IMG/VR virus record: IMGVR_UViG_2872922060_000001
Span: 1 to 64,000 of that record
Strand: one strand, 5' to 3'
Source: a virus
Taxonomy: Duplodnaviria > Caudoviricetes
Length of the DNA: 64,000 bases
The position numbers and the translations under genes were made by a program. Positions 1 through 64,000 of this stretch are shown here, one piece after another (the first letter of the stretch is position 1; every line of letters begins with the position of its first letter). The notes under the pieces were generated by a model. The model did not search any database. It had not been told where the DNA came from and was given only the letters and a program-made list of their open reading frames with translations.

Positions 1-16
1 AGGAAGGAGCCCGCCG

Positions 17-3000
17 ATGAGCCAGTGGAACCTCTCCGTGCGCCTCACCGGACAGGGCTCCGGGCTGACCCGCACCCTGCGCACCCTGGCTCGGGAGGCT
101 AGGGACGCTTCCCGTGACGTCAACGCACTCCGCCGCGACATCGACCGCCTCCGCGCAGAAGCCGGGCAAGGCATCCGCCTGAGCCTGCGACTCGAAGACC
201 CCATGCAGCTTCGCCGCGACGTGGCCGCGGCGGTGCGGTGGGCGTCGATGAACCAGAGCATCACCGTCCGCGTGAACGCGGACACCAGCTCACTGACCGG
301 ACTCACCCAGTCCCTCGGCGGCTTGGGAGGCGGATCCCGCAGTTCCCGCGGCATGCTGCAAGGGCTGCTCGCGCTCGCCCCGTCGGCGATCCCGCTCGTC
401 GCCGGCCTGTCCACAGGCGTCGCGGCCCTTGCCGGGCAGTTCGCTCTCGGAGGCGCCGCCGCGACCGCATTCGGGATCGCCCTGGCTGGGCAGATCGAGC
501 CCCTCACAGAAGCCGCGGATGCGGAGAAGAAATACCAGGAGGCCGTACGGGAGCACGGCCGGTCCTCCGCCGAGGCCATGCAGGCCCAGCTCAAGTACCA
601 GCAGATCCTCGCCAGCCTGCCGCCCGAGGCGCAGCAGGCCGCGATCGCCCTGTCCCAGCTGAAGCAGAACTTCTCCGACTGGTCCGACGACATGGCCGGC
701 TTCACGATGCAGCCGGTCACCAAAGGCATCACCATCCTCGACCAGCTCATCCCCCGGATGACACCGCACGTGGAGTCGTTCTCCCGCGAGCTGGACCGGC
801 TAATGAACGCCGCGGGCGGCGCCATCACCACACCCGGCTTCGACGCGCTGGCCGACAAGGTCGCTCAGCTTACCGACCAGCAGCTCGACGAGTTCACCGA
901 CGACGTCATCCACCTGCTGCGCGTCGTCTCCGAAGGCGACGCCGGCGACGGGGTGCTCGGACAGCTCATGGACTACGTCCGGGAGAACGGGCCCGAAGCG
1001 CGCGCCGCGATCCAGGCGATCGGGCAGGCGGTCATGGTCCTCGCCGAAGGTGCCGCCGAAGCCGGCCCGACCATCCTCACCCTCGTTACCGCGGCGGCCC
1101 GCCTGGTGGCCGCGCTGCCGCCCGAGCTGGTCGGCATCATCATCCAGGTCGCCACCGCCCTGAAGCTCCTCCAGCTGTCCGGGGCCGGGATGGCGGTGCT
1201 GGCGGCCGGGCTGGGCCGGGTCCGCACGCAGATCGCCGCGGTGGGTGCCACGTCCGCCGCCGCGGGCGGAGGCATCGCCGGGCTCCGTGCCGCGTTCCTC
1301 GCCCTGGGCACCGCCGCCAAGGCATCGGTGGTGCTCGCCGGGATCGGCGCCCTGGTCTACGTCCTCATGGAGCTGTCCGAGATCGGGCAGGAAGCCCCGC
1401 CGGACGTCGACAAGCTCACCTCGTCCCTGCGGCAGCTGGGGCAGACCGGCAAGGTCACCGGTGAGGCCGCCCGCGTCTTCGGGGAAGACCTCGGCGACCT
1501 CCACGAAAAGGTTCGGGCGCTGACCGACCCGTCCGCGGTGGACGACATCCAGCAGTGGATCGTCACTCTGGGCGGCCTGGGCGACTGGGACTCCACCCCG
1601 GTCAAGAAAGCCAAGGAAGACCTCGACGCCGTCGACAAGGCCCTCGCGGGCCTGGTGAAGAACGGGCAGGCCGACCTGGCGGCGGAGGCGTTGAAGCGGC
1701 TCACGGCCGAGTACGGGAAGGGCGGCCGGGACACCAGCCAGTTCACCAAGCAGCTCGACGACTACGAGTCCGCGATAGAAGACGCAAGGTTCGAGCAGGA
1801 ACTGGCGGCGGCCAGCATGGGGCTCTTCGGCCGGGCGGCCATGGACACCCAGGCCAAGCTGGAGGCGCAGAAGAAGTCCGCTGATGGGCTGAGGCAGTCG
1901 ATCCTCGCGCTGAACGAAGTCAACCGGGCCGCCGGCTCCGCCATGTCGGCGTTCGAGCAGTCCCTGGACGACGTCACCAGGGCGACCCAGAACCATGCCG
2001 GTGCGCTGAGGATGCGCGACGGTGAGCTGGACCTCGGCTCGCAGAAGGCCCGGGACGCCGAGAAAGTGCTGTCCGAACTGGCCGCGAACACCGATGCCGC
2101 GGCGGCTGCCGCACGCGAGCAGGGCAAGTCATGGGAGCACGTCAATGGGATCTTCACCGAGGGGCGGAGTGCGTTCATCGCAGCCGCCGACAGCATGGGC
2201 CTCACCCGGCAGCAGGCGGAGGCACTCGCCGACTCCTACCTGAAGATCCCCGACGCGAAGTCGATGACGCTGGAGATGCGGACCGAGGACGCGGTCGCCA
2301 GCCTCAACAACGTCATCGCCGCCATCCAGGCGACCCCGGACGCCAAGTCCGTGACCGTGAGCGCACTGACCGACGATGCGGTCATCATGCTCGAGGCGCT
2401 CGGCTACAAGGTCACCGAGCTCAAGGACGGCCGGTTCACGGTCACCGCGGAGACCGGGACCGCCAGCACGAATCTGGACCAGGTCCGGCAGAAGCGTGAC
2501 GGGCTGCAAGACAAAACGATCGTGATCAACTCGTCCGTTGCCAGCACCATCGCCGACCTGCAAGCGGTCCAGCAGAAAGTCGCCTCGACCAACGGCAAGA
2601 CGATCACGATGAAGGCGCCGACCGCGGAGGCCCGTCACCAGCTCGAGCTGCTCGGATTCAAGATCCGTGACACCAAGGGCAAGAACGTCGTCATTACCGT
2701 CCCCACCGGCACGCAGCGCGCCAACGTCGGTGCCCTCGGCTCCGCGATAGCCGGGCTCAGGGACAAGACGGTCACCATCACCACCCGGCACGTCAGCATC
2801 CACGAGACGGTCCGGAAGAACACGCAGACCACCGCCGACCTCATCGCTCAGCAGGCTGAACGGTTCGCCCAGGCGGACGGCGGCACCATCGACTTCTACG
2901 CCCGCGGCGGCATGCGGCGCGAGAACCACGTCGCGCAGATCGCCCCGTCAGGGGCGTGGCGGGTGTGGGCCGAAGACGAGACCGGCGGCGAGGCGTACAT

Positions 3001-4243
3001 TCCCTTCGCCCGGTCCAAGCGGGTCCGGTCCCGCGCCATCGCCGAGGAAACCATCCGCCGCCTGGGCGGCGACCCGGCCACCATCCAGTGGAACGCCAAC
3101 GGCAACATCACCGACTGGCGCTACGACCCCGTCTCCGGGTCCCTCTACTCCGCATCCGACGCCGGGCAGGCCGGCCACAAGACCAAGAAAGTCAAGGTCA
3201 AGGTCAAGGGCAAGTGGCAGACCAAGGAGGTCGAGTACTTCGACATCACCGCGGTCGAGAAGAAGCTGAAGGCCGCAGCGAAGGCCACCACCGTCTGGAA
3301 CAAGAACCTGGAGAAGGTCGCGGACCGGGTCGGTGGAGACGTCGCCGAGGCCCTCGCCTCGATGGGCGAGGACGGCATGAAGCTCGCCGAGAAGATGGCC
3401 AAGGGCTCGACGAAGTACATCAACGAGATGGCTGCCGCCCTGCGGAACCTTCAGAAGACGGCCAAGGCGTCGCTGACGGACTACACGCGGCAGATGGGCG
3501 CGGCGAACAAGGTCAACAGTGAGTTCTCCCGGGACCTAGCGCAGCTCGCGGCGCAGGGATACGGCGACCTGGCGTCGCAGCTCGCGGCGCAGGGCGATGA
3601 AGCTGCGATGCAGCTCGCGGACGCCGCGGCGAGGGACAAGGGCAAGGCGAAGGCCGCGAACGAGCAGGCGAAGCGGGCGAACAGCCAGCTCACCGGCGAG
3701 GAGCAGGCCGACCTCATCCAGATCATCGCCGCGATCAAGAACAAGAACACCGGCATCCACGCGGTCGCGGATGCGACCGGTCTGGGTGAGGACGTCATCA
3801 TCGACGTCGGCAACAAAGCCAAGGTCCAGATCATGCAATTCCTCGGCGGCCGCGCCCAACGGTTCCTCGCCGACCTCTTCAAGGCGAACAAGGGCATGGC
3901 CTACGCGGACGGTGGGATCCGTGCGGGCCTGTACGCCACGCAGGGCGGGATCATCCGGTTCGCGGAGCCGTCCACGCGGGGCGAGGCGTACATCCCGCTC
4001 GGGGAGAACAAGCGGCGCTCGGCGACCGCGGTGCTGTCCAACGTCGCCGGCCGGTTCGGGCTCGGCCTGACCGACGGGCAGGGGCAGCGGGTCGTCATCA
4101 TCCGCGAGCAGGGCCCGCTGGTCGGCGAGTCCCACTTCCACATCGGCGCCCATAGCTCCGACCAGGATCTGGCCCGCGCCGTGGAGGCCCGGCAGGCATA
4201 CCAGCTGAGGCGCCTGGCGCGCGGGGGAGTGGGAGCCCGATGA
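17..4243 (+). CDS. Phage tail tape measure protein
   Basis: 1408 aa Ala-rich helical ORF with hydrophobic stretches. Carries two 'ADGG...AE..T.GEAYIP' motifs typical of actinophage TMPs. Heads the tail gene string; AGGAG RBS upstream. Confidence 0.92.
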   Translation: MSQWNLSVRLTGQGSGLTRTLRTLAREARDASRDVNALRRDIDRLRAEAGQGIRLSLRLEDPMQLRRDVAAAVRWASMNQSITVRVNADTSSLTGLTQSLGGLGGGSRSSRGMLQGLLALAPSAIPLVAGLSTGVAALAGQFALGGAAATAFGIALAGQIEPLTEAADAEKKYQEAVREHGRSSAEAMQAQLKYQQILASLPPEAQQAAIALSQLKQNFSDWSDDMAGFTMQPVTKGITILDQLIPRMTPHVESFSRELDRLMNAAGGAITTPGFDALADKVAQLTDQQLDEFTDDVIHLLRVVSEGDAGDGVLGQLMDYVRENGPEARAAIQAIGQAVMVLAEGAAEAGPTILTLVTAAARLVAALPPELVGIIIQVATALKLLQLSGAGMAVLAAGLGRVRTQIAAVGATSAAAGGGIAGLRAAFLALGTAAKASVVLAGIGALVYVLMELSEIGQEAPPDVDKLTSSLRQLGQTGKVTGEAARVFGEDLGDLHEKVRALTDPSAVDDIQQWIVTLGGLGDWDSTPVKKAKEDLDAVDKALAGLVKNGQADLAAEALKRLTAEYGKGGRDTSQFTKQLDDYESAIEDARFEQELAAASMGLFGRAAMDTQAKLEAQKKSADGLRQSILALNEVNRAAGSAMSAFEQSLDDVTRATQNHAGALRMRDGELDLGSQKARDAEKVLSELAANTDAAAAAAREQGKSWEHVNGIFTEGRSAFIAAADSMGLTRQQAEALADSYLKIPDAKSMTLEMRTEDAVASLNNVIAAIQATPDAKSVTVSALTDDAVIMLEALGYKVTELKDGRFTVTAETGTASTNLDQVRQKRDGLQDKTIVINSSVASTIADLQAVQQKVASTNGKTITMKAPTAEARHQLELLGFKIRDTKGKNVVITVPTGTQRANVGALGSAIAGLRDKTVTITTRHVSIHETVRKNTQTTADLIAQQAERFAQADGGTIDFYARGGMRRENHVAQIAPSGAWRVWAEDETGGEAYIPFARSKRVRSRAIAEETIRRLGGDPATIQWNANGNITDWRYDPVSGSLYSASDAGQAGHKTKKVKVKVKGKWQTKEVEYFDITAVEKKLKAAAKATTVWNKNLEKVADRVGGDVAEALASMGEDGMKLAEKMAKGSTKYINEMAAALRNLQKTAKASLTDYTRQMGAANKVNSEFSRDLAQLAAQGYGDLASQLAAQGDEAAMQLADAAARDKGKAKAANEQAKRANSQLTGEEQADLIQIIAAIKNKNTGIHAVADATGLGEDVIIDVGNKAKVQIMQFLGGRAQRFLADLFKANKGMAYADGGIRAGLYATQGGIIRFAEPSTRGEAYIPLGENKRRSATAVLSNVAGRFGLGLTDGQGQRVVIIREQGPLVGESHFHIGAHSSDQDLARAVEARQAYQLRRLARGGVGAR

Positions 4244-5136
4244 GCACACCTGTAGAGCTGATCGACGGTCAGCACGAGCTGGCCGGCTTCCTGATCGGCA
4301 AGGACACCCCGGTCGTCATCGCCACCATCGAGGGCCTGGGCCGGGCGCCGGTACGGACATCGGACACCGAGCCGCCCGGCGAGGACGGCCTGTGGCTCGG
4401 CCAGGATCTGTTCGCCGGCCGGGAGGTCCGGATCGACGCCGCCATCAAGGTGCCCGGCGACGAGGCCGGCGCCCTGGCGGTGCACGAGGCGTTGCAGAAC
4501 GCGGCCGACGACGAAACGGTCCGCCTGGCGGGCGGCGCCGCCACCACTCTCCGGCTGAAGTTCCCCGGCCGCCCGTCACGCACGGTGCGGGGCAGGATCC
4601 GCAAGTTGGATGCCGACCTGTCCCAGGCCAAGCACGGCTGGATCCCCCTCGACATCGAGTTCACCGGGCAGGACCAGCTGTTCTACGCGGACCTCCCAGA
4701 CACCACGTCGATGCCGCTCGGCTCCGTCGCGCGCGGCGGGCTGACGTTCCCGCTGATGTTCCCGTTCACGATCGAGCTCACCGCGGGCGCCATCGGCCGG
4801 CCCGGGTTCCTCGACGTGGCGGGCACCGCCCCCACCTGGCCCGTGCTGCGCGTGCACGGCCCCTGCGCCAACCCGAAGATCACCCACGTGGAGACCGGCC
4901 GGTCCCTGACCGTGCAGGGCTCTCTCGCAGCGGGGGAGTGGGTGGAGATCGACACCCGGCCCGGATGGCGGACCGTGCTCCGTGACAACGGCGGCGGCAT
5001 GCCGCTGACCCCGCAGTCCCGCATCGACCTGTTCCGCCTGCTGCCTGGCATGAACGAACTCCACTGGACCGCGACCGACCCTACTTTGACCAGCACTCTG
5101 GCCGTCACTTGGTGGCCGGCCTACAAGGCCCTCTGA
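4240..5136 (+). CDS. Distal tail protein (Dit-like minor tail protein)
   Basis: Directly follows TMP (ATGA overlap). Has 'GLTFPLMFPF', 'GTAPTWPVLRVHGP..NP' and 'F.LLPG.NEL', typical of siphophage Dit. Confidence 0.85.
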   Translation: MSTPVELIDGQHELAGFLIGKDTPVVIATIEGLGRAPVRTSDTEPPGEDGLWLGQDLFAGREVRIDAAIKVPGDEAGALAVHEALQNAADDETVRLAGGAATTLRLKFPGRPSRTVRGRIRKLDADLSQAKHGWIPLDIEFTGQDQLFYADLPDTTSMPLGSVARGGLTFPLMFPFTIELTAGAIGRPGFLDVAGTAPTWPVLRVHGPCANPKITHVETGRSLTVQGSLAAGEWVEIDTRPGWRTVLRDNGGGMPLTPQSRIDLFRLLPGMNELHWTATDPTLTSTLAVTWWPAYKAL

Positions 5137-5147
5137 GGAGACCACCG

Positions 5148-6098
5148 ATGGCACTCGTCCCTGTACCGATCGCGACGCTGGGCGCGGAGCACTCAGCGCA
5201 GCAGTTCCGCATGATGATCAAGGATTTGGCGCGGGACAACCAGGGCGTCACCACCGGATCAGACTTGAAGGTCACCGCTCTCGCGACGCCGGGCGGCGCC
5301 GTGCAGATCGGCGACGGATCCGCGGTCATCGCCGGGAAGGTCTCCCCGGTCCAGGGCTACTACAACGCGTACAACATCGGCTCCGACACCGTGCAGATCG
5401 CTGCGACGGGCAGCACGTCCCGCTCCGACATGCTCGTGCTGCGCGTCGAGGACCCCGAGTACGAGGGCGACCGCGACCCCGCTACGGATCCGATCGTGTT
5501 CTTCGAGGTCATCCCCAACGTTTCCTCGACCGCGACGACGGTGCCGGCCGGGTACTCGGCGATCCCGCTCGCCCGGATCGACATCCCATCGTCCACTGCC
5601 ACGATCACCAACGCGATGATCAAGGATCTGCGGCAGATCGCGAACCCGCGGCGGGAACGGATCCTCACCCCCTACTACTTTCCGGGCCCGTTGCAGGAGA
5701 TATCTGGGACATCCACGACGTGGAAGACCCACCCGAACGTGACCATGGCGACGCTGGCCATCCCATCGTGGGCGGCCACCGCGAAGGTCGTGTTCTCGGC
5801 GACCAACATCCGGCTTGCCGAAGGCGCGATCTTCGCCGGGTTCCGGTTCATGCTCGGCAGCACCGAAGCCGTCCAGGAAGTCCGCATCGACGACAACCAG
5901 GGCACCTCGGCCCGCCGCGTCTACGTGGAGATCGTGGAGACGATCGATCTGACCACCACAGCCGGGGCGGCGATGCGCGGCACCAACCAGCCGTTCCGCG
6001 CTCGGATGCGCACCGACGCCTTCAATGACGGAAAGATCGGCGCCGACTCCCTGACCAGCTACAAAATCGACGTCGAGTTCCTCGAGGGCCGCCTGTGA
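5148..6098 (+). CDS. Minor tail protein
   Basis: GAGGAG RBS before ATG 5148. 'RSDMLVLRVED...IPLARI' baseplate-type motif and tail context. Confidence 0.75.
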   Translation: MALVPVPIATLGAEHSAQQFRMMIKDLARDNQGVTTGSDLKVTALATPGGAVQIGDGSAVIAGKVSPVQGYYNAYNIGSDTVQIAATGSTSRSDMLVLRVEDPEYEGDRDPATDPIVFFEVIPNVSSTATTVPAGYSAIPLARIDIPSSTATITNAMIKDLRQIANPRRERILTPYYFPGPLQEISGTSTTWKTHPNVTMATLAIPSWAATAKVVFSATNIRLAEGAIFAGFRFMLGSTEAVQEVRIDDNQGTSARRVYVEIVETIDLTTTAGAAMRGTNQPFRARMRTDAFNDGKIGADSLTSYKIDVEFLEGRL

Positions 6099-7195
6099 CC
6101 AGCCGCTGGCGGTACTGGACCCAGCACGCCCTGACCGGGGTGATGCTGCACCCCGCGCTGCCGCTGACCGACGTCGAGTTCGGCAACGAACTCAACGGCC
6201 CAGGTGAGCTCCGCGGCACCCTCACGCCCCGCTTCGTGAAAGCCAACGCGGCGTCGCTGCTGCCGGGCAAGGCCCTCATCTACGCCGAAGCCGACGGCAT
6301 CCTCCGCTGGGGCGGCCTCATCTGGGACGTCACCGTCGAGGACGGTGAATACCGCCTCGAGGCCGCGTCCTGGTCGTCGTACCTGAACGCCCGCCACGAC
6401 CACCACGGCGAGCTCGCCGGCCGCGGCCCCTACGTGAACACCGACCCATGCAAAATCATCCGCGACATCTGGGCCTACGCGCAGTCCCAGCCCGACGGCA
6501 ACCTCGGCGTCACCGTCGACACGACGACGTCGAGCATGAAGGTCGGCACCCCCGCAGAGCCCTGGCACTCCTACTGGTACGAGACGCCCAACCTCGGCGA
6601 CCAGGTCGACGACCTCATCTCCGAGGACGGCGCCCCCCAGTACACGAACACCTGCCGCTACCTGGCCAACGGCACCGTCGAGAGGCGCCTCAAGCTGGGC
6701 TATCCGCGGCTGGGTGCCCGTCGCACCGACATCAGCTTCCGCACCGGCGTGAACATCGTGACCGCGCCGCCGGTGGAGTACTCGGGCGACGACTACGCCA
6801 ACGTCATCCTCGCCACCGGCTCCGGTGAGGGAACCGCCACCCGCCGGGCTGAGGCGCCGTCCCGGGACGGGGGGCTGCGCATGGAGCATGTTCTGGCCCT
6901 GCCGACCGTCAACGGCAACGACATCCTCGCCAAGCGCGCCGCGGCGGAGCTGAAACGCCGCAAGATCATGGGCCAGGTCGAGACGATCACCGTGCGGGAC
7001 CATCCCAATGCGCCCCTCGGGTCGTGGCAGATCGGCGACGACGTGACCGTCACCGTCAACAACCAATGGGTGTCGTGGTCCGGCTGGGCCCGGGTCGTCG
7101 CCGAGTCCTACCAGCCCGACAAGGCGCCCGACCAGGCCGTCCTCACCCTGAAACGCGCCGACTCCTACCACTACGGACCCCCGGAGGCAGCCTGA
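6095..7195 (+). CDS. Minor tail/baseplate hub protein (Tal/Gp37-like)
   Basis: 'ELNGPG', 'WGGLIW', 'LGYPRLG', 'GSGEG' and 'WQIGDDV' motifs; coupled to both neighbours. Confidence 0.8.
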   Translation: MTSRWRYWTQHALTGVMLHPALPLTDVEFGNELNGPGELRGTLTPRFVKANAASLLPGKALIYAEADGILRWGGLIWDVTVEDGEYRLEAASWSSYLNARHDHHGELAGRGPYVNTDPCKIIRDIWAYAQSQPDGNLGVTVDTTTSSMKVGTPAEPWHSYWYETPNLGDQVDDLISEDGAPQYTNTCRYLANGTVERRLKLGYPRLGARRTDISFRTGVNIVTAPPVEYSGDDYANVILATGSGEGTATRRAEAPSRDGGLRMEHVLALPTVNGNDILAKRAAAELKRRKIMGQVETITVRDHPNAPLGSWQIGDDVTVTVNNQWVSWSGWARVVAESYQPDKAPDQAVLTLKRADSYHYGPPEAA

Positions 7196-9579
7196 TGGCC
7201 CGCAGCATCCCCCAGGAGCTCGCCCGCCTCGCCCGCGAGCTGAAGGAGATCAAGAGAGGGCAGCGGTACGCGCACGGCGGCAGCATCGAGAACAGCGCGG
7301 TCGAGGTCAAGGACGGCACGGGGAGTCTCCGAGCGATCGTCGGCGTGCAGGCCGACGGGACCACCGCCGTGAACATCGTGAACGGGCCGCCGCCGCCTCA
7401 GCCGAGCCCGCCGATCGTCACCCCGGTTCTCGGCGGGGTCGCCGTCTCCTGGGACGGCGCCTTCGCTGATGGTGCCGTGCTGCCGCTGGACTGGCAGCGC
7501 ATCGAGGTACACGCCTCCGCCATCGACGGCTTCACCCCCGTCCCGGACACCCTCCACGGCACCATCGAAACCCCGCAGGGCAGCACGGTCGTCGCCGCCA
7601 CCGACACCCCCGTCTACGTCCGGCTGCTGGCCCGCAGCACCTCCGGTACCGCCTCCACGCCATCCGCTCAGGCTGGGCCCGCCGGCCCGGCGCCGGTCGT
7701 CGCCCAGGAACTCCTCGACGGGATCGTCACCAGCAGCAAAATCGCCGCCGGCGCGGTCACCATCAACGCGCTCACCGAATCCCTCGCCGACACCGCCTCC
7801 CAGCGCTACGTCGATGCCATGGGCGACCCGACCGCGTGGACCGTCCTCACCAAAGCACCAGCCGCGACCTGGACCTTCCTGGACGGCGTCACCGACGCCC
7901 GCACCGGCAGCACCGTCGCCCAGGCCACCGGCTACACCGTCGTCCGTGGCACCCTGCAGATGCCCTACGACCCCGACGTGCTGTACCGGGTCTCCGTCCG
8001 GGCCCGGACTACAGCCGCGTCCGCGTCCGGCACCGACACCCTGTACGCCGGCGTCCTCGGCATCGCCGCGGACGGCGTCACGTACGTCAACCGGACCGGC
8101 GCCAACTCGTACTACACCCAGCTCTACCCGGCCGCCTCGAACACAGCGCAGCCCACCGCCTCGGGCTGGGTCACCTACACCGGCTACCTGAAAGGGCACG
8201 CCGCGTCCGGGACCGTCGGCACGATGCCGGATCCGCGCACCCCGGGCGCCGCCCACACCAACGTCCGCTTCCTCGCCCCGCTGCTGTACCTGAACTTCGG
8301 CTCCGGAACCTCCGGCGACACCGGCACCATGCAGGTCGACGCGTTCACCCTGGAAGCGCTGAAGACCGGCGTCGTGAACAGCAGCAACCTCGTCGCCGGG
8401 TCGGTGACGACGGCCGCGCTCGCCGCGGACTCGGTCACCGCCACACACATCCAGGCGAACGCCGTGACGACAGCTAAGCTCGACGCGGAAGCCGTCACCG
8501 CAGCGAAGATCGCGGGCCTGACCATCACCGGCGACAAGATCGCCGCGAACGCCATCACCGTCGGCAAGCTCGCCGCTGGCGCCGTGGACGCGACCGCGCT
8601 CGCCGCGGACGCCATCACCGGCAAGACCATCACCGGTGGCATCATCAACGGTTCCCTTATCCAGACCGCGACCAGCGGGCCCCGGGTCACCGTCAACGAG
8701 GACAACCTCAACAAGGTCCTCGTCTACGACGCGACCACCCCCACCGCGATCGGGGAACTCTCCGAGCGGGGCCTGCTCCTCCAAGGCAACAACGGCGCAA
8801 TCCTCTGGCTCGACCCGGACAGCGCCTATCCGAACCTGCGGTTCACGAACGCGGCTCAGACGAACAGCGCCTACGTCAACGTGTCCGAGACCTCGCCGGG
8901 CGCCGCCGACCTCGGCCTGACCTCCGGGGTGTTCACCGGATCCGGGTTCTCGGACATGAAGTGGCGCACGTTCATGGGTAACGATTTCGCGGTCATCGAG
9001 CGAATCAGGAACGCTGACGATCAGTACTCGGTGGGTGGGCGTTTCTTCCTCAGCGGCACCTCCGCCTCTCTCGGCTACCGCGACTCCGGCGGCACGTCCC
9101 AGAGCAGCACGCTCTTCGTGCAGGCTGGGCACGCTTTCGTCAGCGGCGGACGGTTCAGCGTCCAGCCCCCCGCATCGTCGTCCAGCGCTGTCCTCGTTAG
9201 CGTGGCCGCCGGGCACACAGGCAACCTGCTGAACCTCACCGTTGACGGTGCCACCAGGATGAACGTCGACAAGGACGGCAACACTGACATCAAGGGCATC
9301 ATGACGGCCGGGAACATCGCGTCCGGCACCATCACCATCACCCCCTCCGCCGCCCACACCCCGACCAGCGCCAGCGTCAACTTCGGCCCGCTGAAGGGCA
9401 CTACTTTCCGCGGCTACGCCACCGCCGTCACCACCGTGCCCGGCGTCCGCACCCCGGTCGGCGCCCAAGGCGTCACCGGCGTTTCCGTCTCCTCGGTTAC
9501 TTCCAGCAGCATGCTGGTCTGGGTCAACCGGGAGAACACGACCGCAACCGTCATCAACTGGATGGTGATCGCATCATGA
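7195..9579 (+). CDS. Tail fibre / receptor-binding protein
   Basis: FN3-like N-terminal region and ~10-aa 'AVTAAKIAA' repeats; last large tail gene. Confidence 0.8.
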   Translation: MARSIPQELARLARELKEIKRGQRYAHGGSIENSAVEVKDGTGSLRAIVGVQADGTTAVNIVNGPPPPQPSPPIVTPVLGGVAVSWDGAFADGAVLPLDWQRIEVHASAIDGFTPVPDTLHGTIETPQGSTVVAATDTPVYVRLLARSTSGTASTPSAQAGPAGPAPVVAQELLDGIVTSSKIAAGAVTINALTESLADTASQRYVDAMGDPTAWTVLTKAPAATWTFLDGVTDARTGSTVAQATGYTVVRGTLQMPYDPDVLYRVSVRARTTAASASGTDTLYAGVLGIAADGVTYVNRTGANSYYTQLYPAASNTAQPTASGWVTYTGYLKGHAASGTVGTMPDPRTPGAAHTNVRFLAPLLYLNFGSGTSGDTGTMQVDAFTLEALKTGVVNSSNLVAGSVTTAALAADSVTATHIQANAVTTAKLDAEAVTAAKIAGLTITGDKIAANAITVGKLAAGAVDATALAADAITGKTITGGIINGSLIQTATSGPRVTVNEDNLNKVLVYDATTPTAIGELSERGLLLQGNNGAILWLDPDSAYPNLRFTNAAQTNSAYVNVSETSPGAADLGLTSGVFTGSGFSDMKWRTFMGNDFAVIERIRNADDQYSVGGRFFLSGTSASLGYRDSGGTSQSSTLFVQAGHAFVSGGRFSVQPPASSSSAVLVSVAAGHTGNLLNLTVDGATRMNVDKDGNTDIKGIMTAGNIASGTITITPSAAHTPTSASVNFGPLKGTTFRGYATAVTTVPGVRTPVGAQGVTGVSVSSVTSSSMLVWVNRENTTATVINWMVIAS

Positions 9580-9917
9580 CCGAGTCCGCGTCCGAATCGA
9601 CACAGAGCACCGAGCCGCCCCAGCCCCCCGAAGGGGATCCGCCGCCCGAGCCGGTCGACCCCGACCCGGAGACCCCGGATCCGATACCCGACCCGGAGCC
9701 CATCACCTGGGAGCCGCAGACGTGGTACGCCGTCACGGCCGCGTGCCGCACCCCCGGATGCCGGCAGGAGAACATCGTCGTCGACATCCCGATGTTCTAC
9801 TCCAACAACGGCGACCCCAAGTTCTGTCGCGTCGTGTGCGCCCAGGACGGCGCGTGCGGCAAGGACGCCACGATCCTCACCGCGAGCAAGCTGGACCCGC
9901 AGCCGCCGGAGGAATGA
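9576..9917 (+). CDS. Small Cys-containing protein after tail fibre (possible fibre chaperone)
   Basis: ATGA overlap, Pro/acidic N-terminus, CxxxxC...CxxxxxC. Confidence 0.6.
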   Translation: MTESASESTQSTEPPQPPEGDPPPEPVDPDPETPDPIPDPEPITWEPQTWYAVTAACRTPGCRQENIVVDIPMFYSNNGDPKFCRVVCAQDGACGKDATILTASKLDPQPPEE

Positions 9918-10071
9918 GCAGCCAGGCGGGGGCAACAGCCCCCGCCGCAGGCCCTAGCCTGATCACAGGGGCGACCCTCCGCCCCGAGCAGCACCCCTCC
10001 GAGGGACGGCCGCAGCATGTGGCCCGCCATCACAGTTCACCTGGGCGCGGGGAGATCCAGGAGACCGGGCG

Positions 10072-10458
10072 ATGCCCGATCCGAGCACACCACAGGACGA
10101 GTCGACGACTGCCCGGAAGAAGACCGCCGCAGCCCCGGAGCTCGAGCCGGCCACCGACACCACCACGGCATCCGACACCAGTACTACCTACGAGCCGTAC
10201 CCGGGCGCCGGATTCTTCCACGGCGGCCGCCACTCCCAGGTCTTCGTGGCGATGGCCGCCCGCCTCGAGGTCGAGGGCTGCACCGACGGCCGCTACCTGG
10301 GCCCGGACTGGACGAACGCCCACCGTGACGCTTTCGCTGCCTGGCAGCGCACCCTGCGCCCCAAGGAGGGCGGCGACGTCTCCGGCATCCCCGACCAGGT
10401 GGCCTGGGACCGACTCCAGGTCCCGCGCGTCAGCCCCATGACCGGGGAGGCGTCCTGA
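10072..10458 (+). CDS. Stand-alone peptidoglycan-binding-domain protein
   Basis: 'PYPGAGFF...GPDWT..DAFAAWQR.L...GIPD..WD.L' resembles Streptomyces PG-binding domains and the endolysin C-terminus. Confidence 0.7.
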   Translation: MPDPSTPQDESTTARKKTAAAPELEPATDTTTASDTSTTYEPYPGAGFFHGGRHSQVFVAMAARLEVEGCTDGRYLGPDWTNAHRDAFAAWQRTLRPKEGGDVSGIPDQVAWDRLQVPRVSPMTGEAS

Positions 10459-11396
10459 TGGCCAAGCCACTGTCCGCCGCCGACTTCCTGGACTGCCTCC
10501 GCGACGAGGGCCTGAACGTCGTCGAGGTCGACGCCTGGGAGACCCACAACCGCAACAGCAAGGGCCCCTGGGGTCCCCTCCACGGCGTGATGATCCACCA
10601 CACCGTCACCCGGGGCAGCAGCACCACCGTCGAACTGTGCCGCAAGGGACACAGCAGCCTCCCCGGACCCCTGTGTCACGGCGTCATAACCAAGGACGGC
10701 ACGGTCCACCTCGTCGGATACGGCCGCGCTAACCACGCCGGCCTGGGCGACCCGGACGTTCTGGCCGCGGTCATCGCCGAACGGCGACCGCCCACAGACA
10801 ACGAGGCCACGGTCGACGGCAACCGGCACTTCTACGGCTTCGAGTGCGAGAACCTCGGCGACGGCAAGGACCCGTGGCCCGACGAGCAGATCGAGGCGAT
10901 CGTCCGCGTCATCACGGCGCTGGGCCGCCGCCACGACTGGGCGGCCCGCTCCGCGCTCCGGCACCTCGACTGGCAACCCGGCAAGATCGACCCCCGCGGA
11001 CCGCAGTTCGACTGGGACGACATCCTCAGCCGAGTGGCGAAGCGACTGGCCGGGGCCACGCCCAGCAAGCCGACACCCCCCGCGCCGAAGCCGCTGCCCA
11101 CGCCGAGCAAGCCGGTCGTAGACCTGTCCAAGCTGGTCGCCGCCGCTCGGTCGAACCCGGCGGCGAAGGGCCAGCCCGTCACCTACTCCGGCGTGAGGAC
11201 CGTCGAGGCCGCCCTGGTCGATGCGGGCCTGCTGAGCAAGCGGTACAGCGACGGACACTGGGGCACCACCACGATCACCGCCTACGCCGCGTGGCAGCGC
11301 AAGCTCGGCTACCGCGGCAAGGACGCCGACGGCATCCCCGGCCGGACCTCCCTGGAACGCCTTGGCGACAGGTACGGATTCACGGTCACGGCATGA
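10458..11396 (+). CDS. Endolysin, N-acetylmuramoyl-L-alanine amidase with C-terminal PG-binding domain
   Basis: 'MIHHT', 'ANHAG', 'GFECEN' and 'H..WQPGKIDP' Amidase_2 motifs; PK-rich linker; 'AYAAWQRKLGY..ADGIPG'. Confidence 0.92.
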   Translation: MAKPLSAADFLDCLRDEGLNVVEVDAWETHNRNSKGPWGPLHGVMIHHTVTRGSSTTVELCRKGHSSLPGPLCHGVITKDGTVHLVGYGRANHAGLGDPDVLAAVIAERRPPTDNEATVDGNRHFYGFECENLGDGKDPWPDEQIEAIVRVITALGRRHDWAARSALRHLDWQPGKIDPRGPQFDWDDILSRVAKRLAGATPSKPTPPAPKPLPTPSKPVVDLSKLVAAARSNPAAKGQPVTYSGVRTVEAALVDAGLLSKRYSDGHWGTTTITAYAAWQRKLGYRGKDADGIPGRTSLERLGDRYGFTVTA

Positions 11397-11581
11397 GCGC
11401 CCGCCGCGCCGCGCTCGTCCACTACTGCCTGGCGGGCGTCTGGGCGCTGCTCGTGATCCCCACCCTGCTGTTCTGGAAGAACAGCGTCCTATGGGTGGCT
11501 GCGATGTCGCTGTACGCGAACTTCGTCGGACATCTCTCCGCGGCAAAGGCAAGCCGCGCCGAACAGGAAGCGCAGAAATGA
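11393..11581 (+). CDS. Small membrane protein (lysis cassette)
   Basis: 62 aa with two hydrophobic segments, ATGA-coupled on both sides. Confidence 0.65.
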   Translation: MSARRAALVHYCLAGVWALLVIPTLLFWKNSVLWVAAMSLYANFVGHLSAAKASRAEQEAQK

Positions 11582-11961
11582 AAATTCTTGGCCGAGAGCC
11601 CGCCCTGCTGCTGGGCCTCATCGCTGCCGGCGTGAAGATCCTCGGGTACGAGTTCGACGTGTCCGCTGGCGTCCAGACCGGCATCAACACCGTCGCCGCC
11701 GCCGTGGTCGGCCTGATCCTCGCGGTCCTCGCCCGCAACGGGGCCTGGGCGGCCGCTCTCCTCCAGACCGCGCAGGCCGTCATGAGCCTGTTCGTCGGTC
11801 TCGGGCTGGACTGGTCCGCGGACCGGCAGGCGCTGTGGATGGGCGCCATCGCCGCGGCTGTGGCAGTCGTGGAGCGGTTCATGGTGACGCCGCCGCTGCC
11901 CACCACGCCGCTGGAGGAATCGAGCCCCCTGGCGAAGCCGCACGGCCCGCGGGCCGTCTAA
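11578..11961 (+). CDS. Holin-like membrane protein
   Basis: 'MKILGREPA' start typical of Streptomyces phage holins; about 4 TM segments. Confidence 0.75.
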   Translation: MKILGREPALLLGLIAAGVKILGYEFDVSAGVQTGINTVAAAVVGLILAVLARNGAWAAALLQTAQAVMSLFVGLGLDWSADRQALWMGAIAAAVAVVERFMVTPPLPTTPLEESSPLAKPHGPRAV

Positions 11962-11984
11962 CCCACCCGTACCCGGAGCAATCA

Positions 11985-12275
11985 GTGGCTGACGAGCCGA
12001 CCCTGGGCGAAGTCCAGCGCCGCATGGAGCAGGGGTTCATCGACCTCAAAGACGACATGCGGGAACTCGGCGTGCGGCTCGACAGCAAAGTCGATCAGAA
12101 GGTCTACGACCTGCGTCATGAGGCCCTGGCCGCCAGGGTGACGACGCTGGAGACCCTTCGCGAAAAGGACGCCGAGAAGATCGTGGCGACCCGCCGATGG
12201 CTGGTGGGCGCCGTGATCGTACCGCTCATCGGGATTCTTCTACCGGTGATCATCCTTCTGGTGCAGGGGTCTTGA
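11985..12275 (+). CDS. Coiled-coil membrane protein with C-terminal TM helix
   Basis: GGAG RBS before GTG; hydrophobic C-terminus; lysis cassette context. Confidence 0.65.
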
Positions 12276-12964
12276 TGTCAGGGACAGGGGCACAAATACG
12301 AGCCGAGGAACGCCGCTGGCGCCGCGGGGACATCTTCACGGTCGCCATCGCAGTCTTCCTCGGCCTGGCCATGGCCTGGATCGTGCTGTCGGTTCAGCAG
12401 CTGCGCAGCGACCTGAAGGTGTCGAACGAGGCCCGGGACGCTCTGGCACGGCAGGTGCTGGAGCTGGGTGAAAAACCGGTGACCAGTGAGTCCCAAGGCC
12501 GCTCCGACCCGAGTAAGCCTGTGCCCGGCCCGAAGGGCGATCCAGGTTCGCCCGGCCCTTCCGGCCCCGCCGGTCGTGCCGGCGCTACGGGCCCGTCCGG
12601 TAGGCCGGGTGCGGACGGGCGGAACGGTGTGAGCACCACAGGCTTGCCGGGGCCGCCCGGTCAGGATGGGGCGCCTGGCCAGCCCGGCACGAACGGCCAG
12701 CCCGGCGCTGACGGACAGCCCGGCCCGCCTGGGCCCCAGGGAGAGCCGGGGCCCCAGGGAGAGCCAGGGCCAGAGGGCCCCCAAGGCCCTCCCGGACAGG
12801 ACGGCAAGGACGGTCAGACCTGCCCCGACGGGTACAGCCTCCAGGCCCCGGCAGACGACCCGGACGCGCTCGTATGCCGCAGAGACGGCGCCCCCCAGCC
12901 AGAGCCGCAGCCGTCCCCGCAACCGACCGTCCTCGGCGTGGCTCCCGAGCGCCGACGGGCATAG
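12275..12964 (+). CDS. Membrane-anchored collagen-like (Gly-X-Y) protein
   Basis: N-terminal TM and coiled coil, ~30 G-X-Y triplets, 'CPDGY...LVC' C-terminus. Confidence 0.85.
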
Positions 12965-12985
12965 TCCCCGACTCTGGCCGGATGG

Positions 12986-13723
12986 TCATGGGGCGACGCG
13001 GCCGTTGGCGTTGAAGGCGGCGTACGTGAGGGGCATGAGCCTGGCCCACTCGGCCTCCATCTTCTCGCCGACCATTTCGATCTCCCGCTGCGGGAAGGAG
13101 GGCACCTTCGCCAGCTCGTGCTGGGTGCGCAGGCCGAGGAAGTGCATCAGCGAGCGGGCGTTGCAGGTGGCGTAGGCCGACGAGTACAGCCCGACGGGGA
13201 GGACCGAGCGGGCGACCTCCCGCGCGACGCCCTTCGCCAGCATCTCCTGGTAGACGCCGTAGGCGATGGAGTACGACATCCTCATCGCTTCCTGGGTGAT
13301 CCGGTGCTGTTCCGGGGTGCCGTCTACGAACCGGTACCGGCCGGGCTTCCCGTCCTGGACGAGCTTGCGGTCCGGGCCGGGGATGTAGAAGACCGGCTGG
13401 AGCTCCCGGTAGCGGCCGGACTCCTCGTTGTACGACCAGCCGGCGCGGTGCCGCATGAACTCGCGGAAGACGAAGATCGGAGCGTTGATGAAGAAGGTCA
13501 TCGAATTGTGCTCGAAGGGGCTCCCGTGCCGATCCCGTATCAGGTAGTTGATCAGTCCCTTGGAGCGCTCCGGGTCCTTGTTCAGCTCGTCGAGCGACTG
13601 CTCCCCGAGCGTGGAGACGCGGGCCGCGAACAGTGCGTCGGCGTCGGACGCGCTGTGCTTCACCAGCTCTACGGTGACGTCGCTGCGAAAGACGGGCTCG
13701 GGCGTGGGCGCCTGGTCGGGCAT
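12986..13723 (-). CDS. thyX: FAD-dependent thymidylate synthase
   Basis: 'HGSPFEH', 'REFMRHR..WSYNEESGRY', 'AREVARSVLP' and 'NARSLMHFL..R' motifs. Confidence 0.96.
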   Translation of the reverse strand: MPDQAPTPEPVFRSDVTVELVKHSASDADALFAARVSTLGEQSLDELNKDPERSKGLINYLIRDRHGSPFEHNSMTFFINAPIFVFREFMRHRAGWSYNEESGRYRELQPVFYIPGPDRKLVQDGKPGRYRFVDGTPEQHRITQEAMRMSYSIAYGVYQEMLAKGVAREVARSVLPVGLYSSAYATCNARSLMHFLGLRTQHELAKVPSFPQREIEMVGEKMEAEWARLMPLTYAAFNANGRVAP

Positions 13724-13814
13724 GGGAAGGGCTCCGATCGAGGGGAAGGGCGGTACCTCCAGTGTCCCGGCGCCGCGGCGCGGTGTTCCCTCCGCACAGT
13801 CGTACGATGACAGC

Positions 13815-14006
13815 GTGAGCACCACCCCTGACAGACCCGTCCCGCCGGCCCCGGAGTGCGCCCCGTCGTACGTGGGGCCGTGCACGAAGTGCCAGCATCC
13901 GACGCACCGCTACGGGCCGGGCGGGAACCCGCTGTGTGTGCTGTGCCGACGGGAGCTGGAGGAGTGGCGGGCATCCCAGGGGAAGGCGACGTCGGGCCGC
14001 GTCTAG
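13815..14006 (+). CDS. Small zinc-finger protein
   Basis: CxxC...CxxC; divergent from thyX and upstream of dcd. Confidence 0.5.
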   Translation: MSTTPDRPVPPAPECAPSYVGPCTKCQHPTHRYGPGGNPLCVLCRRELEEWRASQGKATSGRV

Positions 14007-14015
14007 GCTTCTGAC

Positions 14016-14597
14016 GTGCTCCTTTCCGATAGAGACCTCCACGCAGCGATAGCCGGCGGACGACTCGGCGTCGCCCCGTACGACAAGGCGATGCTCCAGC
14101 CGGCCAGCATCGACGTCCGTCTCGACCGGTCCTTCCTGGTCTTCGAGAACCACCGGCATGCCTGCATCGACCCCGCGGTGGAGCAGGACGACCTGACACG
14201 GCTGGTGGAGGTCGACGACGGGGAGGCGTTCGTGCTGCACCCGGGCGAGTTCGTGCTGGCGTCCACCTTCGAGCGGGTGCGGCTGCCGGACGACCTGGCG
14301 GCCCGGCTGGAGGGGAAGTCGTCGCTGGGGCGCCTGGGTCTGGTGACGCACTCAACGGCGGGGTTCATCGACCCCGGGTTCGAGGGGCACGTCACGCTGG
14401 AGCTCAGCAACCTCGCCACCTTGCCGATCAAGCTGTGGCCGGGGATGAAGGTCGGGCAGCTGGCCGTCTTCACACTCAGCTCGCCCGCTGAGGCGCCTTA
14501 TGGCACGAAGGGCATCGGGTCTCGGTACCAGGGGCAGCGCGGGCCCACCGCCTCCCGGTCCTGGCAGGACTTCCACCGGACCGCCCTGCCATCCTGA
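14016..14597 (+). CDS. dcd: dCTP deaminase
   Basis: 'QPASIDVRL', '[30 protein letters not shown]' and 'YQGQRGPT'. Confidence 0.96.
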
Positions 14598-14599
14598 CG

Positions 14600-14632
14600 C
14601 AGGAGGCCCCCACCGGTGGTGGGGGCCTCCTG
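14600..14632. terminator. Hairpin between convergent genes
   Basis: caggaggcccccacc-ggt-ggtgggggcctcctg, a perfect 15-bp stem. Confidence 0.8.
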
Positions 14633-14641
14633 GTCTGGCCG

Positions 14642-14833
14642 CTAGTGCCGGTTCTCCCACCAGACGAGGAGCACGCTGACGGCACCGCTCCCAACGCCGT
14701 ACGAGGCGCCTCGGATGATCTGGTGCTTTACCGTGCGGCCGTGTCGTGCGACCTTCTTCGCAGCCCAATCACGTGGGCGGCGAAGGACACGCAACAGTTG
14801 TTGCGCTAGGGTAGGGCTGTCGTCATCACTCAT
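14642..14833 (-). CDS. Small protein with hydrophobic C-terminus
   Basis: GAAAGG RBS; ends at the hairpin. Confidence 0.55.
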   Translation of the reverse strand: MSDDDSPTLAQQLLRVLRRPRDWAAKKVARHGRTVKHQIIRGASYGVGSGAVSVLLVWWENRH

Positions 14834-15206
14834 GACGGTGCGCCTTTCTGTTGTAGGTGGGCGCGCGCAGAGAGCCCTCCGGCTGTGGCCTCGGAACCGG
14901 TGCCGGGAAGCAGGGCTCTCTTTGCGTTGTCTGGGACCTTACTGGATGAGCGCTGAAGGGGCGTACTCCCGCCGGGCTTGGGCCAGTTCGGTGGTGTGGA
15001 TCTCGGCCACGGCAGGCGTTCGTGCAGGTCACGGGGTTCGAGTAGACGCGAGTTGACGAGGCCTTACGCGATGTCAGCGAGTCCCCTCTAGATCGATCTC
15101 ATCTGGTCTCATCCCCTCTCAACAGTCTGTTTGCTAGTTGGCCGGTATTCGTCCAGGCCCTGCGGTGGAGCACGCTGCGGCGGTGGATTCCGCGAGCAGC
15201 ACGCCA

Positions 15207-15256
15207 GGTAGTGTGCACGTGATGGTGCCCCGCCTGCTTACCTCAGGCGGGGCACC
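15207..15256 (-). repeat. 50-bp terminator-containing repeat, copy 1
   Basis: Identical except 1 nt to 48031-48080; contains hairpin ggtgccccgcctg...caggcggggcacc. Confidence 0.9.
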
Positions 15257-15279
15257 ATCACGTTCGGAGGTTGGTGTCC

Positions 15280-15540
15280 TCACTTCTCGGTGGCGCGGTC
15301 GGCGGCGAGGCGGGCGGTGGTCTTGTCCCAGACGTTCTCGTAGCGCACCCAGCGTTGCCCATCGACGTCCCACTGGTCGACGGCAATGCGCTGGACGTTG
15401 CTGAGCCCGGCAGCCACGCGCTCCTTCTCGTCCTCGACAGCGCGGTACGCGGCGGGCTTGGACCGGTGCGTGGTGTAGACGGGCACGCTCGGCGTGGTCA
15501 GCACGAGGCGCCACGGCTTCGACGGCTTCTTCGCGGCCAT
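15280..15540 (-). CDS. Hypothetical protein (paralogue of 48230-48475)
   Basis: M..KKPSKPWR...QW...RW..(Y/F)E.V...ATEK shared with the 48 kb gene; GAGG RBS. Confidence 0.7.
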   Translation of the reverse strand: MAAKKPSKPWRLVLTTPSVPVYTTHRSKPAAYRAVEDEKERVAAGLSNVQRIAVDQWDVDGQRWVRYENVWDKTTARLAADRATEK

Positions 15541-15551
15541 GGTCGGTGTCC

Positions 15552-15875
15552 TCACTTCTCGTCGCGTCGGTGGTGCTTCCGCTTGTGGTTCTGGACGCTC
15601 TCCCGCGTCCCCCGGTATCCCGGCTTCGTGCTGCACTCGTCGCATTCCACCCAAACGCCGTCCTTGACGGCGGCCGCGCTGACGGAGTGGTGGGGGCCGT
15701 AGCCGTGGGCGTGGAGGAAGTGCGGGACGCTGCCCTCGTACTTGAGGGCGATGAGGGCTGCTTCGGCGGCCTTGTCGTGTCCAGCGGCGAAGAACTTGCC
15801 GAGGCCGACTTCGCGTTCGCAGCCGCACCAGCAGGTGCCGGTCGGGATGAGACGGGGCTTCTCATTGCTTGCCAT
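15552..15875 (-). CDS. Hypothetical Zn-binding protein
   Basis: CWCGC...F..GHD and CxxC...H motifs. A TTGACT-N16-TACCAT promoter lies 6 nt before the ATG, suggesting a leaderless mRNA. Confidence 0.7.
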   Translation of the reverse strand: MASNEKPRLIPTGTCWCGCEREVGLGKFFAAGHDKAAEAALIALKYEGSVPHFLHAHGYGPHHSVSAAAVKDGVWVECDECSTKPGYRGTRESVQNHKRKHHRRDEK

Positions 15876-16297
15876 GCATCCATGGTAGCTTCCCTTGGGT
15901 GTAAGTCAAGGATTTATTCCAAGGATTCAGGGTCCACAGTGCGGCGAGGCCGCCCCAGGCGCAAGAAGCCCTCGACCGCAGAATCGCTCCTGACGAAGAA
16001 TCTGACGAACCGTCAGTCGCGATAAGCTCACATACGCCACATCCCGCGCCGCTCGTCCGTTTGACCAGGTATGCGCGCTGAAGAACGACGACGACTGCTC
16101 GGGGACGAAGTCATCGCCCACATCCATGCCCGCGTTGCCGAGGCCCCCGAGCCGCCTCCGGAAGTTGTAGACACACTGCGGCGCATCCTCGCCAACCCCG
16201 TCGGCCGCCCAGGTCAGGGCAACGCGCCCTCTAGCTCTAGGTAATGTTCCTGATCCGCAGCCTGTGACCGTCGCCTAGCGCTGATCGTTCACAGAAC

Positions 16298-16582
16298 ATG
16301 ACCTCCCGCATCACTCCTTCCGCAGCCGCATTGCTCCTTGCAGGCGACCGTTGGTACGGCTTCCTCCAGCAACGCTTCGAGGAAGCCGGCCGGATGCCGG
16401 AGTATCACCGCATGCTCGGCGAGACCTACGGCCGATTCGTCGTACACGCTGAGCATGGAGACGAGCACGCGATGGCTTACCTGGACTGGATGCGCGCCGA
16501 AGCTCAGCGGTTCGACAGACACCCGGACTTCCCTGGCGGACCTGTACGGCAGGAGGAGGATCCCTCTGGGGGAAGTGCATAA
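16298..16582 (+). CDS. Hypothetical protein
   Basis: 94-aa ORF with plausible composition. Confidence 0.45.
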   Translation: MTSRITPSAAALLLAGDRWYGFLQQRFEEAGRMPEYHRMLGETYGRFVVHAEHGDEHAMAYLDWMRAEAQRFDRHPDFPGGPVRQEEDPSGGSA

Positions 16583-16717
16583 CGTGTGTTGGGCGCCCGA
16601 GCGGAGGGATCATGCTGTCTGGCGTCGGATAACCTCTCCTTCTCCGACGCCGCGGCCGCAGTCGGCGCCGACCCGACACACCCCCTGATCAGCCCTTCGG
16701 GCATCACATCGGTTCAT

Positions 16718-16745
16718 GTACTAGATAATTACTGTTATGTGGATC
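16718..16745. other. dif/Xer-like recombination site
   Basis: GTACTAGATAA-TTACTG-TTATGTGGATC: 11-6-11 layout with ATAA-N6-TTATGT core, an AT-rich island 400 bp upstream of a tyrosine recombinase. Confidence 0.6.
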
Positions 16746-16784
16746 TCCCGGATGGAGGGGGACCGACTGTGATCCGGAGGACCG

Positions 16785-17150
16785 ATGAAGGAGCTGGTGC
16801 AGTTCCTGCGCGAACGACTGGACGACGACGAACGGCGAGCGCGAGCGGCAACACCCGGGCCGTGGAGGCAGTCAGGGATCGGCGACTACGGATGGACGGT
16901 GTCCTTCAGCCGACCTGGCTCCGGAGTCGAAGCAGAGGACAGCGACCAAGGACGCGCCGACGCCGACTTCATCGCCGCTCACGATCCGACCCGCGCCTTG
17001 GATGAGATCGACGCGAAGCGACGGATGGTCAACCGAATCACCTACCACGCCGACCTGATGGGCTGGGACGAGGTACACGGCGACCTGCTGCGGTCTCTCG
17101 CCTCTGTGTACTCCGAGCACCCGGACTATCAGAAGGTCTGGCGGTCGTGA
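16785..17150 (+). CDS. DUF6221-like protein
   Basis: 'FLR.RLD.DE..ARAATPGPW...HDP.R.L.EIDAKRR...LA.VY..HPDY...W' pattern. Confidence 0.75.
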   Translation: MKELVQFLRERLDDDERRARAATPGPWRQSGIGDYGWTVSFSRPGSGVEAEDSDQGRADADFIAAHDPTRALDEIDAKRRMVNRITYHADLMGWDEVHGDLLRSLASVYSEHPDYQKVWRS

Positions 17151-18223
17151 CCGAGCTGGTCCCCAGAGCACGCCCGGGCCAGCTCGCCGCGCGCACCCGC
17201 AGCGCCGCCGACGACTGGCCCCCCGAAGCCCTCGACTTCGCCACCGAGTTGGCCGACCACTACCCGACCGGCGACCCCTACCCCGGCTTGGTCGGAGCCT
17301 GGATCGCCCGACAGAAGACCGTCAACACCCGGCGCACCTACGTCCGCCAGTATCGGGTCTGGGACACCTACGCCCGTGAGAGAGGCACCCACCCCCTCAC
17401 GGCACGGTTCCCGTTGGCCGAAGCGTTCTCCCGCCACCTAGAGACCGCGCCCACCATGCAACCGGTCAAGGGCGGCCACCGCGGGGAGAAAGCACCCACC
17501 GGACCACCCCGCTCCGACGCCGCCCGAGCCAACCTCCTGTCGGCGTGCTCCTCCTTCTACACCTACGCCGTCCGCGCCCGCGCCGCAGAGTTCGACCCCT
17601 TCGACCTCGTCGCCCGCCCCGAACTCGACCAAGACGGCTCCGACACCCAGGGCAGCACCGAAGAAGAGTCCGCGCGACTACTCGCCGCGGCCTACGAGGA
17701 CGGGCCCCGCTCCTACGCCCTCCTCCTCGCCATCTACACCGTTGCCCTGCGCCTCGACTCCGCGCTCGGCGCCCGCGTCGAGGACCTTGGCTACGACAAG
17801 GGACACCGCATCCTCAACGTCCGGCTCAAGGGCGGCCGCCGCAAACCCAAGGTGGTCCCGCCGGCGACTGGGCACGCCATCGACGTCTACCTGAACGGCC
17901 GGACTACGGGGCCGTTGTTCCAGACTCGCACCGGCCGACCGCTCGACCCGGCCTACGTGTGGCGGCTCGTGCGGCGCCTCGCCGCGAAGGCCGGCATCGC
18001 GAACGCGGCCACGTTCCACCCGCACGTCCTCAAGCACGACGCCGTCACCCACGCCCTGGACGCCCCCGACGCCAAGCTCCACCACGTCCAGGACTTCGCC
18101 GACCACAAGGACCCGCGCACCACCCGACGCTACGACCGGCGCCGGGGCCGTCTCGACAACAGCCCCGGCTACCGCATCGCCGCCCGGATCGCGGAACGCC
18201 TTCCCGGCGGGGACGACGACTAA
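17147..18223 (+). CDS. Tyrosine recombinase (Xer/integrase family)
   Basis: Catalytic positions R (ALR), K (LKGG), H-x-x-K-H, H (ADH) and Y (TRRY). Confidence 0.9.
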   Translation: MTELVPRARPGQLAARTRSAADDWPPEALDFATELADHYPTGDPYPGLVGAWIARQKTVNTRRTYVRQYRVWDTYARERGTHPLTARFPLAEAFSRHLETAPTMQPVKGGHRGEKAPTGPPRSDAARANLLSACSSFYTYAVRARAAEFDPFDLVARPELDQDGSDTQGSTEEESARLLAAAYEDGPRSYALLLAIYTVALRLDSALGARVEDLGYDKGHRILNVRLKGGRRKPKVVPPATGHAIDVYLNGRTTGPLFQTRTGRPLDPAYVWRLVRRLAAKAGIANAATFHPHVLKHDAVTHALDAPDAKLHHVQDFADHKDPRTTRRYDRRRGRLDNSPGYRIAARIAERLPGGDDD

Positions 18224-18444
18224 CTAGCGGCGGGTGTGCGGGTGGGGGTCTGTCCCCACCGGATCTTCTCGGCTGCCTCTTCCTCGTCGACCAGGAGCCT
18301 TCCTTCTCCGAAGCAGTCGTCGCAGGATCCCCAGCCGAGGGTGGGCTCGCCGCCCTCTTCCTCGGGAGGTTGGGTGACCTGTACAGACCCGTCTCCGTCG
18401 CATTCATCGCACGTGAACTCGTACTCGCCCGCTACCAGCGCCAT
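18220..18444 (-). CDS. Small CxxCxGxG zinc-finger protein
   Basis: CDECDGDG...CDDCFGEG; GGGGGAGG RBS. Confidence 0.65.
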   Translation of the reverse strand: MALVAGEYEFTCDECDGDGSVQVTQPPEEEGGEPTLGWGSCDDCFGEGRLLVDEEEAAEKIRWGQTPTRTPAAS

Positions 18445-18688
18445 TGCGTGTCCTCCCCGAGCCGTGTGTGGGCTGTGATCTTACTCAGCCGACGGCCTGG
18501 GCAAGGAGAACCCGCTTACGAACATCGGTCTCTAGCCGCGCAGGCGGGCCGCGCCGCGAGGAGTCCGTGGACGAACACTGCCAGGTCCTCGACGGGGCCG
18601 GGGCGATCCCGGCCCAGCGCAAAGCCCGCCGCGAGTACGAGAACAGAGCCGGCACGCTCACACCCGGACCATGATCACCGGCTTAGCG

Positions 18689-19552
18689 TTAACCGCTGTA
18701 CCGATGTTCCCCGAGGTCGTCCCAGTAGCCGGTGTGGGCGATGGTGTCGGCGGTGACGGGAGGCTGCCGTTCGGCGAGGAGGGGGTGGGCGGCGCAGATT
18801 TGCTGGACGAGCATGTTGGGGTAGCGGGAGACGATGGGCCGGCCGCCCTGGCCGAGGATGAGGGTGTGGACGCCTTCCTGGGGTCGGGGCCGGTGGGGGA
18901 GGTACGCCTTGAGCGCGGCGACGGTGAGGGGCTCGAGGACGAACTTCTTGCCGACGTTCTCGAAGGCGTCGGGGGCGCGGATTTCCCAGGTGCCGTCTTG
19001 CAGGTCGTACAGGTGCCGCATGTCGAGGCGGACGATCTCGCCGGGGCGGAGGCCCTCGAGGAGGAGGTAGGCGATGAGGCGGTCGCGGAGGTAGTGGCGG
19101 GCTTGGTCTTTGCCCCACATGCCGATGCAGGTGAGGAGGACGGCGCGTTCCATGGGGGTGAGGCGTTTGGGTGGGGTGGCGTCGCGGTCGACGCCGGAGC
19201 GCAGCAGCTTCAGGTCGGGGAGCTGTCGTATGGCGCCGGCGTCGCGGGCTGCTTCGTAGTAGCCGGTGAGGGCGGTGATGCGTTTGTCGTGGGACTTGGC
19301 GACGTCGGGGTGGTGCTGGGCGAGCCAGGCGAGGGCGTCGGGGCCGTCGAAGGGCCGGCCGTCGAGGACCTCGCGCAGGTAGCGGTCGTGGGCCCATTGG
19401 GCGATGTGGTGGAGGCCGAAGGCCCACGGGTCGACGCCGGCACTGTCGCACCAGTCGAGCCATGAGGTGACTTCGATGCGGTAGGTGGCCTGGCTGGTGG
19501 GGCGGAGGGTGCCGTTGGTGAGCCAGGTGTCGAGCAGGGTCCGTGGGTCCAT
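18689..19552 (-). CDS. Degenerate tyrosine recombinase-like protein
   Basis: Core-binding-like N-terminus, 'LLL.EGLRPGE...L' box I and 'LK.YL..RP'. Box II reads 'TADTIAHT' and the ORF stops soon after. Confidence 0.75.
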   Translation of the reverse strand: MDPRTLLDTWLTNGTLRPTSQATYRIEVTSWLDWCDSAGVDPWAFGLHHIAQWAHDRYLREVLDGRPFDGPDALAWLAQHHPDVAKSHDKRITALTGYYEAARDAGAIRQLPDLKLLRSGVDRDATPPKRLTPMERAVLLTCIGMWGKDQARHYLRDRLIAYLLLEGLRPGEIVRLDMRHLYDLQDGTWEIRAPDAFENVGKKFVLEPLTVAALKAYLPHRPRPQEGVHTLILGQGGRPIVSRYPNMLVQQICAAHPLLAERQPPVTADTIAHTGYWDDLGEHRYSG

Positions 19553-19593
19553 GCGGTATATCGTGCCCGGTCTCGGGCAGTGTTGTGGATCTT

Positions 19594-19717
19594 CTTTTAC
19601 GGAACCTCGGGGTCCACCCGTTCAGAGGGCGTCTTCCGTGCGGTGCGTGGGGAAGTGCGGGGGGGCTTGCGCGCGCGACTTCTCTTAGTGGTGGGTGGGC
19701 CCGAGGTTCCGTAAAAG
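19594..19717. repeat. 18-bp perfect inverted repeat pair
   Basis: CTTTTACGGAACCTCGGG (19594-19611) and CCCGAGGTTCCGTAAAAG (19700-19717). Confidence 0.85.
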
Positions 19718-19857
19718 TGCTGGTGGAGGGCACTGTGGGGGTGGTGCGGTCGTGGTGAGAACACGCTATGCCCGATCCCGCAGCACCTTCCCCGGACATG
19801 CAGCGGCGCCCTCCCCTTCCGGGAGGACGCCGCTGACGTGAGACGGCGCGGAACCGG

Positions 19858-20265
19858 TCAGTAATCGATACCGGGGACCGGCTCCTCAAGGACTTCCTCC
19901 TGGCTCAGGGTCTTGCACACGGCGCACTGATGGTCGAACTCCGTGGCCTCGTGGCACCGGCGGATCTGCTCGGCGGTGAACTGGTCGAAGTCGGGCATGG
20001 AGGTCTCCTCGTGTTCGGGGCAGTCGGTGCGGTGGTAGCCGGCGTCGTCGGGGCAGGTGCACTGGGGGGTGTCGGGCTGGGAGCAGTCGGGCTCGTGGGG
20101 GGCTGCGGCGCAGCAGCGGGTGCAGTCGCAGCCCGGGGTACGGGACAGGAACGGCGGCCGGCACGGGCCGGCGTGGTCCACAGGCTGCCACACGCGGGAC
20201 GGTGCGGACTGTTCGGCGGCGGCCAGGGCAGCGAGACCGGCACGGAGCGAGTCGGTGGCGTTCAT
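19858..20265 (-). CDS. Cys/His-rich hypothetical protein
   Basis: GGAAGGG RBS; part of a minus-strand string. Confidence 0.45.
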   Translation of the reverse strand: MNATDSLRAGLAALAAAEQSAPSRVWQPVDHAGPCRPPFLSRTPGCDCTRCCAAAPHEPDCSQPDTPQCTCPDDAGYHRTDCPEHEETSMPDFDQFTAEQIRRCHEATEFDHQCAVCKTLSQEEVLEEPVPGIDY

Positions 20266-20295
20266 CGGGGTTTCCCTTCCAGGAGAGCCTGCCTG

Positions 20296-20487
20296 TCACA
20301 GGCCGGGTATGGGGTCTTGGTCGACGTCGTGCCGGTCGTAGCCACCGCGGGGCTCGGGGTCGCATTCGGGACCGAGCCGGCGCATGCGGCTGATCTCGTC
20401 CTTCAGCTCCCGTCCGCAGTCACGGCACCAGACGCGGGCCCGTCGGCCGGGGTCGATGAGCAGGGCTTTCTGCTGCCGGTCGTCCAT
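20296..20487 (-). CDS. DUF6011-like zinc-binding protein
   Basis: CRDCGREL.D..S....LGPEC. Confidence 0.7.
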   Translation of the reverse strand: MDDRQQKALLIDPGRRARVWCRDCGRELKDEISRMRRLGPECDPEPRGGYDRHDVDQDPIPGL

Positions 20488-20555
20488 GGGTTCCGTGTCT
20501 TCCTGAACGGGGCTGGCGCGTTGACGAGGTCGTGGAGTACGCTGCGCGTGCGCGA

Positions 20556-20759
20556 TCATTGTGACTCAAGGCCACCACCCGGTTCGGGACGGTGGCCTTC
20601 GTCGTTTTCAGGGGTCAGAAGCGGTTGCGCTGCTTCCATGCCTGGCGCTCGCTGCGCTTGGTGCGTCGACGGGCAGTCTTTACGGTCGCGGCCGGGTGCC
20701 TGACCGCAGCAGTGGCAGTCACGGCCTCCAGGGCCGTCGGGGCACTGCCGGCCGATCAT
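20556..20759 (-). CDS. Small Cys-rich hypothetical protein
   Basis: ORF within the minus-strand string. Confidence 0.35.
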   Translation of the reverse strand: MIGRQCPDGPGGRDCHCCGQAPGRDRKDCPSTHQAQRAPGMEAAQPLLTPENDEGHRPEPGGGLESQ

Positions 20760-21003
20760 GCGGGGCTTGGCGGTTCCTTCCTGCTAGGCGGCGGGGGTGG
20801 TGGGCTGGAAGGCGGCGCAGGGGCAGACTGGGACCGCGCTCCAGGTGCCGTTCGGCTGGATGTACCGGGGCAGGTTGGCCCAGCAGCTCGTGCCGCTGTG
20901 GTGGTGGTCGGCGCCCGAGTGCCTAGCGGCCGTCGCGCATCTGATGGGCGGTGACGAATCCGCTGGTGCAGGGGGTGAACTGGGGGATGGGCATCGGGGG
21001 CTC

Positions 21004-21405
21004 CTAGGCGGCGAGGCTGGTGTCGGAACGGACGAGGGGGCGGGTGGGGAGGTAGTCGCGGCCGAGTTCGCGGGCGATGAGCTGTGCGGCGCTGCGGACC
21101 ACGATGCCGTGTCCGGCGGGGGTCGTTGCCTCCGGGCGTTCCAGGACGTAGGCGATCCGGTGGCAGGTGTAGCTGATGATCCGGTCCAGGAGGAATCGGC
21201 GGCTCTCGCCGCGGAGCCGGCACATCGCGCGGACCTCGATGTGGCCGTTCTTGGTGGTGCGGATGTCGTAAGCCTCGATGGTGCGCACGGTGGGTTCGGT
21301 CTCGCCGGGCTTGAGGTAGGTGATGGTGACGGCGTGCTGGTGGTCAATGGCGCGGTAGAGGTCGGTGAGGGTCTTGGTGAGCGGCTGGCGGTTGGTGTGC
21401 TTCAT
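21004..21405 (-). CDS. Stand-alone WYL domain protein
   Basis: 'AI...AVTITY...TVRTIEAY.I...RAMC.LRGESR.F.LDRI' WYL pattern with no HTH. Confidence 0.85.
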   Translation of the reverse strand: MKHTNRQPLTKTLTDLYRAIDHQHAVTITYLKPGETEPTVRTIEAYDIRTTKNGHIEVRAMCRLRGESRRFLLDRIISYTCHRIAYVLERPEATTPAGHGIVVRSAAQLIARELGRDYLPTRPLVRSDTSLAA

Positions 21406-21435
21406 CGGTGTCCCCCTGGTTGGTGCGGTGTGTCC

Positions 21436-21546
21436 ACCATAGCCACTTCGGCATTGCATTGCAATGCGTGAGAGCGTACTGTTGGTGTTGTTGGGGCGCC
21501 GCCCCGACCGCCCCGCCCAGGTCCGTAGGGCATGGCGCTGCAATGC
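21436..21546. promoter_or_regulatory. Divergent control region: promoter of WYL operon with two operator palindromes
   Basis: GCATTGC-ATT-GCAATGC (21451-67) and GCATGGC-GCT-GCAATGC (21530-46); minus strand TTGCAA-N17-TATGGT. Confidence 0.75.
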
Positions 21547-21564
21547 TGAATGGAGGAAACTGAG

Positions 21565-22125
21565 GTGGCTAACGCCCCCACGCGCCCGCCCACCTATCGG
21601 TCCGGGCGGCGCCCGCCGAAAGGACACCGCCGCGTGCCACGCCCCATGCGCGACCGACTGCTGACCGCCGCCCAGCGTCTCGACGAAGCCGGCTTCCCGG
21701 ACTCCGCCGCGGACGTCCGTGCCGTCGCCGCCCCTGGCGGGTGGACGATGCTCCGTGCGAAGGACACGGCGGAGAAGTCGTCGGGCACGAACCTGCCGCT
21801 GACGATCGACCGGGACCTGCGCGACGCCTTGAAGGAGAAGGCCGACGAGTTCGGTGTGACGCTCGGTTCGGTGGTCGCGGACGGGTTCCGGAAGGTGGTG
21901 GCCGGTGAGTGGCTGCCGCCGAAGCTGGCCCGTTCCTCGACCGCGAACAAGGTGGTTCTGAACGTCCGGGTGGACGACGACCTGCGGAAGCAGGTGGATG
22001 CCATCAAGGACCGGCTGACCCGGGAGGCCGGGTATCGGGTGACTCAGTCCAGTATCGCGATCGCGTGGATGGCTGAGGACCTGGGCGTCGATGTCGCGAC
22101 GGTGGACACCGAGCCTGCCGAGTAG
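21565..22125 (+). CDS. Tandem ribbon-helix-helix DNA-binding protein
   Basis: Two RHH-like units, 'NLPLTIDRDLRDALK...TLGSVV' and 'VLNVRVDDDLRKQV...TQSSIA'; GGAGG RBS. Confidence 0.65.
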   Translation: MANAPTRPPTYRSGRRPPKGHRRVPRPMRDRLLTAAQRLDEAGFPDSAADVRAVAAPGGWTMLRAKDTAEKSSGTNLPLTIDRDLRDALKEKADEFGVTLGSVVADGFRKVVAGEWLPPKLARSSTANKVVLNVRVDDDLRKQVDAIKDRLTREAGYRVTQSSIAIAWMAEDLGVDVATVDTEPAE

Positions 22126-22217
22126 CGGCTTCTGGGCGGGCCGGCCTGGACGCCGACAACCAGTCCCGGCCCGATCCCCTTTCTCTCATTCCTGAGCACA
22201 ACGTCATAGGAGACCTC

Positions 22218-23108
22218 ATGCCGCAGGGCATCGAGGCCCTCGCCAGCATCACGGCGGAGGGCCAGACCTCGCACACCCTTTTCCAGGCTGCACGGCCCGC
22301 GAACACGTTCGGGTACACGCGGGAGCAGCAGATCGAGGCGCTGCACAAGCTCCGGGAGCCCTTCGCCCCCACGGAGATCCGGCACCTGCCGCGTGTGTGG
22401 TGCGGAGCGTGCAAGAACTCCCGCGGTCAGGGTTGCCAGAAGCACCGCATGAGCAAGTGCGGGAAGTGCGGGCAGCGGATGCCGGAGGGCGGGCACATCG
22501 ACCTGGCGTACGTCGGGCATGCGGAGGCGACGAACCGGCTGCTGAACGTGGACCCGTTCTGGGACTGGGAGCCTTTGACGGTCGACGAGCGGGGCCTGCC
22601 GCAGTTGGACGGCTACCGCGGTCTGTGGATCCGGCTGACGGTATGCGGGATGACTCGGCTCGGGTACGGGCATGCCGGCGATAAGACGGGCGGTGACTCC
22701 GTCAAGGAGATCATCGGTGACGCGATCCGCAACGCCGGCATGCGGTTCGGCATGGCGCTGGACCTGTGGACCACTTCTGATCTGGAGATCATCGAGTCCG
22801 GCGGTGACTCTCTCGAGCAGGACGCCGTCGGTGAGCAGGAGGACAGGAAGCGTCAGGAGACGGCCCCGGCGCCGGCCGGTCAGGGTGTCGACCACCTCGC
22901 GCGGCTGCGGTCGCAGGTTTCTGAGTGCTGGGACAACTCGCTGGCTTTGGCGCAGATCGTCTTGGACGCGGAGAAGTGCCGGGTTGCCGACCAGGAGGTG
23001 CCGCTGAAGACGGGTGGGACCGCGACGCTCCGGGACTTGTTGAACGCCCGCATCACCGAACTCGGCCAGGCCGCGCAGGGCGGCAGCACGGAGAGGAGCG
23101 CCGCCTGA
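22218..23108 (+). CDS. Rad52/Sak-family single-strand annealing protein with Cys-rich insertion
   Basis: 'LREPF...EI', 'LAYVGH..ATNRL', 'LTVCG.TR.G.G' and 'K..IGDA.RNAGMRFG.ALDLW'. Confidence 0.8.
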   Translation: MPQGIEALASITAEGQTSHTLFQAARPANTFGYTREQQIEALHKLREPFAPTEIRHLPRVWCGACKNSRGQGCQKHRMSKCGKCGQRMPEGGHIDLAYVGHAEATNRLLNVDPFWDWEPLTVDERGLPQLDGYRGLWIRLTVCGMTRLGYGHAGDKTGGDSVKEIIGDAIRNAGMRFGMALDLWTTSDLEIIESGGDSLEQDAVGEQEDRKRQETAPAPAGQGVDHLARLRSQVSECWDNSLALAQIVLDAEKCRVADQEVPLKTGGTATLRDLLNARITELGQAAQGGSTERSAA

Positions 23109-24394
23109 TGGCCGATCCCACCGAGATCGTCGACCTGTTCCGAGGGCCTGGCGGCTGGTCGGAGGGCCTGCGCATGCTGGGGCTCGCCGACATCGGCCTG
23201 GAGTGGGACTCGGCTGCCGCCCGGACCGCCCACGCTGCCGGCCATCTGGGCATCCAGTGCGATGTGGCCCAGTACCCCACCCGGCCGTTCGCTGGCCGCA
23301 TCAAGGGCAAGATCTCGTCGCCCCCCTGCCAGCCCTGGTCCCGCGCCGGAAAGCGTGCCGGACTCGTCGACCAGGCCCTCGTGCAGCAGGCTGTTCATGA
23401 CCTCGCCCACGGCCGCGACACCCGCACCGAACTGCGGGCCGCCTGCAAGGACGACAAGTCGCTGCTCGCTGCCGAACCTATGCGCTGGATTTGCGACCTA
23501 CGCCCCGAATGGATCTGTATGGAGCAGGTCCCCGACGTGCTGCCGCTGTGGAAGCAGTACACCCTGTACCTCCAGCAGTGGGGTTACAGCACGTGGGCGG
23601 GGATTCTGAACGCCGCTGACTATGGGGTGCCGCAGACCCGCAAGCGCGCCATCCTCATCGCTTCCCGCGTCCGGTCGGTCACCGCCCCGGCGCCGACCCA
23701 CGCGAAGGCGCCCGAGCTCGACCTGTTCGGCGAGTGCCTTCAGCCGTGGGTGTCCATGGCCGAGGCGCTCGGCTGGACGGCGGGGCTCACGGTGAACACC
23801 CGCGGCGAGCGCAAGACCCCGGGGGGCAACGAATTCCCCGCCGACCAGCCGTCATGGGCGCTCACCGAGAAGACCCGCTCATGGGTGCTGCACACCAACC
23901 GTGACCAGCGTGCGGACGGCAGCAGGCAGACCGCCGACCCCTACGCCGGCCCGGCCCCGACCTTCACCGTTAAGTCCGGCGGCCAGTGGGTGCTGCGCAA
24001 CGGAAACCAGCCGAACGCGGCGATACGGACCGTTGACGAGCCGGCGCGAACCATGGCGTTCGGTAACAACTCGGCCCGCATCGAATGGGTCCAGCAGCGC
24101 CCGGCAACCACGGTCTGCGCCACCGACCGCATCTCCCCGCCCGGCCACCGCAACCGCGACGCGGGCGGCGAATCCCAGTTCGCCAGCCCCGACACCGTCC
24201 GCATCACCGTCGCCGAAGCCGCGGTCCTCCAGTCGTTCCGGCCGGACTACCCGTTCCAGGGCACGAAGACGGCGAAATTTACCCAAATTGGGAACGCCGT
24301 TCCGCCCCTTCTTGCGGCAGCAGTGGTCGGGGCGGCGACCGGCTTGGACTGGCAGGCCGCCGTTCAGGGTGAGGAGGAGCGCCGTGTCGCTTGA
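23108..24394 (+). CDS. DNA (cytosine-5) methyltransferase
   Basis: DLFxGPGG, SPPCQ, EQV, 'LNAADYGVPQTRKR', 'EAAVLQSF..DY' and 'QIGNAVPP'. Confidence 0.93.
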   Translation: MADPTEIVDLFRGPGGWSEGLRMLGLADIGLEWDSAAARTAHAAGHLGIQCDVAQYPTRPFAGRIKGKISSPPCQPWSRAGKRAGLVDQALVQQAVHDLAHGRDTRTELRAACKDDKSLLAAEPMRWICDLRPEWICMEQVPDVLPLWKQYTLYLQQWGYSTWAGILNAADYGVPQTRKRAILIASRVRSVTAPAPTHAKAPELDLFGECLQPWVSMAEALGWTAGLTVNTRGERKTPGGNEFPADQPSWALTEKTRSWVLHTNRDQRADGSRQTADPYAGPAPTFTVKSGGQWVLRNGNQPNAAIRTVDEPARTMAFGNNSARIEWVQQRPATTVCATDRISPPGHRNRDAGGESQFASPDTVRITVAEAAVLQSFRPDYPFQGTKTAKFTQIGNAVPPLLAAAVVGAATGLDWQAAVQGEEERRVA

Positions 24395-24923
24395 ATCTCG
24401 CTTCTGGGCGAAGGTCGAAAGGCGTGAGGCAGACGCCTGCTGGGAATGGAAGGGCGCGCGTAACGAGCACGGCTATGGCGTAATGCGGCCTGAGGGTCAG
24501 CGCTCCGGACCGACCGTGAAAGCCCACCGCGTATCCCTGACGCTGGCCAGCATCGATGTGGCCGGCCGCGTCGTGCTTCACTCCTGCGACAACCCGCCGT
24601 GCGTCAACCCCGCGCACCTGAGGGTTGGCACCCAGCGCGACAACGTGGCCGACATGCACGAGAAGGGCCGCGGCAACTGCGGCTCTGTCAACGGCCAAGC
24701 CAAGCTGACCGAAGCCGATGTCGAACTCATCCGCCTGTGGCTGGCCCTTGGCGTGTCCCAGAAGGAGCTGAGGATCTTCTACGGCATATCCGCCGGAACG
24801 ATGTCGAGTCTTGCGAACGGCAAGACGTGGCGGCACGTGACCGTGCCGCCGCTGCTGGCCGCGCACGTCGTGTCCGCCGCGACCGGCATCCCGCTCCAGC
24901 AACAGACCCGTCTGGCTGCCTGA
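24384..24923 (+). CDS. HNH homing endonuclease with C-terminal DNA-binding region
   Basis: 'RFWAKV...CWEW.G....GYG...AHRVS...VLHSCDNPPCVNPAHL..GT..DN..DM', followed by 'AKLTE'. Confidence 0.92.
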   Translation: MSLESRFWAKVERREADACWEWKGARNEHGYGVMRPEGQRSGPTVKAHRVSLTLASIDVAGRVVLHSCDNPPCVNPAHLRVGTQRDNVADMHEKGRGNCGSVNGQAKLTEADVELIRLWLALGVSQKELRIFYGISAGTMSSLANGKTWRHVTVPPLLAAHVVSAATGIPLQQQTRLAA

Positions 24924-25001
24924 GCGCTGGGGCCGTGAAAGCCCGGCTGTACCGCCGGTTCCTGTTGTTGTTCCTTCCCCCTTGTTGTGGAGGTGAGCGC
25001 T

Positions 25002-25289
25002 GTGGCGCGAGCCATGACGACCGCCGCGGTGCTCACCGCGGCGGTCGCCGTTTATGCCCTCGTGGTGCGCCGTGAACGGCGGCTGCGCCGGGAGGCGGTG
25101 TCGCAGCGGCTGATGGCCGGCTGTGTGCAGAGAGACAACACCGCCCTACGGGACCAGTTGGAGGGGTTCCGGCGGCGCCTGGCGGTGGAGATGGCCCAGC
25201 AGTCGGTGGTGGCTGCGGCGGTGGTGGTGTTGGACGACGCCTTGTCGGGGCGGTCGTCTCGTGATGCGTCTACGGAAGGAGGCCCGTGA
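25002..25289 (+). CDS. Membrane/coiled-coil hypothetical protein
   Basis: GGAGG RBS and N-terminal TM; coupled to the next gene. Confidence 0.55.
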   Translation: MARAMTTAAVLTAAVAVYALVVRRERRLRREAVSQRLMAGCVQRDNTALRDQLEGFRRRLAVEMAQQSVVAAAVVVLDDALSGRSSRDASTEGGP

Positions 25290-26113
25290 TGGATTCGATG
25301 GCTCTCAGGCAGGCGTGGGAGGAGCACCCCTACTTCCGGTATCGGGGGTGTGCTCCGGATGTGGATGAGCCGGGCCGGGCGGCGGGGGATTTGTCGCTGT
25401 CGTTGGATGCGTGGCATGGGGAGGACCGGGATGGTCCGGAGGAGCCGCGGGAGCGGGAGGCCCGGCAGGCTGCGGCGGTCGAGGTGTGCTTGTCGTGTCC
25501 GGTGATGGTGCAGTGCGATGCGTATGCGTCGTCGGTGGTGGTGGAGGGTGGTCAGGCGCGTCTGGCGGAGCCGGCGGGGATCTGGGGTGGCCGTACGGCG
25601 TTGGAGCGGCATCGGGTGTTCATCCGGCAGCGGCATGAGGTGGCGGTTCCGGCGCCTGTGCGGTTGATGAGGACGCGGCAGAAGTTGCGGGTGCTGGAGG
25701 CGCTGGCCCGGCATGTGGATGCGGAGGCTGTGGCGGCCGCGGCGGGGATGGACGTGCGGACCGCGAACTGGCAGCGGTCTCGGCTGGTGACGCAGCTGAG
25801 TCTGGACAAGCGGACCGCGACGCGTGCCGAGTTGCTGGAGGCGGCGGTGGAGCGGGGCTTGTTGGACGGGTCGTTGGTGGTGGCGGATGACGGCTCGGTG
25901 CCGGCGGTGCCGCCGCCTGCTGCGCCGCCCCGGGTCGCGTCTTCCCTGGGTGTCGTGGAGGGGTCTGGGGCTGTGGCTCCGGCCGTGTTGAAGGGCCGTG
26001 TCCGTCGGCCTCGCCGGGTGCAGGTGATACCCGGCCAGCTGGTTCTGTTCGGCGAGGGTCTCGCCGGTGTCGTTTCGTTCCCCGTTTCTGAGCCGTTGGA
26101 GGCTGCCGCATGA
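25286..26113 (+). CDS. WhiB-like Fe-S protein fused to HTH-like domain
   Basis: C...'VCLSCPV..QC', 'GIWGG.T..ER', followed by a LuxR-like HTH segment. Confidence 0.8.
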   Translation: MMDSMALRQAWEEHPYFRYRGCAPDVDEPGRAAGDLSLSLDAWHGEDRDGPEEPREREARQAAAVEVCLSCPVMVQCDAYASSVVVEGGQARLAEPAGIWGGRTALERHRVFIRQRHEVAVPAPVRLMRTRQKLRVLEALARHVDAEAVAAAAGMDVRTANWQRSRLVTQLSLDKRTATRAELLEAAVERGLLDGSLVVADDGSVPAVPPPAAPPRVASSLGVVEGSGAVAPAVLKGRVRRPRRVQVIPGQLVLFGEGLAGVVSFPVSEPLEAAA

Positions 26114-26544
26114 ACCGCCCCCCTGCTACTACCCCCGCTGACGGCGCCGAGGACGGGACGGTCGTCGAGGACGCAGCTGTCGAGACGATGATGGCGGATG
26201 CGGTGCTCACGGGCCGGAACATGGGTGCGGGCGCGTACATCGCCGGGATTCTGACGGGAGCGCAGGCGGCGACGGCACCGACCCCGCAGGCGTTGCTGAA
26301 GGACATGTGGCCGGGCGTGGATCCGGCGGTGGTGCAGGCGATCTATGAGCGGGGGGTGGAGGTGGGGTGGCGTGGCCATGCCTTGTATCAGGCGCCGCGT
26401 CTGTCTGGGGCTGAGTTGGCGGAGGCTCAGGAGCGGTTGCGGGCGGCGGGGTTCGAGGCGATGCGGGGGTTGGTGGCCCGGTCGCGTGAGCTGGCGGGGC
26501 GGCGGCTGCATCCGGCGGATGGGGAGGCGGCGGGCGGCCACTGA
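26110..26544 (+). CDS. Hypothetical protein
   Basis: ATGA-coupled; high GC3. Confidence 0.6.
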   Translation: MNRPPATTPADGAEDGTVVEDAAVETMMADAVLTGRNMGAGAYIAGILTGAQAATAPTPQALLKDMWPGVDPAVVQAIYERGVEVGWRGHALYQAPRLSGAELAEAQERLRAAGFEAMRGLVARSRELAGRRLHPADGEAAGGH

Positions 26545-26820
26545 CGGGTGTTGGTGGTGTGACTTGTTGTACAGACGACACGATTTGTGTGGGAGGGGAC
26601 AGGTGACGAGGTCAACCGGTAGGCTGAGCCTTGCGTCAGACGTGCAGTCAGTTGCGAGGCCGCACGGAGGTCGCTCAGAAAAGTCGGAAGCCCCCGCTGC
26701 CACCGTGGTGGCGGTCCCGGTTTGCGAAGCCGGGACGCGAGGGCTGTCGACACTCACCGCGCTAACGAATGAAGGTGCCGACGTGGCAAAGCGTACCCGG
26801 GGTACTTCCCCTCATGACAG

Positions 26821-27330
26821 GTGGCTCCGAAGTTTCTGCGGATCCGGCGTGAAGATCACACCGCCGACGCAGCCGGGCCCTGTCCCTTCTACTCCCACAG
26901 TCGCGTGACGCGCCGGGCGGCCGCCATCGAGGTGGCCGACTACCACGACGAAGTCGCGCAGTTCGAGCGCACGCGCTCTGCCGACTACCACCCCGCGAAG
27001 GCCAACGAGCCGCGCCGCGTCCTCACCCTGCGAGGCGGGGTGCTGGCCGGAGCGAACAATGGCGAGGGCCGCGGCGACTGGGCCCACCGGCCCAACGTCG
27101 CCGTCCACACCGCAGTAACCGGATCCGGCTACGCCTACGGCACGTCCGTCGCAGCGTGCAACGGATCCCTGGAGCTGGGGCACAACGCCGAACTTTCAGC
27201 TCTCGTAGTGGTCAGCACCGTGGACGACCGGCTGTTGTGTCAGCGCCCAGCATGCCGCGCCATGCGCGATCAAGCTTCTGCGCCTGTTCCGGCGCAGACC
27301 CCACCCATTGAGGGAGATCGAGTGACGTAG
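26821..27330 (+). CDS. Hypothetical protein
   Basis: ORF with H..C..CxxxxC; start uncertain. Confidence 0.45.
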   Translation: MAPKFLRIRREDHTADAAGPCPFYSHSRVTRRAAAIEVADYHDEVAQFERTRSADYHPAKANEPRRVLTLRGGVLAGANNGEGRGDWAHRPNVAVHTAVTGSGYAYGTSVAACNGSLELGHNAELSALVVVSTVDDRLLCQRPACRAMRDQASAPVPAQTPPIEGDRVT

Positions 27331-27576
27331 CGAGTAGCTGAGGCGGGAGGTCCCTGGGCCCCTTGGCGGGGGCTCATCCTCTACCGCCTGGCCGCTGGTG
27401 TTGGCGCACCGTGCGCGGCCTTCGTTCCACGGCCCGGAGTTGGCGCTCCGAGCTAAGGCCCGTCTCTTCCGGTTGGCAGCCGGCCGAGTCGAGCGAAGTG
27501 CTTCTTCCACCGAAGCGAACCACCCACCGAAGCGGGGGCCCTTTTGTGCCTCCGCGTTACCGGAAGCAGGTTCATA

Positions 27577-29058
27577 GTGCCTCAGCGCACCCCTTCTTGT
27601 CAGCTTGGCAACCCGGTAGCGCCCGAAACGCGAGGAATCTCCCCCCGCGCGGGCGACACCCAGCGCCCCCAGAACACCCCCGACACGCACACCCCCACCC
27701 CCACTTTCGAACACCCGACCGATTACAGTGACAGCCACGGTCGTGGCGGCAGCCTCCCGGTGATCGCAGCTAGCCAGCAATGGCTGCACGCCACGACCGG
27801 CCGCATCACCACCTGCCCCCACTCCTGGATGACCGCCGTCCACTGGGTCGACCAGCTCGCGACCAAAGGCCACTACACGCCCACCCAGAAGCACGGCCCG
27901 AAGTGGGGACCCACCACGGTCGCCATCGCGCAGGAGATCGCCGCGCTGAAGGAGTGCCGGCCGTCCGTCGACTACCTCGCCCGCAAGCTGAAGGTGTCCG
28001 AGCGGACCGTGAAGTACCACCTGGCGATGCTCCGCGAGACCGGGCTGCTGGTGTACCGCACCAAGGGCACCCGCCTCCGCGGCGAAGGCAACCGGGCGTC
28101 CGTCTTCGAGCGGACCATCCCCGCCGTGTTCGACGAGGACATGGGCATCCGCACGGTCGGGGAGGGTGCAACGCGCCGGCCGGTCGGCGCCGCACCGGAG
28201 TCCCGCACCTTGCTGGGCAAGCTCGCGAAGAAGGCCGCCCGGAAGGTCCGCCGCACCCGTCGCCGCGCCCCTGCTTCGCGCGGGCAGCGTTGCACCCTAA
28301 TGCAGGGGGGTACTACTGGCACTTCTACTGCGGCTGGTACTCACTCTCCCTCTGAGGCAGAGCTCGCAAGCGGGAAAGCCAAGTCCCCCACCCCGAAGTC
28401 GTCCAAGCGCGGCACCCGCACCCTGAACAAGGTCGGTCGCCGTTACCAGCTCGCCCGCCAGCTCATCGCCCAGGTGCCCTGGCTCCGCGGCGCCTCCGTC
28501 GCCCGCATCGCGTGGATCGTCCGCCACGTCGCCGACGCCGGCTGGACCGCCCTCGAAGTCCAGGCCGCCGCCGAACGCCTCGTCTGCGACAAGGAGCCGC
28601 GCCGCCCGTCCGCCGTCCTCGCGTACCGGCTCGCGTCCTGCCACCTGCTGTACACCACCCCCGAGCGGCGCCGGGTCCTGGTGGAGGACTGGCAGGACTC
28701 CCGCCGCGCCCAGCAGACCCGCCACGACGAGCACGCCTTCCAAGACCTCGGCACCGGCCCCCGCAGCGTCGCCGCCCGCCGCGCCGTGGACGAGGCGTTC
28801 GCCGCGATCCAGGCCCGCCTCGCCCCCGCCGTGGAGGAACCCGCCGACCAGGCACCGCTGATGCTCGAGGACCTCACCAAGGACGAGATCGTCGCCCTGC
28901 GCCTGGACGCCATGCGGGACCCGGCGCTGATCCTGTCCGCGCTCGAGCTGCTCGGCGAACGCGACACCCGCCGCCTGTACACCAACCGCCTCGTCGACCA
29001 GACCCTCGCCCTCGAGACCATCCACGCCCGCCGCGACACCCTCGCCCCCGCCTTCTGA
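27577..29058 (+). CDS. Putative plasmid replication initiator (wHTH protein)
   Basis: 'PSVDYLARKLKVSERTVKYHLAMLRETGLL' HTH and 'GNRASVF'; near dciA and parAB; start uncertain. Confidence 0.6.
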   Translation: MPQRTPSCQLGNPVAPETRGISPRAGDTQRPQNTPDTHTPTPTFEHPTDYSDSHGRGGSLPVIAASQQWLHATTGRITTCPHSWMTAVHWVDQLATKGHYTPTQKHGPKWGPTTVAIAQEIAALKECRPSVDYLARKLKVSERTVKYHLAMLRETGLLVYRTKGTRLRGEGNRASVFERTIPAVFDEDMGIRTVGEGATRRPVGAAPESRTLLGKLAKKAARKVRRTRRRAPASRGQRCTLMQGGTTGTSTAAGTHSPSEAELASGKAKSPTPKSSKRGTRTLNKVGRRYQLARQLIAQVPWLRGASVARIAWIVRHVADAGWTALEVQAAAERLVCDKEPRRPSAVLAYRLASCHLLYTTPERRRVLVEDWQDSRRAQQTRHDEHAFQDLGTGPRSVAARRAVDEAFAAIQARLAPAVEEPADQAPLMLEDLTKDEIVALRLDAMRDPALILSALELLGERDTRRLYTNRLVDQTLALETIHARRDTLAPAF

Positions 29059-29068
29059 GGAGACCGCG

Positions 29069-29401
29069 ATGCCCGAAACCCCCGGCCACGTCGACTTCCA
29101 GACCATGCCGCTCGCCAACGGCGGCACCTGGACCCGCCTGTCCCGCCTGACCGACGGCCGCGTCATGTGCTGCCTCTGCTTCGAGTACGTCACCCGTGAC
29201 CAGCTCAACCCCGTTGACGGTGGCGTGGAAGACGTCTGCACGACCTGCGCTCGCAAGGAAGCCGCAGTAGCGAAACTCCCAGCGAGTGTGTGCCGAGTGA
29301 CGCTGGACCCGGGCTGGGGCGGCGACATACAGGTCTGCACGCGCCCCAGAGGCCATGACGGCTACCACCGGGACGACCGCGCGATGGGAGAGCCGGCATG
29401 A
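29069..29401 (+). CDS. Cys-rich hypothetical protein
   Basis: GAGGAG RBS; CCLC...CTTC. Confidence 0.55.
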   Translation: MPETPGHVDFQTMPLANGGTWTRLSRLTDGRVMCCLCFEYVTRDQLNPVDGGVEDVCTTCARKEAAVAKLPASVCRVTLDPGWGGDIQVCTRPRGHDGYHRDDRAMGEPA

Positions 29402-30201
29402 CGGACACCCCGCAACTGTCCGGGAGGGACCTCGCCCGGCAGGCCCTCGCCGCCTACAAGGCCACCGCCCGCACTCAGCCCAGCACCCCCGCCAAGTCGG
29501 TCCGCAAGCGGACCGTCCGCCGCGGCCCCGGCCGCGACCCCGTCACCCTCGCCGACGCCATCACCGCCCTCGGAGCCGACCTGCCCCTCGACGCGGGCAT
29601 CGCCGGCGGCAATCTCCTCGACCAGTGGCCCGCCCTCTGCCCCCAGTACGCCGACCGCGTCCATCCCGTCGCCTACGACGAACAGCGTGGCCGCCTCGAC
29701 CTCCGCCCCGGCAGCCACGCCTACGCCGCCCAGCTCCAACTCCTCGGCGGACAACTCGCCAAACAGATCAACGACAAACTCGGCCGCACCGTCGTCCGCA
29801 GCATCCGCGTCCTGCCCGTCGGCAACGTGCCCCAACACGACGCGTATACCGCGGTATACGCCGACCCCTCCGAGACGACCCAGCCGGAGGCGCCAGTGAA
29901 AACCCGGGAGACCGCCTCCGCCGGCTACCGGGCCGCCCTCGCCGCCGCACTCGCCCACAAACCGCCACGCGAACCGCAGAACCCGTACATCGCCGAAGCG
30001 ATCCGCGCCCAGGACGCCGCCCTCCGCGCCAAGCGCCTGCCCGAGTCCGAAGACCGCGACGCCTACTGGGCACAACGAGACGCCGCGGAGAAAACCGGGC
30101 CCGAACCCGGCAGCATCGACGCGTCCATCGCCGCAGCGATCGCCCGCAAACGGCAAGAGCAGACCGGCAGCGAGCCCCGCCGGCTCTTCGGCGCCGCGTA
30201 G
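29398..30201 (+). CDS. DciA/DUF721-family protein
   Basis: 'DLARQAL', 'RDP..L', 'W...P......G.L......A.A.QL.L....L...IN..LG..VV.SIRV'. Confidence 0.85.
   Translation: MTDTPQLSGRDLARQALAAYKATARTQPSTPAKSVRKRTVRRGPGRDPVTLADAITALGADLPLDAGIAGGNLLDQWPALCPQYADRVHPVAYDEQRGRLDLRPGSHAYAAQLQLLGGQLAKQINDKLGRTVVRSIRVLPVGNVPQHDAYTAVYADPSETTQPEAPVKTRETASAGYRAALAAALAHKPPREPQNPYIAEAIRAQDAALRAKRLPESEDRDAYWAQRDAAEKTGPEPGSIDASIAAAIARKRQEQTGSEPRRLFGAA
29844..29859. promoter_or_regulatory. parS-like palindrome copy 1 (inside dciA)
   Basis: GTATACCGCGGTATAC. Confidence 0.7.
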
Positions 30202-30210
30202 GAGTCCGCC

Positions 30211-30642
30211 GTGCACCTCGCCCTCATCGCACTGACCGGTAGCCGTCGCTGGCCGGACGTGCCCCTACTCGAGGACACGCTGATGCTGGTCTGGCACGAC
30301 GCCCTCCAGGACGGCTACACCGGCATCGAGCTCATGCACGGCTGCGCCGAAGGTGCCGACACCATCGGCGGCCAATGGGCCCGCCGCCACGGCATCCCCG
30401 TCCGGGAACGACCCGCCGACTGGCAAGGCCCCTGCGGGCCCGAGTGCCAGCCCGGCCACCGGCGCCGCAACCGCCGCGGCCTCGACTACTGCCCCCTCGC
30501 CGGCCACCGCCGCAACCAGCAGATGGTCGACGAACGGCCAGCCCTGTTTGTGGCCGCCTCGTACCGGAGCTCCAGTGGCACCGCGGACTGTGTCCGCCGG
30601 GCTAAGGCAGCCGGGATCCCCGTGTACCAGATTCCGATCTGA
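30211..30642 (+). CDS. SLOG/YspA (DUF2493) family protein
   Basis: 'TGSR.W', 'MHG.A.GAD', 'AG.RRNQQMVD' and 'SSGT.DC..RA..AGIPV'. Confidence 0.85.
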   Translation: MHLALIALTGSRRWPDVPLLEDTLMLVWHDALQDGYTGIELMHGCAEGADTIGGQWARRHGIPVRERPADWQGPCGPECQPGHRRRNRRGLDYCPLAGHRRNQQMVDERPALFVAASYRSSSGTADCVRRAKAAGIPVYQIPI

Positions 30643-30686
30643 GAAGGGCCTTGACTCCGCATACTCCGACTATGCATACTCGGGGT

Positions 30687-31091
30687 ATGCAGACGACGGA
30701 GCAGGGCATCATCAACCCGCTGAACCTCCCCCTCATCGACACCACCACCTACTCCCCCCTTCACGAGGTGCGCGACGAGGAACACCGCGACGCCATCGCC
30801 GCCGACATGCGCAAGCGCGGCTGGCACGGCGCCCCGCTGGTCGTACTGCCCGACTACCTGCTGTCCCTGACGGGCGTACACCGACGCTCTGCCGCCGAAC
30901 TGGCCGGGCTGGAGGAGATCCCCGGCGTCTCTCTGGAAGACCTCTTCGAGGCGTGCGGAACAGACCTGTGGGACGCGATCAACAGCGATGAGGAGTACAT
31001 GAACGCCTCGTGCTACTACGACTACAGCCGCGTCATCGCCGACCACCTTCCCGAAGAGGTCATCGAGACCTACGGCCTGGACATGCACTGA
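30687..31091 (+). CDS. ParB/Srx N-terminal-like domain protein
   Basis: 'AIAADMRKRGW.GAPLVV...LTG.HR..AA...GLEEIP'; TTGACT-N18-CATACT promoter 6 nt upstream (leaderless). Confidence 0.65.
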   Translation: MQTTEQGIINPLNLPLIDTTTYSPLHEVRDEEHRDAIAADMRKRGWHGAPLVVLPDYLLSLTGVHRRSAAELAGLEEIPGVSLEDLFEACGTDLWDAINSDEEYMNASCYYDYSRVIADHLPEEVIETYGLDMH

Positions 31092-31146
31092 CCGACCCAG
31101 ACCGCCTCACCCTCGACGACATCATCTGAACCCAAGGGGATCCCCG

Positions 31147-31443
31147 ATGACCACACCCACCACCGGCTACGAGGCCGAACCGTCCGACGTTGCCGCCGAG
31201 GTCGCCTCCCACCTGGACGACATCACCGACCCGCTGGAGCGCTACCACCGGGCCACCGCCGCGCAGGCCCACCACCAGGCGGTCGCCTCCAAGTTGCAGC
31301 AGGAGCGGGACAAGGCGCTCGCCCAGCTGAATGCGGACGGCGCCTCCTACGAGAAGCTTACGAGCCTGGTGCCGGGCATGACCCGCTCCGGGATCCAGAA
31401 AGCGGTGGAGCGCGGCCGGCGTCTGTCTCATGACCCCAGCTGA
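31147..31443 (+). CDS. Small HTH-like protein
   Basis: 'RD.AL..L...GASY..L.....GMTRSGIQK'. Confidence 0.65.
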   Translation: MTTPTTGYEAEPSDVAAEVASHLDDITDPLERYHRATAAQAHHQAVASKLQQERDKALAQLNADGASYEKLTSLVPGMTRSGIQKAVERGRRLSHDPS

Positions 31444-32068
31444 GCGGGCCGAGACGAAGCAGCTGATTGTCCACGCTCTCGCCCACGGCTCCCAGGTGCG
31501 TCAAGCCGTAGCGGCACAGGGCATCGGCTATCCGACATTCGCCCGGTGGCGGCGCTCCGACCCCGTCTTCGACGCCCAGGTCAGTGAGGCGCTACGGAAC
31601 AGCGGGCGCGCCCAACATGCCGTCCGACCAACGTCCCGGTACCTGACGTCGCCGGTCGCCCGGGCAGGTAAGGCCCGGGTACTGGAGGCGCTGGTCTGGG
31701 GGGCGACTATGAACGAGGCAGCCGATGCGGCCGACGTGTCCGAGTCGACGGTCAGGGCCTGGCGGCGCGAGGACCCGGACTTCGACCGAGCTGTGTTCCG
31801 TCTATGGCGGGCTGGCCCTGAGGCAAATCGCCCTCTCCCTCTCGCCCCTGATCCTGCCTGCGCGGCGGACGGCTGCTCCGAGACCGATCTGCACGCGCGG
31901 GGCCTGTGTGTCCGGCACTACCACCAGCAGCGGCGCACAGGACGGCTACGCCCGGCTGGCTGGGTATACGGGAGGCAGGACTGCTCGGTCGTGGGGTGCG
32001 ATGAGCCGCACCGGGCACAGGGGTTTTGCGCCGCGCATTACGAGACGACGTACCGTCGCGCAACTTAA
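31430..32068 (+). CDS. Tandem HTH plus tandem zinc-finger protein
   Basis: Two 'WRR.DP.FD' HTH repeats and two 'C...GC....ARG.C..HY' units. Confidence 0.7.
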   Translation: MTPAERAETKQLIVHALAHGSQVRQAVAAQGIGYPTFARWRRSDPVFDAQVSEALRNSGRAQHAVRPTSRYLTSPVARAGKARVLEALVWGATMNEAADAADVSESTVRAWRREDPDFDRAVFRLWRAGPEANRPLPLAPDPACAADGCSETDLHARGLCVRHYHQQRRTGRLRPAGWVYGRQDCSVVGCDEPHRAQGFCAAHYETTYRRAT

Positions 32069-32136
32069 GCCGGGGGAACAGCGGTCCGGATCTGGTGCAC
32101 CGTGAGAGCGATCACCCCGCACGAACGGAGCCGCCC

Positions 32137-32289
32137 ATGCCCCACACCCCCGACTGGCACGCCCTCGAGGAAACCAACGAACGCGTCTGGCTCGACCAGT
32201 GGGCCCGCGGCGCCATCGACCCCCACAGCCTCCGCCCCCACCGGCCGGCGCCCGCTCCCGAGCCCGCCCTTACCGGGAGCACCCGATGA
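32137..32289 (+). CDS. Small hypothetical protein
   Basis: GGAG RBS; coupled to the next ORF. Confidence 0.4.
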   Translation: MPHTPDWHALEETNERVWLDQWARGAIDPHSLRPHRPAPAPEPALTGSTR

Positions 32290-32516
32290 CCACCGCCCCT
32301 GCTCGACGCATCCCCGGCCAGCCCGTCAACGTCCACGCCCCCGCGCCCGGAGTCGGCCGGGAGACCAGCCGCGTCCCCTGCCGTCTCCCCGGCCAGGCTC
32401 GCCGAGAGTGGCCCCGCCCACCGCTCATCCACGACCACGCCCGGTTGTTCGTCGAGCCCACCTACCTCGATGGCCAGCCCTACAGCGCGGACGATAAGGA
32501 TGACACCGGGGAGTAG
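32286..32516 (+). CDS. Small hypothetical protein
   Basis: GGGAG RBS; ATGA overlap. Confidence 0.4.
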   Translation: MTTAPARRIPGQPVNVHAPAPGVGRETSRVPCRLPGQARREWPRPPLIHDHARLFVEPTYLDGQPYSADDKDDTGE

Positions 32517-32562
32517 CAGGTGACCAGCCTGACGTCTGTCTGAGCCGAATCATGCGGACGGC

Positions 32563-32645
32563 GTATACCGCGGTATACGCCGAGGGTCTCACCCCCGCCC
32601 CCCGCCGCCGGGAACCAGCGCCGCTGAAGGTATACCGCGGTATAC
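32563..32645. promoter_or_regulatory. parS-like palindromes copies 2 and 3 upstream of parA
   Basis: GTATACCGCGGTATAC at 32563-78 and 32630-45. Confidence 0.8.
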
Positions 32646-32758
32646 GCCCGCTGCGGTGAACCAGCAGCCCACTCCCCGACCCCGTGTGGTCGATCTGAGA
32701 AGCTATGCCTCGTCCGAGTACCGAGCCCGCCTCGGGAAGCACACGGAAACGGAGCAGC

Positions 32759-33424
32759 ATGCCCTCCTCAGTTCTGGTCATCTCCATCGACCCACAGGGA
32801 TCCACCCTCTGGTGGGCCGACCGCATCGGTGACGACCTCCCCTTCGACTTCGCCACCGCCCACGACGACCCCGACAGCCTCAGCAACCTGATCTCCCTCA
32901 AGGAATCGGGCGCGAAGGTCCACGTCGTCGCCAACCAGAAGGGCGGGGTCGGCAAGACGACGATAGTGATGAACCTCGCCGCTACCGCCCAGGACGTCCT
33001 CAAGGCAGGCAACCAGGTACGGCACGTGTTCATCGACACCCCCGGCTCCATCGAGGACGAACGCCTCCTGACCGCAGCCCTCGAAGTCGCCGACGACGTG
33101 ATCGTGCCCCTCCCCCCGGACCCGCTCGCGTTCGACCCGACCACCCGCACCATCGAGAAGGTCATCAAGCCCCGCGGCCTCCCCTTCAAGGTCATCATCA
33201 ACAACTGGGACGCCCGCGACGGCAAGACCGACATGCTCGACACCCGAGCATTCGTCACAGCGCAGGGCTGGTCCCTCGCAGAGACCGGGATCCGCCGGTA
33301 CCGCATCCACACCCGCGCCCCCGCCGAAGGGAAGCTCGTCACCCACTACCCCGACAGCGGTACCACCCTCAGAGCCCGCCAGGACTTCCTCAAGCTCGCC
33401 CTCGAGCTGGGCTACGGGGGCTGA
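32759..33424 (+). CDS. parA: ParA family ATPase with permuted motif order
   Basis: NQKGGVGKTT, DPQGS, IDTPG and 'ADDVIVP'; alternative start at 32705. Confidence 0.88.
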   Translation: MPSSVLVISIDPQGSTLWWADRIGDDLPFDFATAHDDPDSLSNLISLKESGAKVHVVANQKGGVGKTTIVMNLAATAQDVLKAGNQVRHVFIDTPGSIEDERLLTAALEVADDVIVPLPPDPLAFDPTTRTIEKVIKPRGLPFKVIINNWDARDGKTDMLDTRAFVTAQGWSLAETGIRRYRIHTRAPAEGKLVTHYPDSGTTLRARQDFLKLALELGYGG

Positions 33425-33426
33425 CC

Positions 33427-34452
33427 GTGGCAGGAAAGCGCGTATCCCTGGCCTCCCTCGCCGGGGCCCCTGTCGAGACCGTGCCCGGCGCCTCACGCCC
33501 CGACCTGATCCACGTCCCCCCGAGCACCGTCGCCCCTACCCCCCTCAACCCGCGGCGCGCCTTCGACGAGACCGAGCTGGCCGAACTCGGCGAAGACATG
33601 CGAGGAGGACAGCTCCAGCCGTGCGTGGCCGTGAACAAGGCCGCCTACCTGAAGCTGTACCCCGAGCACGCCGACCAGCTGCCCGCTGGTTGCCGGTACG
33701 TCATGGCCGCCGGCGAACGCCGCTGGCGCGCCGCCGTCAAGGTCGGCCTCGAGCACCTCGACCTGCTGCTGCGGCACGACCTCACCGAATCCCGCGTCCG
33801 GTTCCTCGCCGCGGTGTTGTCGGAGAACGTGCAGCGCGCCAACTTCAATCCCATCGAGGAAGCCGACGGCCTGCGTGCCATGCTCGACCTCCACGACGGC
33901 AACCAAGCCGCGGCAGCGCGAGCCATGGGCAAGTCGAAGCAGTGGTTCAACCAGCGCATCGGCCTGCTGCGGCTGACGGATCAGATGGTGCAGCTGGTCC
34001 TCGAAGGGAAACTGACTGCGTTCCGCGAGATGCGCCGGTACGCGGCTATGCCGCCGGAGGAGCAGTATGCAGCGTGGCAGGCGGACCAAGAGCAGCCGCG
34101 TCCGCCCAAGCAGCCATCCGTCGAGTTGAACCCGGGGAAGATTGCTGGCACCGTTCAGCAGCAGCAGGCGTATACCGCGGTATACCCGCCCGCCGACACA
34201 GCCGCCGCAGCCTCACCGGCACCGGTCCCAAGCCAGCCAGAGGCCACAGCAGCAGCGGAACGCATCCCCGAATCACGGACCGCCATTCAGGCGGACACGC
34301 CAGCGGCCCAGCCATCAGCGAGACGATTCCCCTACGACGATGGCCTGTCCGCGGGACAACTCCTGATCCATAAGATGCCGCCGGCGGAGCTGGAGAAGGT
34401 GACCGACATGCTCATTGCTCACCGGGAGAAGCAGACCGCTGGCGTCAGCTGA
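33427..34452 (+). CDS. parB: ParB family partition protein
   Basis: 'NPRR.F', 'GQLQP', 'GERRWRAA', 'ENVQR..FNPIEEA' and an HTH. Confidence 0.93.
   Translation: MAGKRVSLASLAGAPVETVPGASRPDLIHVPPSTVAPTPLNPRRAFDETELAELGEDMRGGQLQPCVAVNKAAYLKLYPEHADQLPAGCRYVMAAGERRWRAAVKVGLEHLDLLLRHDLTESRVRFLAAVLSENVQRANFNPIEEADGLRAMLDLHDGNQAAAARAMGKSKQWFNQRIGLLRLTDQMVQLVLEGKLTAFREMRRYAAMPPEEQYAAWQADQEQPRPPKQPSVELNPGKIAGTVQQQQAYTAVYPPADTAAAASPAPVPSQPEATAAAERIPESRTAIQADTPAAQPSARRFPYDDGLSAGQLLIHKMPPAELEKVTDMLIAHREKQTAGVS
34170..34185. promoter_or_regulatory. parS-like palindrome copy 4 (inside parB)
   Basis: GTATACCGCGGTATAC. Confidence 0.7.
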
Positions 34453-34465
34453 ACCTGCCGCGTCT

Positions 34466-34499
34466 GGCCCCGCCGTCGTTGTCTGACGATGGCGGGGCC
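34466..34499 (+). terminator. Terminator after parB
   Basis: ggccccgccgtcgt/acgatggcggggcc stem. Confidence 0.7.
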
Positions 34500-35075
34500 C
34501 CTTCGTGCGTGAGGCACTGTCGCGGTGCCCAGCAGCGGCCCCCGCGCCTGACCGAACGCAACACGGCTCTACCCCGTGACGAGATCCACGGATAGACTCG
34601 CGTCATCTGACGGGCATGCGCTCGTGAGGTCTCAAGCCCCCACACCAGGGAACCGGGCGTTGTCGGCAACACCGCCCCACTCCTGATGCTGGGGGCGTCC
34701 GCATTTCCAGGGCACACACCACCGCTAGACACCAGTGAGTAACGGATCGCGCCATCTCCGTCACGGAATCAGTCACGGGCTGGTGAAAAGTCGACCCGAC
34801 GTTACCCACCCAAGGAAAACGATGCCACAGTAGGCATCCCCTCAATGTGGACTGGCAGCCACCCAGGGGGCGCAGGCCCGTCACCCGACCACTGGCGGGC
34901 AGGCGGACCTTCCCACATCTGCCGGAGGAGCGGAGACGCCCCCATGCCCGCAGCGGAGCCGGCCGACCCCACACCGCCCACGAACCCCCTCAACGCGATC
35001 GAGGGCGCGGCCGTGATCCCCATCCATGCGCGCCGCACGGGACGCGGCGCCCCCAATCACAGGGGGTGGAACCCC

Positions 35076-35348
35076 ATGGACACTCCCACCACCCCGGACC
35101 CGTCCGACAGGTCCGGCAGCCGGTACGACGACGCCCTGGCCCTGGTCGCCGACGACATGGAAAAAGCGTTCAACGCCATCGGCCGCAGCCTCACCAACGA
35201 CGAGACCGCGGCCGTGTACGCGCGCACCCTGGCCCTCGTGGCGCACACACTGCGCGGCGCCGCCGCCACCGGCATCGTCACCGAGCAGCAGCGGGAGGCG
35301 CTCGCCGAGCTGATCGACGGCATGGCGCAGGCGCCCCGGTTTGTGTAA
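35076..35348 (+). CDS. Hypothetical protein
   Basis: High GC3, helical 90 aa. Confidence 0.55.
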   Translation: MDTPTTPDPSDRSGSRYDDALALVADDMEKAFNAIGRSLTNDETAAVYARTLALVAHTLRGAAATGIVTEQQREALAELIDGMAQAPRFV

Positions 35349-35593
35349 CCGCCGCGCCCCCAGGGGAGTTTGCGCATATGCCGGGGATTCGTGCCATTCG
35401 CCCGGCAGGGCTTGACACAGGTCCGCAACAGAGCGTTGATCCTTTCTGACGAAGCGTTCACCGATAGGCGCGCACATGCCATCATGAGGCGTCCGGAACA
35501 CCCGGAGTAACAACTTCGGCCTCCGGCGCGCGCCCCTGCACTTTGCTGTACGGACGTCCCGCGCCCCTGGAGGCCGCACAGGGGACGGGGACA

Positions 35594-36154
35594 ATGCCCA
35601 TGACAGATGGGGACAACACGAACACCACGCAGGACACCGCAGCCAAGAGGCTGCGCGATCTGCACGACTACTACCTGAAGCACCCCGTCACCGGCCCCAC
35701 GGCAAGACGCGCCCCCACCACCAGCGCCTCCGCGCCGCTCAGTCTCGCCACCCTGGACCACATCCAGTCCTCCGTCCGTGAAGTCGCGGAGCAGACTCTC
35801 GCCGCCAACCCTGACGCCGGCCGCGCTCCGTCCCGCGCGGACGCCGTCTACGACTGGTGCCGCCAGCAGACCGAGCACGCCGACGAGATCGCCCAGCAGC
35901 GACTGGAGAGCATCGAGTACCGGCACTACCTCGAGCACGCCATCCGAGCCGGCGACACGAAAGTTGTCCGCAGGCACCGCTGCCCGAGCTGCGGGACCGC
36001 CGGCTTGCTGTGGCAGCAGGCCATGGGTCGCGCCACCTGCGTCAACCTGCACTGCGCCCGCCGCAACGGCGGACTGTCCAGGTCCTGGACGCTGGCCTAC
36101 CTCGCCTACGAGCACGTCGCAGCGAACGCGTCTTTGAAGGAGTGCGCAACCTGA
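35594..36154 (+). CDS. Zinc-ribbon-containing hypothetical protein
   Basis: CPSC...CVNLHC. Confidence 0.65.
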   Translation: MPMTDGDNTNTTQDTAAKRLRDLHDYYLKHPVTGPTARRAPTTSASAPLSLATLDHIQSSVREVAEQTLAANPDAGRAPSRADAVYDWCRQQTEHADEIAQQRLESIEYRHYLEHAIRAGDTKVVRRHRCPSCGTAGLLWQQAMGRATCVNLHCARRNGGLSRSWTLAYLAYEHVAANASLKECAT

Positions 36155-36290
36155 ACCGGGGTACGGGAGTCGTACTCAGCGCCACGGACAACTCAACACC
36201 GTTTCACCACAACCGGATTGGCACAGTCCACCCCCGTTTGTCGACCGCCGGAGCTGCGAACGATGGTCGAGTCGATCAATGGGAGGCCCC

Positions 36291-36554
36291 ATGGCCATCA
36301 CCACCCTCGCCCCAGCCGACTACAGCCCCGCACCCATCGCTGACCCCGTCACGTACAAGGAAGCAGCCTTGCTGTTCATGGAAACCGGATACCCGGAGTT
36401 CCAGAGCAACCTGAAGACGGTGGTGCGCAAGCTGACGCGGTGGGGAACGCAAGACGGGCTGCGTACTGAAAGACGCGGCGGGGTCGATCACGTCTCCTTC
36501 AGTGACCTCCTGGAGGCGCACGCTCGCCGGCACCCTTCACCAGGAAGGCCCTGA
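36291..36554 (+). CDS. Small wHTH/excisionase-like DNA-binding protein
   Basis: GGAGG RBS; 'VTYKEAA.L...L.RW...V.FSDLL'; hairpin at ~36588-36624 downstream. Confidence 0.55.
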   Translation: MAITTLAPADYSPAPIADPVTYKEAALLFMETGYPEFQSNLKTVVRKLTRWGTQDGLRTERRGGVDHVSFSDLLEAHARRHPSPGRP

Positions 36555-36653
36555 CCGGCTCACCGCCCGGTCCCCCGCCTACTCTTCGAGGCCCCGCCTC
36601 CCTGCACCGGGACGCGGGGCCTTCGTGTGTCCGCTCGAAAACAACCGCGCTAC

Positions 36654-36685
36654 GCATTGCGATGCAATGCATAGCGCGGTACGGT
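36654..36685 (+). promoter_or_regulatory. Operator-overlapped promoter
   Basis: GCATTGC-GAT-GCAATGC over TTGCGA-N17-TACGGT. Confidence 0.8.
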
Positions 36686-36756
36686 GAGTGTGTTGATAGG
36701 GAACCGCCCCACACCAGGGCCAATCCACCCCTAGCCTTCCCCTCCCTGGAGCCACC

Positions 36757-37089
36757 GTGGCCGTGATGACGCATGCCCCCGCACGCCCCGAAGCCGACTA
36801 CCGCGCCCTCCCCGGGCCCGTCCAGGACGCCTTCACCGCGCTCATGGAGCAGGCAGACACGGCTGGCACCACCGACCACTTCCTCACCCTCATGGCCCGA
36901 GCCGCCAGCCTCATCGGCATGCCGCTCCCGCCCAGCGGTGACATACGGCGCTGCGCCTGCTCCTGCGTCTGCGGCTGCATCTTCGACGCCGAGGACCCCG
37001 GCGCGCACGTCATCGAGCACGGCGAGGGCTACAACCTCGGCCGCGTCCAGTGCCCCACCTGCGCCGACTGGCACCCCGAAACCGCCTGA
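36757..37089 (+). CDS. Cys-rich hypothetical protein
   Basis: GGAG RBS; CACSCVC...CPTC. Confidence 0.6.
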   Translation: MAVMTHAPARPEADYRALPGPVQDAFTALMEQADTAGTTDHFLTLMARAASLIGMPLPPSGDIRRCACSCVCGCIFDAEDPGAHVIEHGEGYNLGRVQCPTCADWHPETA

Positions 37090-37102
37090 AGGGAGTCTCG
37101 AC

Positions 37103-37264
37103 ATGAGCCAGCAGACCGACGCTGACACCACCGACCATCGCTTCGTAGTGCGCGAGCTCGGCCCTCGCTGCTTCGTCGTGGACGACACCATCACCGCGCT
37201 CAGCTACGACATGCGCTTCACCCGTGAGGCCGCGCAGCGAGCAGCCGACCGTCGCAACGCCTGA
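37103..37264 (+). CDS. Small hypothetical protein
   Basis: GGGAG RBS; 53 aa. Confidence 0.5.
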   Translation: MSQQTDADTTDHRFVVRELGPRCFVVDDTITALSYDMRFTREAAQRAADRRNA

Positions 37265-37336
37265 CCCACCGCAGACCTCCCGGCGGCGCGTGAAGCCCAC
37301 ACCGCGCCGCCGGGCCACCAACCCCAGGAGGACCAC

Positions 37337-37759
37337 ATGGCCACCACCGCCATGAACCTGCACGTGATGGCCGCCTACGTGAACCTCTACGGCGTCCACA
37401 CCGGCGACCAGTTCGCAGCCCCCGACGACCAACTGGACATCTGCGCCATCGCCTACGTCGTCGCCGAAGACCGCCCCGCCCCGCCCGAGTTCTACACCGA
37501 CGAAATCGCCTCGATTCGCCTCATCGAGTCCAGCGCCCGCGCCATGGCCGCCATCCGCGCCATCTCCGACACCCTCGACAGCGACCCCTGCGAAACCGAA
37601 ATCGCCCCCGGCCACACCATCCCCGACTACATCGAGCACGTCTCCAACTGGGCCGCCACCCCGCCCATCGGCGCCACCAAGCCGCCGTCCACCAGCGAAG
37701 TCATCGGCCGCATCCTCCGCGCCGCCCAGGCCCTCGGCACCCAGACCACCGCCGCCTGA
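37337..37759 (+). CDS. DUF6197-like hypothetical protein
   Basis: AGGAGG RBS; 'G.H.G...LDICA...W....EVI..ILRAA'. Confidence 0.6.
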   Translation: MATTAMNLHVMAAYVNLYGVHTGDQFAAPDDQLDICAIAYVVAEDRPAPPEFYTDEIASIRLIESSARAMAAIRAISDTLDSDPCETEIAPGHTIPDYIEHVSNWAATPPIGATKPPSTSEVIGRILRAAQALGTQTTAA

Positions 37760-37770
37760 AAGGCCCCGCC

Positions 37771-37968
37771 ATGACCATGAACTCCTACGAGGACGGCTAC
37801 ACCGACGGCGAACTCGCCGCCATCACCCACCTCCCCTCCCGCCGCGTCCACGCCCGCGCCGCCATGGCCGACCAGTACGACTTCCTGTACGCGCAGGGCC
37901 TCATCGACGGCTACCTCCACGCCATCGCCGTCAACGCCGCCCTCACCGACAAGCAGCGGACCACCTGA
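37771..37968 (+). CDS. Small hypothetical protein
   Basis: GAAAGG RBS; 'YEDGY..G' motif. Confidence 0.55.
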   Translation: MTMNSYEDGYTDGELAAITHLPSRRVHARAAMADQYDFLYAQGLIDGYLHAIAVNAALTDKQRTT

Positions 37969-38043
37969 ATCCATCACCCCCCCCACGCCGAGCACCGGAG
38001 CACCACCCGACCCCAGCACACCCCCGCAGGACGGAGACCCACC

Positions 38044-38499
38044 ATGGCCGCCACCCACCAAACCGCACCCACGCCCACAGCGGCCACCCCCACCCACAAA
38101 CCCCCACTCCCCACCCGACGCCGCAACTTCGTCGGCCCCTACACCCCCGCCGAACAGGCCACCCTCCTCGCTGTCCTCGCCAGCGCCAAAGCAGCCCTCC
38201 CCGTCTCCTTCCGCGCCTGGAACGGCCCCCGAGCCCTCCTCAACGACGGCACCCTCCTCACCCACACCCCCACCGCAGCCATCACCACCCAGAACCCCAC
38301 CTTCATCGCCCACATCCCCTGCTCCCACGGCGCCACCCACGCCTACCTCATCCACACCGCCCACGACCTCGCCGCCGCCCGCGCCACCACCCGCACCTGC
38401 ACCACCCCCCACCGCCCACAGCAGCCCACCGAGCACGCCACCGCCGGCCCCACCACCCACGCCGACACCGACCAGCCGAAGGAGCACCCCCAACCGTGA
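38044..38499 (+). CDS. Hypothetical protein
   Basis: GGAG RBS; coupled to the exonuclease. Confidence 0.55.
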   Translation: MAATHQTAPTPTAATPTHKPPLPTRRRNFVGPYTPAEQATLLAVLASAKAALPVSFRAWNGPRALLNDGTLLTHTPTAAITTQNPTFIAHIPCSHGATHAYLIHTAHDLAAARATTRTCTTPHRPQQPTEHATAGPTTHADTDQPKEHPQP

Positions 38500-39125
38500 C
38501 CACCATCGCCTTCGTCGACATCGAGACCACCGGCCTCGACCCCATCCGTCACGAACCCTGGGAAATCGCCGTCATCCGCCGGGAACCGGACGGAACCGAA
38601 ACCGAGCACCTGTGGCAACTCCGACCCAGCACCGCCCACCTACAGCACGCTGCCGACCCGGAAGCACTGCGCATCGGCCGCTACCACGAACGCGCCGCCG
38701 TCCCCACCGACGCCACCGCCGCAGACATGCTCGCCCCCAACGGCCCCGCCCCGCTCGCCGTCCTCGACGTGACCCGGCAGATCTTCCAAGCCCTACGCGG
38801 AACGGTCATGGTCGGCTCCAACCCAGCCTTCGACGCTGCCTTCCTGCACCGAATGCTCCAGCTCCCACAGCCGCCGTGGCACTACCGCGTCATCGACACC
38901 GCGACGCTCGCCGCCGGCTTCCGCCTCGGACAGGCCGCCAGCGGCGCCTACGGGGGAGACTTCCTGTTCCCCAGCGACTTCCCCTCCCTGCCGTTCTCCT
39001 CCCGCGCCCTGTCCCGCGCAGTCGGCGTCGAACCGCCCGGCGACGGCGTGGCACACACCGCCCTCGGAGACGCCCGCTGGGCCCGCGACTTCTACGACGC
39101 CATCACCCACTCCAACCCCGCATGA
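38496..39125 (+). CDS. DEDDh 3'-5' exonuclease (DnaQ-like)
   Basis: 'FVDIETTGL', 'N.AFD..FL' and 'HTALGDA'. Confidence 0.9.
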   Translation: MTTIAFVDIETTGLDPIRHEPWEIAVIRREPDGTETEHLWQLRPSTAHLQHAADPEALRIGRYHERAAVPTDATAADMLAPNGPAPLAVLDVTRQIFQALRGTVMVGSNPAFDAAFLHRMLQLPQPPWHYRVIDTATLAAGFRLGQAASGAYGGDFLFPSDFPSLPFSSRALSRAVGVEPPGDGVAHTALGDARWARDFYDAITHSNPA

Positions 39126-39234
39126 ACGCCTACCTCGCCGGCTGCCTCGCCATCCGCCTAGGGCACCAGCCCGGCTACGCCACCCACCTCCGCACCGGCC
39201 GCTACGGCCCCACACCCGTCCAGGAGATCCCAAC

Positions 39235-39780
39235 GTGACCCTCACCGCCCCCGACCCTGCACCGCAGGCCCTCACCCCTCCCGTCGTCATCGGCATCGAC
39301 CCCAGCCTCACCGGCACCGGCATCGCCAGCAGCGACGGCTGGGTCAACGTCATCGGCTACAAGCGGCCCCGAGCCAAAGACCCCGGCATCACCCAACTGC
39401 CGCACCCCGAACGCATCCGCGCCATGCGCAAGCTCGTCCTCCAGGTCATCGAGGCATTCCACCTCCCCGACCTTGTCGTGATGGAACTCCCCGCCGTGTC
39501 ACGCAGCGGAGGAGGGGCCCACGAACGCGGCTGGTTCTGGTGGCAGCTCTACAGCGAGCTCACCCGCTACGGAGTCCCCACTGCCCTCATGGCCCCCAAC
39601 GCCCGCGCCCTCTACGCCACCGGAAAAGGCAACGCCGCCAAGGGAGCCGTCATCGACGCCGTCACCCTCATGGCCGCCGGCCGCGACTGGCTCGGACACC
39701 CCATCACCGACCTCCCCAAGACCCACCGGGCCGCCCTCGACAAGGCGACCTGGCCAACCCTTCCCGGAGACCCCCGATGA
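39235..39780 (+). CDS. RuvC-like Holliday junction resolvase, apparently internally deleted
   Basis: 'IGIDPSLTGTG', 'VVME' and 'ATGKGNA.K'; the usual D-x-x-D segment is missing. Confidence 0.75.
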   Translation: MTLTAPDPAPQALTPPVVIGIDPSLTGTGIASSDGWVNVIGYKRPRAKDPGITQLPHPERIRAMRKLVLQVIEAFHLPDLVVMELPAVSRSGGGAHERGWFWWQLYSELTRYGVPTALMAPNARALYATGKGNAAKGAVIDAVTLMAAGRDWLGHPITDLPKTHRAALDKATWPTLPGDPR

Positions 39781-40226
39781 GCACCAGCACACGCCGCCCC
39801 ACAACGATCGCCGCGCCCACCACCTGGATGGAATACGGGAGCTGCCGGGAAACCGACCCCAACCTGTTCTTTCCCGAAGGTCGCGGTGCCGCAATCACCA
39901 TCCAGACCGCACAGGCCAAGGCGGTGTGCCGAAACTGCCCCGTCCGCTCCCTGTGCCTGGAGTGGGCGTTGGACACCGGACAGAGCACCGGCGTGTGGGG
40001 TGGCCTGTCCGAGGACGAGCGGCGTGACCTGGCTCGGGTGCCGGAGCCGTCGATGGACCGGTGCCTGAACGCGCAGGCGTGGATCGAGGAGCAGCTGGCC
40101 GTCGGCCGGGGGCAGAGGGAGATCGCGCGGGAGCTGGGGGTGGACCCGGGCGTGCTGGGCCGGGCCATCAAGCGGTTCCGTGACGAGCAGGCCCTGGACA
40201 CGGCCGCGGAGGAGGTGGCGGCATGA
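39777..40226 (+). CDS. WhiB family regulator with C-terminal HTH
   Basis: 'C...DP.LFFP...AKAVC..CPV...CL..AL....GVWGGLSE.ERR'. Confidence 0.92.
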   Translation: MSTSTRRPTTIAAPTTWMEYGSCRETDPNLFFPEGRGAAITIQTAQAKAVCRNCPVRSLCLEWALDTGQSTGVWGGLSEDERRDLARVPEPSMDRCLNAQAWIEEQLAVGRGQREIARELGVDPGVLGRAIKRFRDEQALDTAAEEVAA

Positions 40227-41029
40227 GCACCCTGACCCCGAAGCAGCGCGGTGACCTCGCCGAGCAGATGCTTCCCGTCGCCGCAAACCTGGCCGTCCTC
40301 GTACACGGTGACGGCGGCCCCGATGACATCGCTGATGTCCTGGCCGGGCTGGACGAGACGCAGAAGAACGCGCTGATCGTGGTCCTGGCCGGCCTGGTCG
40401 ACCCGGAGCAGCCGGTCGGGAAGGCGTTGGGCTGGCTGGACTTCAACGAGCACGGCGCGCTCACCGTCCCCTCATGGTCCGAGGATCGTTCGGTCCGTGA
40501 GCTGGCGCCCGAGCCCGCCGAGGGCCTGGCGGACGACTTCGTGGACCAGGTGGCGATGCACCGGTTCGTGCAGGGCATGCCGGTGGAGGTCACAGACGCG
40601 GAGTTCCTGGCCGCGGTCCAGCAGTGCGTGGGGATGGGGATGTCGCTCGCGGACGTCGACCATCTGCGTCGCTGGCCGCGGAGGACGACGGAGAACCGGG
40701 TGAACCGGCTGCGGAAGCAGTACCAGCGCAGCGGCCGCGAGTTCCCGTCACTGGCCCAGCCGGGGACGCGGACGTTCACGGAGGCGGAGGTGGTGGCTAT
40801 CCGGGAGCGTTCAGCGGCCGGCGTGTCTGACCGGGAGATCGCCATGTCGTACGGGACGGCGCGGGAGACGATCCGGTCGATTGTGCGTGGGCATCGGTAC
40901 GCCCAGTACGGCGGCCCGATCCGGGCGCCGCGGGCTGAGAAGCCTGCGAAGGCGTCACGCGAGTACATGTGCGGCCACGCGGACGAGTCGCTGGCTGCTC
41001 GGAGTGTCGAGATGAAGGAGGTTGCTTGA
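40223..41029 (+). CDS. HTH-containing hypothetical protein
   Basis: 'TEAEV..IR...GVS.REIA..YG...TI..IV.G..Y'. Confidence 0.65.
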
Positions 41030-41553
41030 TGGCTGGCGAGACGGTGATCACGGTGGTTGGGAACCTTGTGGACGATCCGGAGTTGCGGTTCACGGCGTCT
41101 GGTGCGGCGGTGGCGAAGTTCCGGGTGGCGTCGACGCCGCGGACGTTCAACAAGGCCAGCAACGCGTGGGAGGACGGCGAGTCGCTGTTCCTGACGTGCT
41201 CGGTGTGGCGGCAGGCCGCGGAGAACGTCGCCGAGTCCCTTCAGCGCGGCATGCGGGTCATCGTGCAGGGCCGGCTGAAGCAGCGGTCGTACGAGGACAA
41301 GCAGGGCGTGAAGCGGACGGTGTTCGAGCTGGAGGTCGACGAGATTGGGCCCAGCCTGCGGAACGCGACGGCGAAGGTGACGAAGGCGGGCGCGAGTGGT
41401 GGGGGCCGGGAGGCGTACCAGCAGGCGCGGCAGGCGTCGTCGCGGGAGGGGATGGAGGATCCGTGGACGTCGGGTACGCCGGCTTCGGGTGGTCAGGGCG
41501 CGGGGAGTTGGGGCGCGGGTTCGGGTGGCCATTCGGACGAGCCTCCGTTTTGA
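41029..41553 (+). CDS. ssb: Single-stranded DNA-binding protein
   Basis: 'MAGET.ITVVGNL..DPELRFT.SG.AVA.F.VASTPR' and acidic tail 'DEPPF'. Confidence 0.97.
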
Positions 41554-41624
41554 GCTGAGTGGTGCTGCGGGAGGGGTCTGGTCTTCGGATCGGGCCCCTT
41601 TCGCATGCCTGGGGCCAATCCAAT

Positions 41625-41665
41625 CCGCCCTATGCATTGCATTGCCATGCATAGGGCGGTACGGT
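41625..41665 (+). promoter_or_regulatory. Operator-overlapped promoter
   Basis: ccgccctatGCATTGC-ATT-GCCATGCatagggcgg extended palindrome; TTGCAT-N17-TACGGT; follows the ssb terminator hairpin. Confidence 0.8.
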
Positions 41666-41941
41666 GGAGACATCCAAGCCCACCCTCCAGCCCACAGAGG
41701 CCCCTCATGCCGACCTGCGACTGCGGCGCCACCCCCGAGGAACTGCGCGCCGGTATCCATGGCCAGCCCTGCACCAGCCGCGACGACGCCCCCGATGACC
41801 CCTCCGACCACTACAACCAGTAGCCCGGTCCTCGGCCCGAGGGAACCGCTCTGCCGCGCGTGCCCTAGCGCGGTCCGCTGCCCCACCCCCGACTGAGTGG
41901 GGCAGCCCTATCTCCACCACCTGGGCATCACGGAGCCAAGC

Positions 41942-42208
41942 ATGCTGAACGTCCCGATCCCACAAGACCTGTGCCCCGTGCACCGCCAGCACTTCCGGGA
42001 CTGGCGCGACAACCACTACAACCCACGCAACCCGACAGAGTGGCCGGGCGGAGGGTTTCTCCTCGACAGCCGGACCAGCCATGAGGAGCGGGAGCGGGAC
42101 TGGGACCGGAAGAACCTCCAGCAGATGGAGCTGATAGCTGGAATCTGCCGGTCCGGTCGATCTCCGCAGTGCGACTCTGCGCCCCCGCTGTTGAAGGACA
42201 CGGCGTGA
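41942..42208 (+). CDS. Hypothetical protein
   Basis: GGAG RBS. Confidence 0.45.
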   Translation: MLNVPIPQDLCPVHRQHFRDWRDNHYNPRNPTEWPGGGFLLDSRTSHEERERDWDRKNLQQMELIAGICRSGRSPQCDSAPPLLKDTA

Positions 42209-42318
42209 CGCACCACCCCGTGACCACAGGCCGGCCGGACCTTGGCGCCTGGCTGTGTGGCACTGCCGCCACCGGCCCCACCCCACCCCCATGCCCGCAC
42301 ACCCACCGAGGAGACCCG

Positions 42319-42618
42319 ATGACCCAGCCCACCATCTACCGCATCGAGTTCGGCAAGGTCGGCGAGACCTACCCCGTCCCGTCGATCACGCTCGAGCACA
42401 CCGACCCGAACCAGTTCGCCCGTGCGGTCGCCGCGCACGCGATCCCGTACCTGACGCCGGTGCTCACCGCGCTCGGGAGGCCGGAGCTCGCGGACTGCTT
42501 CTTCCGCGTCGACCCGAACGACCCGACCTACGGCGACTTCCTGTGGGTCGACCTGATCGGCAACAAGGGCGCGCAATTCTGCCCCGCCCGGATTACAGCC
42601 GTCGCCCCCGCCCCGTGA
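42319..42618 (+). CDS. Hypothetical protein
   Basis: GAGGAG RBS; high GC3; hairpin at ~42628-42660 downstream. Confidence 0.6.
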   Translation: MTQPTIYRIEFGKVGETYPVPSITLEHTDPNQFARAVAAHAIPYLTPVLTALGRPELADCFFRVDPNDPTYGDFLWVDLIGNKGAQFCPARITAVAPAP

Positions 42619-42698
42619 CCACGAGCGGCCCGGGGCGTGCCCAGTAACACGCCCCGGGCCTGCCCCGACCCTACCCAGCCCGCCCCCCTGGAGACCCC

Positions 42699-43067
42699 AT
42701 GACCATGCACGTCGAAGCCATCCTCAACATCCCCCTCGACAACGGCCGCACCATGCCCACCCGCATGGGCATCGCCGCCGAACCCACCACCACCGATGGC
42801 CTCGTCGTTTTCCCGAAGCTGCTCGACCTCTTCGACTACGACGACAGCGTCTGGCACGTCACCCACGCCCCGACCGGCCGCTACCTGCCCATCGACTTCC
42901 CCACCGAAGAGCAGGCCGCCGGTTTCGCCGGCGCTATCGGGGGTCTTGCCGACTGGGCCAGTCTCGCGCCGGTCGTCGATGTGCCCGCTCTGGTTGCGGT
43001 GGCGTCGGAGTATGACGGCGCTGTTCACCAGCGTGTTCTCGACGCTCTCGGCCGCCGTGCCGTCTGA
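42699..43067 (+). CDS. Hypothetical protein
   Basis: GGAG RBS; 'W.VTH.PTG' motif. Confidence 0.6.
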   Translation: MTMHVEAILNIPLDNGRTMPTRMGIAAEPTTTDGLVVFPKLLDLFDYDDSVWHVTHAPTGRYLPIDFPTEEQAAGFAGAIGGLADWASLAPVVDVPALVAVASEYDGAVHQRVLDALGRRAV

Positions 43068-43113
43068 CCGCCTACTCGGCTGCCTTGCCTCGGGTAGCCA
43101 GGAAAGGACCACG

Positions 43114-43842
43114 ATGACCGACCAGACCACCGCCGACCTCCTCGTGGCTGACGCCCGCCGCGCCGTTCACGAATCGCTGGCCTTCCTCGCCGCTCCCGAA
43201 GCCGACCGAGTGCGGTCCCTGATCGCCGACCTGGAGACCGCCGTTGAGGCGCGGACTGCGATCCGCTTCAGCGACCAGCCGGCCCCGCAGCCGCCCGCCG
43301 ACCTGGCCGCGCTCCGCGACCGCATCGCCGCCGCTCTCGCTGAGGCCGACGGCTGGGTGTGGATCGACGACGAGGCCAAGGGACGCAGCTCGATGTGGCG
43401 AAGCTTCCAGCACCGTGCCGATGCGGTGTTGGCCGTGCTGCCCGCGACCACCGACCGGGCCACCGTCCTCCGCGAAGCCGCCGACCGTATCGACCGCGAG
43501 GACCTCCCGCAGGACGACGTCGACATGTTCGACAACGGCGCGCGCTGGGCCACCAAGCTTTTGCGCCGCATGGCCGACGAGGCGCAGCCCGCCGGGCACC
43601 AGCCGCGCCGTGGTGACCAGTTCGAGACGTGGCTGAAGGCGCAGCGGGACGACTACGCCTCGGACCGCGCCAACGACCACACGATGTACGACGCTCTCGA
43701 CGACCTGCTGCTCCTGTACCGGCTGCACGCCGACACCGGCACGCCGCTTGGCGAGCACGTCTGCGAGGGCCGCGTTGCCGGGGACTGCGAGTGCCTGGAG
43801 CAGCCCGCCGCCGGGGCGTGGCAGGACGGGGCGGACCGATGA
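43114..43842 (+). CDS. Mosaic hypothetical phage protein
   Basis: GAAAGG RBS; 'LRDRIAAAL...ADAVLAVLP...DRA.VLREAAD' segments. Confidence 0.65.
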   Translation: MTDQTTADLLVADARRAVHESLAFLAAPEADRVRSLIADLETAVEARTAIRFSDQPAPQPPADLAALRDRIAAALAEADGWVWIDDEAKGRSSMWRSFQHRADAVLAVLPATTDRATVLREAADRIDREDLPQDDVDMFDNGARWATKLLRRMADEAQPAGHQPRRGDQFETWLKAQRDDYASDRANDHTMYDALDDLLLLYRLHADTGTPLGEHVCEGRVAGDCECLEQPAAGAWQDGADR

Positions 43843-44063
43843 CCGCCACCCAGATCGGCGTCGAGGTGTCCTGCGACGGACCCGACGAGCAGACCGACTG
43901 CCCCGAGAGCGCCGCAGTCCGCGCCAGCTTCGATTCGAGGACCGCCCGCCAGGTCCGTGCCGACGGCCGCGCCCAGGGCTGGACCACCCGACGCGCGCCC
44001 GGCCGGCTCTGGGACATGTGCCCGCGCTGCACCGCCGAGCGGCAGGACGGGGCGCAGCCGTGA
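43839..44063 (+). CDS. Small Zn-binding protein
   Basis: CDGP...C...GW...D.CP.C. Confidence 0.6.
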   Translation: MTATQIGVEVSCDGPDEQTDCPESAAVRASFDSRTARQVRADGRAQGWTTRRAPGRLWDMCPRCTAERQDGAQP

Positions 44064-44572
44064 CGACCGCCGCACGACCGGGCCCGACCACCCACACCGG
44101 TGGCGGGCCCGCCCCATCCCCCGACTGGGACGACCTGCTCCGCGACATCGGGGACCGTATCCGTGCCGAACGCCAAGCACGGCGCTGGTCCCAGGAACAG
44201 CTCGCCACCCGCGCCGGTATGGATCGGCACACCGTGCGCAAAATCGAAGACGGCATCGGCAGCCTCCGCGCCTTCACCCAAGCCTGCTGGGGACTCCAGG
44301 TCGACATGGCATACCTGCTGTCCGCCCAGTGGAAGATGCCAGAGCCGCGCCCGCGCCCGTTGACGCCGCGGCAGGCGGAGGTGCTGCGGGTAGTGGCTGA
44401 TGGCCGGCCGTTGGCTGTGGCCGCGAAAGCACTGGGGATGACGCCGGAGGGCCTGGCGTCGGTCTTAACGGGGCTGTATCGGCGTCTCGGGGTGGCGGGG
44501 GTACCCCGAGATCGGCGGCGCCGCGAGGCCGTGAGAGTGGCTGCCGCTCACGGCTTGATCGACGCAGCGTGA
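44060..44572 (+). CDS. XRE-HTH plus LuxR-HTH regulator
   Basis: 'IRAERQARRWSQEQLA.RAG...V.KIE.G' and 'LTPRQ.EVL..VA.G...LYRRLGV'; contains a TTA codon. Confidence 0.8.
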   Translation: MTTAARPGPTTHTGGGPAPSPDWDDLLRDIGDRIRAERQARRWSQEQLATRAGMDRHTVRKIEDGIGSLRAFTQACWGLQVDMAYLLSAQWKMPEPRPRPLTPRQAEVLRVVADGRPLAVAAKALGMTPEGLASVLTGLYRRLGVAGVPRDRRRREAVRVAAAHGLIDAA

Positions 44573-44670
44573 CCAAGAGTGCTGTGAAGTGTCTCGGTTT
44601 CCGGGGCCGAGACCCGTACCCGCAAAAGTAGAACCGCGCGATTCGTAACCCACCGTGACTGGGAGCGTTG

Positions 44671-44913
44671 ATGTCCCGCATACCCTCACTCCTCACCCAG
44701 GCCGTCCTGCTCGTCGGCATAGCCTGCGGCACCGCCTGGGCGTGGCTCGCCCTCACCACCAGCCGTGTCCTGTCCCCGGGCGCGGTCATCGTGTGCACGT
44801 GCATCGCCCTCGCGCTCGCACTGGCCGTAGAGGCCGTAGCGGGGCGTGTACGCCGTGGCCGGCGCCGCCGCCCCCACGCCCGACCCCACGCCACCGGAAA
44901 GGCACTCCGATGA
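44671..44913 (+). CDS. Small membrane protein
   Basis: Two TM segments and a basic tail. Confidence 0.5.
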   Translation: MSRIPSLLTQAVLLVGIACGTAWAWLALTTSRVLSPGAVIVCTCIALALALAVEAVAGRVRRGRRRRPHARPHATGKALR

Positions 44914-45209
44914 GCTTCGCGCTCCTCATCAGCAGCAACTTCATCGTCTGGCCCGCTTTGCTGGCCGCGATGTTCGGACGCATCACCAGGACACAGTCCA
45001 GCGGCATCGTCGCGATCGGCTGCATCCCTTCCATCGTGGCGTTCGTCCTGGATGGGACGACGAGCAGCGCGTCTGTCTTTGCCGCGCTGGGCGCTATCAA
45101 CGCCTGGATCTGGTGGCAGGGCGGTGGCGGTGACGGCACGCGACGTCGGCTGAAGTCGTGGGGACGCCGGTTCCAGGGCGTCCGCCGTACCGCCCCCTCC
45201 CACACCTGA
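44910..45209 (+). CDS. Membrane protein
   Basis: Three TM segments, 'WWQGGGGD..RRR'. Confidence 0.6.
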   Translation: MSFALLISSNFIVWPALLAAMFGRITRTQSSGIVAIGCIPSIVAFVLDGTTSSASVFAALGAINAWIWWQGGGGDGTRRRLKSWGRRFQGVRRTAPSHT

Positions 45210-45237
45210 CCCCCGAACGAGACAGAGAGGACCCCGC

Positions 45238-45681
45238 ATGACCGACCGCCCCGCCCTCGAGGACCTGGACGCCACACCTGACGACGGCCCGTGGTGCTGC
45301 AACGGCAACATGGAGGACTGCGCCCTGTGCACCGACCCGAACCCGCCATACCCGTGGATCTGCCCCGGGCATCCGCGGACCGCGGCGAATGAGCGGATCG
45401 TGGGGGAAGCGACCCAATCGACTCAAGTTGAGCAGCACAGCTACGCCGCGGACGCTATTGCTGCGGAGTGGCACCGCCGGAACCAGCGACTCGAAGAACT
45501 GACCCAGAGCAACGGGCCGGAGGTGCAGGTGGTTCTCGTGGAGCACCTGCGTGGCGAGCTGATCGGGCTGCGTGGGGCGCTGGGGCTGGTACTGGGGGGT
45601 CAGGTGCAGGACGGCACCGCGGACTTTTTGGGATGGGCCTACTGCCAGGAGTGGAGCCGCCGGCAGGGGGTGCAGGCGTGA
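45238..45681 (+). CDS. Hypothetical protein
   Basis: GAGG RBS; Cys-rich N-terminus. Confidence 0.55.
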   Translation: MTDRPALEDLDATPDDGPWCCNGNMEDCALCTDPNPPYPWICPGHPRTAANERIVGEATQSTQVEQHSYAADAIAAEWHRRNQRLEELTQSNGPEVQVVLVEHLRGELIGLRGALGLVLGGQVQDGTADFLGWAYCQEWSRRQGVQA

Positions 45682-46328
45682 GCGCGGGCGGGTCGGCGGC
45701 GCGTGAGGCTGCACGGCTCCGCGCGAGCGCCCGCAGGGGCCTGTGGCGGCGCCTCCTCGCCTGGCTGGGCCTCGACCGGCAGACCGCCCACCGGGAGGCT
45801 GTAGCGGCCCGCTGGGACCTCGGCGCCGCAGCCGAAGCCAACACCGCGCGGATGCTCGCCCCGCTCGAGACGGCCGGCTGGCACGTGCTCCACGACCGGG
45901 GCTTACCCGGCTCGAGGGCGAACCTCGACCACGTGCTGATCTCCCCCTGCGGTACCGCGGTGGTCGTCCTGGACACGAAACGCTGGCACGCCCAACGCCC
46001 CACCACTCTGATCCGGGGCCGGGTGTGCTGCGGGGTGGAGGACCGGCACGGGCAGATAGAAGCCGTCGCCCGGTACGCGGCCCGTGTCGCCCAGGTCCTC
46101 GGAATGCCGACCGGGTCGGTGTGGCCACTACTCGTGGTGCACGGGTCCCCGATCTCTGGTGGCCGGCTTGAGGCGCGGGCGCCCGCGTGGCCGGGCCCGG
46201 TGTACGTCCTCGGCCCGGACTGGCTGGTGCCGACGCTCGCCCAGGCGCCGGCCGGACAGAACCCGCAGCGCGCCGCCCAGCTAGCGGCCCGGGTCGCTGC
46301 TGCTCTCCCGCCCTACCCCAGCGTCTGA
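45678..46328 (+). CDS. NERD (nuclease-related) domain protein
   Basis: 'GA.AE..TA..L...GW.VLHD..LPG..ANLDHVLI.P.G..V.VLDTK.W'. Confidence 0.88.
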   Translation: MSAGGSAAREAARLRASARRGLWRRLLAWLGLDRQTAHREAVAARWDLGAAAEANTARMLAPLETAGWHVLHDRGLPGSRANLDHVLISPCGTAVVVLDTKRWHAQRPTTLIRGRVCCGVEDRHGQIEAVARYAARVAQVLGMPTGSVWPLLVVHGSPISGGRLEARAPAWPGPVYVLGPDWLVPTLAQAPAGQNPQRAAQLAARVAAALPPYPSV

Positions 46329-46354
46329 ACCCGCTTCGAGCCTGGAGGACAACC

Positions 46355-46663
46355 GTGCATCTCAACCCGGACAGCGACGACTACCCCACCCCGTTCCGTG
46401 AGTGGATCACTGAGCAGGCGCACAAGGCCGGCATGGACGACCCCGCCGGCTTCGCCAGCCACTGGGCGCCCCACAACCGGTTCGACGGTCTCTCCGACGG
46501 TGATGCGGACTCGCTGGCGTGCTTGCTGGGGGTGGGCTTCGAGGAGGTGCGTGCCGCGCACAAGGCGGACATTACTGTGTGGATCCGTGACCGGGAGGTG
46601 GCGGAGCATCCTGACCTGGTGGTTTTGGACGCGGTGCTGGACGGGATCGCTCGGGGCGCCTGA
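46355..46663 (+). CDS. Hypothetical protein
   Basis: GGAGG RBS; hairpin plus T-run at ~46684-46728 downstream. Confidence 0.55.
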   Translation: MHLNPDSDDYPTPFREWITEQAHKAGMDDPAGFASHWAPHNRFDGLSDGDADSLACLLGVGFEEVRAAHKADITVWIRDREVAEHPDLVVLDAVLDGIARGA

Positions 46664-46748
46664 TCCCGGGGTGGGTGTGGTGGCAGCCCGTCGTCTGGCT
46701 GGAGGGCCAGGTGGCGGGCTGTTTTTCTGTGCCCGTAATATCGAACGT

Positions 46749-47087
46749 ATGTCCGGTCTGCCGCTTGATGCACGTCTCGCTAAGCTCCGCGCCTTGGAGG
46801 AATGGCTGGACTGGCAGCTGAACAACACGCGGCAGAAGATCCGCACCCTTGAAGCGCAGAGGGACCGGGAACAGCAGCAGGCGCAGCGGGCGTGGGCGGA
46901 GTCCCGGTGGAAGCTGGAGCCGGCCCGGGACCGGCGGACTGTCCTGCACCGGGGCGGGTGCGGGATCTGGAAGGGCGGGCACGGCTACCTGGATCGGCAG
47001 GAAGTCCTGCTCGCGCTGGAGGACGAGACGCTGGCCGTGGAGATGTGCGGGGTGTGCAACCCGGAGCCGGGGCTGCGGCAGGCCTAG
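46749..47087 (+). CDS. DUF6233-like protein
   Basis: Coiled coil, then 'W.LE...LH.G.C...AL...C..C.P'. Confidence 0.75.
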   Translation: MSGLPLDARLAKLRALEEWLDWQLNNTRQKIRTLEAQRDREQQQAQRAWAESRWKLEPARDRRTVLHRGGCGIWKGGHGYLDRQEVLLALEDETLAVEMCGVCNPEPGLRQA

Positions 47088-47980
47088 GCGCTGCGCCGCG
47101 GTTTCCGGGCCGTATTCTTCGCCGCGGCCTTACGCGCGGGTGCCTTCTTCGCGGTCCGCTTCGGCATCTCGTGGACCTCGGCCCGCCCGTCGTCACCGCG
47201 GGCCTCCCGGGCCTTGGCGACGGACGCGTTAAGTGCGGCCATCAGGTCGACGAGCTGGCCGGTCTCCGCGGCGGGCTCCGGTACGGCCGGCGGTTCGCGG
47301 TTCTCACGCTTCGCTTTGATCATCTCGGCTACGGCTTCCGTGTACGTGTCGCGGAAGTCCGGGCCCGTGAGCTCCTCCACGGTCATGGTGTCCATGAGGG
47401 CCAGGGCGCCTTCGATCTCCTCTTCGGACACGTCGACCGGGGGCGGGGTGAGGGACGCCGGGTCGCGGATCTCGTCCGGCCAGCGCATGGCGTGGAGGAC
47501 GATCGCGTCGTCCCGGACGCGCAGCAGGCCGAGCCGTTCGCGGCCGGACCAGGCGTAGCGGGCGACAGCGACACGCTCCGACCGGGCGAGGGCCTGCCGG
47601 AGCAGCTTGTACGGCTTGGCGGCGACCTGCCCGTCCGGCTGGAGGTAGTAGCCCTCGGCGATGCGGATGGGGTCGACGGACTCGAGCGGGATGAACGCGA
47701 CGATCTCGATGGCTTTCGCGGTCGGCAGCGGCAGGTCGCGGAGTTCCTGGTCGGTGACCGGGACGACGACATCGCGGGCGATCTCGTAGCCCTTGCCGAT
47801 CTCCGATGGGGAGACTTCGCGGTCTTCGAGCTCGCAGATTTTGCGGGTGCGGACGCGGCCCATGTCGGGCAGGTGGACGCGGTGGAAGTGGATCGAGTGG
47901 TCCTCGGTCGCTGAGACGACGTGAATCGGCACGGTGACCAGGCCGAATGAGATGGCGCCGGACCAGATGGATCGGGGCAT
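47084..47980 (-). CDS. ku: Ku non-homologous end-joining protein
   Basis: 'RSIWSGAISFGLV.VP', 'KGYE', 'YYL.P', 'Y.LLR.AL', 'WPDEIR' and 'DLMAAL..SV', with a basic tail. Confidence 0.96.
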   Translation of the reverse strand: MPRSIWSGAISFGLVTVPIHVVSATEDHSIHFHRVHLPDMGRVRTRKICELEDREVSPSEIGKGYEIARDVVVPVTDQELRDLPLPTAKAIEIVAFIPLESVDPIRIAEGYYLQPDGQVAAKPYKLLRQALARSERVAVARYAWSGRERLGLLRVRDDAIVLHAMRWPDEIRDPASLTPPPVDVSEEEIEGALALMDTMTVEELTGPDFRDTYTEAVAEMIKAKRENREPPAVPEPAAETGQLVDLMAALNASVAKAREARGDDGRAEVHEMPKRTAKKAPARKAAAKNTARKPRRSA

Positions 47981-48030
47981 GGCGAACCTCCGCGTGCGGC
48001 CCCGAGCACGTCCAGCCTACGAGCGGGCCG

Positions 48031-48080
48031 GGTAGTGTGCACGTGACGGTGCCCCGCCTGCTTACCTCAGGCGGGGCACC
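48031..48080 (-). repeat. 50-bp terminator-containing repeat, copy 2
   Basis: Matches 15207-15256. Confidence 0.9.
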
Positions 48081-48098
48081 GTTCTGTGTCTGATGGCC

Positions 48099-48218
48099 TC
48101 ATTTCTCGTCGGCGGCGAAGTGGTCTTCGGGGACGCAGCCACCGCCGGGGTGGAAGGGGCAGTAGTCGTCGGGGACGTCTACGTGCTCGAAGTCCTCGTA
48201 CTCGTCGTCGTCGCTCAT
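48099..48218 (-). CDS. 39-aa acidic peptide
   Basis: Starts at the conserved GAGGACACCGACCATG junction and ends 'DEK*'. Confidence 0.5.
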   Translation of the reverse strand: MSDDDEYEDFEHVDVPDDYCPFHPGGGCVPEDHFAADEK

Positions 48219-48229
48219 GGTCGGTGTCC

Positions 48230-48475
48230 TCACTTCTCGGTGGCGTGGTCGGTGGCTTGTGCGGCTCGGATCTCGTCGGCGGTGACCGTCTCGAAGTGCC
48301 ACCACCGTCCGCCCTCCCACTGCTCAACCTTGGCGGACTCGGCGGGGCTGTCGGCGCCCAGGCTGGCGCGGATGAAGGCGTAGGTCTTCGCCTCGCTGGT
48401 GAACGAGGACGTTGTCTCCACCTCAGGACCCGTGACGGTCACGCGCCACGGCTTCGACGGCTTCTTCACGGACAT
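48230..48475 (-). CDS. Hypothetical protein (paralogue of 15280-15540)
   Basis: KKPSKPWR...ATEK. Confidence 0.7.
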   Translation of the reverse strand: MSVKKPSKPWRVTVTGPEVETTSSFTSEAKTYAFIRASLGADSPAESAKVEQWEGGRWWHFETVTADEIRAAQATDHATEK

Positions 48476-48535
48476 GGTCGGCATCCTTTCTCCTTGGGAC
48501 CCCGTCCGGGTGGTCCGGGCGGGGTGTGGAACGGG

Positions 48536-49369
48536 TCAGGCGTTGCCTTGTGCTGTGAACTTCCCGCTCTCGCTGCGCGGGGCACCATGGCGTCCCTTTC
48601 CCGGACGAGCCGAGTGCGCCGCCTGCACCTGGTCGGCCGCGTACAGGCTCTCGCCGCCGCGCCCCGGCGCCCGGCCCACCGCGTGCAGTCCCCAGCGGGA
48701 CAGCTGCTTGCGGGCGCTGCCGGTCGCGGACTCTCCCTCGTAGCCGAGGTGTTCGGCGACCCGGCTGATCGGCCAACGCTCGTAGTCCCGGGTGGCGTAA
48801 GCGTCGAGGTCATCGACGTGCCACAGCGGCATCCGGCCGTTGAGGGCATAGTGGCGCGGCTGCGGTGCGTTGCCGGCTTTCTGGAGGAGGATCCACGCGT
48901 CGTTACTGACGACGATGCCGTGCTCTCCCAGGTAGCGCAGGGACTGGTCCCGGGTCAGGCACCGGTCCTCGCGCGCCGCGTCTGCTGACGGCACCCGCTC
49001 GTCGAGGGGTTCCATGCGGCTGCGCGCGCCGGCGATCGGCCAGGCGTCGTGGGGCATCTGGCGGGCGTTGTACTCCAGCCACTCCTCCGGCGTCGTCTCG
49101 GCGTCTCGCGGGAGTGGCTCCAGGTTGGTCATGAAGCGCAGGTCGGGCTCGGCGCCGATCCGGTCGGCTTCGGGGCCGGTGCCGTACATGTACTGGTGGT
49201 TCGGGCGGTCGCCTTTGGTCCGTCCGGTGTCGCACAGTACGCCGAGCGGCTGCTGCCCGAAGGACATGTGGATGGCCTCTGCCAGTGCGCGGGCCTTCGG
49301 AGTGAGAGTGTCGAGATCGACCTCAGCGGGCGCGGACGCCCTGCGGATCTTGAGCTTGACGGTGGTCAT
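48536..49369 (-). CDS. Protein with tandem AlpA/excisionase-like HTH domains
   Basis: 'APQP...GR.PLW..DDLD.Y' and 'VA.HLG...SARKQLSRWG....R...Y....V'. Confidence 0.65.
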   Translation of the reverse strand: MTTVKLKIRRASAPAEVDLDTLTPKARALAEAIHMSFGQQPLGVLCDTGRTKGDRPNHQYMYGTGPEADRIGAEPDLRFMTNLEPLPRDAETTPEEWLEYNARQMPHDAWPIAGARSRMEPLDERVPSADAAREDRCLTRDQSLRYLGEHGIVVSNDAWILLQKAGNAPQPRHYALNGRMPLWHVDDLDAYATRDYERWPISRVAEHLGYEGESATGSARKQLSRWGLHAVGRAPGRGGESLYAADQVQAAHSARPGKGRHGAPRSESGKFTAQGNA

Positions 49370-49398
49370 CGGCGCGTCCTTGGGTGAGGGCGGGAGGG

Positions 49399-49932
49399 TC
49401 ACATGTAGCGGGGGTTGAAGTACTCGTTGTCGCGGGCGTCGGCGGCGGCGTCCAGGGCGTCCTCGCGCTCCCACATCTCTTCGAGAGCCGCGTAGAAGGC
49501 GGGGGCCTCGTCGGCGAGGCGCTGGGTGTTGATGTGGTAGACGGCCTGGTCACCGTCGGTGTAGGCGAGTCCGAGGGTTTCCAGGGTGCGTCCGTAGTCG
49601 CCCCAGGTCTCCTGGGTCAGGCCGAGGTAGATCTTGTCTTGGCGGTAGGGGTCGTTGGTGGGGGTGACGGGGGTGCCGTTCTTGAAGGCGGCTTCGAGGG
49701 CGGTTGCCTCTCCGCGGATTCCGAAGGAGCCGTCCTTCATCTGGACGATGGTGCCGGTGGTGGTCATGGCCTTGGCCTTCCTGGCGCCGATGGCGATGCG
49801 GGCGGCGAGGGAGACGCTGTCGATGACCCACCGGCCGGCCTGCTTGGCGGCGGTGATGACTCCGCGGCGGCACCAGGTGCGGATGGTGGCGACGGTGACG
49901 TTGGCCTGGATGGCGGCTGCGGTGGTGTTCAT
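49399..49932 (-). CDS. N-terminal HTH_17/MerR-like domain protein
   Basis: 'MNTTAAA..A.VT.ATIR.WCR.G.I.A.K..GRWVID..SL'. Confidence 0.8.
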   Translation of the reverse strand: MNTTAAAIQANVTVATIRTWCRRGVITAAKQAGRWVIDSVSLAARIAIGARKAKAMTTTGTIVQMKDGSFGIRGEATALEAAFKNGTPVTPTNDPYRQDKIYLGLTQETWGDYGRTLETLGLAYTDGDQAVYHINTQRLADEAPAFYAALEEMWEREDALDAAADARDNEYFNPRYM

Positions 49933-49958
49933 CGTGGGTTCCCTCCCTGGCGATGACT

Positions 49959-49987
49959 CCATAATGCCTCACGATGAGGCGTTATGG
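49959..49987. promoter_or_regulatory. Inverted repeat in divergent promoter region (putative operator)
   Basis: ccataatgcctca-cga-tgaggcgttatgg, overlapping a TTGCCA -35 on the minus strand. Confidence 0.6.
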
Positions 49988-50052
49988 CAAGGGGGTTTAC
50001 CCGTCTCTATCCAGAAGATCCGTTTGTCAGTGCCACCAGCGAAGATGCCCCC

Positions 50053-50238
50053 ATGACGATCACCATGCAGAGCTACGCCTTCACCTGGACCGACCCGGAG
50101 GGCACACCCCGCGCGTCGGCTGTCGCCTACGACAAGGCCAGCGCGGACCGGCGGGAAAGGGAACTCGAGGCCACGGGCGCCACCAGCATCAGACGGGTGC
50201 CTGTGGCGCCCGGGGAACTGCCGGAAGTGGAGGGCTGA
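50053..50238 (+). CDS. Small hypothetical protein
   Basis: 61 aa, high GC3. Confidence 0.5.
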   Translation: MTITMQSYAFTWTDPEGTPRASAVAYDKASADRRERELEATGATSIRRVPVAPGELPEVEG

Positions 50239-50428
50239 CGCGCGTCCGCCCCGCCACGACGGGGGATGCGCGGACGGGGCGGACGGCTGGACGCTCGCCC
50301 GGCTATCAGCCGGCGACCTCCCGGGTGCCACGGTTTCCCGATGGCAGACGAGCGAGCACTACGCCCAGCATGGCACGTTGCACTGACAACGGTCCCCAGG
50401 GAGTGCGAGAAGCGGTGGCCGGGGCAGG

Positions 50429-50692
50429 TTACGGGCCTTCCTCACGCCGCCGGGCAAGGGCCCACACGGCCAGCGGCCACGGCACCAGCCCGATCAGGTA
50501 CACGAGTACGTGGCAGGCCGCGCACCGCAGCGGATACTCCCGCATGAGGGTTGCCATCTCGGGGTCGGTGCGCGCCACGTTCTGATAGTGCTGGCGGACG
50601 CTGCCGAGGGTGATGTCCAGTTCGGCAAGGACGACGATCCCGGTGATGAGGTACAGGCTGGTGAGGACGAAGACGGTGTCTTGCACGGTCAC
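50429..50692 (-). CDS. Small membrane protein
   Basis: Two TM segments; coupled. Confidence 0.5.
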   Translation of the reverse strand: MTVQDTVFVLTSLYLITGIVVLAELDITLGSVRQHYQNVARTDPEMATLMREYPLRCAACHVLVYLIGLVPWPLAVWALARRREEGP

Positions 50693-50907
50693 GGCCTCTC
50701 CCAGTCCCCGGTGTCGTTCGCCCCCTCCGCAACGTCGGCCTTGTGCTCGTCGATGGTGCGTTGCGTGTCCTGGTCGGCCACGATCCGCTGGAAACCGCAG
50801 GAGCAGAACACGGCCGTGGCGCCGGTTTGCTCACTGATCACCCAGTTGTTGTCGTCCACGTACTCGGTCGTGTCGCGCTCCCACGACATCTCATGCTGCA
50901 CGGTCAC
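50689..50907 (-). CDS. Small hypothetical protein
   Basis: GAGGTG RBS; CSCG. Confidence 0.5.
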   Translation of the reverse strand: MTVQHEMSWERDTTEYVDDNNWVISEQTGATAVFCSCGFQRIVADQDTQRTIDEHKADVAEGANDTGDWERP

Positions 50908-51362
50908 GGGTTCACCTCGTTTTCGATGATGCGGATGGTAGGGCATGGCCAGGGGACGAGGTACTGGTAGCCGTCGCCGCCGTCCTGGCTGCACGTGCCG
51001 CAATGGTTGGAGTCAGGGAAGCCGGAGCCGTCCGGTTGGGGTTTATGCAGGGCCCGGATCTTGCCGATGACGTCCAGGAGCTGCTGGCGGGTGGGCTTGC
51101 GGTACGGCTCCCACCAGTCCGGCGGGTCGACGAGGAGCGGCGTGGAGCGGCGTTCGATGGCAGCCTTCTCGCCACGTTCGTCGAGGTGCCGATGCCCGTC
51201 CGCGGTGAGGTGGAATGCCTCGTAGTGGATGTGAACGGTTCCGTCAGGGTGCGGGGCGAGGTACAGGTCGGCGTCGAGGGGGACGTCTTTGGGGCGGATG
51301 TTGTTGGCGGTGAGCCACGCGCAGAGTTCCTCGCGGCGGGCCTCGGCCGGGGCGCCGGCCAT
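50904..51362 (-). CDS. Hypothetical phage protein
   Basis: 'RALH.P...C..C...WPCPT' motif common in actinophages. Confidence 0.6.
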   Translation of the reverse strand: MAGAPAEARREELCAWLTANNIRPKDVPLDADLYLAPHPDGTVHIHYEAFHLTADGHRHLDERGEKAAIERRSTPLLVDPPDWWEPYRKPTRQQLLDVIGKIRALHKPQPDGSGFPDSNHCGTCSQDGGDGYQYLVPWPCPTIRIIENEVNP

Positions 51363-51670
51363 CAGGCACCGTCCTCTGTGGGCTGGAGGGCGACGTGCGG
51401 GTAGGCGCGTACGTGGGCCACGTCCTCGTTGGGGACGCTCTTGCCTCCGAGGGGCCTGGCCGGTGTTTCGGCCCAGCCAGCGTGGACGCTGGGGAAGACG
51501 ACGAGCTGGGCGCCTGATTCGATGCACAGGTCGTTGGCGCCGATGATGCGAATTCGGCCTTGGCGGAGGCAGATGGGATCGTGGCTGATGAAGGCTACGG
51601 TGTCGCCTTCGGTGAGGGGGCGGCCGCTGTAGTCGACGGCCTGGGGCTGGGGCGTGTCGCTGGTGGGCAT
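51362..51670 (-). CDS. Hypothetical protein (SH3/KOW-like)
   Basis: 'D..GRPL..GD.VA' start. Confidence 0.5.
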   Translation of the reverse strand: MPTSDTPQPQAVDYSGRPLTEGDTVAFISHDPICLRQGRIRIIGANDLCIESGAQLVVFPSVHAGWAETPARPLGGKSVPNEDVAHVRAYPHVALQPTEDGA

Positions 51671-51760
51671 GACTCTACGGTCCCGCGAATTCACGGGCGT
51701 CGTTCCCCTGGTTCTGTGCGCGGCCCGGCAGCGTGGGGGGGGAGGGCTGCCGGGTCCGGG

Positions 51761-52810
51761 TCAGCTGGCCCAGGTGCCGTGCAGCGCCGACGTGGTGAAG
51801 CCGGGCCCGTACGCCACCATCAGCACACCGGCGCCATCAGCCGGGGCCTGGTCGTGAGTGCGCTCCAGTACCCGCAGCACAGCGGGCCCGCCAAGATTGC
51901 CTTCCTCCGCGAGCGTGTCCAGGGAGTGCCGGGCGTCGTCCTCGGTCAGGCCGAGAGCGGTCGCGGTGTCGAGGATGATCGGGCGGGACCCGGGGTGGAT
52001 GACGGGGACGGTGACGGGCCGGCCGCCGAGCCAGTCGACGACGGCGGGCATCGCAGCACGGGCGCCGCCCGAGGATTTCTTCGTGGAGTCGAAGTGGAGG
52101 CCGTCGGGGTCGATGCGGCCCCAGTAGTAGTCGAGGGAGTCGGGGAGGACGTACTCGTAGAGGTCGCCGGGGCCGTGGATGGTGAGGCCGGGTCCGGTGG
52201 GGTGGGTGGACACGATGGTGGCGGCCGCGGAGTCCCCGAAGAGGGCTTTGTAGATCATGTGCTCGATGCCTGTATCGCCGTGCTGGTAGCTGGTGGAGAG
52301 GACTTCGGCGGCGACGACGAGGATGCGGCCTCCGGGGCGGAGGAGGGCTTGTTCGGTGGCGCGGATGAGGGCGTGGGCGCCGCCTGCGCAGGCTGCGGAG
52401 GTGAGGGCGGTGCGGTGGACGGCGGGGTTGAGGCCGAGCCGGCCCACGAGGTGCACGTCCAAGTTGGGAACGGACCAGCCGGTGGCGTGGGTGGTGACGA
52501 TGCCGGTGATGTCCGCGGGTGTCAGGCCGTGCTGGGTGAGGGCGGTGCGTGCGGCTTCCTCGGCCAGGTTCAGGGCGTCGTTGAACGCTTGTTGGGTGCG
52601 GGCGTGGACGTCGGCGGTGCCGGTGATGGTGTCCGCGGTGAGGGGCTGCGTGAAGTACCGGGACTGGACGCCGCAGTTGTTGATGACGCGGAGGATCGCG
52701 CCGAGCCGCGGGTGGTCGGGGTGGTGGGCGGCGATGTCGTCGGCTATCTCGCTGGTTGTGATCTTGTGCGGGGCGAGGACGGTGACGGGGCGGGCGACAT
52801 GGACGGGCAC
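51761..52810 (-). CDS. Type III polyketide synthase (chalcone synthase/RppA/PhlD family)
   Basis: Triad Cys (ACAGG), His (IHPGS), Asn (EGNLG); also 'ALFGDSAAA', 'AAEVLS' and 'AYGPGFT'; AGGGG RBS before GTG. Confidence 0.92.
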   Translation of the reverse strand: MPVHVARPVTVLAPHKITTSEIADDIAAHHPDHPRLGAILRVINNCGVQSRYFTQPLTADTITGTADVHARTQQAFNDALNLAEEAARTALTQHGLTPADITGIVTTHATGWSVPNLDVHLVGRLGLNPAVHRTALTSAACAGGAHALIRATEQALLRPGGRILVVAAEVLSTSYQHGDTGIEHMIYKALFGDSAAATIVSTHPTGPGLTIHGPGDLYEYVLPDSLDYYWGRIDPDGLHFDSTKKSSGGARAAMPAVVDWLGGRPVTVPVIHPGSRPIILDTATALGLTEDDARHSLDTLAEEGNLGGPAVLRVLERTHDQAPADGAGVLMVAYGPGFTTSALHGTWAS

Positions 52811-52944
52811 GGGCTTCCCCCTGGGGTGTGCTGACCTGGTAGGGGCCAAGGTACGGCGCAGTTGGCGTGATTGTTTCCCCTGCCGTTCGGTTTCTGCTCG
52901 CGCAGCGACCGAAATGCCGGGACAAACCCAGACCCAAGGGGTGT

Positions 52945-53769
52945 CTACTGGGCTTGGAGCATGGTTCGGCGTGTGGTGGTGCGGCGGGGGCCCGGCCGAA
53001 AAATGAGGATCATGAATCGTGATCCGGGGGCGGCCATGGGCTGCGCCACGCACATCGTGACCCAGCCGTCCCCTTCGGTGGCGTGCCGGATGGGCCGCTC
53101 GTCGCCGTCGGGGTGAATGCTCGCGCCGCCGGCTTCGTACAGGGGCCGGGATATGGGGTCGGCGAGGACGTCGTGCTCGATGTCGCGGAGGACGGTGTCG
53201 TCGGGGCGCTGTGCGAGGGCGGCGCGGAGCTGGGGCATGACGAACGGTGCCCAGGCGGTCGCCCAGTCGGTGAGCTGGTTCCGTCCGTCGAGGAGCATCC
53301 ACCGCATGGTGTTGGCGGGTGCGCGGCCGCCGTGGAACAGGGTGTGGAACTGCGGGTTGCAGGCGAGGACGTTCCAGGAGGCGTCGGTGACGTACGCCAT
53401 GTGGGTCATGCCGTTGACGGCGTCCTGCCAGGCGCCGGGTACCTGGTCGCCGGAGGTGTCGTACAGGGGGCCGGGCGGGTCTTCGCCGCGGGCGTACCGG
53501 CACAGGGCCATCCATTCCTGTTCGTTGAACTGGAGCAGGGTCGCGATGTCGCGGAGGAGGTCGGCCGGCGGGTTGGGGTAGGTGCCTGATTCGAGGCGGT
53601 GGCAGGTGCCGCGGGCCCGGTTGATGAGCTCGTCGACCTGGTGCTGGGACAGGCCGGGGGCGCGGCGTCCTTGCCGGTTGGGCCGGGTGAGGCCGTGTGC
53701 TTCGGGGGCTATGCGGGCGCGGGCGTCTTTGAGGAGCTTTTTCAGTGCGGGCTTGTCTGGTTTGTTCAC
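52945..53769 (-). CDS. MmyB-family regulator (XRE HTH plus PAS-like ligand-binding domain)
   Basis: 'RARI.P...GL....GRR.PGLSQ..V', 'RLE.G', 'AYVTD..W.VLA.N', 'N.MRW' and 'DW...WA'. Confidence 0.88.
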   Translation of the reverse strand: MNKPDKPALKKLLKDARARIAPEAHGLTRPNRQGRRAPGLSQHQVDELINRARGTCHRLESGTYPNPPADLLRDIATLLQFNEQEWMALCRYARGEDPPGPLYDTSGDQVPGAWQDAVNGMTHMAYVTDASWNVLACNPQFHTLFHGGRAPANTMRWMLLDGRNQLTDWATAWAPFVMPQLRAALAQRPDDTVLRDIEHDVLADPISRPLYEAGGASIHPDGDERPIRHATEGDGWVTMCVAQPMAAPGSRFMILIFRPGPRRTTTRRTMLQAQ

Positions 53770-54185
53770 TGGTGTGTTCGTCCCCCGGGGTTGCTGACTG
53801 CTCGGCAAGTGTAATTAGTGGGATGGTTTTTAATCCAAAAAATCTTCCGTAGAAAAGAGGTGGGTGTGTGATGCATGCTCAGTTCTGCGTGGCGCTGGCC
53901 TGCCAGGTTGTTGCTGGTGACCGCGTGGATACACTCGCCGGTAACCTTTGGCCAAAGATTGTTGGGCCGGTTTGTGAAGGGTTGCAGGCGGGTCCCGGGA
54001 ACTCCCGGTGGCTTTAGGCTGGTTCGGGCGCCGTTTCCCTTCGGGGAATCGCAGCGCGGCACCCGATCCCGACCACGAAGTCTTCACGGGGTGTTTCCGG
54101 ACGGTGCCCGGTCACGGCCGGTGCCCTACCGCCCCACTCCAGGGGCCTCGGCACCGGCCGCCGGCACGCCCAGGGCCTGTCACGA

Positions 54186-54674
54186 CTAGGACTGCCTAGT
54201 TGCGTTGGACGGCTGCACGCCCTTGAGCACAGCCAGCTCCCGCTGCGCCTCGACCAGCCGAGCCAGGTACTCCGCGGCCTGCGTCTTCCAGTCCGGTGCC
54301 GCGCCAGCCCGAATCCTGCCGGTCATGAACCGGTCCCAGCCCTCCAGCGCGTACTCCAGATCCCGGATACGGGCACGGAGCCCGTCGGGATCGCGGCCCT
54401 GCCGGAGTTCGGCGACCTCGGCCTCAAGGCGCCGTACGTCGGCGGCTGTGCGGGCCTTCTGCCGTTCCCGGCCCTTCTCGTAGCCCCGCATGAACGCGGC
54501 CTTGCGTTCCTCGCGGGGGCACTCCTCGATCCAGGGCAGGAGAGCAGCGGCCGCGTCCCGGTGTTCCTGGGCGCGTTCGGGGTTTTCCTGCTCGAGCTCG
54601 GCGATGCCCCGGTAGTCATACTCGCGGGATAGCTGGTCGGCGAGGCGCTGCTCGCGGGTGAGGTCTTCAGGCAC
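54186..54674 (-). CDS. Coiled-coil hypothetical protein
   Basis: Helical and charged. Confidence 0.5.
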   Translation of the reverse strand: MPEDLTREQRLADQLSREYDYRGIAELEQENPERAQEHRDAAAALLPWIEECPREERKAAFMRGYEKGRERQKARTAADVRRLEAEVAELRQGRDPDGLRARIRDLEYALEGWDRFMTGRIRAGAAPDWKTQAAEYLARLVEAQRELAVLKGVQPSNATRQS

Positions 54675-54900
54675 GACGGTCCTCAAGGTGTTGGTGGGCG
54701 TCGCGGTGCTCGCCGCAGGTCTGCCCGAACAGGTCGGCCCGGCAGTGCAGGCCGGGCCCTTCGAACGTGTGGTGGCCGATCGTGGCCACGCTGAACGCCG
54801 CCTGCTGGCCGGCGAGCGGCGCCGGCGTCGGCTGAGCGAGGAGAGCTTCCACGCGCTCAAGACGGCGAATGATCTCCCGTTTCGACACGAACCGCCTCAC
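54667..54900 (-). CDS. Small hypothetical protein
   Basis: GGAGG RBS; H..C..C...H. Confidence 0.5.
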   Translation of the reverse strand: MRRFVSKREIIRRLERVEALLAQPTPAPLAGQQAAFSVATIGHHTFEGPGLHCRADLFGQTCGEHRDAHQHLEDRRA

Positions 54901-55715
54901 GCGTCCTCCAGGTCTACGCCACCGACGAGTACGCGAAGCCGAGAGTGCCGGGACGGGCGGGCCGCCATCTCGTCCACCGAGGGCCAGTCGTCCGCGCAGA
55001 TCCCGTACTTCGGCGGCTGCCATCGGGGCCGGTAGTGCCGGTAGACCTTCTCCCAATCCGCCTTGAAGTAGCAGGGCAGCAGACCACCCGTGTTCGGGAT
55101 GGGCTCCGGAGCCTGCTCGTTCTGTGCGCGGACCTGCTCGGCGACGCGGTCGGCGTGATCCTTGTGCCGCTTGCAGAACCAGCGCGCGGTGATCCACCCG
55201 GTCCGGGGGTCCTTCTCGAGGACACGGTGGTGGGATTGGGCACCGCACACGCCGTCTTCGGTGCGCCAGTCACGGGGCGGGGTATAACCGGGCGTGACGT
55301 GCACGAATGTGGGCGGCAGCTTGTGCAGGCGGGTCGGCTCGGGCAGCCCGGCCTGGGCGCGGGGCTTGTAGGCCCTGGGGCGGTACGGGCGAAGGCGAGG
55401 GCCTTCGCAGGAGGGCGCTCCGGACGGGTACCAGTCGCCGGCTTCCCGGGGCGGCTTGTAGCGGGGCGCGTCGTCGGCGATGAGCCGGTCGTAGCGGGCC
55501 TTGCCGTGATCGACACCCAGCTTCCGGCGGGCGACCTTCAACGGGCTGACGCCGTCCTCACGCTTGGCGAGGTCGACGGCGTAGCCGATGGCGAGGAGGA
55601 GTTCCCGGGTCTCGTGGCCGACGCGGGGGTCTTCGTAGACGGCAGCGACGAACTCGGGGAACGTCCGCTTGGGGCGCTGTTCCTGTGCGGGGGCCGGTAC
55701 GGAGCGGAGCATCAT
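54897..55715 (-). CDS. Hypothetical protein
   Basis: GAGGAGG RBS; coupled string. Confidence 0.6.
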   Translation of the reverse strand: MMLRSVPAPAQEQRPKRTFPEFVAAVYEDPRVGHETRELLLAIGYAVDLAKREDGVSPLKVARRKLGVDHGKARYDRLIADDAPRYKPPREAGDWYPSGAPSCEGPRLRPYRPRAYKPRAQAGLPEPTRLHKLPPTFVHVTPGYTPPRDWRTEDGVCGAQSHHRVLEKDPRTGWITARWFCKRHKDHADRVAEQVRAQNEQAPEPIPNTGGLLPCYFKADWEKVYRHYRPRWQPPKYGICADDWPSVDEMAARPSRHSRLRVLVGGVDLEDA

Positions 55716-56038
55716 GCCTCCTCGTCGACTCGGTGGTCTGGGACCCGGGGCTCGTTGATGCGGCGGACTGTGACGGCGGGGCTGCGGGGCGGGGGCGGGT
55801 CGTTGCGGTGCTTCCACGCGTCCCAGTCCTGCCGCGGGTGGGCGAGGCACCAGGCCAGGTTCTCGGCGGCCAGCACGGCCCAGATCGCCCACCAGCGGGC
55901 ACGGTGGCGGCGGATGGACTGGTCGTACTTCGCCCAGTTCGCCCAGTCGGAGACGCGCCGTGCGGGCCTGTAACGGCCGAGGGCGTAGCCGGCGGTGACC
56001 AGGCCCAGGGCCGCGGCCGCGGCGGCCAGAGGGGTCAC
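55712..56038 (-). CDS. Membrane protein
   Basis: N-terminal TM, Trp-rich. Confidence 0.55.
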   Translation of the reverse strand: MTPLAAAAAALGLVTAGYALGRYRPARRVSDWANWAKYDQSIRRHRARWWAIWAVLAAENLAWCLAHPRQDWDAWKHRNDPPPPRSPAVTVRRINEPRVPDHRVDEEA

Positions 56039-56463
56039 GACACCGTCTCCAAGCTGATCTGCCGCTGGACGGCGGCGAGGACGCTTTCGGGGACGGTCCA
56101 CAGGCCGAGCTGCCCGCGGACTCCGAGAACGGGTTCTGGCAGCAGACGGACGCTTCCGATCTCCCAATGCCACGAGTCAGGGAATCCCCATGGGCGGCAG
56201 CAGCCGGTGTCCTCGTGGCAGCCGACCACGTCGAAGACGGCGATGATCGCCTTGCGGTAGAGGGGCCAGTCGGTCATGCCGTCGGTCAGTGCGCGCGGTA
56301 CTTGGCTGCTGGGGCGCGGGGTGCGGTCGTCGGCGGCGCCGGCGTGGAGGCAGAGGGTGGTTCCGAGCTGGTTGGCGGGGATGCGGCGGGGACGGTTCTC
56401 GATGCGCTTCGGGCCGTGGGCGATGGCGGCGGCCCACGGCTGTCGGACGGTCAGGGCTCTCAC
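56035..56463 (-). CDS. ASCH domain protein
   Basis: 'ALTVRQPWA.AI..G.K.IENR', 'LHAG' and 'RGQLGLW'. Confidence 0.85.
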   Translation of the reverse strand: MRALTVRQPWAAAIAHGPKRIENRPRRIPANQLGTTLCLHAGAADDRTPRPSSQVPRALTDGMTDWPLYRKAIIAVFDVVGCHEDTGCCRPWGFPDSWHWEIGSVRLLPEPVLGVRGQLGLWTVPESVLAAVQRQISLETVS

Positions 56464-57032
56464 GGGCTGGTCCTCTCGCAGGTGGGATGTTGGTGGGCAG
56501 CCGTACCCATGGCGTGCGGGTAGTCGTAGGCGCCGGGGATCGGCTGCCACGTCTCCCCATGGGCCCCGCAGGTCTTGCACCGCCATCGTTCACCGCCGTC
56601 GACCTGCTCCAGGCCGAACCGGGCATAGAAGGCGTCCAGCTCCGTCTTGCGTTCCTGGTAGATGGTGGTGCGCCGCTTGTAGTCCCTGTAGACGTTGCCC
56701 CGGTAGCGGGGGTCGTCGATCGTCTCGTTCCAGCCCGGCTGGTAGTCGGGGTGGTCGCGGAAGAGGCGGGCGAGGCCGCACATGGTGGTGCAGGGGACGC
56801 CGGCGGTGGCGGTGCAGGTGACGCAGGCTGCGGCGGAGCGGCCGCGGGCGTCGATCCAGATGTTGTGCTGGTTGGCGATGAGGTAGAGGGAGTCGATGCG
56901 GTTCAGTTCGGTGTCGCGGGTCTCGCCTGGCGGGAGCTGTTCGGCAGTCTGCTGGGCTTCGGCGAGGCGGGCGTACACGAAGTCCTCGCAGCGGAACTCC
57001 CACCGCCACGCCGGATCGTCTGGGCCGGTCAC
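56460..57032 (-). CDS. DUF6221-related hypothetical protein
   Basis: 'F..ARL.E...C..C....PC.T...LA..F.DHPDY..GW'. Confidence 0.6.
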   Translation of the reverse strand: MTGPDDPAWRWEFRCEDFVYARLAEAQQTAEQLPPGETRDTELNRIDSLYLIANQHNIWIDARGRSAAACVTCTATAGVPCTTMCGLARLFRDHPDYQPGWNETIDDPRYRGNVYRDYKRRTTIYQERKTELDAFYARFGLEQVDGGERWRCKTCGAHGETWQPIPGAYDYPHAMGTAAHQHPTCERTSP

Positions 57033-57421
57033 TGAGTGTCCCCTTCGGGGTCGTCTGCGCAGCCACAGCGGACTCCGCCGCTATGCCGGGGCGGGTCCGC
57101 AGGGACAGCGCGAAGGTTCGGGCAGCCGTCCGGGAAGGTGGGGCAGCGCTCGATGGTGGCGACGGCCGGGTATAGGTCGGGGAAGGCGAAGCAGGCGTTG
57201 ACGATGTCGGCGAGGATGGCGGCGTTCAGCGGGATCTGTTCGCCTTGCGGGTGCATGCTGCCGCGGACGTAGCCCATAACGGCGGCGTCCTGGAAGAGTG
57301 CGCGTTCGCGGTCAGTGAGGCTGTTGAGGAAGGCGTGGACTCTGTCGGCTCGGGCTGCCTGCCGCTTGGCGAAGTACTCGTTCAAGGCGGCGTCTACCTG
57401 GCTCTCGCGGTAGTCGGTCAC
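57029..57421 (-). CDS. Hypothetical protein
   Basis: GAGG RBS; 'LT.RE.AL..DAAVMGYV.G'. Confidence 0.6.
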   Translation of the reverse strand: MTDYRESQVDAALNEYFAKRQAARADRVHAFLNSLTDRERALFQDAAVMGYVRGSMHPQGEQIPLNAAILADIVNACFAFPDLYPAVATIERCPTFPDGCPNLRAVPADPPRHSGGVRCGCADDPEGDTQ

Positions 57422-57771
57422 AGGCGGGTCCTCTCGGAGGTGTCGGTGGCGGCGAGGATGGCCTTGCAGGTGTTCAGGTCTTCGTCGGCTTGGGTGAGCA
57501 GCTCTCCGCCACCGGCCCAGATCCGGGTGCGCGGCTCGTTTTCCGCGAAGACGACGAGGCCGTGTTCGACGTGGAAGGTGCGGCCGTTGACGCGGCAGGT
57601 CTCGGCTTCGCTCCAGTCGCGGGTGCACAGCCATACGCCGTGGGCGGTCCAGTACTCGGGGCAGGGCGTTGTCCAGATGGGTTCGCCGTTGTCGAAGGTG
57701 GCGGTGTAGAGGAAGACGGGGCGGATCTGTTGGCAATGCTGGCAGCGACCGACCCTGGGAAGCGGGTCCAT
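57418..57771 (-). CDS. Hypothetical Cys-containing protein
   Basis: GGAGG RBS; coupled. Confidence 0.55.
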   Translation of the reverse strand: MDPLPRVGRCQHCQQIRPVFLYTATFDNGEPIWTTPCPEYWTAHGVWLCTRDWSEAETCRVNGRTFHVEHGLVVFAENEPRTRIWAGGGELLTQADEDLNTCKAILAATDTSERTRL

Positions 57772-58190
57772 CACGCCTCCAGGGCAGCCGGGTCGCCGTC
57801 GGGCTCGCCGGGGTCGACTTCGGGGTGGGTAAAGCGGACCGGCTTGCCCAGGGAGCGGGCGTAGGCGATCTCCGCGCGGGTGGAGTCGCCGATGTAATCG
57901 CCGACGACCAGGACTTCGTCCGCGAGGCGGATCTTCGCGCGGTGCAGGTCGTCCAGGCGGGCCTTGAGAACTTCGGCGTCGGCGGGGTCGGCCCACAGGG
58001 GGTGGGGCTCCTTCATGTTGCAGCCGGGCTTTACGACGATGTGGCCGTTGGCGGTCTCGATGCGGTCGATTTCGGCCATGAGGTTCATGAAGCGGGTGGA
58101 GCCGCAGATGGCGACGATGCGGGGGATGCCGAGGCGGTTCTTGGCGTCGGCGAGTTGCTCTTCGGGGGTGAGGAGCTGGGGGTAGGTCAC
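57771..58190 (-). CDS. Nucleoside deoxyribosyltransferase-like (DUF4406-type) protein
   Basis: 'AICGS.RF', 'H..KI..AD.VLVV..YIG.ST..EI.YA...GKPV'. Confidence 0.75.
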   Translation of the reverse strand: MTYPQLLTPEEQLADAKNRLGIPRIVAICGSTRFMNLMAEIDRIETANGHIVVKPGCNMKEPHPLWADPADAEVLKARLDDLHRAKIRLADEVLVVGDYIGDSTRAEIAYARSLGKPVRFTHPEVDPGEPDGDPAALEA

Positions 58191-58320
58191 GGGTTCTCCT
58201 GGTCGAGGTGACGGGGGTTGGCCGTGGGGCGCTTCCCGGAGATTGCCTGTGGTAGACCAGCCTGCCGCTGTTTGGGCAGGGGGTTCCCTGTGGCGGTGGG
58301 GAGGAGGGTTCAACCAGGCC

Positions 58321-58352
58321 ACTGTACCGCGCTATGCATGGCACAGCAATGC
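58321..58352 (-). promoter_or_regulatory. Operator-overlapped promoter
   Basis: Minus strand GCATTGC-TGT-GCCATGC; TTGCTG-N17-TACAGT. Confidence 0.8.
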
Positions 58353-58510
58353 GTAGTGGGTGGGGTTGTTCAGGCGGCGCCGACCTCACCCCGCCACAAG
58401 ACGCCCCGTGAGACGCATGACCGCAGATGAGGCGCCCTGCCAGCCAACAGCGCCCGTGCGCCCCCCAAGCCCTCTGCCCCACCGGCCAGGCGCCGCGCAC
58501 CGTCGAAACC

Positions 58511-58738
58511 ATGGGCGCTACGAGGCAAGCACTGTGCGCGGGACGCGGGGACGGCAGCGACTGCCCGAACGGGGAAGTCCTGACGGTCGAGGACGGAGCT
58601 GCGGAGGTCCGGTGCGAGGAGTGCCGGCACTACTGGGAGCTGGACGAGACGGAGCCGGGCCGCCGCCCAGTCGTGGATGACGGGCTGACCCGGCCACTGG
58701 GGGATCCACGCGAAGCCGGCCACGGGACCGCGGCATAG
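58511..58738 (+). CDS. Possible small zinc-ribbon protein
   Basis: C...C...CEEC. Confidence 0.35.
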   Translation: MGATRQALCAGRGDGSDCPNGEVLTVEDGAAEVRCEECRHYWELDETEPGRRPVVDDGLTRPLGDPREAGHGTAA

Positions 58739-58808
58739 AACGGTGGCGTGAAGGACAGCACCAGCCCGCCCCGCCGTGGACGCCCGCCGACTAGCGCAGG
58801 ACGGGGTG

Positions 58809-59261
58809 CTACAGCACGGCGGCGAGGACGCCGGCCAGGGCGAGCGCGGTGATCCCGGCGCGGGTGCAGTCCACCGCGGCCCGGACCCGGCTGTACTTGC
58901 GGCGGGCCAGGGCGGCGAGAGCGCGTACCTCGTCCGGTCCCGGGCCGGCCGCCAGAGCGGCGGCCAACTCGTCGTGGGTCATCTCGGGCCACCGGGGCCA
59001 GCCGGGGCCGTGCAGGTTCGGTCGTACGGCGGTGAGGAGGATCAGTGTGGCGGTGAGGAGGAGGGCGGTGCCTAACCCGCCGGTCACGGTCACGGCGGCG
59101 GGGGGTCGGGTGTTGGCGGTGAGGGTGATGATGCCGGCGAGGCTGGTGCCGGTGAGGGCGAGGAGGAGGCTGGCTTTGGTGTCGCAGCGGGCGATGTGAG
59201 CGGTGAGGTCTTTCACGTGGTCGTGGCAGCGGTGGTCGGTTTCGGCCGGGGTGGTGGTCAT
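58809..59261 (-). CDS. Pycsar-effector-like (DUF5706) membrane protein
   Basis: 'I.R.D.KAS.LL', TM-TM, 'AVRP.L', 'LA.LA.RKY..VR.A' and a final TM. Confidence 0.8.
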   Translation of the reverse strand: MTTTPAETDHRCHDHVKDLTAHIARCDTKASLLLALTGTSLAGIITLTANTRPPAAVTVTGGLGTALLLTATLILLTAVRPNLHGPGWPRWPEMTHDELAAALAAGPGPDEVRALAALARRKYSRVRAAVDCTRAGITALALAGVLAAVL

Positions 59262-59348
59262 GAGCTGGTCCGTTCTATGTCGGGTGCTGGCATGGAAAAG
59301 CCCGGCCACAGTGGGGTCGCGGCCGGGCTCTGAGCGCGGAAGGCGTGG

Positions 59349-59528
59349 TCAGTCGCCGTAGTCCTCGGGCAGGCCATGGCGGCGCAGCCACTCGCCCTCG
59401 TAGTCGCTACGGCCGACGGCTTCGAAGGTGGCACGGGCGTCGTTGACCTCGTCGTCGGTCATCTGCGTGGAGGTCTTGTTCGCCCAGGTCTTGCCGGTGA
59501 GGTCGGGCCAGCGGTCGGCGGAGCCCAT
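59349..59528 (-). CDS. Small hypothetical protein (59 aa)
   Basis: GAAAGGG RBS; MGSADRWPD...EDYGD; hairpin at ~59299-59329 downstream. Confidence 0.5.
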   Translation of the reverse strand: MGSADRWPDLTGKTWANKTSTQMTDDEVNDARATFEAVGRSDYEGEWLRRHGLPEDYGD

Positions 59529-59581
59529 AGCGGTGCCCCTTTCGGTTGAGTGCCTGCTGGATGGGGTGTGGGTCTGGGCGG

Positions 59582-59893
59582 TCAGTCGCCGACCATCGTG
59601 CGGTACTCGTCGGTCATGTCCCGGACCACCTCGAGCACGACGGCCGCGCGGAGCAGGAGCCCCTCCCGGGTGTCGCCCTCGGTGTTGGCGGCCTCGGAGA
59701 GGAGCGTGCCCGCGGTCTGGAGGTCGTCGTGGCCGTTGATGCCGGCCTGGTGGAAGTTGTCGACGGCGTAGTCCAGGTGGTGGAGGAACTCGGTGAGGTT
59801 GGTGGCGGGGGTGGGGTTCTCGGCGACGTAGGCGAGGTTGTCGGCGTGCTGGGCGATGAGGCTGTCGACGGTGACCGTGGCGGTGGCGGTCAT
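59582..59893 (-). CDS. Hypothetical protein
   Basis: GAAAGG RBS; high GC3. Confidence 0.6.
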   Translation of the reverse strand: MTATATVTVDSLIAQHADNLAYVAENPTPATNLTEFLHHLDYAVDNFHQAGINGHDDLQTAGTLLSEAANTEGDTREGLLLRAAVVLEVVRDMTDEYRTMVGD

Positions 59894-59907
59894 GCGGGTC
59901 CTTTCGG

Positions 59908-60042
59908 CTACTTCAGCTGATGGAGGGCGGCGAGGATGCCCAGTGCGGTGAGGACGGCGTTGGCGCCGGCTGGTTCGAGTACGGCGAAGACGGCGAGGAG
60001 GGGCAGGAGGACATAGAAACGGGTCAGATCGTGGCCGGGCAT
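59908..60042 (-). CDS. Small hydrophobic peptide
   Basis: GGAG RBS; 44 aa with two hydrophobic segments. Confidence 0.45.
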   Translation of the reverse strand: MPGHDLTRFYVLLPLLAVFAVLEPAGANAVLTALGILAALHQLK

Positions 60043-60150
60043 GGGCTGTTGGGCTCCGTTCGGGTCGGGGATGATAGGCCGGCCCGGCCACGGTTGGGTG
60101 TGAGGGGGCACCGGTCGTTCTGGGTGTTCGGGCGGTGCCCCCGGGACATC

Positions 60151-60182
60151 AACGTACCCCATTAGACATGGCACTGCAATGC
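60151..60182 (-). promoter_or_regulatory. Operator-overlapped promoter
   Basis: Minus strand GCATTGC-AGT-GCCATGT; TTGCAG-N17-TACGTT. Confidence 0.75.
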
Positions 60183-60288
60183 ATAGGCGGGGATTGGTGG
60201 CGCCCCCATGCCGACCGTTCCCCGCGGCGCCCCCAGGCCCGAGAAGCCAGAGGCGCCGCGCGACAGGATGGGCGCAGCAAGCGACGTG

Positions 60289-61083
60289 TCAGAGATCCTC
60301 GTGAGGCGGAAGATCCCTGGCTGGCTTGAGACCATCCGGCATCGGCTTCGGCAGCAGCGTCCACAAGGCTCGACCTCGTTTCCCCCACTGCATGTCTGCC
60401 ATCCCAGTCTTCTGGAGTGCGCCGAGGCCCTTGGTCACTGAGGTCTTCGGCAATCGAGACCGTGCAGACAGGTCATCCCCGTGGAACGGAACGTGCAGTC
60501 CGAACAACTCGATCCCCAGTCCGTAGACTGCGCCACAAGACCGCGCAGCCTCCCCCGCGGGAGAGGACCGGTCCAGGACAAGCCAGTGGGGGCTTGCATG
60601 TGTAAGGACTCGTGGTTCGACCTTCCACAGGGCGCTAGTGACTGCGGACCGTGAGAGGCCGTAGCGGCTCGCCAGGTGATGCGCTGAGGGAAGTGCTGTC
60701 GCAGGCGGGAAGACTCCAGCTTCGATGTCATCCCTGACCATCCGTAGCGCCTCCGCCACGTACGCCTGGTCCTGGGTGCGGCGATCCTCGTTATCGATCT
60801 TGTTCTTGGGATTGCTGCGGTCGTACCGAGGGCCCTCTGTCTCGATGGCATGCAATTCCGCGATGCCGGCTTCGGTGCGGTTCGCGAACCAAGTCACTTC
60901 CTTCCTGGCTACTTCGTGCCACCACGGCTTTTCGCCTGCGTGGCTTCGCCAGCGTGACTTCGGGTCGCTCGTGATGCCGACGTACAGCAGCTCGCCAGCA
61001 GCGCCGTAGAAGCGGTACACCGCGGTGCAACCGGGAGCAGGCTGGCTTGGAAGGGGTCCTGTCGCTTCAGTCTCCTCGTTCAC
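60289..61083 (-). CDS. GIY-YIG nuclease-like domain fused to GntR-type wHTH
   Basis: 'AVYRFY....LLYVGIT..P..RW..H...WW...A...E..AI..E.P.Y' followed by 'G.FPP...LPS...LA.RYGLSR..V..AL'. Confidence 0.8.
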   Translation of the reverse strand: MNEETEATGPLPSQPAPGCTAVYRFYGAAGELLYVGITSDPKSRWRSHAGEKPWWHEVARKEVTWFANRTEAGIAELHAIETEGPRYDRSNPKNKIDNEDRRTQDQAYVAEALRMVRDDIEAGVFPPATALPSAHHLASRYGLSRSAVTSALWKVEPRVLTHASPHWLVLDRSSPAGEAARSCGAVYGLGIELFGLHVPFHGDDLSARSRLPKTSVTKGLGALQKTGMADMQWGKRGRALWTLLPKPMPDGLKPARDLPPHEDL

Positions 61084-62075
61084 GCGGTTACGTCCTCTCG
61101 GCAGTCAATGCACAGGGCGTCCTCGGTGGAGTTTCGCAGCGGCCTGTGACACTCCGGGCACTTCGCCTTCTGCCGTCGAGGAGCGGCCTGCTCGGCCGTA
61201 CGCGGACTTGGCAGCAGTGGAGCATCAGGAAGGTTGTCCGGGTCCAGGCGATGCCGGTAGACGGCAGCCAGGGACTTCGCAGAGTCCGTCTCCTCGGTCA
61301 GCTGCACTCGCAGCTTGTTCTCGGTCCAGCCTGCCGCCAGAGCCTCACCAACTCGCTGAATGAGGTGGTTCCTCTGCCGAGGGCCGGGAAGCCGCCCCCG
61401 ATACGGAAGGCTGTCCACGAAGGCGACCGCCGCGGGGTTCTGCTCTTCCTTCTGCTGCGGAGCATCCCCACCCCCTCCTCCCTCCTCATGGCCCTTGCTC
61501 GAAACCGGGACAGCAGCTTCTTCGCGCGCGGGGGAGGAGGAGGTACTTCCCCCTGGTTCTTTAACCCCGTAGGGGTTAACTCCCGCCTCACCGGCAGCCG
61601 GTCCACCGGGACCCGGTCGGCCGAAGTCCGGTCCACCGAAGTCCGGCGGAGCGGGATTCGGTCCGACCTGCGAAAACTCCGATTCGGTTGAGGTGGCCGG
61701 TACGACAGCAAGACGCGTACGGTTGACCGCCTTCGCCTTGCTCCATGGCTTGGGCAGGGTGGCTGGCAGTGACGCAGGATCCTGCGGTTCCTCGTAGATC
61801 GTCGTCTTGGTGACGAACCGCCCCCGGTCGCCCTGGATGCGTGTCCGTACGAGGTACCGCTCTTTCTCCAACTCGTTCATGTAGCCGGCGATGGCGCTCC
61901 GGCCTTCGGGGTTGTCAGCGGCCAGAGATCGAATGTCGACCTTTGCGCCAGGCGGCAGGCTGAGCAGGTACTCAGCCAGCCCGCGGGCGCCGAAAGAGAG
62001 CCGGTTGTTTTGAGCGAGGGCGTTGTCGATGATGACGAAGCCGCGCTGCTTCTTTGGACCACGCTCGATGTTCAC
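61080..62075 (-). CDS. Phage-type replication protein (wHTH, replisome organiser-like)
   Basis: 'F.II.N.LA....LSF.ARGL..YLLSLP....I..L......GR.AI.....EL...YL.R'; internal repeats; C-terminal CxxC...CxxC. Confidence 0.75.
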   Translation of the reverse strand: MNIERGPKKQRGFVIIDNALAQNNRLSFGARGLAEYLLSLPPGAKVDIRSLAADNPEGRSAIAGYMNELEKERYLVRTRIQGDRGRFVTKTTIYEEPQDPASLPATLPKPWSKAKAVNRTRLAVVPATSTESEFSQVGPNPAPPDFGGPDFGRPGPGGPAAGEAGVNPYGVKEPGGSTSSSPAREEAAVPVSSKGHEEGGGGGDAPQQKEEQNPAAVAFVDSLPYRGRLPGPRQRNHLIQRVGEALAAGWTENKLRVQLTEETDSAKSLAAVYRHRLDPDNLPDAPLLPSPRTAEQAAPRRQKAKCPECHRPLRNSTEDALCIDCREDVTA

Positions 62076-62313
62076 GCCGCCACCTCCGCGGTGCGGAGGA
62101 GCTTGCGGGGGCTACTTGCCGTGGTGCGGCTTGGTGCGGGTACCCTCACTTGTGGAGGCCCTTCTTATCGGGTGGGACTCGAAGATCCAGCGGGTTGCAG
62201 CCCGCTGGTTGCGCTCGAACGGCCGGCCTGAGGTAGCTGCGAACCTCCTCTGGGCTGGCCGTTCTGCGTATCCGGGTGCTGGGGCTGCGATCCCAGTACC
62301 GGTAAAGCGGTGC

Positions 62314-62619
62314 TCACTGGGCTGACGCGGGGTCGCGCGGTCGTCTAGCCGGGCCTCGCCCAGTGGGCGGGTACTTCTCGAGGTAGTCGAGCAGCACCTT
62401 CGTGCGCATCATGCGGGTCTTCCCGGCGATCAGATATGGCTCCTGGTCGGGGCCATCGCCGAACGGCCACCGCTGTTCTGCGGGCACCTTCTTGTTGCTT
62501 CTGGCGATGGCCATGTGTCGAAGACCGCGGGGCGTCATGCTTCCGGCGATGCCGCGGTTGACGATCAGCGCGGCGGCATCGGCGAACGAAATGTAATCGG
62601 GTGCTTGACGCTCAGTCAT
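62314..62619 (-). CDS. Excisionase/AlpA-like HTH protein
   Basis: 'ISF.DAA.L....G....MT..GLR..A...WP'. Confidence 0.6.
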   Translation of the reverse strand: MTERQAPDYISFADAAALIVNRGIAGSMTPRGLRHMAIARSNKKVPAEQRWPFGDGPDQEPYLIAGKTRMMRTKVLLDYLEKYPPTGRGPARRPRDPASAQ

Positions 62620-62769
62620 CGACGCACCCCATAGCGACTACTTCCGCTGAACGGCAGTAGAGTCTTCATTGGATCTCCTAGCGGGGATTCCCCACCGACG
62701 AAGATTTCGCAGGTCAGCGTCGTGTGGGGCGGCCGGCCGTGCCACTGGTGCGGTCGGCCGTACTACGTT

Positions 62770-63501
62770 TTACTCCTGAGGCCGGAGTGAAGTGGTCCAA
62801 CGAAGGATCGTGGAACCCTCAGCGACCTTGACAGCCACCTCGACAACGCGGCCATCCTCCAGCGTCACAGTACGGACTACCTGTGTCACGACGACCTCGC
62901 TGGCGGTCAGCCCCAGCGCTTCCTTCTCGGTCGTCGTGGCGAGCCGGCTCGTCACCTCCTCCAGCACCTGGTCCTGGGCAAGGCCCAGCCGTGAAGCCGC
63001 GAGCTCCCGCGAAGCGCCGGTAGACACCGGCTCCGTCAGCTCGGGAGTCACCGCGATGACGTAGGCCGGGTAGTAGCTGCTGCTCAGGTGGATCGGGAGC
63101 CCATTCCGGCTGACTACCCTGCGGCGCACCTGAACGGGCGTCCCAGGGGGAACGTCAAGCCGCGACGCCACCAGCTCGTCGGCACCGGTCGTGCCGACTT
63201 CCAAGATGCGCGAGCTCTCACCGCTATCGAGCGCGCTACCAGTCGCGCCGTGCAGCGCGACTCGTGTGGCGATGTTGTTGCTGACGGGACCGGCGACGAC
63301 TGTCGTCTTTCCGGGGCGCGTGAGCGTCAAGCCCTCCATCTTCAGCATCCGGAAGGCGCGGTGTGCAGTCGTGTGCGCCACGCCAAACTGCTCGCTGACT
63401 GCCTTGTAGCTTGGCATGTCGTCGCCGGGCCTCAGCGTCCCGTCGCGAATCTGCCGCCGGAAGTGCTCAGCGATCTCCGTGTATCCGGTGGTCTCGGGCA
63501 T
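62770..63501 (-). CDS. GntR/HutC (UTRA) family repressor, KorSA-like
   Basis: 'Y.EIA..FR..I..G.L.PGD.MPS......FGV...T..RA...L..EGL' plus a UTRA-like domain; AGGAGG-like RBS. Confidence 0.9.
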   Translation of the reverse strand: MPETTGYTEIAEHFRRQIRDGTLRPGDDMPSYKAVSEQFGVAHTTAHRAFRMLKMEGLTLTRPGKTTVVAGPVSNNIATRVALHGATGSALDSGESSRILEVGTTGADELVASRLDVPPGTPVQVRRRVVSRNGLPIHLSSSYYPAYVIAVTPELTEPVSTGASRELAASRLGLAQDQVLEEVTSRLATTTEKEALGLTASEVVVTQVVRTVTLEDGRVVEVAVKVAEGSTILRWTTSLRPQE

Positions 63502-63587
63502 GGTCGACCTCCTCTCTCTGTCATTTGGCTGCACCCCTCATCGCGTGCAGCGGTACACCCCTGAGGGTAATCCAAGAAAACATGTTG

Positions 63588-63601
63588 CGCTACTAGTAGC
63601 G
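63588..63601. promoter_or_regulatory. Palindrome in divergent region, putative GntR operator
   Basis: CGCTACTAGTAGCG. Confidence 0.5.
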
Positions 63602-63752
63602 AAGCGAGTCGAAACTAGTCTATGTTGGGGTTGTCGGGAACGACGGCGGCCCCAGAAACGCCGAACGGCCCGGGTGTGTCACCACCCGGGCCGCTCAGGG
63701 GCCCCGAAGGACCCGACAGATCGCTACCCGCCTTAACCAGGAGCGAACTGCC

Positions 63753-64000
63753 ATGCGAAACCGTATCGGACTCGCGCCCAGCACCACGCCAGCAACAAGC
63801 AGTGTCGTCGCACACAGCACCGGCACCATCGCCACCCCGGCGTCCGGCCCCGTCATCCCGATGCCCGGCCGGCTCACCGTCTCCTACTACGACCTGACCC
63901 TCCACACGGGGGCCGACCCGGCGCTCGACGAGGTCCCCGACGGGTCCGTCGTCTACGCGATCGGCACGATCACCGCTGTCTCTCAGTTCGACGGTGGCCG
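63753..64000 (+). CDS. Partial hypothetical protein (runs off the window), divergent from GntR
   Basis: AGGAG RBS; preceded by hairpin cggcccgggtg/cacccgggccg (63666-63693). Confidence 0.5.
   Translation, partial: MRNRIGLAPSTTPATSSVVAHSTGTIATPASGPVIPMPGRLTVSYYDLTLHTGADPALDEVPDGSVVYAIGTITAVSQFDGG

Follow-up and report, generated by a model that had tools for sequence, protein, structure and literature searches.

The window analysed here is a 64,000-nucleotide stretch of viral DNA in which a parA gene lies immediately upstream of parB, with four copies of a perfect palindrome in and around the pair. It forms part of the second contig of a three-contig, 8.1-Mb genome, and it also encodes a tape measure protein, a tail fibre protein and a DNA methyltransferase. 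The features discussed below are as follows.

17 to 4243: tape measure protein (E 8.7e-27)
29844 to 29859, no strand: candidate parS site 1, a 16-bp perfect palindrome, GTATACCGCGGTATAC
32563 to 32578, no strand: candidate parS site 2, GTATACCGCGGTATAC, upstream of parA
32630 to 32645, no strand: candidate parS site 3, GTATACCGCGGTATAC, 113 nt upstream of the ATG at 32759
32705 to 33424, plus strand: parA open reading frame as given, 239 aa, the stop codon lying within the coordinates
32765 to 32902, plus strand: module B of ParA, comprising beta2 with the A' motif VLVISIDPQGS, alpha2, beta3 (LPFDF) and alpha3
32912 to 33004, plus strand: module A of ParA, comprising beta1, the deviant Walker A motif NQKGGVGKTT and alpha1; matches Pfam AAA_31 profile positions 2-25
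33020 to 33421, plus strand: module C of ParA, comprising the Walker B strand HVFIDTPGS and the remainder of the ParA fold; matched by phmmer to 3cwq residues 61-181
33427 to 34452, plus strand: parB, 341 aa, GTG start; Pfam ParB_N (E 5.5e-10) and HTH_ParB (E 2.3e-09)
34170 to 34185, no strand: candidate parS site 4, GTATACCGCGGTATAC, within parB

The first-pass annotation of this DNA described the parA frame as intact and coupled to parB, and so it is: the frame is open, its TGA stop occupies 33422-33424, and the GTG start of parB follows 2 nt further on, at 33427. The true start of parA is probably the ATG at 32759, which has GGAG 4 nt upstream and would give a protein of 221 aa. Homologues and gene callers begin parA at this second Met, as does P0001, a 221-aa database protein identical to ours over 100% of its residues, and in the homologue comparison the 18 N-terminal residues ahead of it lack conservation. 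Residue numbers for modules and motifs are accordingly counted from this ATG, except where the 239-aa numbering is named.

The homology of this protein to the ParA/MinD/Soj ATPases is not in doubt. It has the deviant Walker A motif with the signature lysine, the A' Asp and the Walker B Asp, and it matches Pfam AAA_31 at 37 bits (cut-off 27) and CbiA at 30.9 bits (cut-off 25.4). To our knowledge, the motif order of ParA/MinD/Soj proteins, with Walker A first, has been regarded as fixed, and it is this linear order, Walker A then A' then Walker B, that the window ParA does not have. When the chain is split into modules B (aa 3-48), A (aa 52-82) and C (aa 88-221), canonical ParAs read A-B-C and the window ParA reads B-A-C: the A' Asp11 (codon 32789-32791) comes first, then Walker A at aa 59-68, with the signature Lys61 (codon 32939-32941), Lys66 and Thr67, and then the Walker B Asp93 (codon 33035-33037). 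In the 239-aa numbering, SSVLVISIDPQGS spans aa 20-33 and is followed after a gap of 39 aa by VHVVANQKGGVGKTT at aa 72-86, and 20 aa later by HVFIDTPGS at aa 107-115, so that the motifs and spacing reported at first pass agree exactly with the translation of the ORF. The accompanying claim that the first two beta-alpha units are swapped stands as to the swap itself; the exchange is one of a single unit (A) for two (B), not of one unit for one. The canonical motif order is a property of the known members and not of the chemistry, and with its homology secure we file the window ParA as a topological variant, not an ordinary member.

Alignment to known ParAs bears out the reordering. In phmmer no PDB entry matches better than Synechocystis ParA (3cwq_A, E 1.4e-10), reached through three crossed stretches in which query residues 74-93 fall on target 4-23, 22-48 on 30-54 and 98-220 on 61-181; the alignment is non-collinear, and its B stretch (22-48 on 30-54) scores only -1.5 bits, which alone is not significant. 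Firmer evidence comes from HMMs for modules B, A and C, built from the window family and run on 150 cluster representatives plus the window, which sorted these 151 proteins into 92 A-B-C, 16 A-C, 4 B-A-C, 3 B-A fragments, 4 B-C-A, 1 C-A, 23 with C only, 4 A-B and 4 B-C. The four B-A-C proteins are the window ParA, P0121, P0139 and the frameshifted P0127. On mycobacterial ParAs, the B-module HMM scores 62-63 bits at positions 40-81, C-terminal to the P-loop. The NCBIfam model NF041546 (ParA_partition) draws the same distinction in another way, matching the whole length of the canonical P0124 (7-205 to 3-198), modules B and C of the circular permutant P0122 (5-182 to 27-200) and the window ParA from Walker B onward only (77-202 to 67-192).

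Could the unusual order be an accident of one record? A local misjoin or a duplication-deletion, arising in assembly or sequencing, would produce a single rearranged gene, and what we find instead is a family. The B-A-C order, judged from motif positions and module HMMs, recurs in all 120 homologues listed (58-100% identity, 88-98% query coverage), whose source names include Streptomyces, Kitasatospora, Actinomadura, Actinocorallia, Yinghuangia, Actinoallomurus and Leifsonia. Among the 351 proteins in hand, the window ParA and the identical P0001 included, 128 are B-A-C, 164 A-B-C and 7 B-C-A, the remainder being fragments or proteins in which one module match is missing. The module HMMs also give B-A-C for the ParA of pZL12, of pSAM1, of pCQ3, of a Kitasatospora plasmid and of the contig L004, and these sources include the complete records of Streptomyces phage/plasmid ZL12, pSAM1 of S. 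ambofaciens and pCQ3 of Streptomyces sp. W9. The ParA of ZL12, pZL12.17c, is 61.5% identical to that of the window. Misassembly, a concern raised at first pass, is excluded because independent genomes share the B-A-C order; the parA frame, moreover, is open and coupled to parB. Nothing was found in favour of an artefact confined to this record, which is extremely improbable. Nor do all close homologues have the canonical order, and the rearrangement that the first-pass annotation proposed is real and heritable.

The reach of the B-A-C order across plasmids depends on how distant a match is. The first 30 plasmid matches, at 59-69% identity, align over 627-654 nt as a single piece. Plasmid matches at 47% identity or less, from Mycobacterium, Rhodococcus and Nocardia, are A-B-C with a gap over module A in the two that were checked. 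A tally that took as B-A-C the 170 of 227 plasmid records covered to at least 80% was rejected, as its distant matches turn out to be A-B-C. A scan of genome contigs was dominated by the generic QKGGVGKT pattern, and one of its 80 loci (L004) held a full-length relative.

How might a chain threaded in this way still fold as a ParA? An AlphaFold2 model of the window ParA, built on the B-A-C family alignment and to be read with a possible bias of AlphaFold2 towards known folds in mind, has a pLDDT of 92.2 and a pTM of 0.90, and within it module B reaches pLDDT values of 86-95. The elements (strand 5-9, helix 15-26, strand 30-33 and helix 38-49 for B; strand 53-57 and helix 66-81 for A; strand 89-93 onward for C) are, in the model, the series of a small ParA with its first unit displaced. 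The top Foldseek matches are ParF and ParA structures (E 6e-10 to about 1e-9), and a VIA-align comparison with ParF (4dzz_A) superposes model residues 52-221 on chain residues 1-206 with a Z of 18.7 and an rmsd of 1.9 Å over 159 residues, with no counterpart aligned for model residues 1-51 or for about 47 residues of ParF. B is unaligned on both sides because a sequential aligner must skip the swapped segment, and since A and C superpose on ParF, they are placed as in ParF. The predicted model thus has a ParA-like three-dimensional fold over A and C, and the topology comparison proposed at first pass yields a confident ParA-like structure.

The closest structural counterparts are ParF of plasmid TP228 (PDB 4dzz, 4e03, 4e07, 4e09 and 5u1g) and Synechocystis ParA (3cwq), which at about 200 residues are of the same size as the window protein and share with it the deviant Walker A, the A' Asp, Walker B and the same secondary-structure elements. 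They are the best structural matches of the model (Z 16.5-18.7, rmsd 1.9-2.8 Å), yet their order is A-B-C where that of the window is B-A-C, and what can be aligned sequentially is A plus C, 159 of the 206 ParF residues. The partner proteins differ as well. ParG, the partner of ParF, is a ribbon-helix-helix protein, whereas the window ParA is paired with an HTH-ParB that carries a ParB_N domain.

With A and C in place, the position of module B is the point at which the fold could depart from that of other ParAs. ParAs act as dimers, and B might pack differently or be exchanged between subunits by three-dimensional domain swapping, with altered dimer properties as a result. We consider this very unlikely, as the monomer model is one compact, confident domain, with the pTM and module B scores given above, and the loops around A are short (3 residues from alpha3 to beta1 and 7 from alpha1 to the Walker B strand) and suit neighbours within one molecule. 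A model of the related B-C-A protein P0122, resting on an alignment of 7 sequences only (pLDDT 80.5, pTM 0.84), also speaks against it: here B and C fit ParF residues 28-206 as a single body (Z 16.1, rmsd 2.9 Å, 173 aligned). Model confidence, secondary structure, short loops and the P0122 model together point to a normally placed module B in the window ParA.

A geometric argument suggests why the swap could be tolerated. In the kinase-GTPase division of P-loop NTPases, the strand after alpha1 flanks the Walker B strand on the side away from the P-loop strand, and in a parallel alpha/beta P-loop sheet every crossover begins and finishes on the same edge. The canonical chain runs from alpha1 into beta2 and from alpha3 into the Walker B strand; in the B-A-C chain alpha3 would run into beta1 and alpha1 into the Walker B strand. 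Each of the two rewired connections would shift by about one strand and keep its direction across the sheet, so that the helices could keep their usual faces and the swap would be sterically easy. A 2026 preprint on immunity-related ParA-like NTPases describes direct pairing between the P-loop strand and the Walker B strand. The three-dimensional fold and the active site of the B-A-C ParA are most likely unchanged.

The active-site residues themselves are strongly conserved. In an alignment of 58 B-A-C members with a mean column identity of 63%, S9, D11, Q13 and S15 of the A' motif, Q60, K61, G62, G63, G65, K66, T67 and T68 of Walker A (position 64 varies) and D93, P95 and G96 of Walker B are invariant in all 58.

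The genetic context is that of a partition locus. Beyond its Pfam domains, ParB matches the NCBIfam model TIGR00180 (parB_part) at 77.2 bits (cut-off 58.45), and a protein with ParB_N and HTH ParB domains is thus encoded beside parA, as in type I ParABS systems. The candidate parS palindrome GTATACCGCGGTATAC occurs in 4 exact copies in the window, against 0 expected from 100 shuffles, and site 1 lies about 0.8 kb downstream of an ORF (27544 to 29058) with weak PHROG replication-initiator matches. Palindromes of the form NTWTACCGCGGTAWAN, placed ahead of parA and again either within parB or downstream of parA, are repeated in 5 of 6 B-A-C loci. The sequence varies while the symmetry is kept: GTATACCGCGGTATAC is found in the window and in pSAM1, GTTTACCGCGGTAAAC in pZL12 and pCQ3, and ATTTACCGCGGTAAAT in the Kitasatospora locus L004. 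All four of these related loci have palindromes upstream of parA; within parB they are found in pZL12, pSAM1 and pCQ3, and in L004, where parB coordinates are not set, downstream of parA. The sixth B-A-C locus, on a Kitasatospora plasmid (L086), lacks a repeated perfect palindrome, and the palindrome is absent from both of the two short A-B-C loci examined. In the accessible part of a preprint on SCP1, inverted-repeat parS sites defined by ChIP-seq surround two parAB operons, some of them inside both parB genes; plasmid loss has been measured in that system, whose ParA1 and ParA2 are UniProt Q9AD12 and Q9ACT1. From their sequence and arrangement, the four 16-bp palindromes of the window are likely parS sites.

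Of the 11 PF13614 matches that the genome contains, the parA of the window is the only one on its contig. The element as a whole looks like a phage-plasmid of the Streptomyces type, with a ParA that resembles that of the phage-plasmid ZL12. The par genes of pZL12 are reportedly required for its stable inheritance.

A conserved family need not be an active one, and the permutation might have disabled ATP-dependent partition and left a catalytically dead or re-purposed ParA-like protein, for instance a regulator or an adaptor. Two observations could be taken that way: the window ParA reaches 72 bits with NF041546 and misses its equivalog cut-off of 180 bits, and the first Asp of the A' D-x-D found in Soj and 3cwq is Ser or Thr here. 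The canonical P0124, however, reaches only 89.9 bits and so misses the same cut-off, and Ser, Thr or Cys also stands at the D-x-D position in the canonical P0124, P0125, P0128 and P0351; the replacement is common to canonical-order relatives and is therefore not tied to the permutation. The signature Lys, the P-loop Lys and Thr, the A' Asp and the Walker B Asp are all invariant, the parA-parB-parS-like layout is kept in 5 of 6 loci, and the contig has no other ParA-type match. Loss or change of function is on these grounds very unlikely.

We infer a functional ParA because the catalytic residues are invariant, the model is ParA-like, the gene is coupled to that of an HTH-ParB, parS-like palindromes are present and no second ParA-type match is found on the contig. 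The protein is, with high probability, a genuine partition ATPase of the ParA/ParF type whose chain order is permuted non-circularly, a beta1-P-loop-alpha1 unit of about 35 residues lying between alpha3 and the Walker B strand. Its mechanism, as far as sequence and model allow it to be read, is very probably that of an ordinary ParABS partition ATPase on a re-threaded chain: as in other small ParAs, the ATP-bound sandwich dimer would bind the DNA of the nucleoid, its ATP hydrolysis would be stimulated by ParB loaded onto the candidate parS palindromes of 16 bp, and segregation of the phage-plasmid prophage would follow. Dimerisation, ATPase activity, parS function and partition are all predictions of this kind, drawn from the sequence and the model.

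The relatives of the window ParA come in two further chain orders. The closest relatives that are not B-A-C include the A-B-C proteins P0125 (57% identity), P0124 (55%) and P0128 (53%), and B-C-A proteins as well. Together with the ParAs of M. avium pMAH135 and of an M. vanbaalenii plasmid, the three A-B-C proteins belong to a group of A-B-C ParAs from actinobacterial plasmids with 41-57% identity to the window protein. These same-clade proteins have much in common with it, namely VSxDPQ, WWA, LPFDF, YxH before Walker B, NNWDPRDG, RRYK and the LALELGYGG end, and parB lies immediately downstream as in the window, but their P-loop unit is N-terminal. The B-C-A order is found in full length in P0122, P0123, P0140, P0185, P0271, P0274 and P0282 and in part in P0156, all of them metagenomic. 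These proteins are 30-61% identical to the window family and have all motifs invariant in 7 of 7 sequences. Their B runs directly into C, as it does in canonical ParAs, and the whole A unit is C-terminal, after LALELGYG, so that Walker A lies near the chain end; the linker to A measures about 6-12 residues, and its closing P-R-[VI]-H resembles the way canonical relatives begin. B-C-A is a true circular permutation of the canonical chain, whereas the B-A-C order of the window cannot be reached by circular permutation.

The boundaries of the A unit are equal in all three orders, running from [RK]-[VI]-H-V to D-V-L. The residues that precede A are G-A-R-V-H in pZL12, a B-A-C protein, and P-R-[IV]-H in the B-C-A proteins, and canonical relatives begin with MAPRVH (P0124) or ARVH (P0128); this resemblance of the unit's boundaries to canonical N-termini fits a relocation of the whole N-terminal unit. 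B-C-A is the expected product of tandem duplication and trimming; B-A-C cannot arise in this manner, and its path must have been another or a longer one. When intermediates were sought among over-long, fused or tandem proteins, the search returned only P0352, which has the canonical order and an over-long ORF call. None of the 351 proteins in hand has two A modules, which as an absence is weak evidence, and the only doubled module flagged among the 151 proteins sorted above is B, in P0129.

For phylogenetic analysis, the three modules were aligned separately and then combined into rows for A-B-C, B-A-C and B-C-A proteins. Fragments, proteins without one module match and the frameshifted P0127 were omitted, and the 120 near-identical B-A-C rows were thinned to every 5th for tree 1 and every 8th for tree 2. 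A branch with SH-aLRT 98 separates the distant canonical ParAs from a clade that holds all three orders, including the window ParA and its A-B-C relatives, and resolution inside this clade is poor. Tree 2 groups 21 of 22 B-A-C rows with 4 of 7 B-C-A rows and the A-B-C protein P0125 (support 89). In both trees the starred branches require at most one origin of each order type, and a tree in which the 22 B-A-C rows were held together gave a p-AU of 0.673 and lay 15.12 log-likelihood units above the free quick tree. A single origin of B-A-C is compatible with the data. We lean towards a reading in which the A unit is a relocatable cassette with fixed boundaries within one actinobacterial plasmid ParA clade, and in which its internal site would make this the first natural permutation of a non-circular kind to be described in a ParA or SIMIBI ATPase, one that arose separately from the circular permutation.

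Natural reordering of nucleotide-binding motifs has a precedent in the circularly permuted TRAFAC GTPases YlqF/RbgA and YjeQ/RsgA, which retain the P-loop NTPase fold with their motifs in the order G4-G5-G1-G2-G3. These are circular permutations in the GTPase class, and the window ParA is a non-circular segment swap in the SIMIBI/ParA class. In the literature searched, with subscription journals and supplements outside its scope, we found no description of a permuted ParA or SIMIBI protein with the B-A-C order. The accessible text of the preprint on ParA-like NTPases in immunity contains 'permut' three times, always in reference to FHA domains, and the main text of a preprint surveying 156 Streptomyces plasmid ParAs contains neither 'permut' nor 'rearrang'. 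A genome paper on a pZL12-like plasmid identifies ParA and ParB by Pfam and gives 62% identity to pZL12.17c; in the part of it that was accessible, the order passes unremarked.

The window ParA is, then, an ATPase of a known type that carries a non-circular permutation of its P-loop unit, conserved under selection. This bears on the partition of Streptomyces phage-plasmids of roughly 90 kb such as pZL12, and it bears on annotation, since profile models match B-A-C proteins partially and motif logos can mask order. Few folds are as old or as well studied as that of the P-loop NTPases, and here a large selected family indicates that their core can be re-threaded beyond the reach of simple circular permutation, with canonical and circularly permuted close relatives as natural controls. 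The same set of proteins bears on the origin of new topologies, for which duplication with deletion and the transposition of a segment are the two routes considered. If the A unit is indeed a relocatable cassette, three natural orders at 50-60% identity would provide a ready system for studying the effects of chain order on folding and function.

The contig resembles a phage-plasmid of the pZL12 type, and the window carries the following genes and repeats:

17-4243, tape measure protein
7024-9579, tail fibre protein
22925-24394, DNA methyltransferase
27544-29058, replication initiator (weak match)
29844-29859, palindrome GTATACCGCGGTATAC, candidate parS
32563-32578, palindrome GTATACCGCGGTATAC, candidate parS
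32630-32645, palindrome GTATACCGCGGTATAC, candidate parS
34170-34185, palindrome GTATACCGCGGTATAC, candidate parS

The 16-bp palindrome GTATACCGCGGTATAC is present in four exact copies, and related phage-plasmids (L001, L084, L085 and the Kitasatospora contig L004) carry an identical or symmetrically altered palindrome upstream of parA and inside parB or, in L004, downstream of parA. These palindromes and their counterparts in the relatives are likely parS sites, with both half-sites changing together from plasmid to plasmid. At a further locus, on a plasmid of Kitasatospora sp. NBC_00070, a parA shares its chain order with that of the window, but the gene behind it, at the expected parB position, has no annotation beyond hypothetical. 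A search of 7.6 kb of this locus gave no perfect palindrome that is repeated.

In a second rearrangement of ParA, the Walker A unit comes last in the chain, behind the A' segment and the Walker B module, and so forms the C-terminus. Eight proteins, all metagenomic (P0122, P0123, P0140, P0185, P0271, P0274, P0282 and the partial P0156), have this order, and the predicted structure of P0122 matches residues 28-206 of ParF, the small ParA of plasmid TP228. They are true circular permutants, from the same ParA clade as the window protein. P0125, of canonical order, was placed within the permuted-protein cluster in both trees built from module-wise alignments (support 83-92, branch not starred), which may be a long-branch artefact or else a clue to the order of events. 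P0148 and P0150 (~250 aa) have the Walker B module alone at the N-terminus, followed by ~130 unrelated residues, which may reflect truncation or fusion in the gene calls.

What of the A' motif itself, at 32783-32800 in the window? Whereas the canonical-order ParAs Soj and 3cwq read D-x-D-P-Q, this ParA clade has Ser, Thr or Cys in place of the first Asp, and this replacement is common to all three chain orders (VSTDPQ, ISIDPQ, VGCDPQ). The replacement is a trait of the clade, unlinked to permutation.

What the first reader, a model, noticed from the sequence alone, without database searches (positions are those of the whole stretch)
51761..53960. Phage-plasmid-borne type III PKS plus MmyB ligand-binding regulator: candidate small-molecule signalling circuit
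Seen: an intact type III PKS (Cys-His-Asn triad) lies directly downstream of a co-oriented MmyB-type XRE/PAS-like regulator. An unusually AT-rich upstream region precedes the pair. It sits among small phage early-type genes, with no tailoring, ACP or transporter genes nearby. Known: Streptomyces type III PKSs (RppA, germicidin synthase Gcs, SrsA) make pyrones, resorcinols or THN from host acyl-CoA/ACP pools. MmyB-family proteins have a hydrophobic ligand pocket. Inference: synthase plus sensor could form a minimal two-gene polyketide communication system. It might control lysis/lysogeny or transfer (an arbitrium analogue with a non-peptide signal), or modulate host development or rival phages.
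Basis: partly seen in the sequence, partly recalled or inferred. Interest (0 to 1): 0.85.

Follow-up and report, generated by a model that had tools for sequence, protein, structure and literature searches.

The report
Regulator plus polyketide synthase cargo module
A Streptomyces phage-plasmid carries a tightly linked pair of genes, a ligand-sensing regulator and a small polyketide synthase, but the same pair also sits in ordinary chromosomes, so it looks like a portable self-regulated metabolite module rather than part of the phage's own decision circuit.

Summary
Window 51761-52810(-) encodes an intact, divergent type III PKS. Window 52945-53769(-) encodes a co-oriented MmyB-type regulator (XRE HTH plus PAS-like domain). 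An AT-rich segment (53795-53876) precedes the pair. The replicon (86,370 bp) is a pZL12-like phage-plasmid with head, tail and lysis genes plus ParAB.

The pair is an inseparable unit. The regulator lies directly upstream in 29 of 29 genome loci, in 31 of 31 close PLSDB hits and in 24 of 24 assessable IMG/VR contigs. The two proteins co-diverge (Mantel r 0.87).

The pair is not phage-specific. In 25 of 29 species-representative loci no other phage-plasmid gene lies within the flanks examined. Chromosomal and phage-plasmid copies interleave on the PKS tree. By cross-matching listings, 8 of 33 capsid-positive relatives appear to lack it. The conserved AT-rich promoter/operator-like element occurs once in the 8.1-Mb genome, at the module's own promoter.

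Best reading: a self-contained, ligand-gated regulator-PKS cargo module with an unknown product. An autoinducer circuit remains possible (about 0.25). Control of lysis/lysogeny is unlikely (about 0.04). The PKS on pZL12-type plasmids is already in print; the module concept was not found in my searches.

The parts
51724..51754 (-). Hairpin just downstream of the PKS stop codon (9-bp perfect stem, 13-nt loop); terminator-like, without a T run
   Evidence: Inverted repeat I6. Fold energy -26.7 kcal/mol, but z is only -1.38 against shuffles. Not found by the T-run terminator scan. Its function is inferred.
51761..52810 (-). Type III polyketide synthase, 349 aa, divergent clade (records label it 'PhlD', 'polyketide synthase' or similar)
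   Evidence: The catalytic Cys141/His272/Asn305 are invariant in 25 of 25 relatives. Nearest solved structure is THNS 1u0m (28% identity, TM 0.92). DpgA model scores 85.6 bits against a cut-off of 425.
52848..52880 (-). Conserved boxes in the regulator-PKS spacer: a G-rich box GGGGAAACA (52880-52872) and a -10-like TACCTT (52853-52848). Inferred separate PKS promoter.
   Evidence: A GTA-nn-TTG motif 40-60 nt upstream of the PKS start is visible in most of the 33 printed spacers (read by eye). No match in the sigma-70 consensus scan. Inferred, not shown.
52878..52921 (-). Imperfect hairpin in the spacer (20-nt arms, 75% complementary)
   Evidence: Inverted repeat I1. The whole spacer folds at z -1.62, not significant. 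Its role is unknown.
52945..53769 (-). MmyB-family transcription regulator, 274 aa: XRE-type HTH plus PAS-like ligand-binding domain
   Evidence: The GTG at 53769 follows a GGGGGA ribosome-binding site and matches the start position in relatives. The alternative TTG at 53808 would overlap the -10-like box.
53808..53856 (-). Conserved promoter/operator-like block upstream of the regulator: TTTTCTACGG, an inverted repeat AAGATTTTTT-GGATT-AAAAAC (core 53826-53846) and a -10-like TAATTACACT
   Evidence: Conserved in phage-plasmid and chromosomal copies. The 49-nt matrix scores 69.2 here and next best 14.8 (the same site on the other strand) on the replicon. No hit at or above 18 in the chromosome or the other plasmid. 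Binding by the regulator is inferred.
53795..53876 (.). AT-rich segment containing that block
   Evidence: One of three segments of the replicon with GC at or below 40% in 40 nt.
54115..54160 (-). Hairpin (11-bp perfect arms) after the upstream gene 54186-54686(-). Inferred to insulate the module from upstream transcription.
   Evidence: Inverted repeat I3. Fold energy -51.4 kcal/mol, z -1.74. Inferred.

Best explanation
The locus is a self-contained, horizontally mobile two-gene module, carried as accessory cargo (a 'moron') by a pZL12-family phage-plasmid.

Shown:
- An MmyB-family regulator (XRE HTH plus PAS-like pocket) lies directly upstream of a catalytically intact but divergent type III PKS.
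- The two genes are always adjacent and co-diverge.
- They travel with about 140 bp of conserved upstream DNA.
- They occur both on roughly 85-100-kb phage-plasmids and in chromosomes or large plasmids lacking the phage genes.
- On phage-plasmids they sit in a variable cargo slot.

Inferred mechanism:
- The regulator binds the AT-rich inverted repeat at its own promoter, so it autoregulates.
- When its pocket is filled by a small amphipathic ligand, it turns on the PKS gene from the separate promoter in the 134-bp spacer.
- The PKS condenses malonyl-CoA onto a starter from the host's acyl-CoA/ACP pool and releases a small untailored pyrone or phenolic product.
- The trait serves the carrying cell. 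On the phage-plasmid it is lysogenic conversion. It is not wired into the phage's lysis/lysogeny or transfer genes.
For: Pairing:
- The regulator lies directly upstream and co-oriented in 29 of 29 genome loci.
- The same holds in 31 of 31 PLSDB records with PKS identity of 48% or more (coordinates, matched by hand).
- It holds in 24 of 28 IMG/VR contigs; the other 4 are cut at 2-62 bases upstream.
- It holds in phage ZL12, as pZL12.99 and pZL12.100.
- Co-divergence: Mantel r 0.87, 0 of 2000 permutations as high.

Self-containment:
- The upstream region is conserved across contexts.
- The element is unique in the replicon and in the 8.1-Mb genome.
- Chromosomal neighbours are heterogeneous: GNAT, Gfo/Idh/MocA, TetR, MFS, isochorismatase, SDR, NRPS, permease, SpoIIE and ligase.

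Not phage-bound:
- 25 of 29 loci have no other homologue of the replicon's 115 predicted proteins in the flanks examined (up to +-20 kb, less on short contigs).
- Phage-plasmid copies interleave with others on the tree; the label needs at least 3 changes.
- Of the 120 listed homologue clusters, 34 have a longest contig of 85-109 kb, 36 have one above 120 kb and 50 have shorter ones (my count).

Cargo slot:
- In the PKS-negative relative NZ_CP109172.1 the stretch between conserved genes g59 and g73 holds unrelated genes.

Family assignments.
Against: - No expression, binding or product data exist; no RNA run was listed.
- The operator is inferred from conservation only. The matrix includes promoter elements, so a shorter true operator elsewhere could be missed.
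- No motif shared between the regulator promoter and the PKS promoter was seen by eye. Direct activation of the PKS by this regulator is therefore unproven, and co-transcription remains possible.
- The flanking hairpins are not better than shuffled sequence (z -1.4 to -1.7).
- MmyB-type genes are usually divergent from their targets (PMC3406030, section 12 read). This co-oriented layout is atypical.
- The 8 'PKS-negative' relatives are inferred from absence among the 60 listed rows of 179 PKS matches and the 60 listed rows of 69 regulator matches. They were not searched individually.
- Retention in 25 of 33 capsid-positive relatives, over capsid identities of 47-79%, could mean that the module does matter to the element.
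Confidence: 0.5

Rival explanations
1. Autoinducer circuit. The PKS product is itself the diffusible ligand of the MmyB-type regulator. This gives a positive-feedback, cell-density-dependent switch, a LuxI/LuxR-like logic with a polyketide signal. The circuit is portable between chromosomes and phage-plasmids.
For: - Strict two-gene linkage and co-divergence in every context.
- No constant tailoring, resistance or export gene.
- The regulator has a PAS-like pocket of the MltR type. MltR held a fatty acid in the crystal, and the MmyB inducers are described there as amphipathic furans (PMC3406030, passages read).
- In a sister clade (about 43% identity) on S. anulatus and S. globisporus linear plasmids, the PKS instead sits tail-to-tail with a ScbR-family autoregulator-receptor gene in 2 of 3 records inspected.
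- Recalled precedents, not checked here: DAPG/PhlD-PhlF autoinduction, germicidins, photopyrones/PluR and dialkylresorcinols/PauR.
Against: - Linkage is equally expected for a pathway-specific regulator.
- No secretion or receptor-target evidence exists.
- No other candidate operator was found in the genome, so the circuit would regulate only itself.
- The ScbR association rests on two records.
Confidence: 0.25
2. Phage communication. The circuit lets the phage-plasmid count lysogens or infections, and steers lysis/lysogeny, copy number or transfer. This would be an arbitrium analogue with a polyketide signal.
For: - The module is carried by many related phage-plasmids: 25 of 33 capsid-positive PLSDB records and 28 IMG/VR contigs.
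- It lies among phage genes of unknown function.
Against: - The module occurs without phage genes in 25 of 29 genome loci.
- Basal lineages of the tree are not phage-plasmid copies.
- 8 of 33 relatives appear to lack it.
- It lies in a variable cargo slot.
- The operator-like element is unique to its own promoter on the replicon.
Confidence: 0.04
3. Chemical weapon or shield. The product is an antibiotic or an anti-phage small molecule that protects the lysogen from competitors or superinfection. The regulator is simply its pathway switch.
For: - Prophage cargo regions often hold defence genes.
- A PycTM-like (Pycsar effector) gene lies 6 kb away at 58809-59261.
- Streptomyces metabolites that block phage infection are cited in PMC10023795 (passages read).
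Against: - No PADLOC hit for either gene.
- No resistance or export gene travels with the module.
- PMC10023795 reports no BGC for known anti-phage molecules in prophages (abstract read).
Confidence: 0.1
4. Lipid or envelope remodelling. The regulator senses fatty acids or acyl-CoA, as MltR bound myristate. It induces a PKS that turns long-chain starters into alkylpyrones or alkylresorcinols for the membrane or spore coat.
For: - MltR was crystallised with a fatty acid (PMC3406030).
- Gcs and PKS11, which make alkylpyrones, are the second and third best structural matches.
- The motif after the catalytic Asn (GN-L-GG) resembles the aligned GNRGG of 3v7i (alignment).
Against: - The best match by sequence and fold is THNS, which I recall as a malonyl-primed enzyme.
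- No SrsB/SrsC-like methyltransferase or hydroxylase partner was seen.
Confidence: 0.08

Closest known systems
pZL12.99 / pZL12.100 of Streptomyces plasmid-phage pZL12 (phage ZL12, GQ919031)
   Same: - The same two genes in the same order and orientation on a 90,435-bp phage-plasmid.
- The PKS is 59% identical and the regulator 60% identical.
- The capsid, portal and tail gene set is of the same family.
   Different: - The spacer is longer (247 bp against 134 bp).
- The record annotates the genes only as 'transcriptional regulator' and 'type III polyketide synthase'.
- The 2010 paper could not be read here.
- A related 86.4-kb plasmid, pSLE1, is described in PMC4487206 (passages read). [quoted passage not shown]
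RppA / 1,3,6,8-tetrahydroxynaphthalene synthase (PDB 1u0m)
   Same: - The fold matches (TM 0.92, rmsd 1.9 A).
- The Cys-His-Asn triad and the GPGF loop align.
   Different: - Identity is only 28%.
- The module's PKS forms a separate clade, well away from the host's own type III PKSs (SH-aLRT 99).
- The product is unknown.
Germicidin synthase Gcs (PDB 3v7i)
   Same: - It is the second best match by sequence and fold.
- As recalled, its product is a Streptomyces autoregulatory germination inhibitor, a precedent for a type III PKS signal.
   Different: - Identity is 26%.
- Gcs is about 60 residues longer (413-residue chain against 349).
- No MmyB-type partner is known to me (recalled).
MmyB / MltR family of regulators (PDB 3pxp; Pfam MLTR_LBD)
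   Same: - It has the XRE HTH plus PAS-like ligand domain.
- Pfam scores lie above the cut-offs.
- The profile hits 3pxp (E 7e-4).
- The best fold match is 3pxp.
   Different: - 15 of 16 S. coelicolor paralogues are divergently transcribed from their target (PMC3406030, section 12). Here the regulator is co-oriented upstream of its presumed target.
- Sequence identity to 3pxp is 18-19%.
Arbitrium (AimP/AimR/AimX) of Bacillus phages
   Same: Only the proposed logic is shared: a phage-borne signal maker plus an intracellular receptor. My knowledge of the system is recalled.
   Different: - The signal there is a peptide and the receptor is a TPR protein.
- That receptor controls a phage lysogeny regulator next door.
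- Here no phage target is detectable, and the module also lives outside phages.
PhlD-PhlF (2,4-diacetylphloroglucinol) autoinduction in Pseudomonas
   Same: A type III PKS whose product feeds back through a ligand-binding regulator and acts between cells. This is recalled, not checked here. Many records label this PKS 'PhlD'.
   Different: - No PhlACB or PhlE partners are present.
- The regulator is MmyB-type, not TetR-type.
- The NCBIfam scan returned no PhlD model, so the label is untested.

Membership tests
Type III polyketide synthase (chalcone synthase superfamily) | Thiolase-like KS-III fold of about 350-400 aa | tested here: met
   The model has pLDDT 92. Foldseek TM is 0.92 to 1u0m, and 990 PDB matches have E at or below 0.001; every one of the listed top matches is a type III PKS.
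Type III polyketide synthase (chalcone synthase superfamily) | Catalytic Cys-His-Asn triad | tested here: met
   The residues align with the triad of 1u0m. C141, H272 and N305 are invariant in 25 of 25 relatives.
Type III polyketide synthase (chalcone synthase superfamily) | Pfam N- and C-terminal CHS domains above the gathering score | tested here: inconclusive
   The N domain scores 83.1 against 27 (met). The C domain scores 21.8 against 27 (below the cut-off).
DpgA (3,5-dihydroxyphenylacetyl-CoA synthase, NF042429) | Score above the equivalog cut-off of 425 bits | tested here: not met
   The module's PKS scores 85.6 bits. The host's own two DpgA genes score 611-622 bits.
PhlD (label carried by most database records) | Phloroglucinol synthesis; membership in a curated PhlD model | not testable with these tools
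   The NCBIfam scan returned no PhlD model. The label comes from the records' own annotation.
MmyB-like transcription regulators | N-terminal XRE-type HTH | tested here: met
   HTH_31 scores 30.9 against 27. The profile aligns to the HTH domains of 8bny and 3pxp.
MmyB-like transcription regulators | C-terminal PAS-like MLTR ligand-binding domain | tested here: met
   PF17765 scores 48.8 against 26.3. The best fold match is 3pxp (E 1.2e-8, 242 aligned columns), followed by PAS domains.
MmyB-like transcription regulators | Small-molecule control of DNA binding | not testable with these tools
   No coordinates or ligand docking were available.
Phage-plasmid of the pZL12 type | Tailed-phage structural and lysis genes plus plasmid partition genes on a separate replicon | tested here: met
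   The capsid is 47-79% identical to those of 33 Streptomyces and Kitasatospora plasmids of 85-152 kb. Lytic growth was not tested.
Phage communication system (arbitrium-like) | The receptor acts on a phage lysis/lysogeny regulator | tested here: inconclusive
   No second copy of the operator-like element was found on the replicon or in the genome. The true operator is unknown.
Conventional biosynthetic gene cluster | Tailoring, carrier, resistance or export genes conserved beside the core enzyme | tested here: not met
   Only the two genes are constant across 28 gene maps drawn from the 29 contexts. The neighbours scanned are heterogeneous.

The most novel reading that the evidence does not exclude
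The pair is a new kind of Streptomyces autoregulator system. A type III PKS makes a diffusible polyketide, and that polyketide is the ligand of its own MmyB-type receptor. Phage-plasmids spread this portable quorum-sensing cassette between species and may exploit it to sense the density of cells carrying the element.
Probability: 0.2. Interest if true: 0.85.

Novelty: new variant of a known kind. Interest (0 to 1): 0.5.

Why it matters
What is already in print: a type III PKS on pZL12-type plasmid prophages has been noted (the pZL12 record; PMC4487206; PMC10023795). It was set aside there because it is not part of a cluster.

What is added here:
- The PKS is never alone. It forms a conserved, co-evolving two-gene unit with an MmyB-type ligand-binding regulator and a conserved promoter/operator region.
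- This unit moves between chromosomes and at least one family of phage-plasmids.

Why it would matter if true:
- It gives a compact, directly testable system (two genes and about 350 bp of control DNA) for an open question in the MmyB family, namely what these receptors bind.
- It lets one ask what small polyketides do as cargo of temperate actinophages.
- If the product is the ligand, it would be a new class of Streptomyces signalling module.
- If not, it is an ordinary pathway-specific switch on an orphan PKS.

Tried and rejected
- RNA evidence: no RNA holder was listed for window 50000-56000, so expression could not be examined.
- The 2010 pZL12 paper (PMC2897331) is not held.
- Supplementary tables of PMC10023795 and PMC3406030, which list the prophage BGCs and the neighbours of MmyB paralogues, could not be seen. 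They may already list this pair.
- Literature searches that found no description of the pair or its function: 'MmyB' + 'type III' (one unrelated paper); 'type III polyketide synthase' + 'phage-plasmid'; 'phage-plasmid' + 'Streptomyces' + 'polyketide'; 'Streptomyces' + 'prophage' + 'type III PKS' + 'plasmid' (listing only); 'MmyB-like'.
- Megablast of window 44000-64000 against the phage collection found nothing. The protein search then found phage ZL12.
- The sigma-70 consensus scan found no promoter in 51500-54400.
- The three hairpins are no better than shuffled sequence.
- A possible leader ORF starting at a conserved ATG about 105 nt upstream of the regulator was considered and dropped. 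By eye it ends after about 8 to 36 codons in different relatives.
- There are no TTA codons in either gene.
- PADLOC and PHROGs have no family for either protein.
- The product could not be predicted. No model coordinates or reference sequences of characterised enzymes were available for a cavity comparison or a tree with named enzymes. The only outgroups were the host's own three type III PKS genes.
- Rows left out. The Mantel test used 33 loci and omitted L100, L102, L103, L105 (distant clade) and L038 (partial regulator match); L104 has no regulator match. The upstream alignment omitted L035 and L037-L040. G274 gave no PKS prediction in the gene maps, although tblastn found both genes there.
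- The script failed on a coding error and was corrected.
Full report
WHAT IS THERE

The window is bases 1-64000 of an 86,370-bp contig (69% GC) in a three-contig genome, beside a 7.9-Mb chromosome. A codon-position gene finder of my own predicted 115 genes on that contig.

The contig encodes these phage and plasmid functions:
- a tape-measure protein, a tail fibre and an endolysin;
- ParA, ParB, a Ku-like protein, a RuvC-like resolvase and a DNA methyltransferase;
- outside the window, a portal, a scaffold, a major head protein and a major tail protein.

It is therefore a phage-plasmid. Its nearest named relative is Streptomyces phage ZL12, also called pZL12.

On the minus strand, 51761-52810 encodes a 349-aa type III PKS and 52945-53769 encodes a 274-aa regulator. 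The spacer between them is 134 bp.

The PKS:
- Pfam Chal_sti_synt_N scores 83 bits; the C-terminal domain scores 21.8 bits, below its cut-off of 27.
- The DpgA model scores only 86 bits against a cut-off of 425.
- Its best PDB relatives by sequence are THNS 1u0m, Gcs 3v7i and PKS11, at roughly 26-28% identity. The catalytic Cys, His and Asn align.
- C141, H272 and N305 are invariant in 25 of 25 relatives.
- The AlphaFold model (pLDDT 92) superposes on 1u0m with TM 0.92.

The regulator:
- It has HTH_31 and the MmyB-like ligand-binding domain, both above their cut-offs.
- A profile of 24 relatives reaches MltR 3pxp at E 7e-4.
- Its model (pLDDT 81) finds 3pxp first (E 1.2e-8), then PAS domains.

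Upstream of the regulator, 53795-53876 is one of only three strongly AT-rich segments of the replicon.

The neighbours are small ORFs without a known function.

THE PAIR IS ONE UNIT

The regulator lies directly upstream and co-oriented in every set examined:
- 29 of 29 loci. These are the best matches among 40 of 400 sampled Streptomyces species genomes that hold a PKS homologue at E of 1e-50 or better.
- 31 of 31 PLSDB records whose PKS is at least 48% identical (coordinates, matched by hand). One pair spans the record origin, and two have gaps of 0.5-1 kb.
- 24 of 28 IMG/VR viral contigs. The other four are cut within 62 bases of the PKS start.

Pairwise identities of the two proteins co-vary across 33 loci (Mantel r 0.87; 0 of 2000 permutations reach it). 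The mean divergence is similar, 0.60 for the PKS and 0.61 for the regulator.

About 140 bp upstream of the regulator are also conserved, in phage-plasmid and chromosomal copies alike. This region holds a TTTTCTaCGG box, an inverted repeat of the form AAT-TTT / 5-8 nt / AAA, and a -10-like TAaTTAgACT.

In the spacer, a GTA-nn-TTG motif (TAnnTT, -10-like) lies 40-60 nt before the PKS start in most loci. A G-rich box lies about 25 nt further upstream (read by eye).

THE PAIR IS NOT TIED TO THE PHAGE

I took up to 20 kb on each side of the 29 genome loci; less was available on short contigs. I searched them with all 115 predicted proteins of the replicon.
- 25 loci hold no homologue other than the two genes.
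- Three loci (G026, G139, G369) are clearly the same kind of phage-plasmid.
- One locus (G346, on a 98.8-kb contig) shares a single further gene.

Several module copies lie on chromosome-sized contigs of 7.4-7.9 Mb. Three of them are 0.25-0.42 Mb from a contig end.

Their neighbours fall into several unrelated synteny groups. These include a GNAT, a Gfo/Idh/MocA oxidoreductase, TetR, MFS, isochorismatase, an SDR, an acyltransferase, an NRPS, an amino-acid permease, SpoIIE and a DNA ligase. Only the two genes are constant.

On a maximum-likelihood tree (42 rows, quick search):
- The module's PKS clade is separated from the host's own three type III PKSs (SH-aLRT 99). Two of those three are DpgA equivalogs.
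- Phage-plasmid copies interleave with the others. The window groups with two plasmid copies and two non-phage copies (support 100), and ZL12 groups with two chromosomal copies (support 98).
- The basal lineages are non-phage.
- The phage-plasmid label needs at least three changes.

In the wider protein collection, 367 clusters match at E of 1e-40 or better. All organisms named in the listing are Streptomyces, and the functional labels are generic. Of the 120 clusters listed, 34 have a longest contig of 85-109 kb, 36 have one above 120 kb and 50 have shorter ones (my count).

AMONG PHAGE-PLASMIDS THE MODULE IS COMMON BUT DISPENSABLE

Thirty-three Streptomyces or Kitasatospora plasmids of 85-152 kb carry a capsid 47-79% identical to this one.
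- By accession, 25 of them are in the PKS list.
- The other 8 are in neither the PKS listing nor the regulator listing. They were not searched one by one.

In one of these eight, NZ_CP109172.1, the conserved genes that flank the region in the window are present. The stretch between them, however, holds unrelated genes. The module therefore sits in a variable cargo slot, at the junction of the rightward and leftward gene blocks.

WIRING

A 49-position matrix built from 16 non-redundant upstream regions scores 69.2 at 53808-53856. The next best score on the replicon is 14.8, for the same site on the other strand.

The 21-nt inverted-repeat core has no other hit above background on the replicon. 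Neither matrix has any hit at the thresholds used in the chromosome or the other plasmid.

As far as this inferred element goes, the regulator's only recognisable site is its own promoter. Hairpins flank the module at 54115-54160, 52878-52921 and 51724-51754, but they do not stand out from shuffled sequence.

MECHANISM AND RIVALS

The best-supported reading is a self-contained, ligand-gated regulator-PKS module. It is carried as cargo and works at the level of the host cell.

Three steps are inferred, not shown:
- autoregulation at the AT-rich repeat;
- ligand-dependent activation of a separate PKS promoter;
- release of a small untailored polyketide.

The autoinducer version, in which the product is the ligand, is compatible with everything seen. 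It gains a little from a sister clade in which the PKS is paired tail-to-tail with a ScbR-family receptor gene in 2 of 3 records inspected. Another variant has an MBL-fold hydrolase between the regulator and the PKS.

Control of the phage's own life cycle is the least supported rival. The defence and lipid readings remain open.

WHAT IS KNOWN

- The pZL12 record annotates both genes.
- PMC4487206 (passages read) notes a type III PKS on the related plasmid pSLE1. It dismisses the gene as not part of a cluster.
- PMC10023795 (passages read) states that T3PKS were found only in prophages on plasmids.
- PMC3406030 (abstract, passages and section 12 read) describes the MmyB family. Its targets are usually divergently transcribed, unlike here.

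None of my five searches found a description of the regulator-PKS pair as a unit, of its chromosomal copies or of its function. Supplements could not be seen.

VERDICT

The synthase-plus-sensor module is plausible; the phage decision circuit is unlikely.
- It is a new variant of known kinds.
- Interest is moderate (0.5).

Noticed in passing
window 58809-59261 (-): A 150-aa protein with a PycTM (Pycsar effector) domain: Pfam 40.2 bits, PADLOC PycTM E 1.3e-10. It is one of only two predicted genes on the replicon with a TTA codon. Among the nearby ORFs I scanned, none gave a family hit that would mark a cyclase.
   Followed up: partly
L100 (NZ_CP109342.1) and L103 (NZ_CP108666.1), near the ends of linear plasmids: A sister clade of the PKS (about 43% identity) lacks the MmyB-type gene. 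Instead it sits tail-to-tail with a ScbR-family autoregulator-receptor gene, next to an ATP-binding protein and an HTH gene pair. A third record (L104) has an integrase there instead.
   Followed up: partly
L105 (NZ_CP108098.1); also the G143 and G167 contexts: An MBL-fold hydrolase gene lies between or beside the regulator and the PKS. In G143 and G167 it comes together with a second regulator paralogue.
   Followed up: no
L124, L126, L133 (IMG/VR contigs of 97.8-99.3 kb) and G346:C34 (98.8 kb): The module (48-52% identity) also sits on contigs of about 98 kb. For G346, only one further gene is shared with this replicon. This may be a second phage or phage-plasmid lineage carrying the same cargo.
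   Followed up: no
window 47084-47980 (-): A Ku-like DNA-end-binding protein (PHROG 4873, E 1.6e-64) is encoded on the phage-plasmid. Ku genes on other Streptomyces plasmids are the commonest megablast hits to this part of the window.
   Followed up: no
window 15890-15929 and 16696-16756: These are the only other strongly AT-rich segments (GC at or below 40% in 40 nt) of the replicon. They lie in a stretch where my gene finder called few genes.
   Followed up: no
window about 53870-53880 (-) and the equivalent place in relatives: A conserved ATG within a GCATGC/CATGATG motif lies about 105 nt upstream of the regulator start. The short ORF it opens is not conserved in length, so this is more likely a DNA site than a leader peptide.
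   Followed up: partly
G000:C1 around 437221-437592 and 6843012-6843587: The host chromosome carries two DpgA-equivalog type III PKS genes (611 and 622 bits). One lies toward each end of the contig.
   Followed up: no
G000:C2 71526-73850 (+), outside the window: A 774-aa protein upstream of the portal gene has only a weak FtsK/SpoIIIE-like PHROG hit (E 3.9e-5). Whether it is a terminase or a Tra-like transfer protein was not resolved.
   Followed up: no
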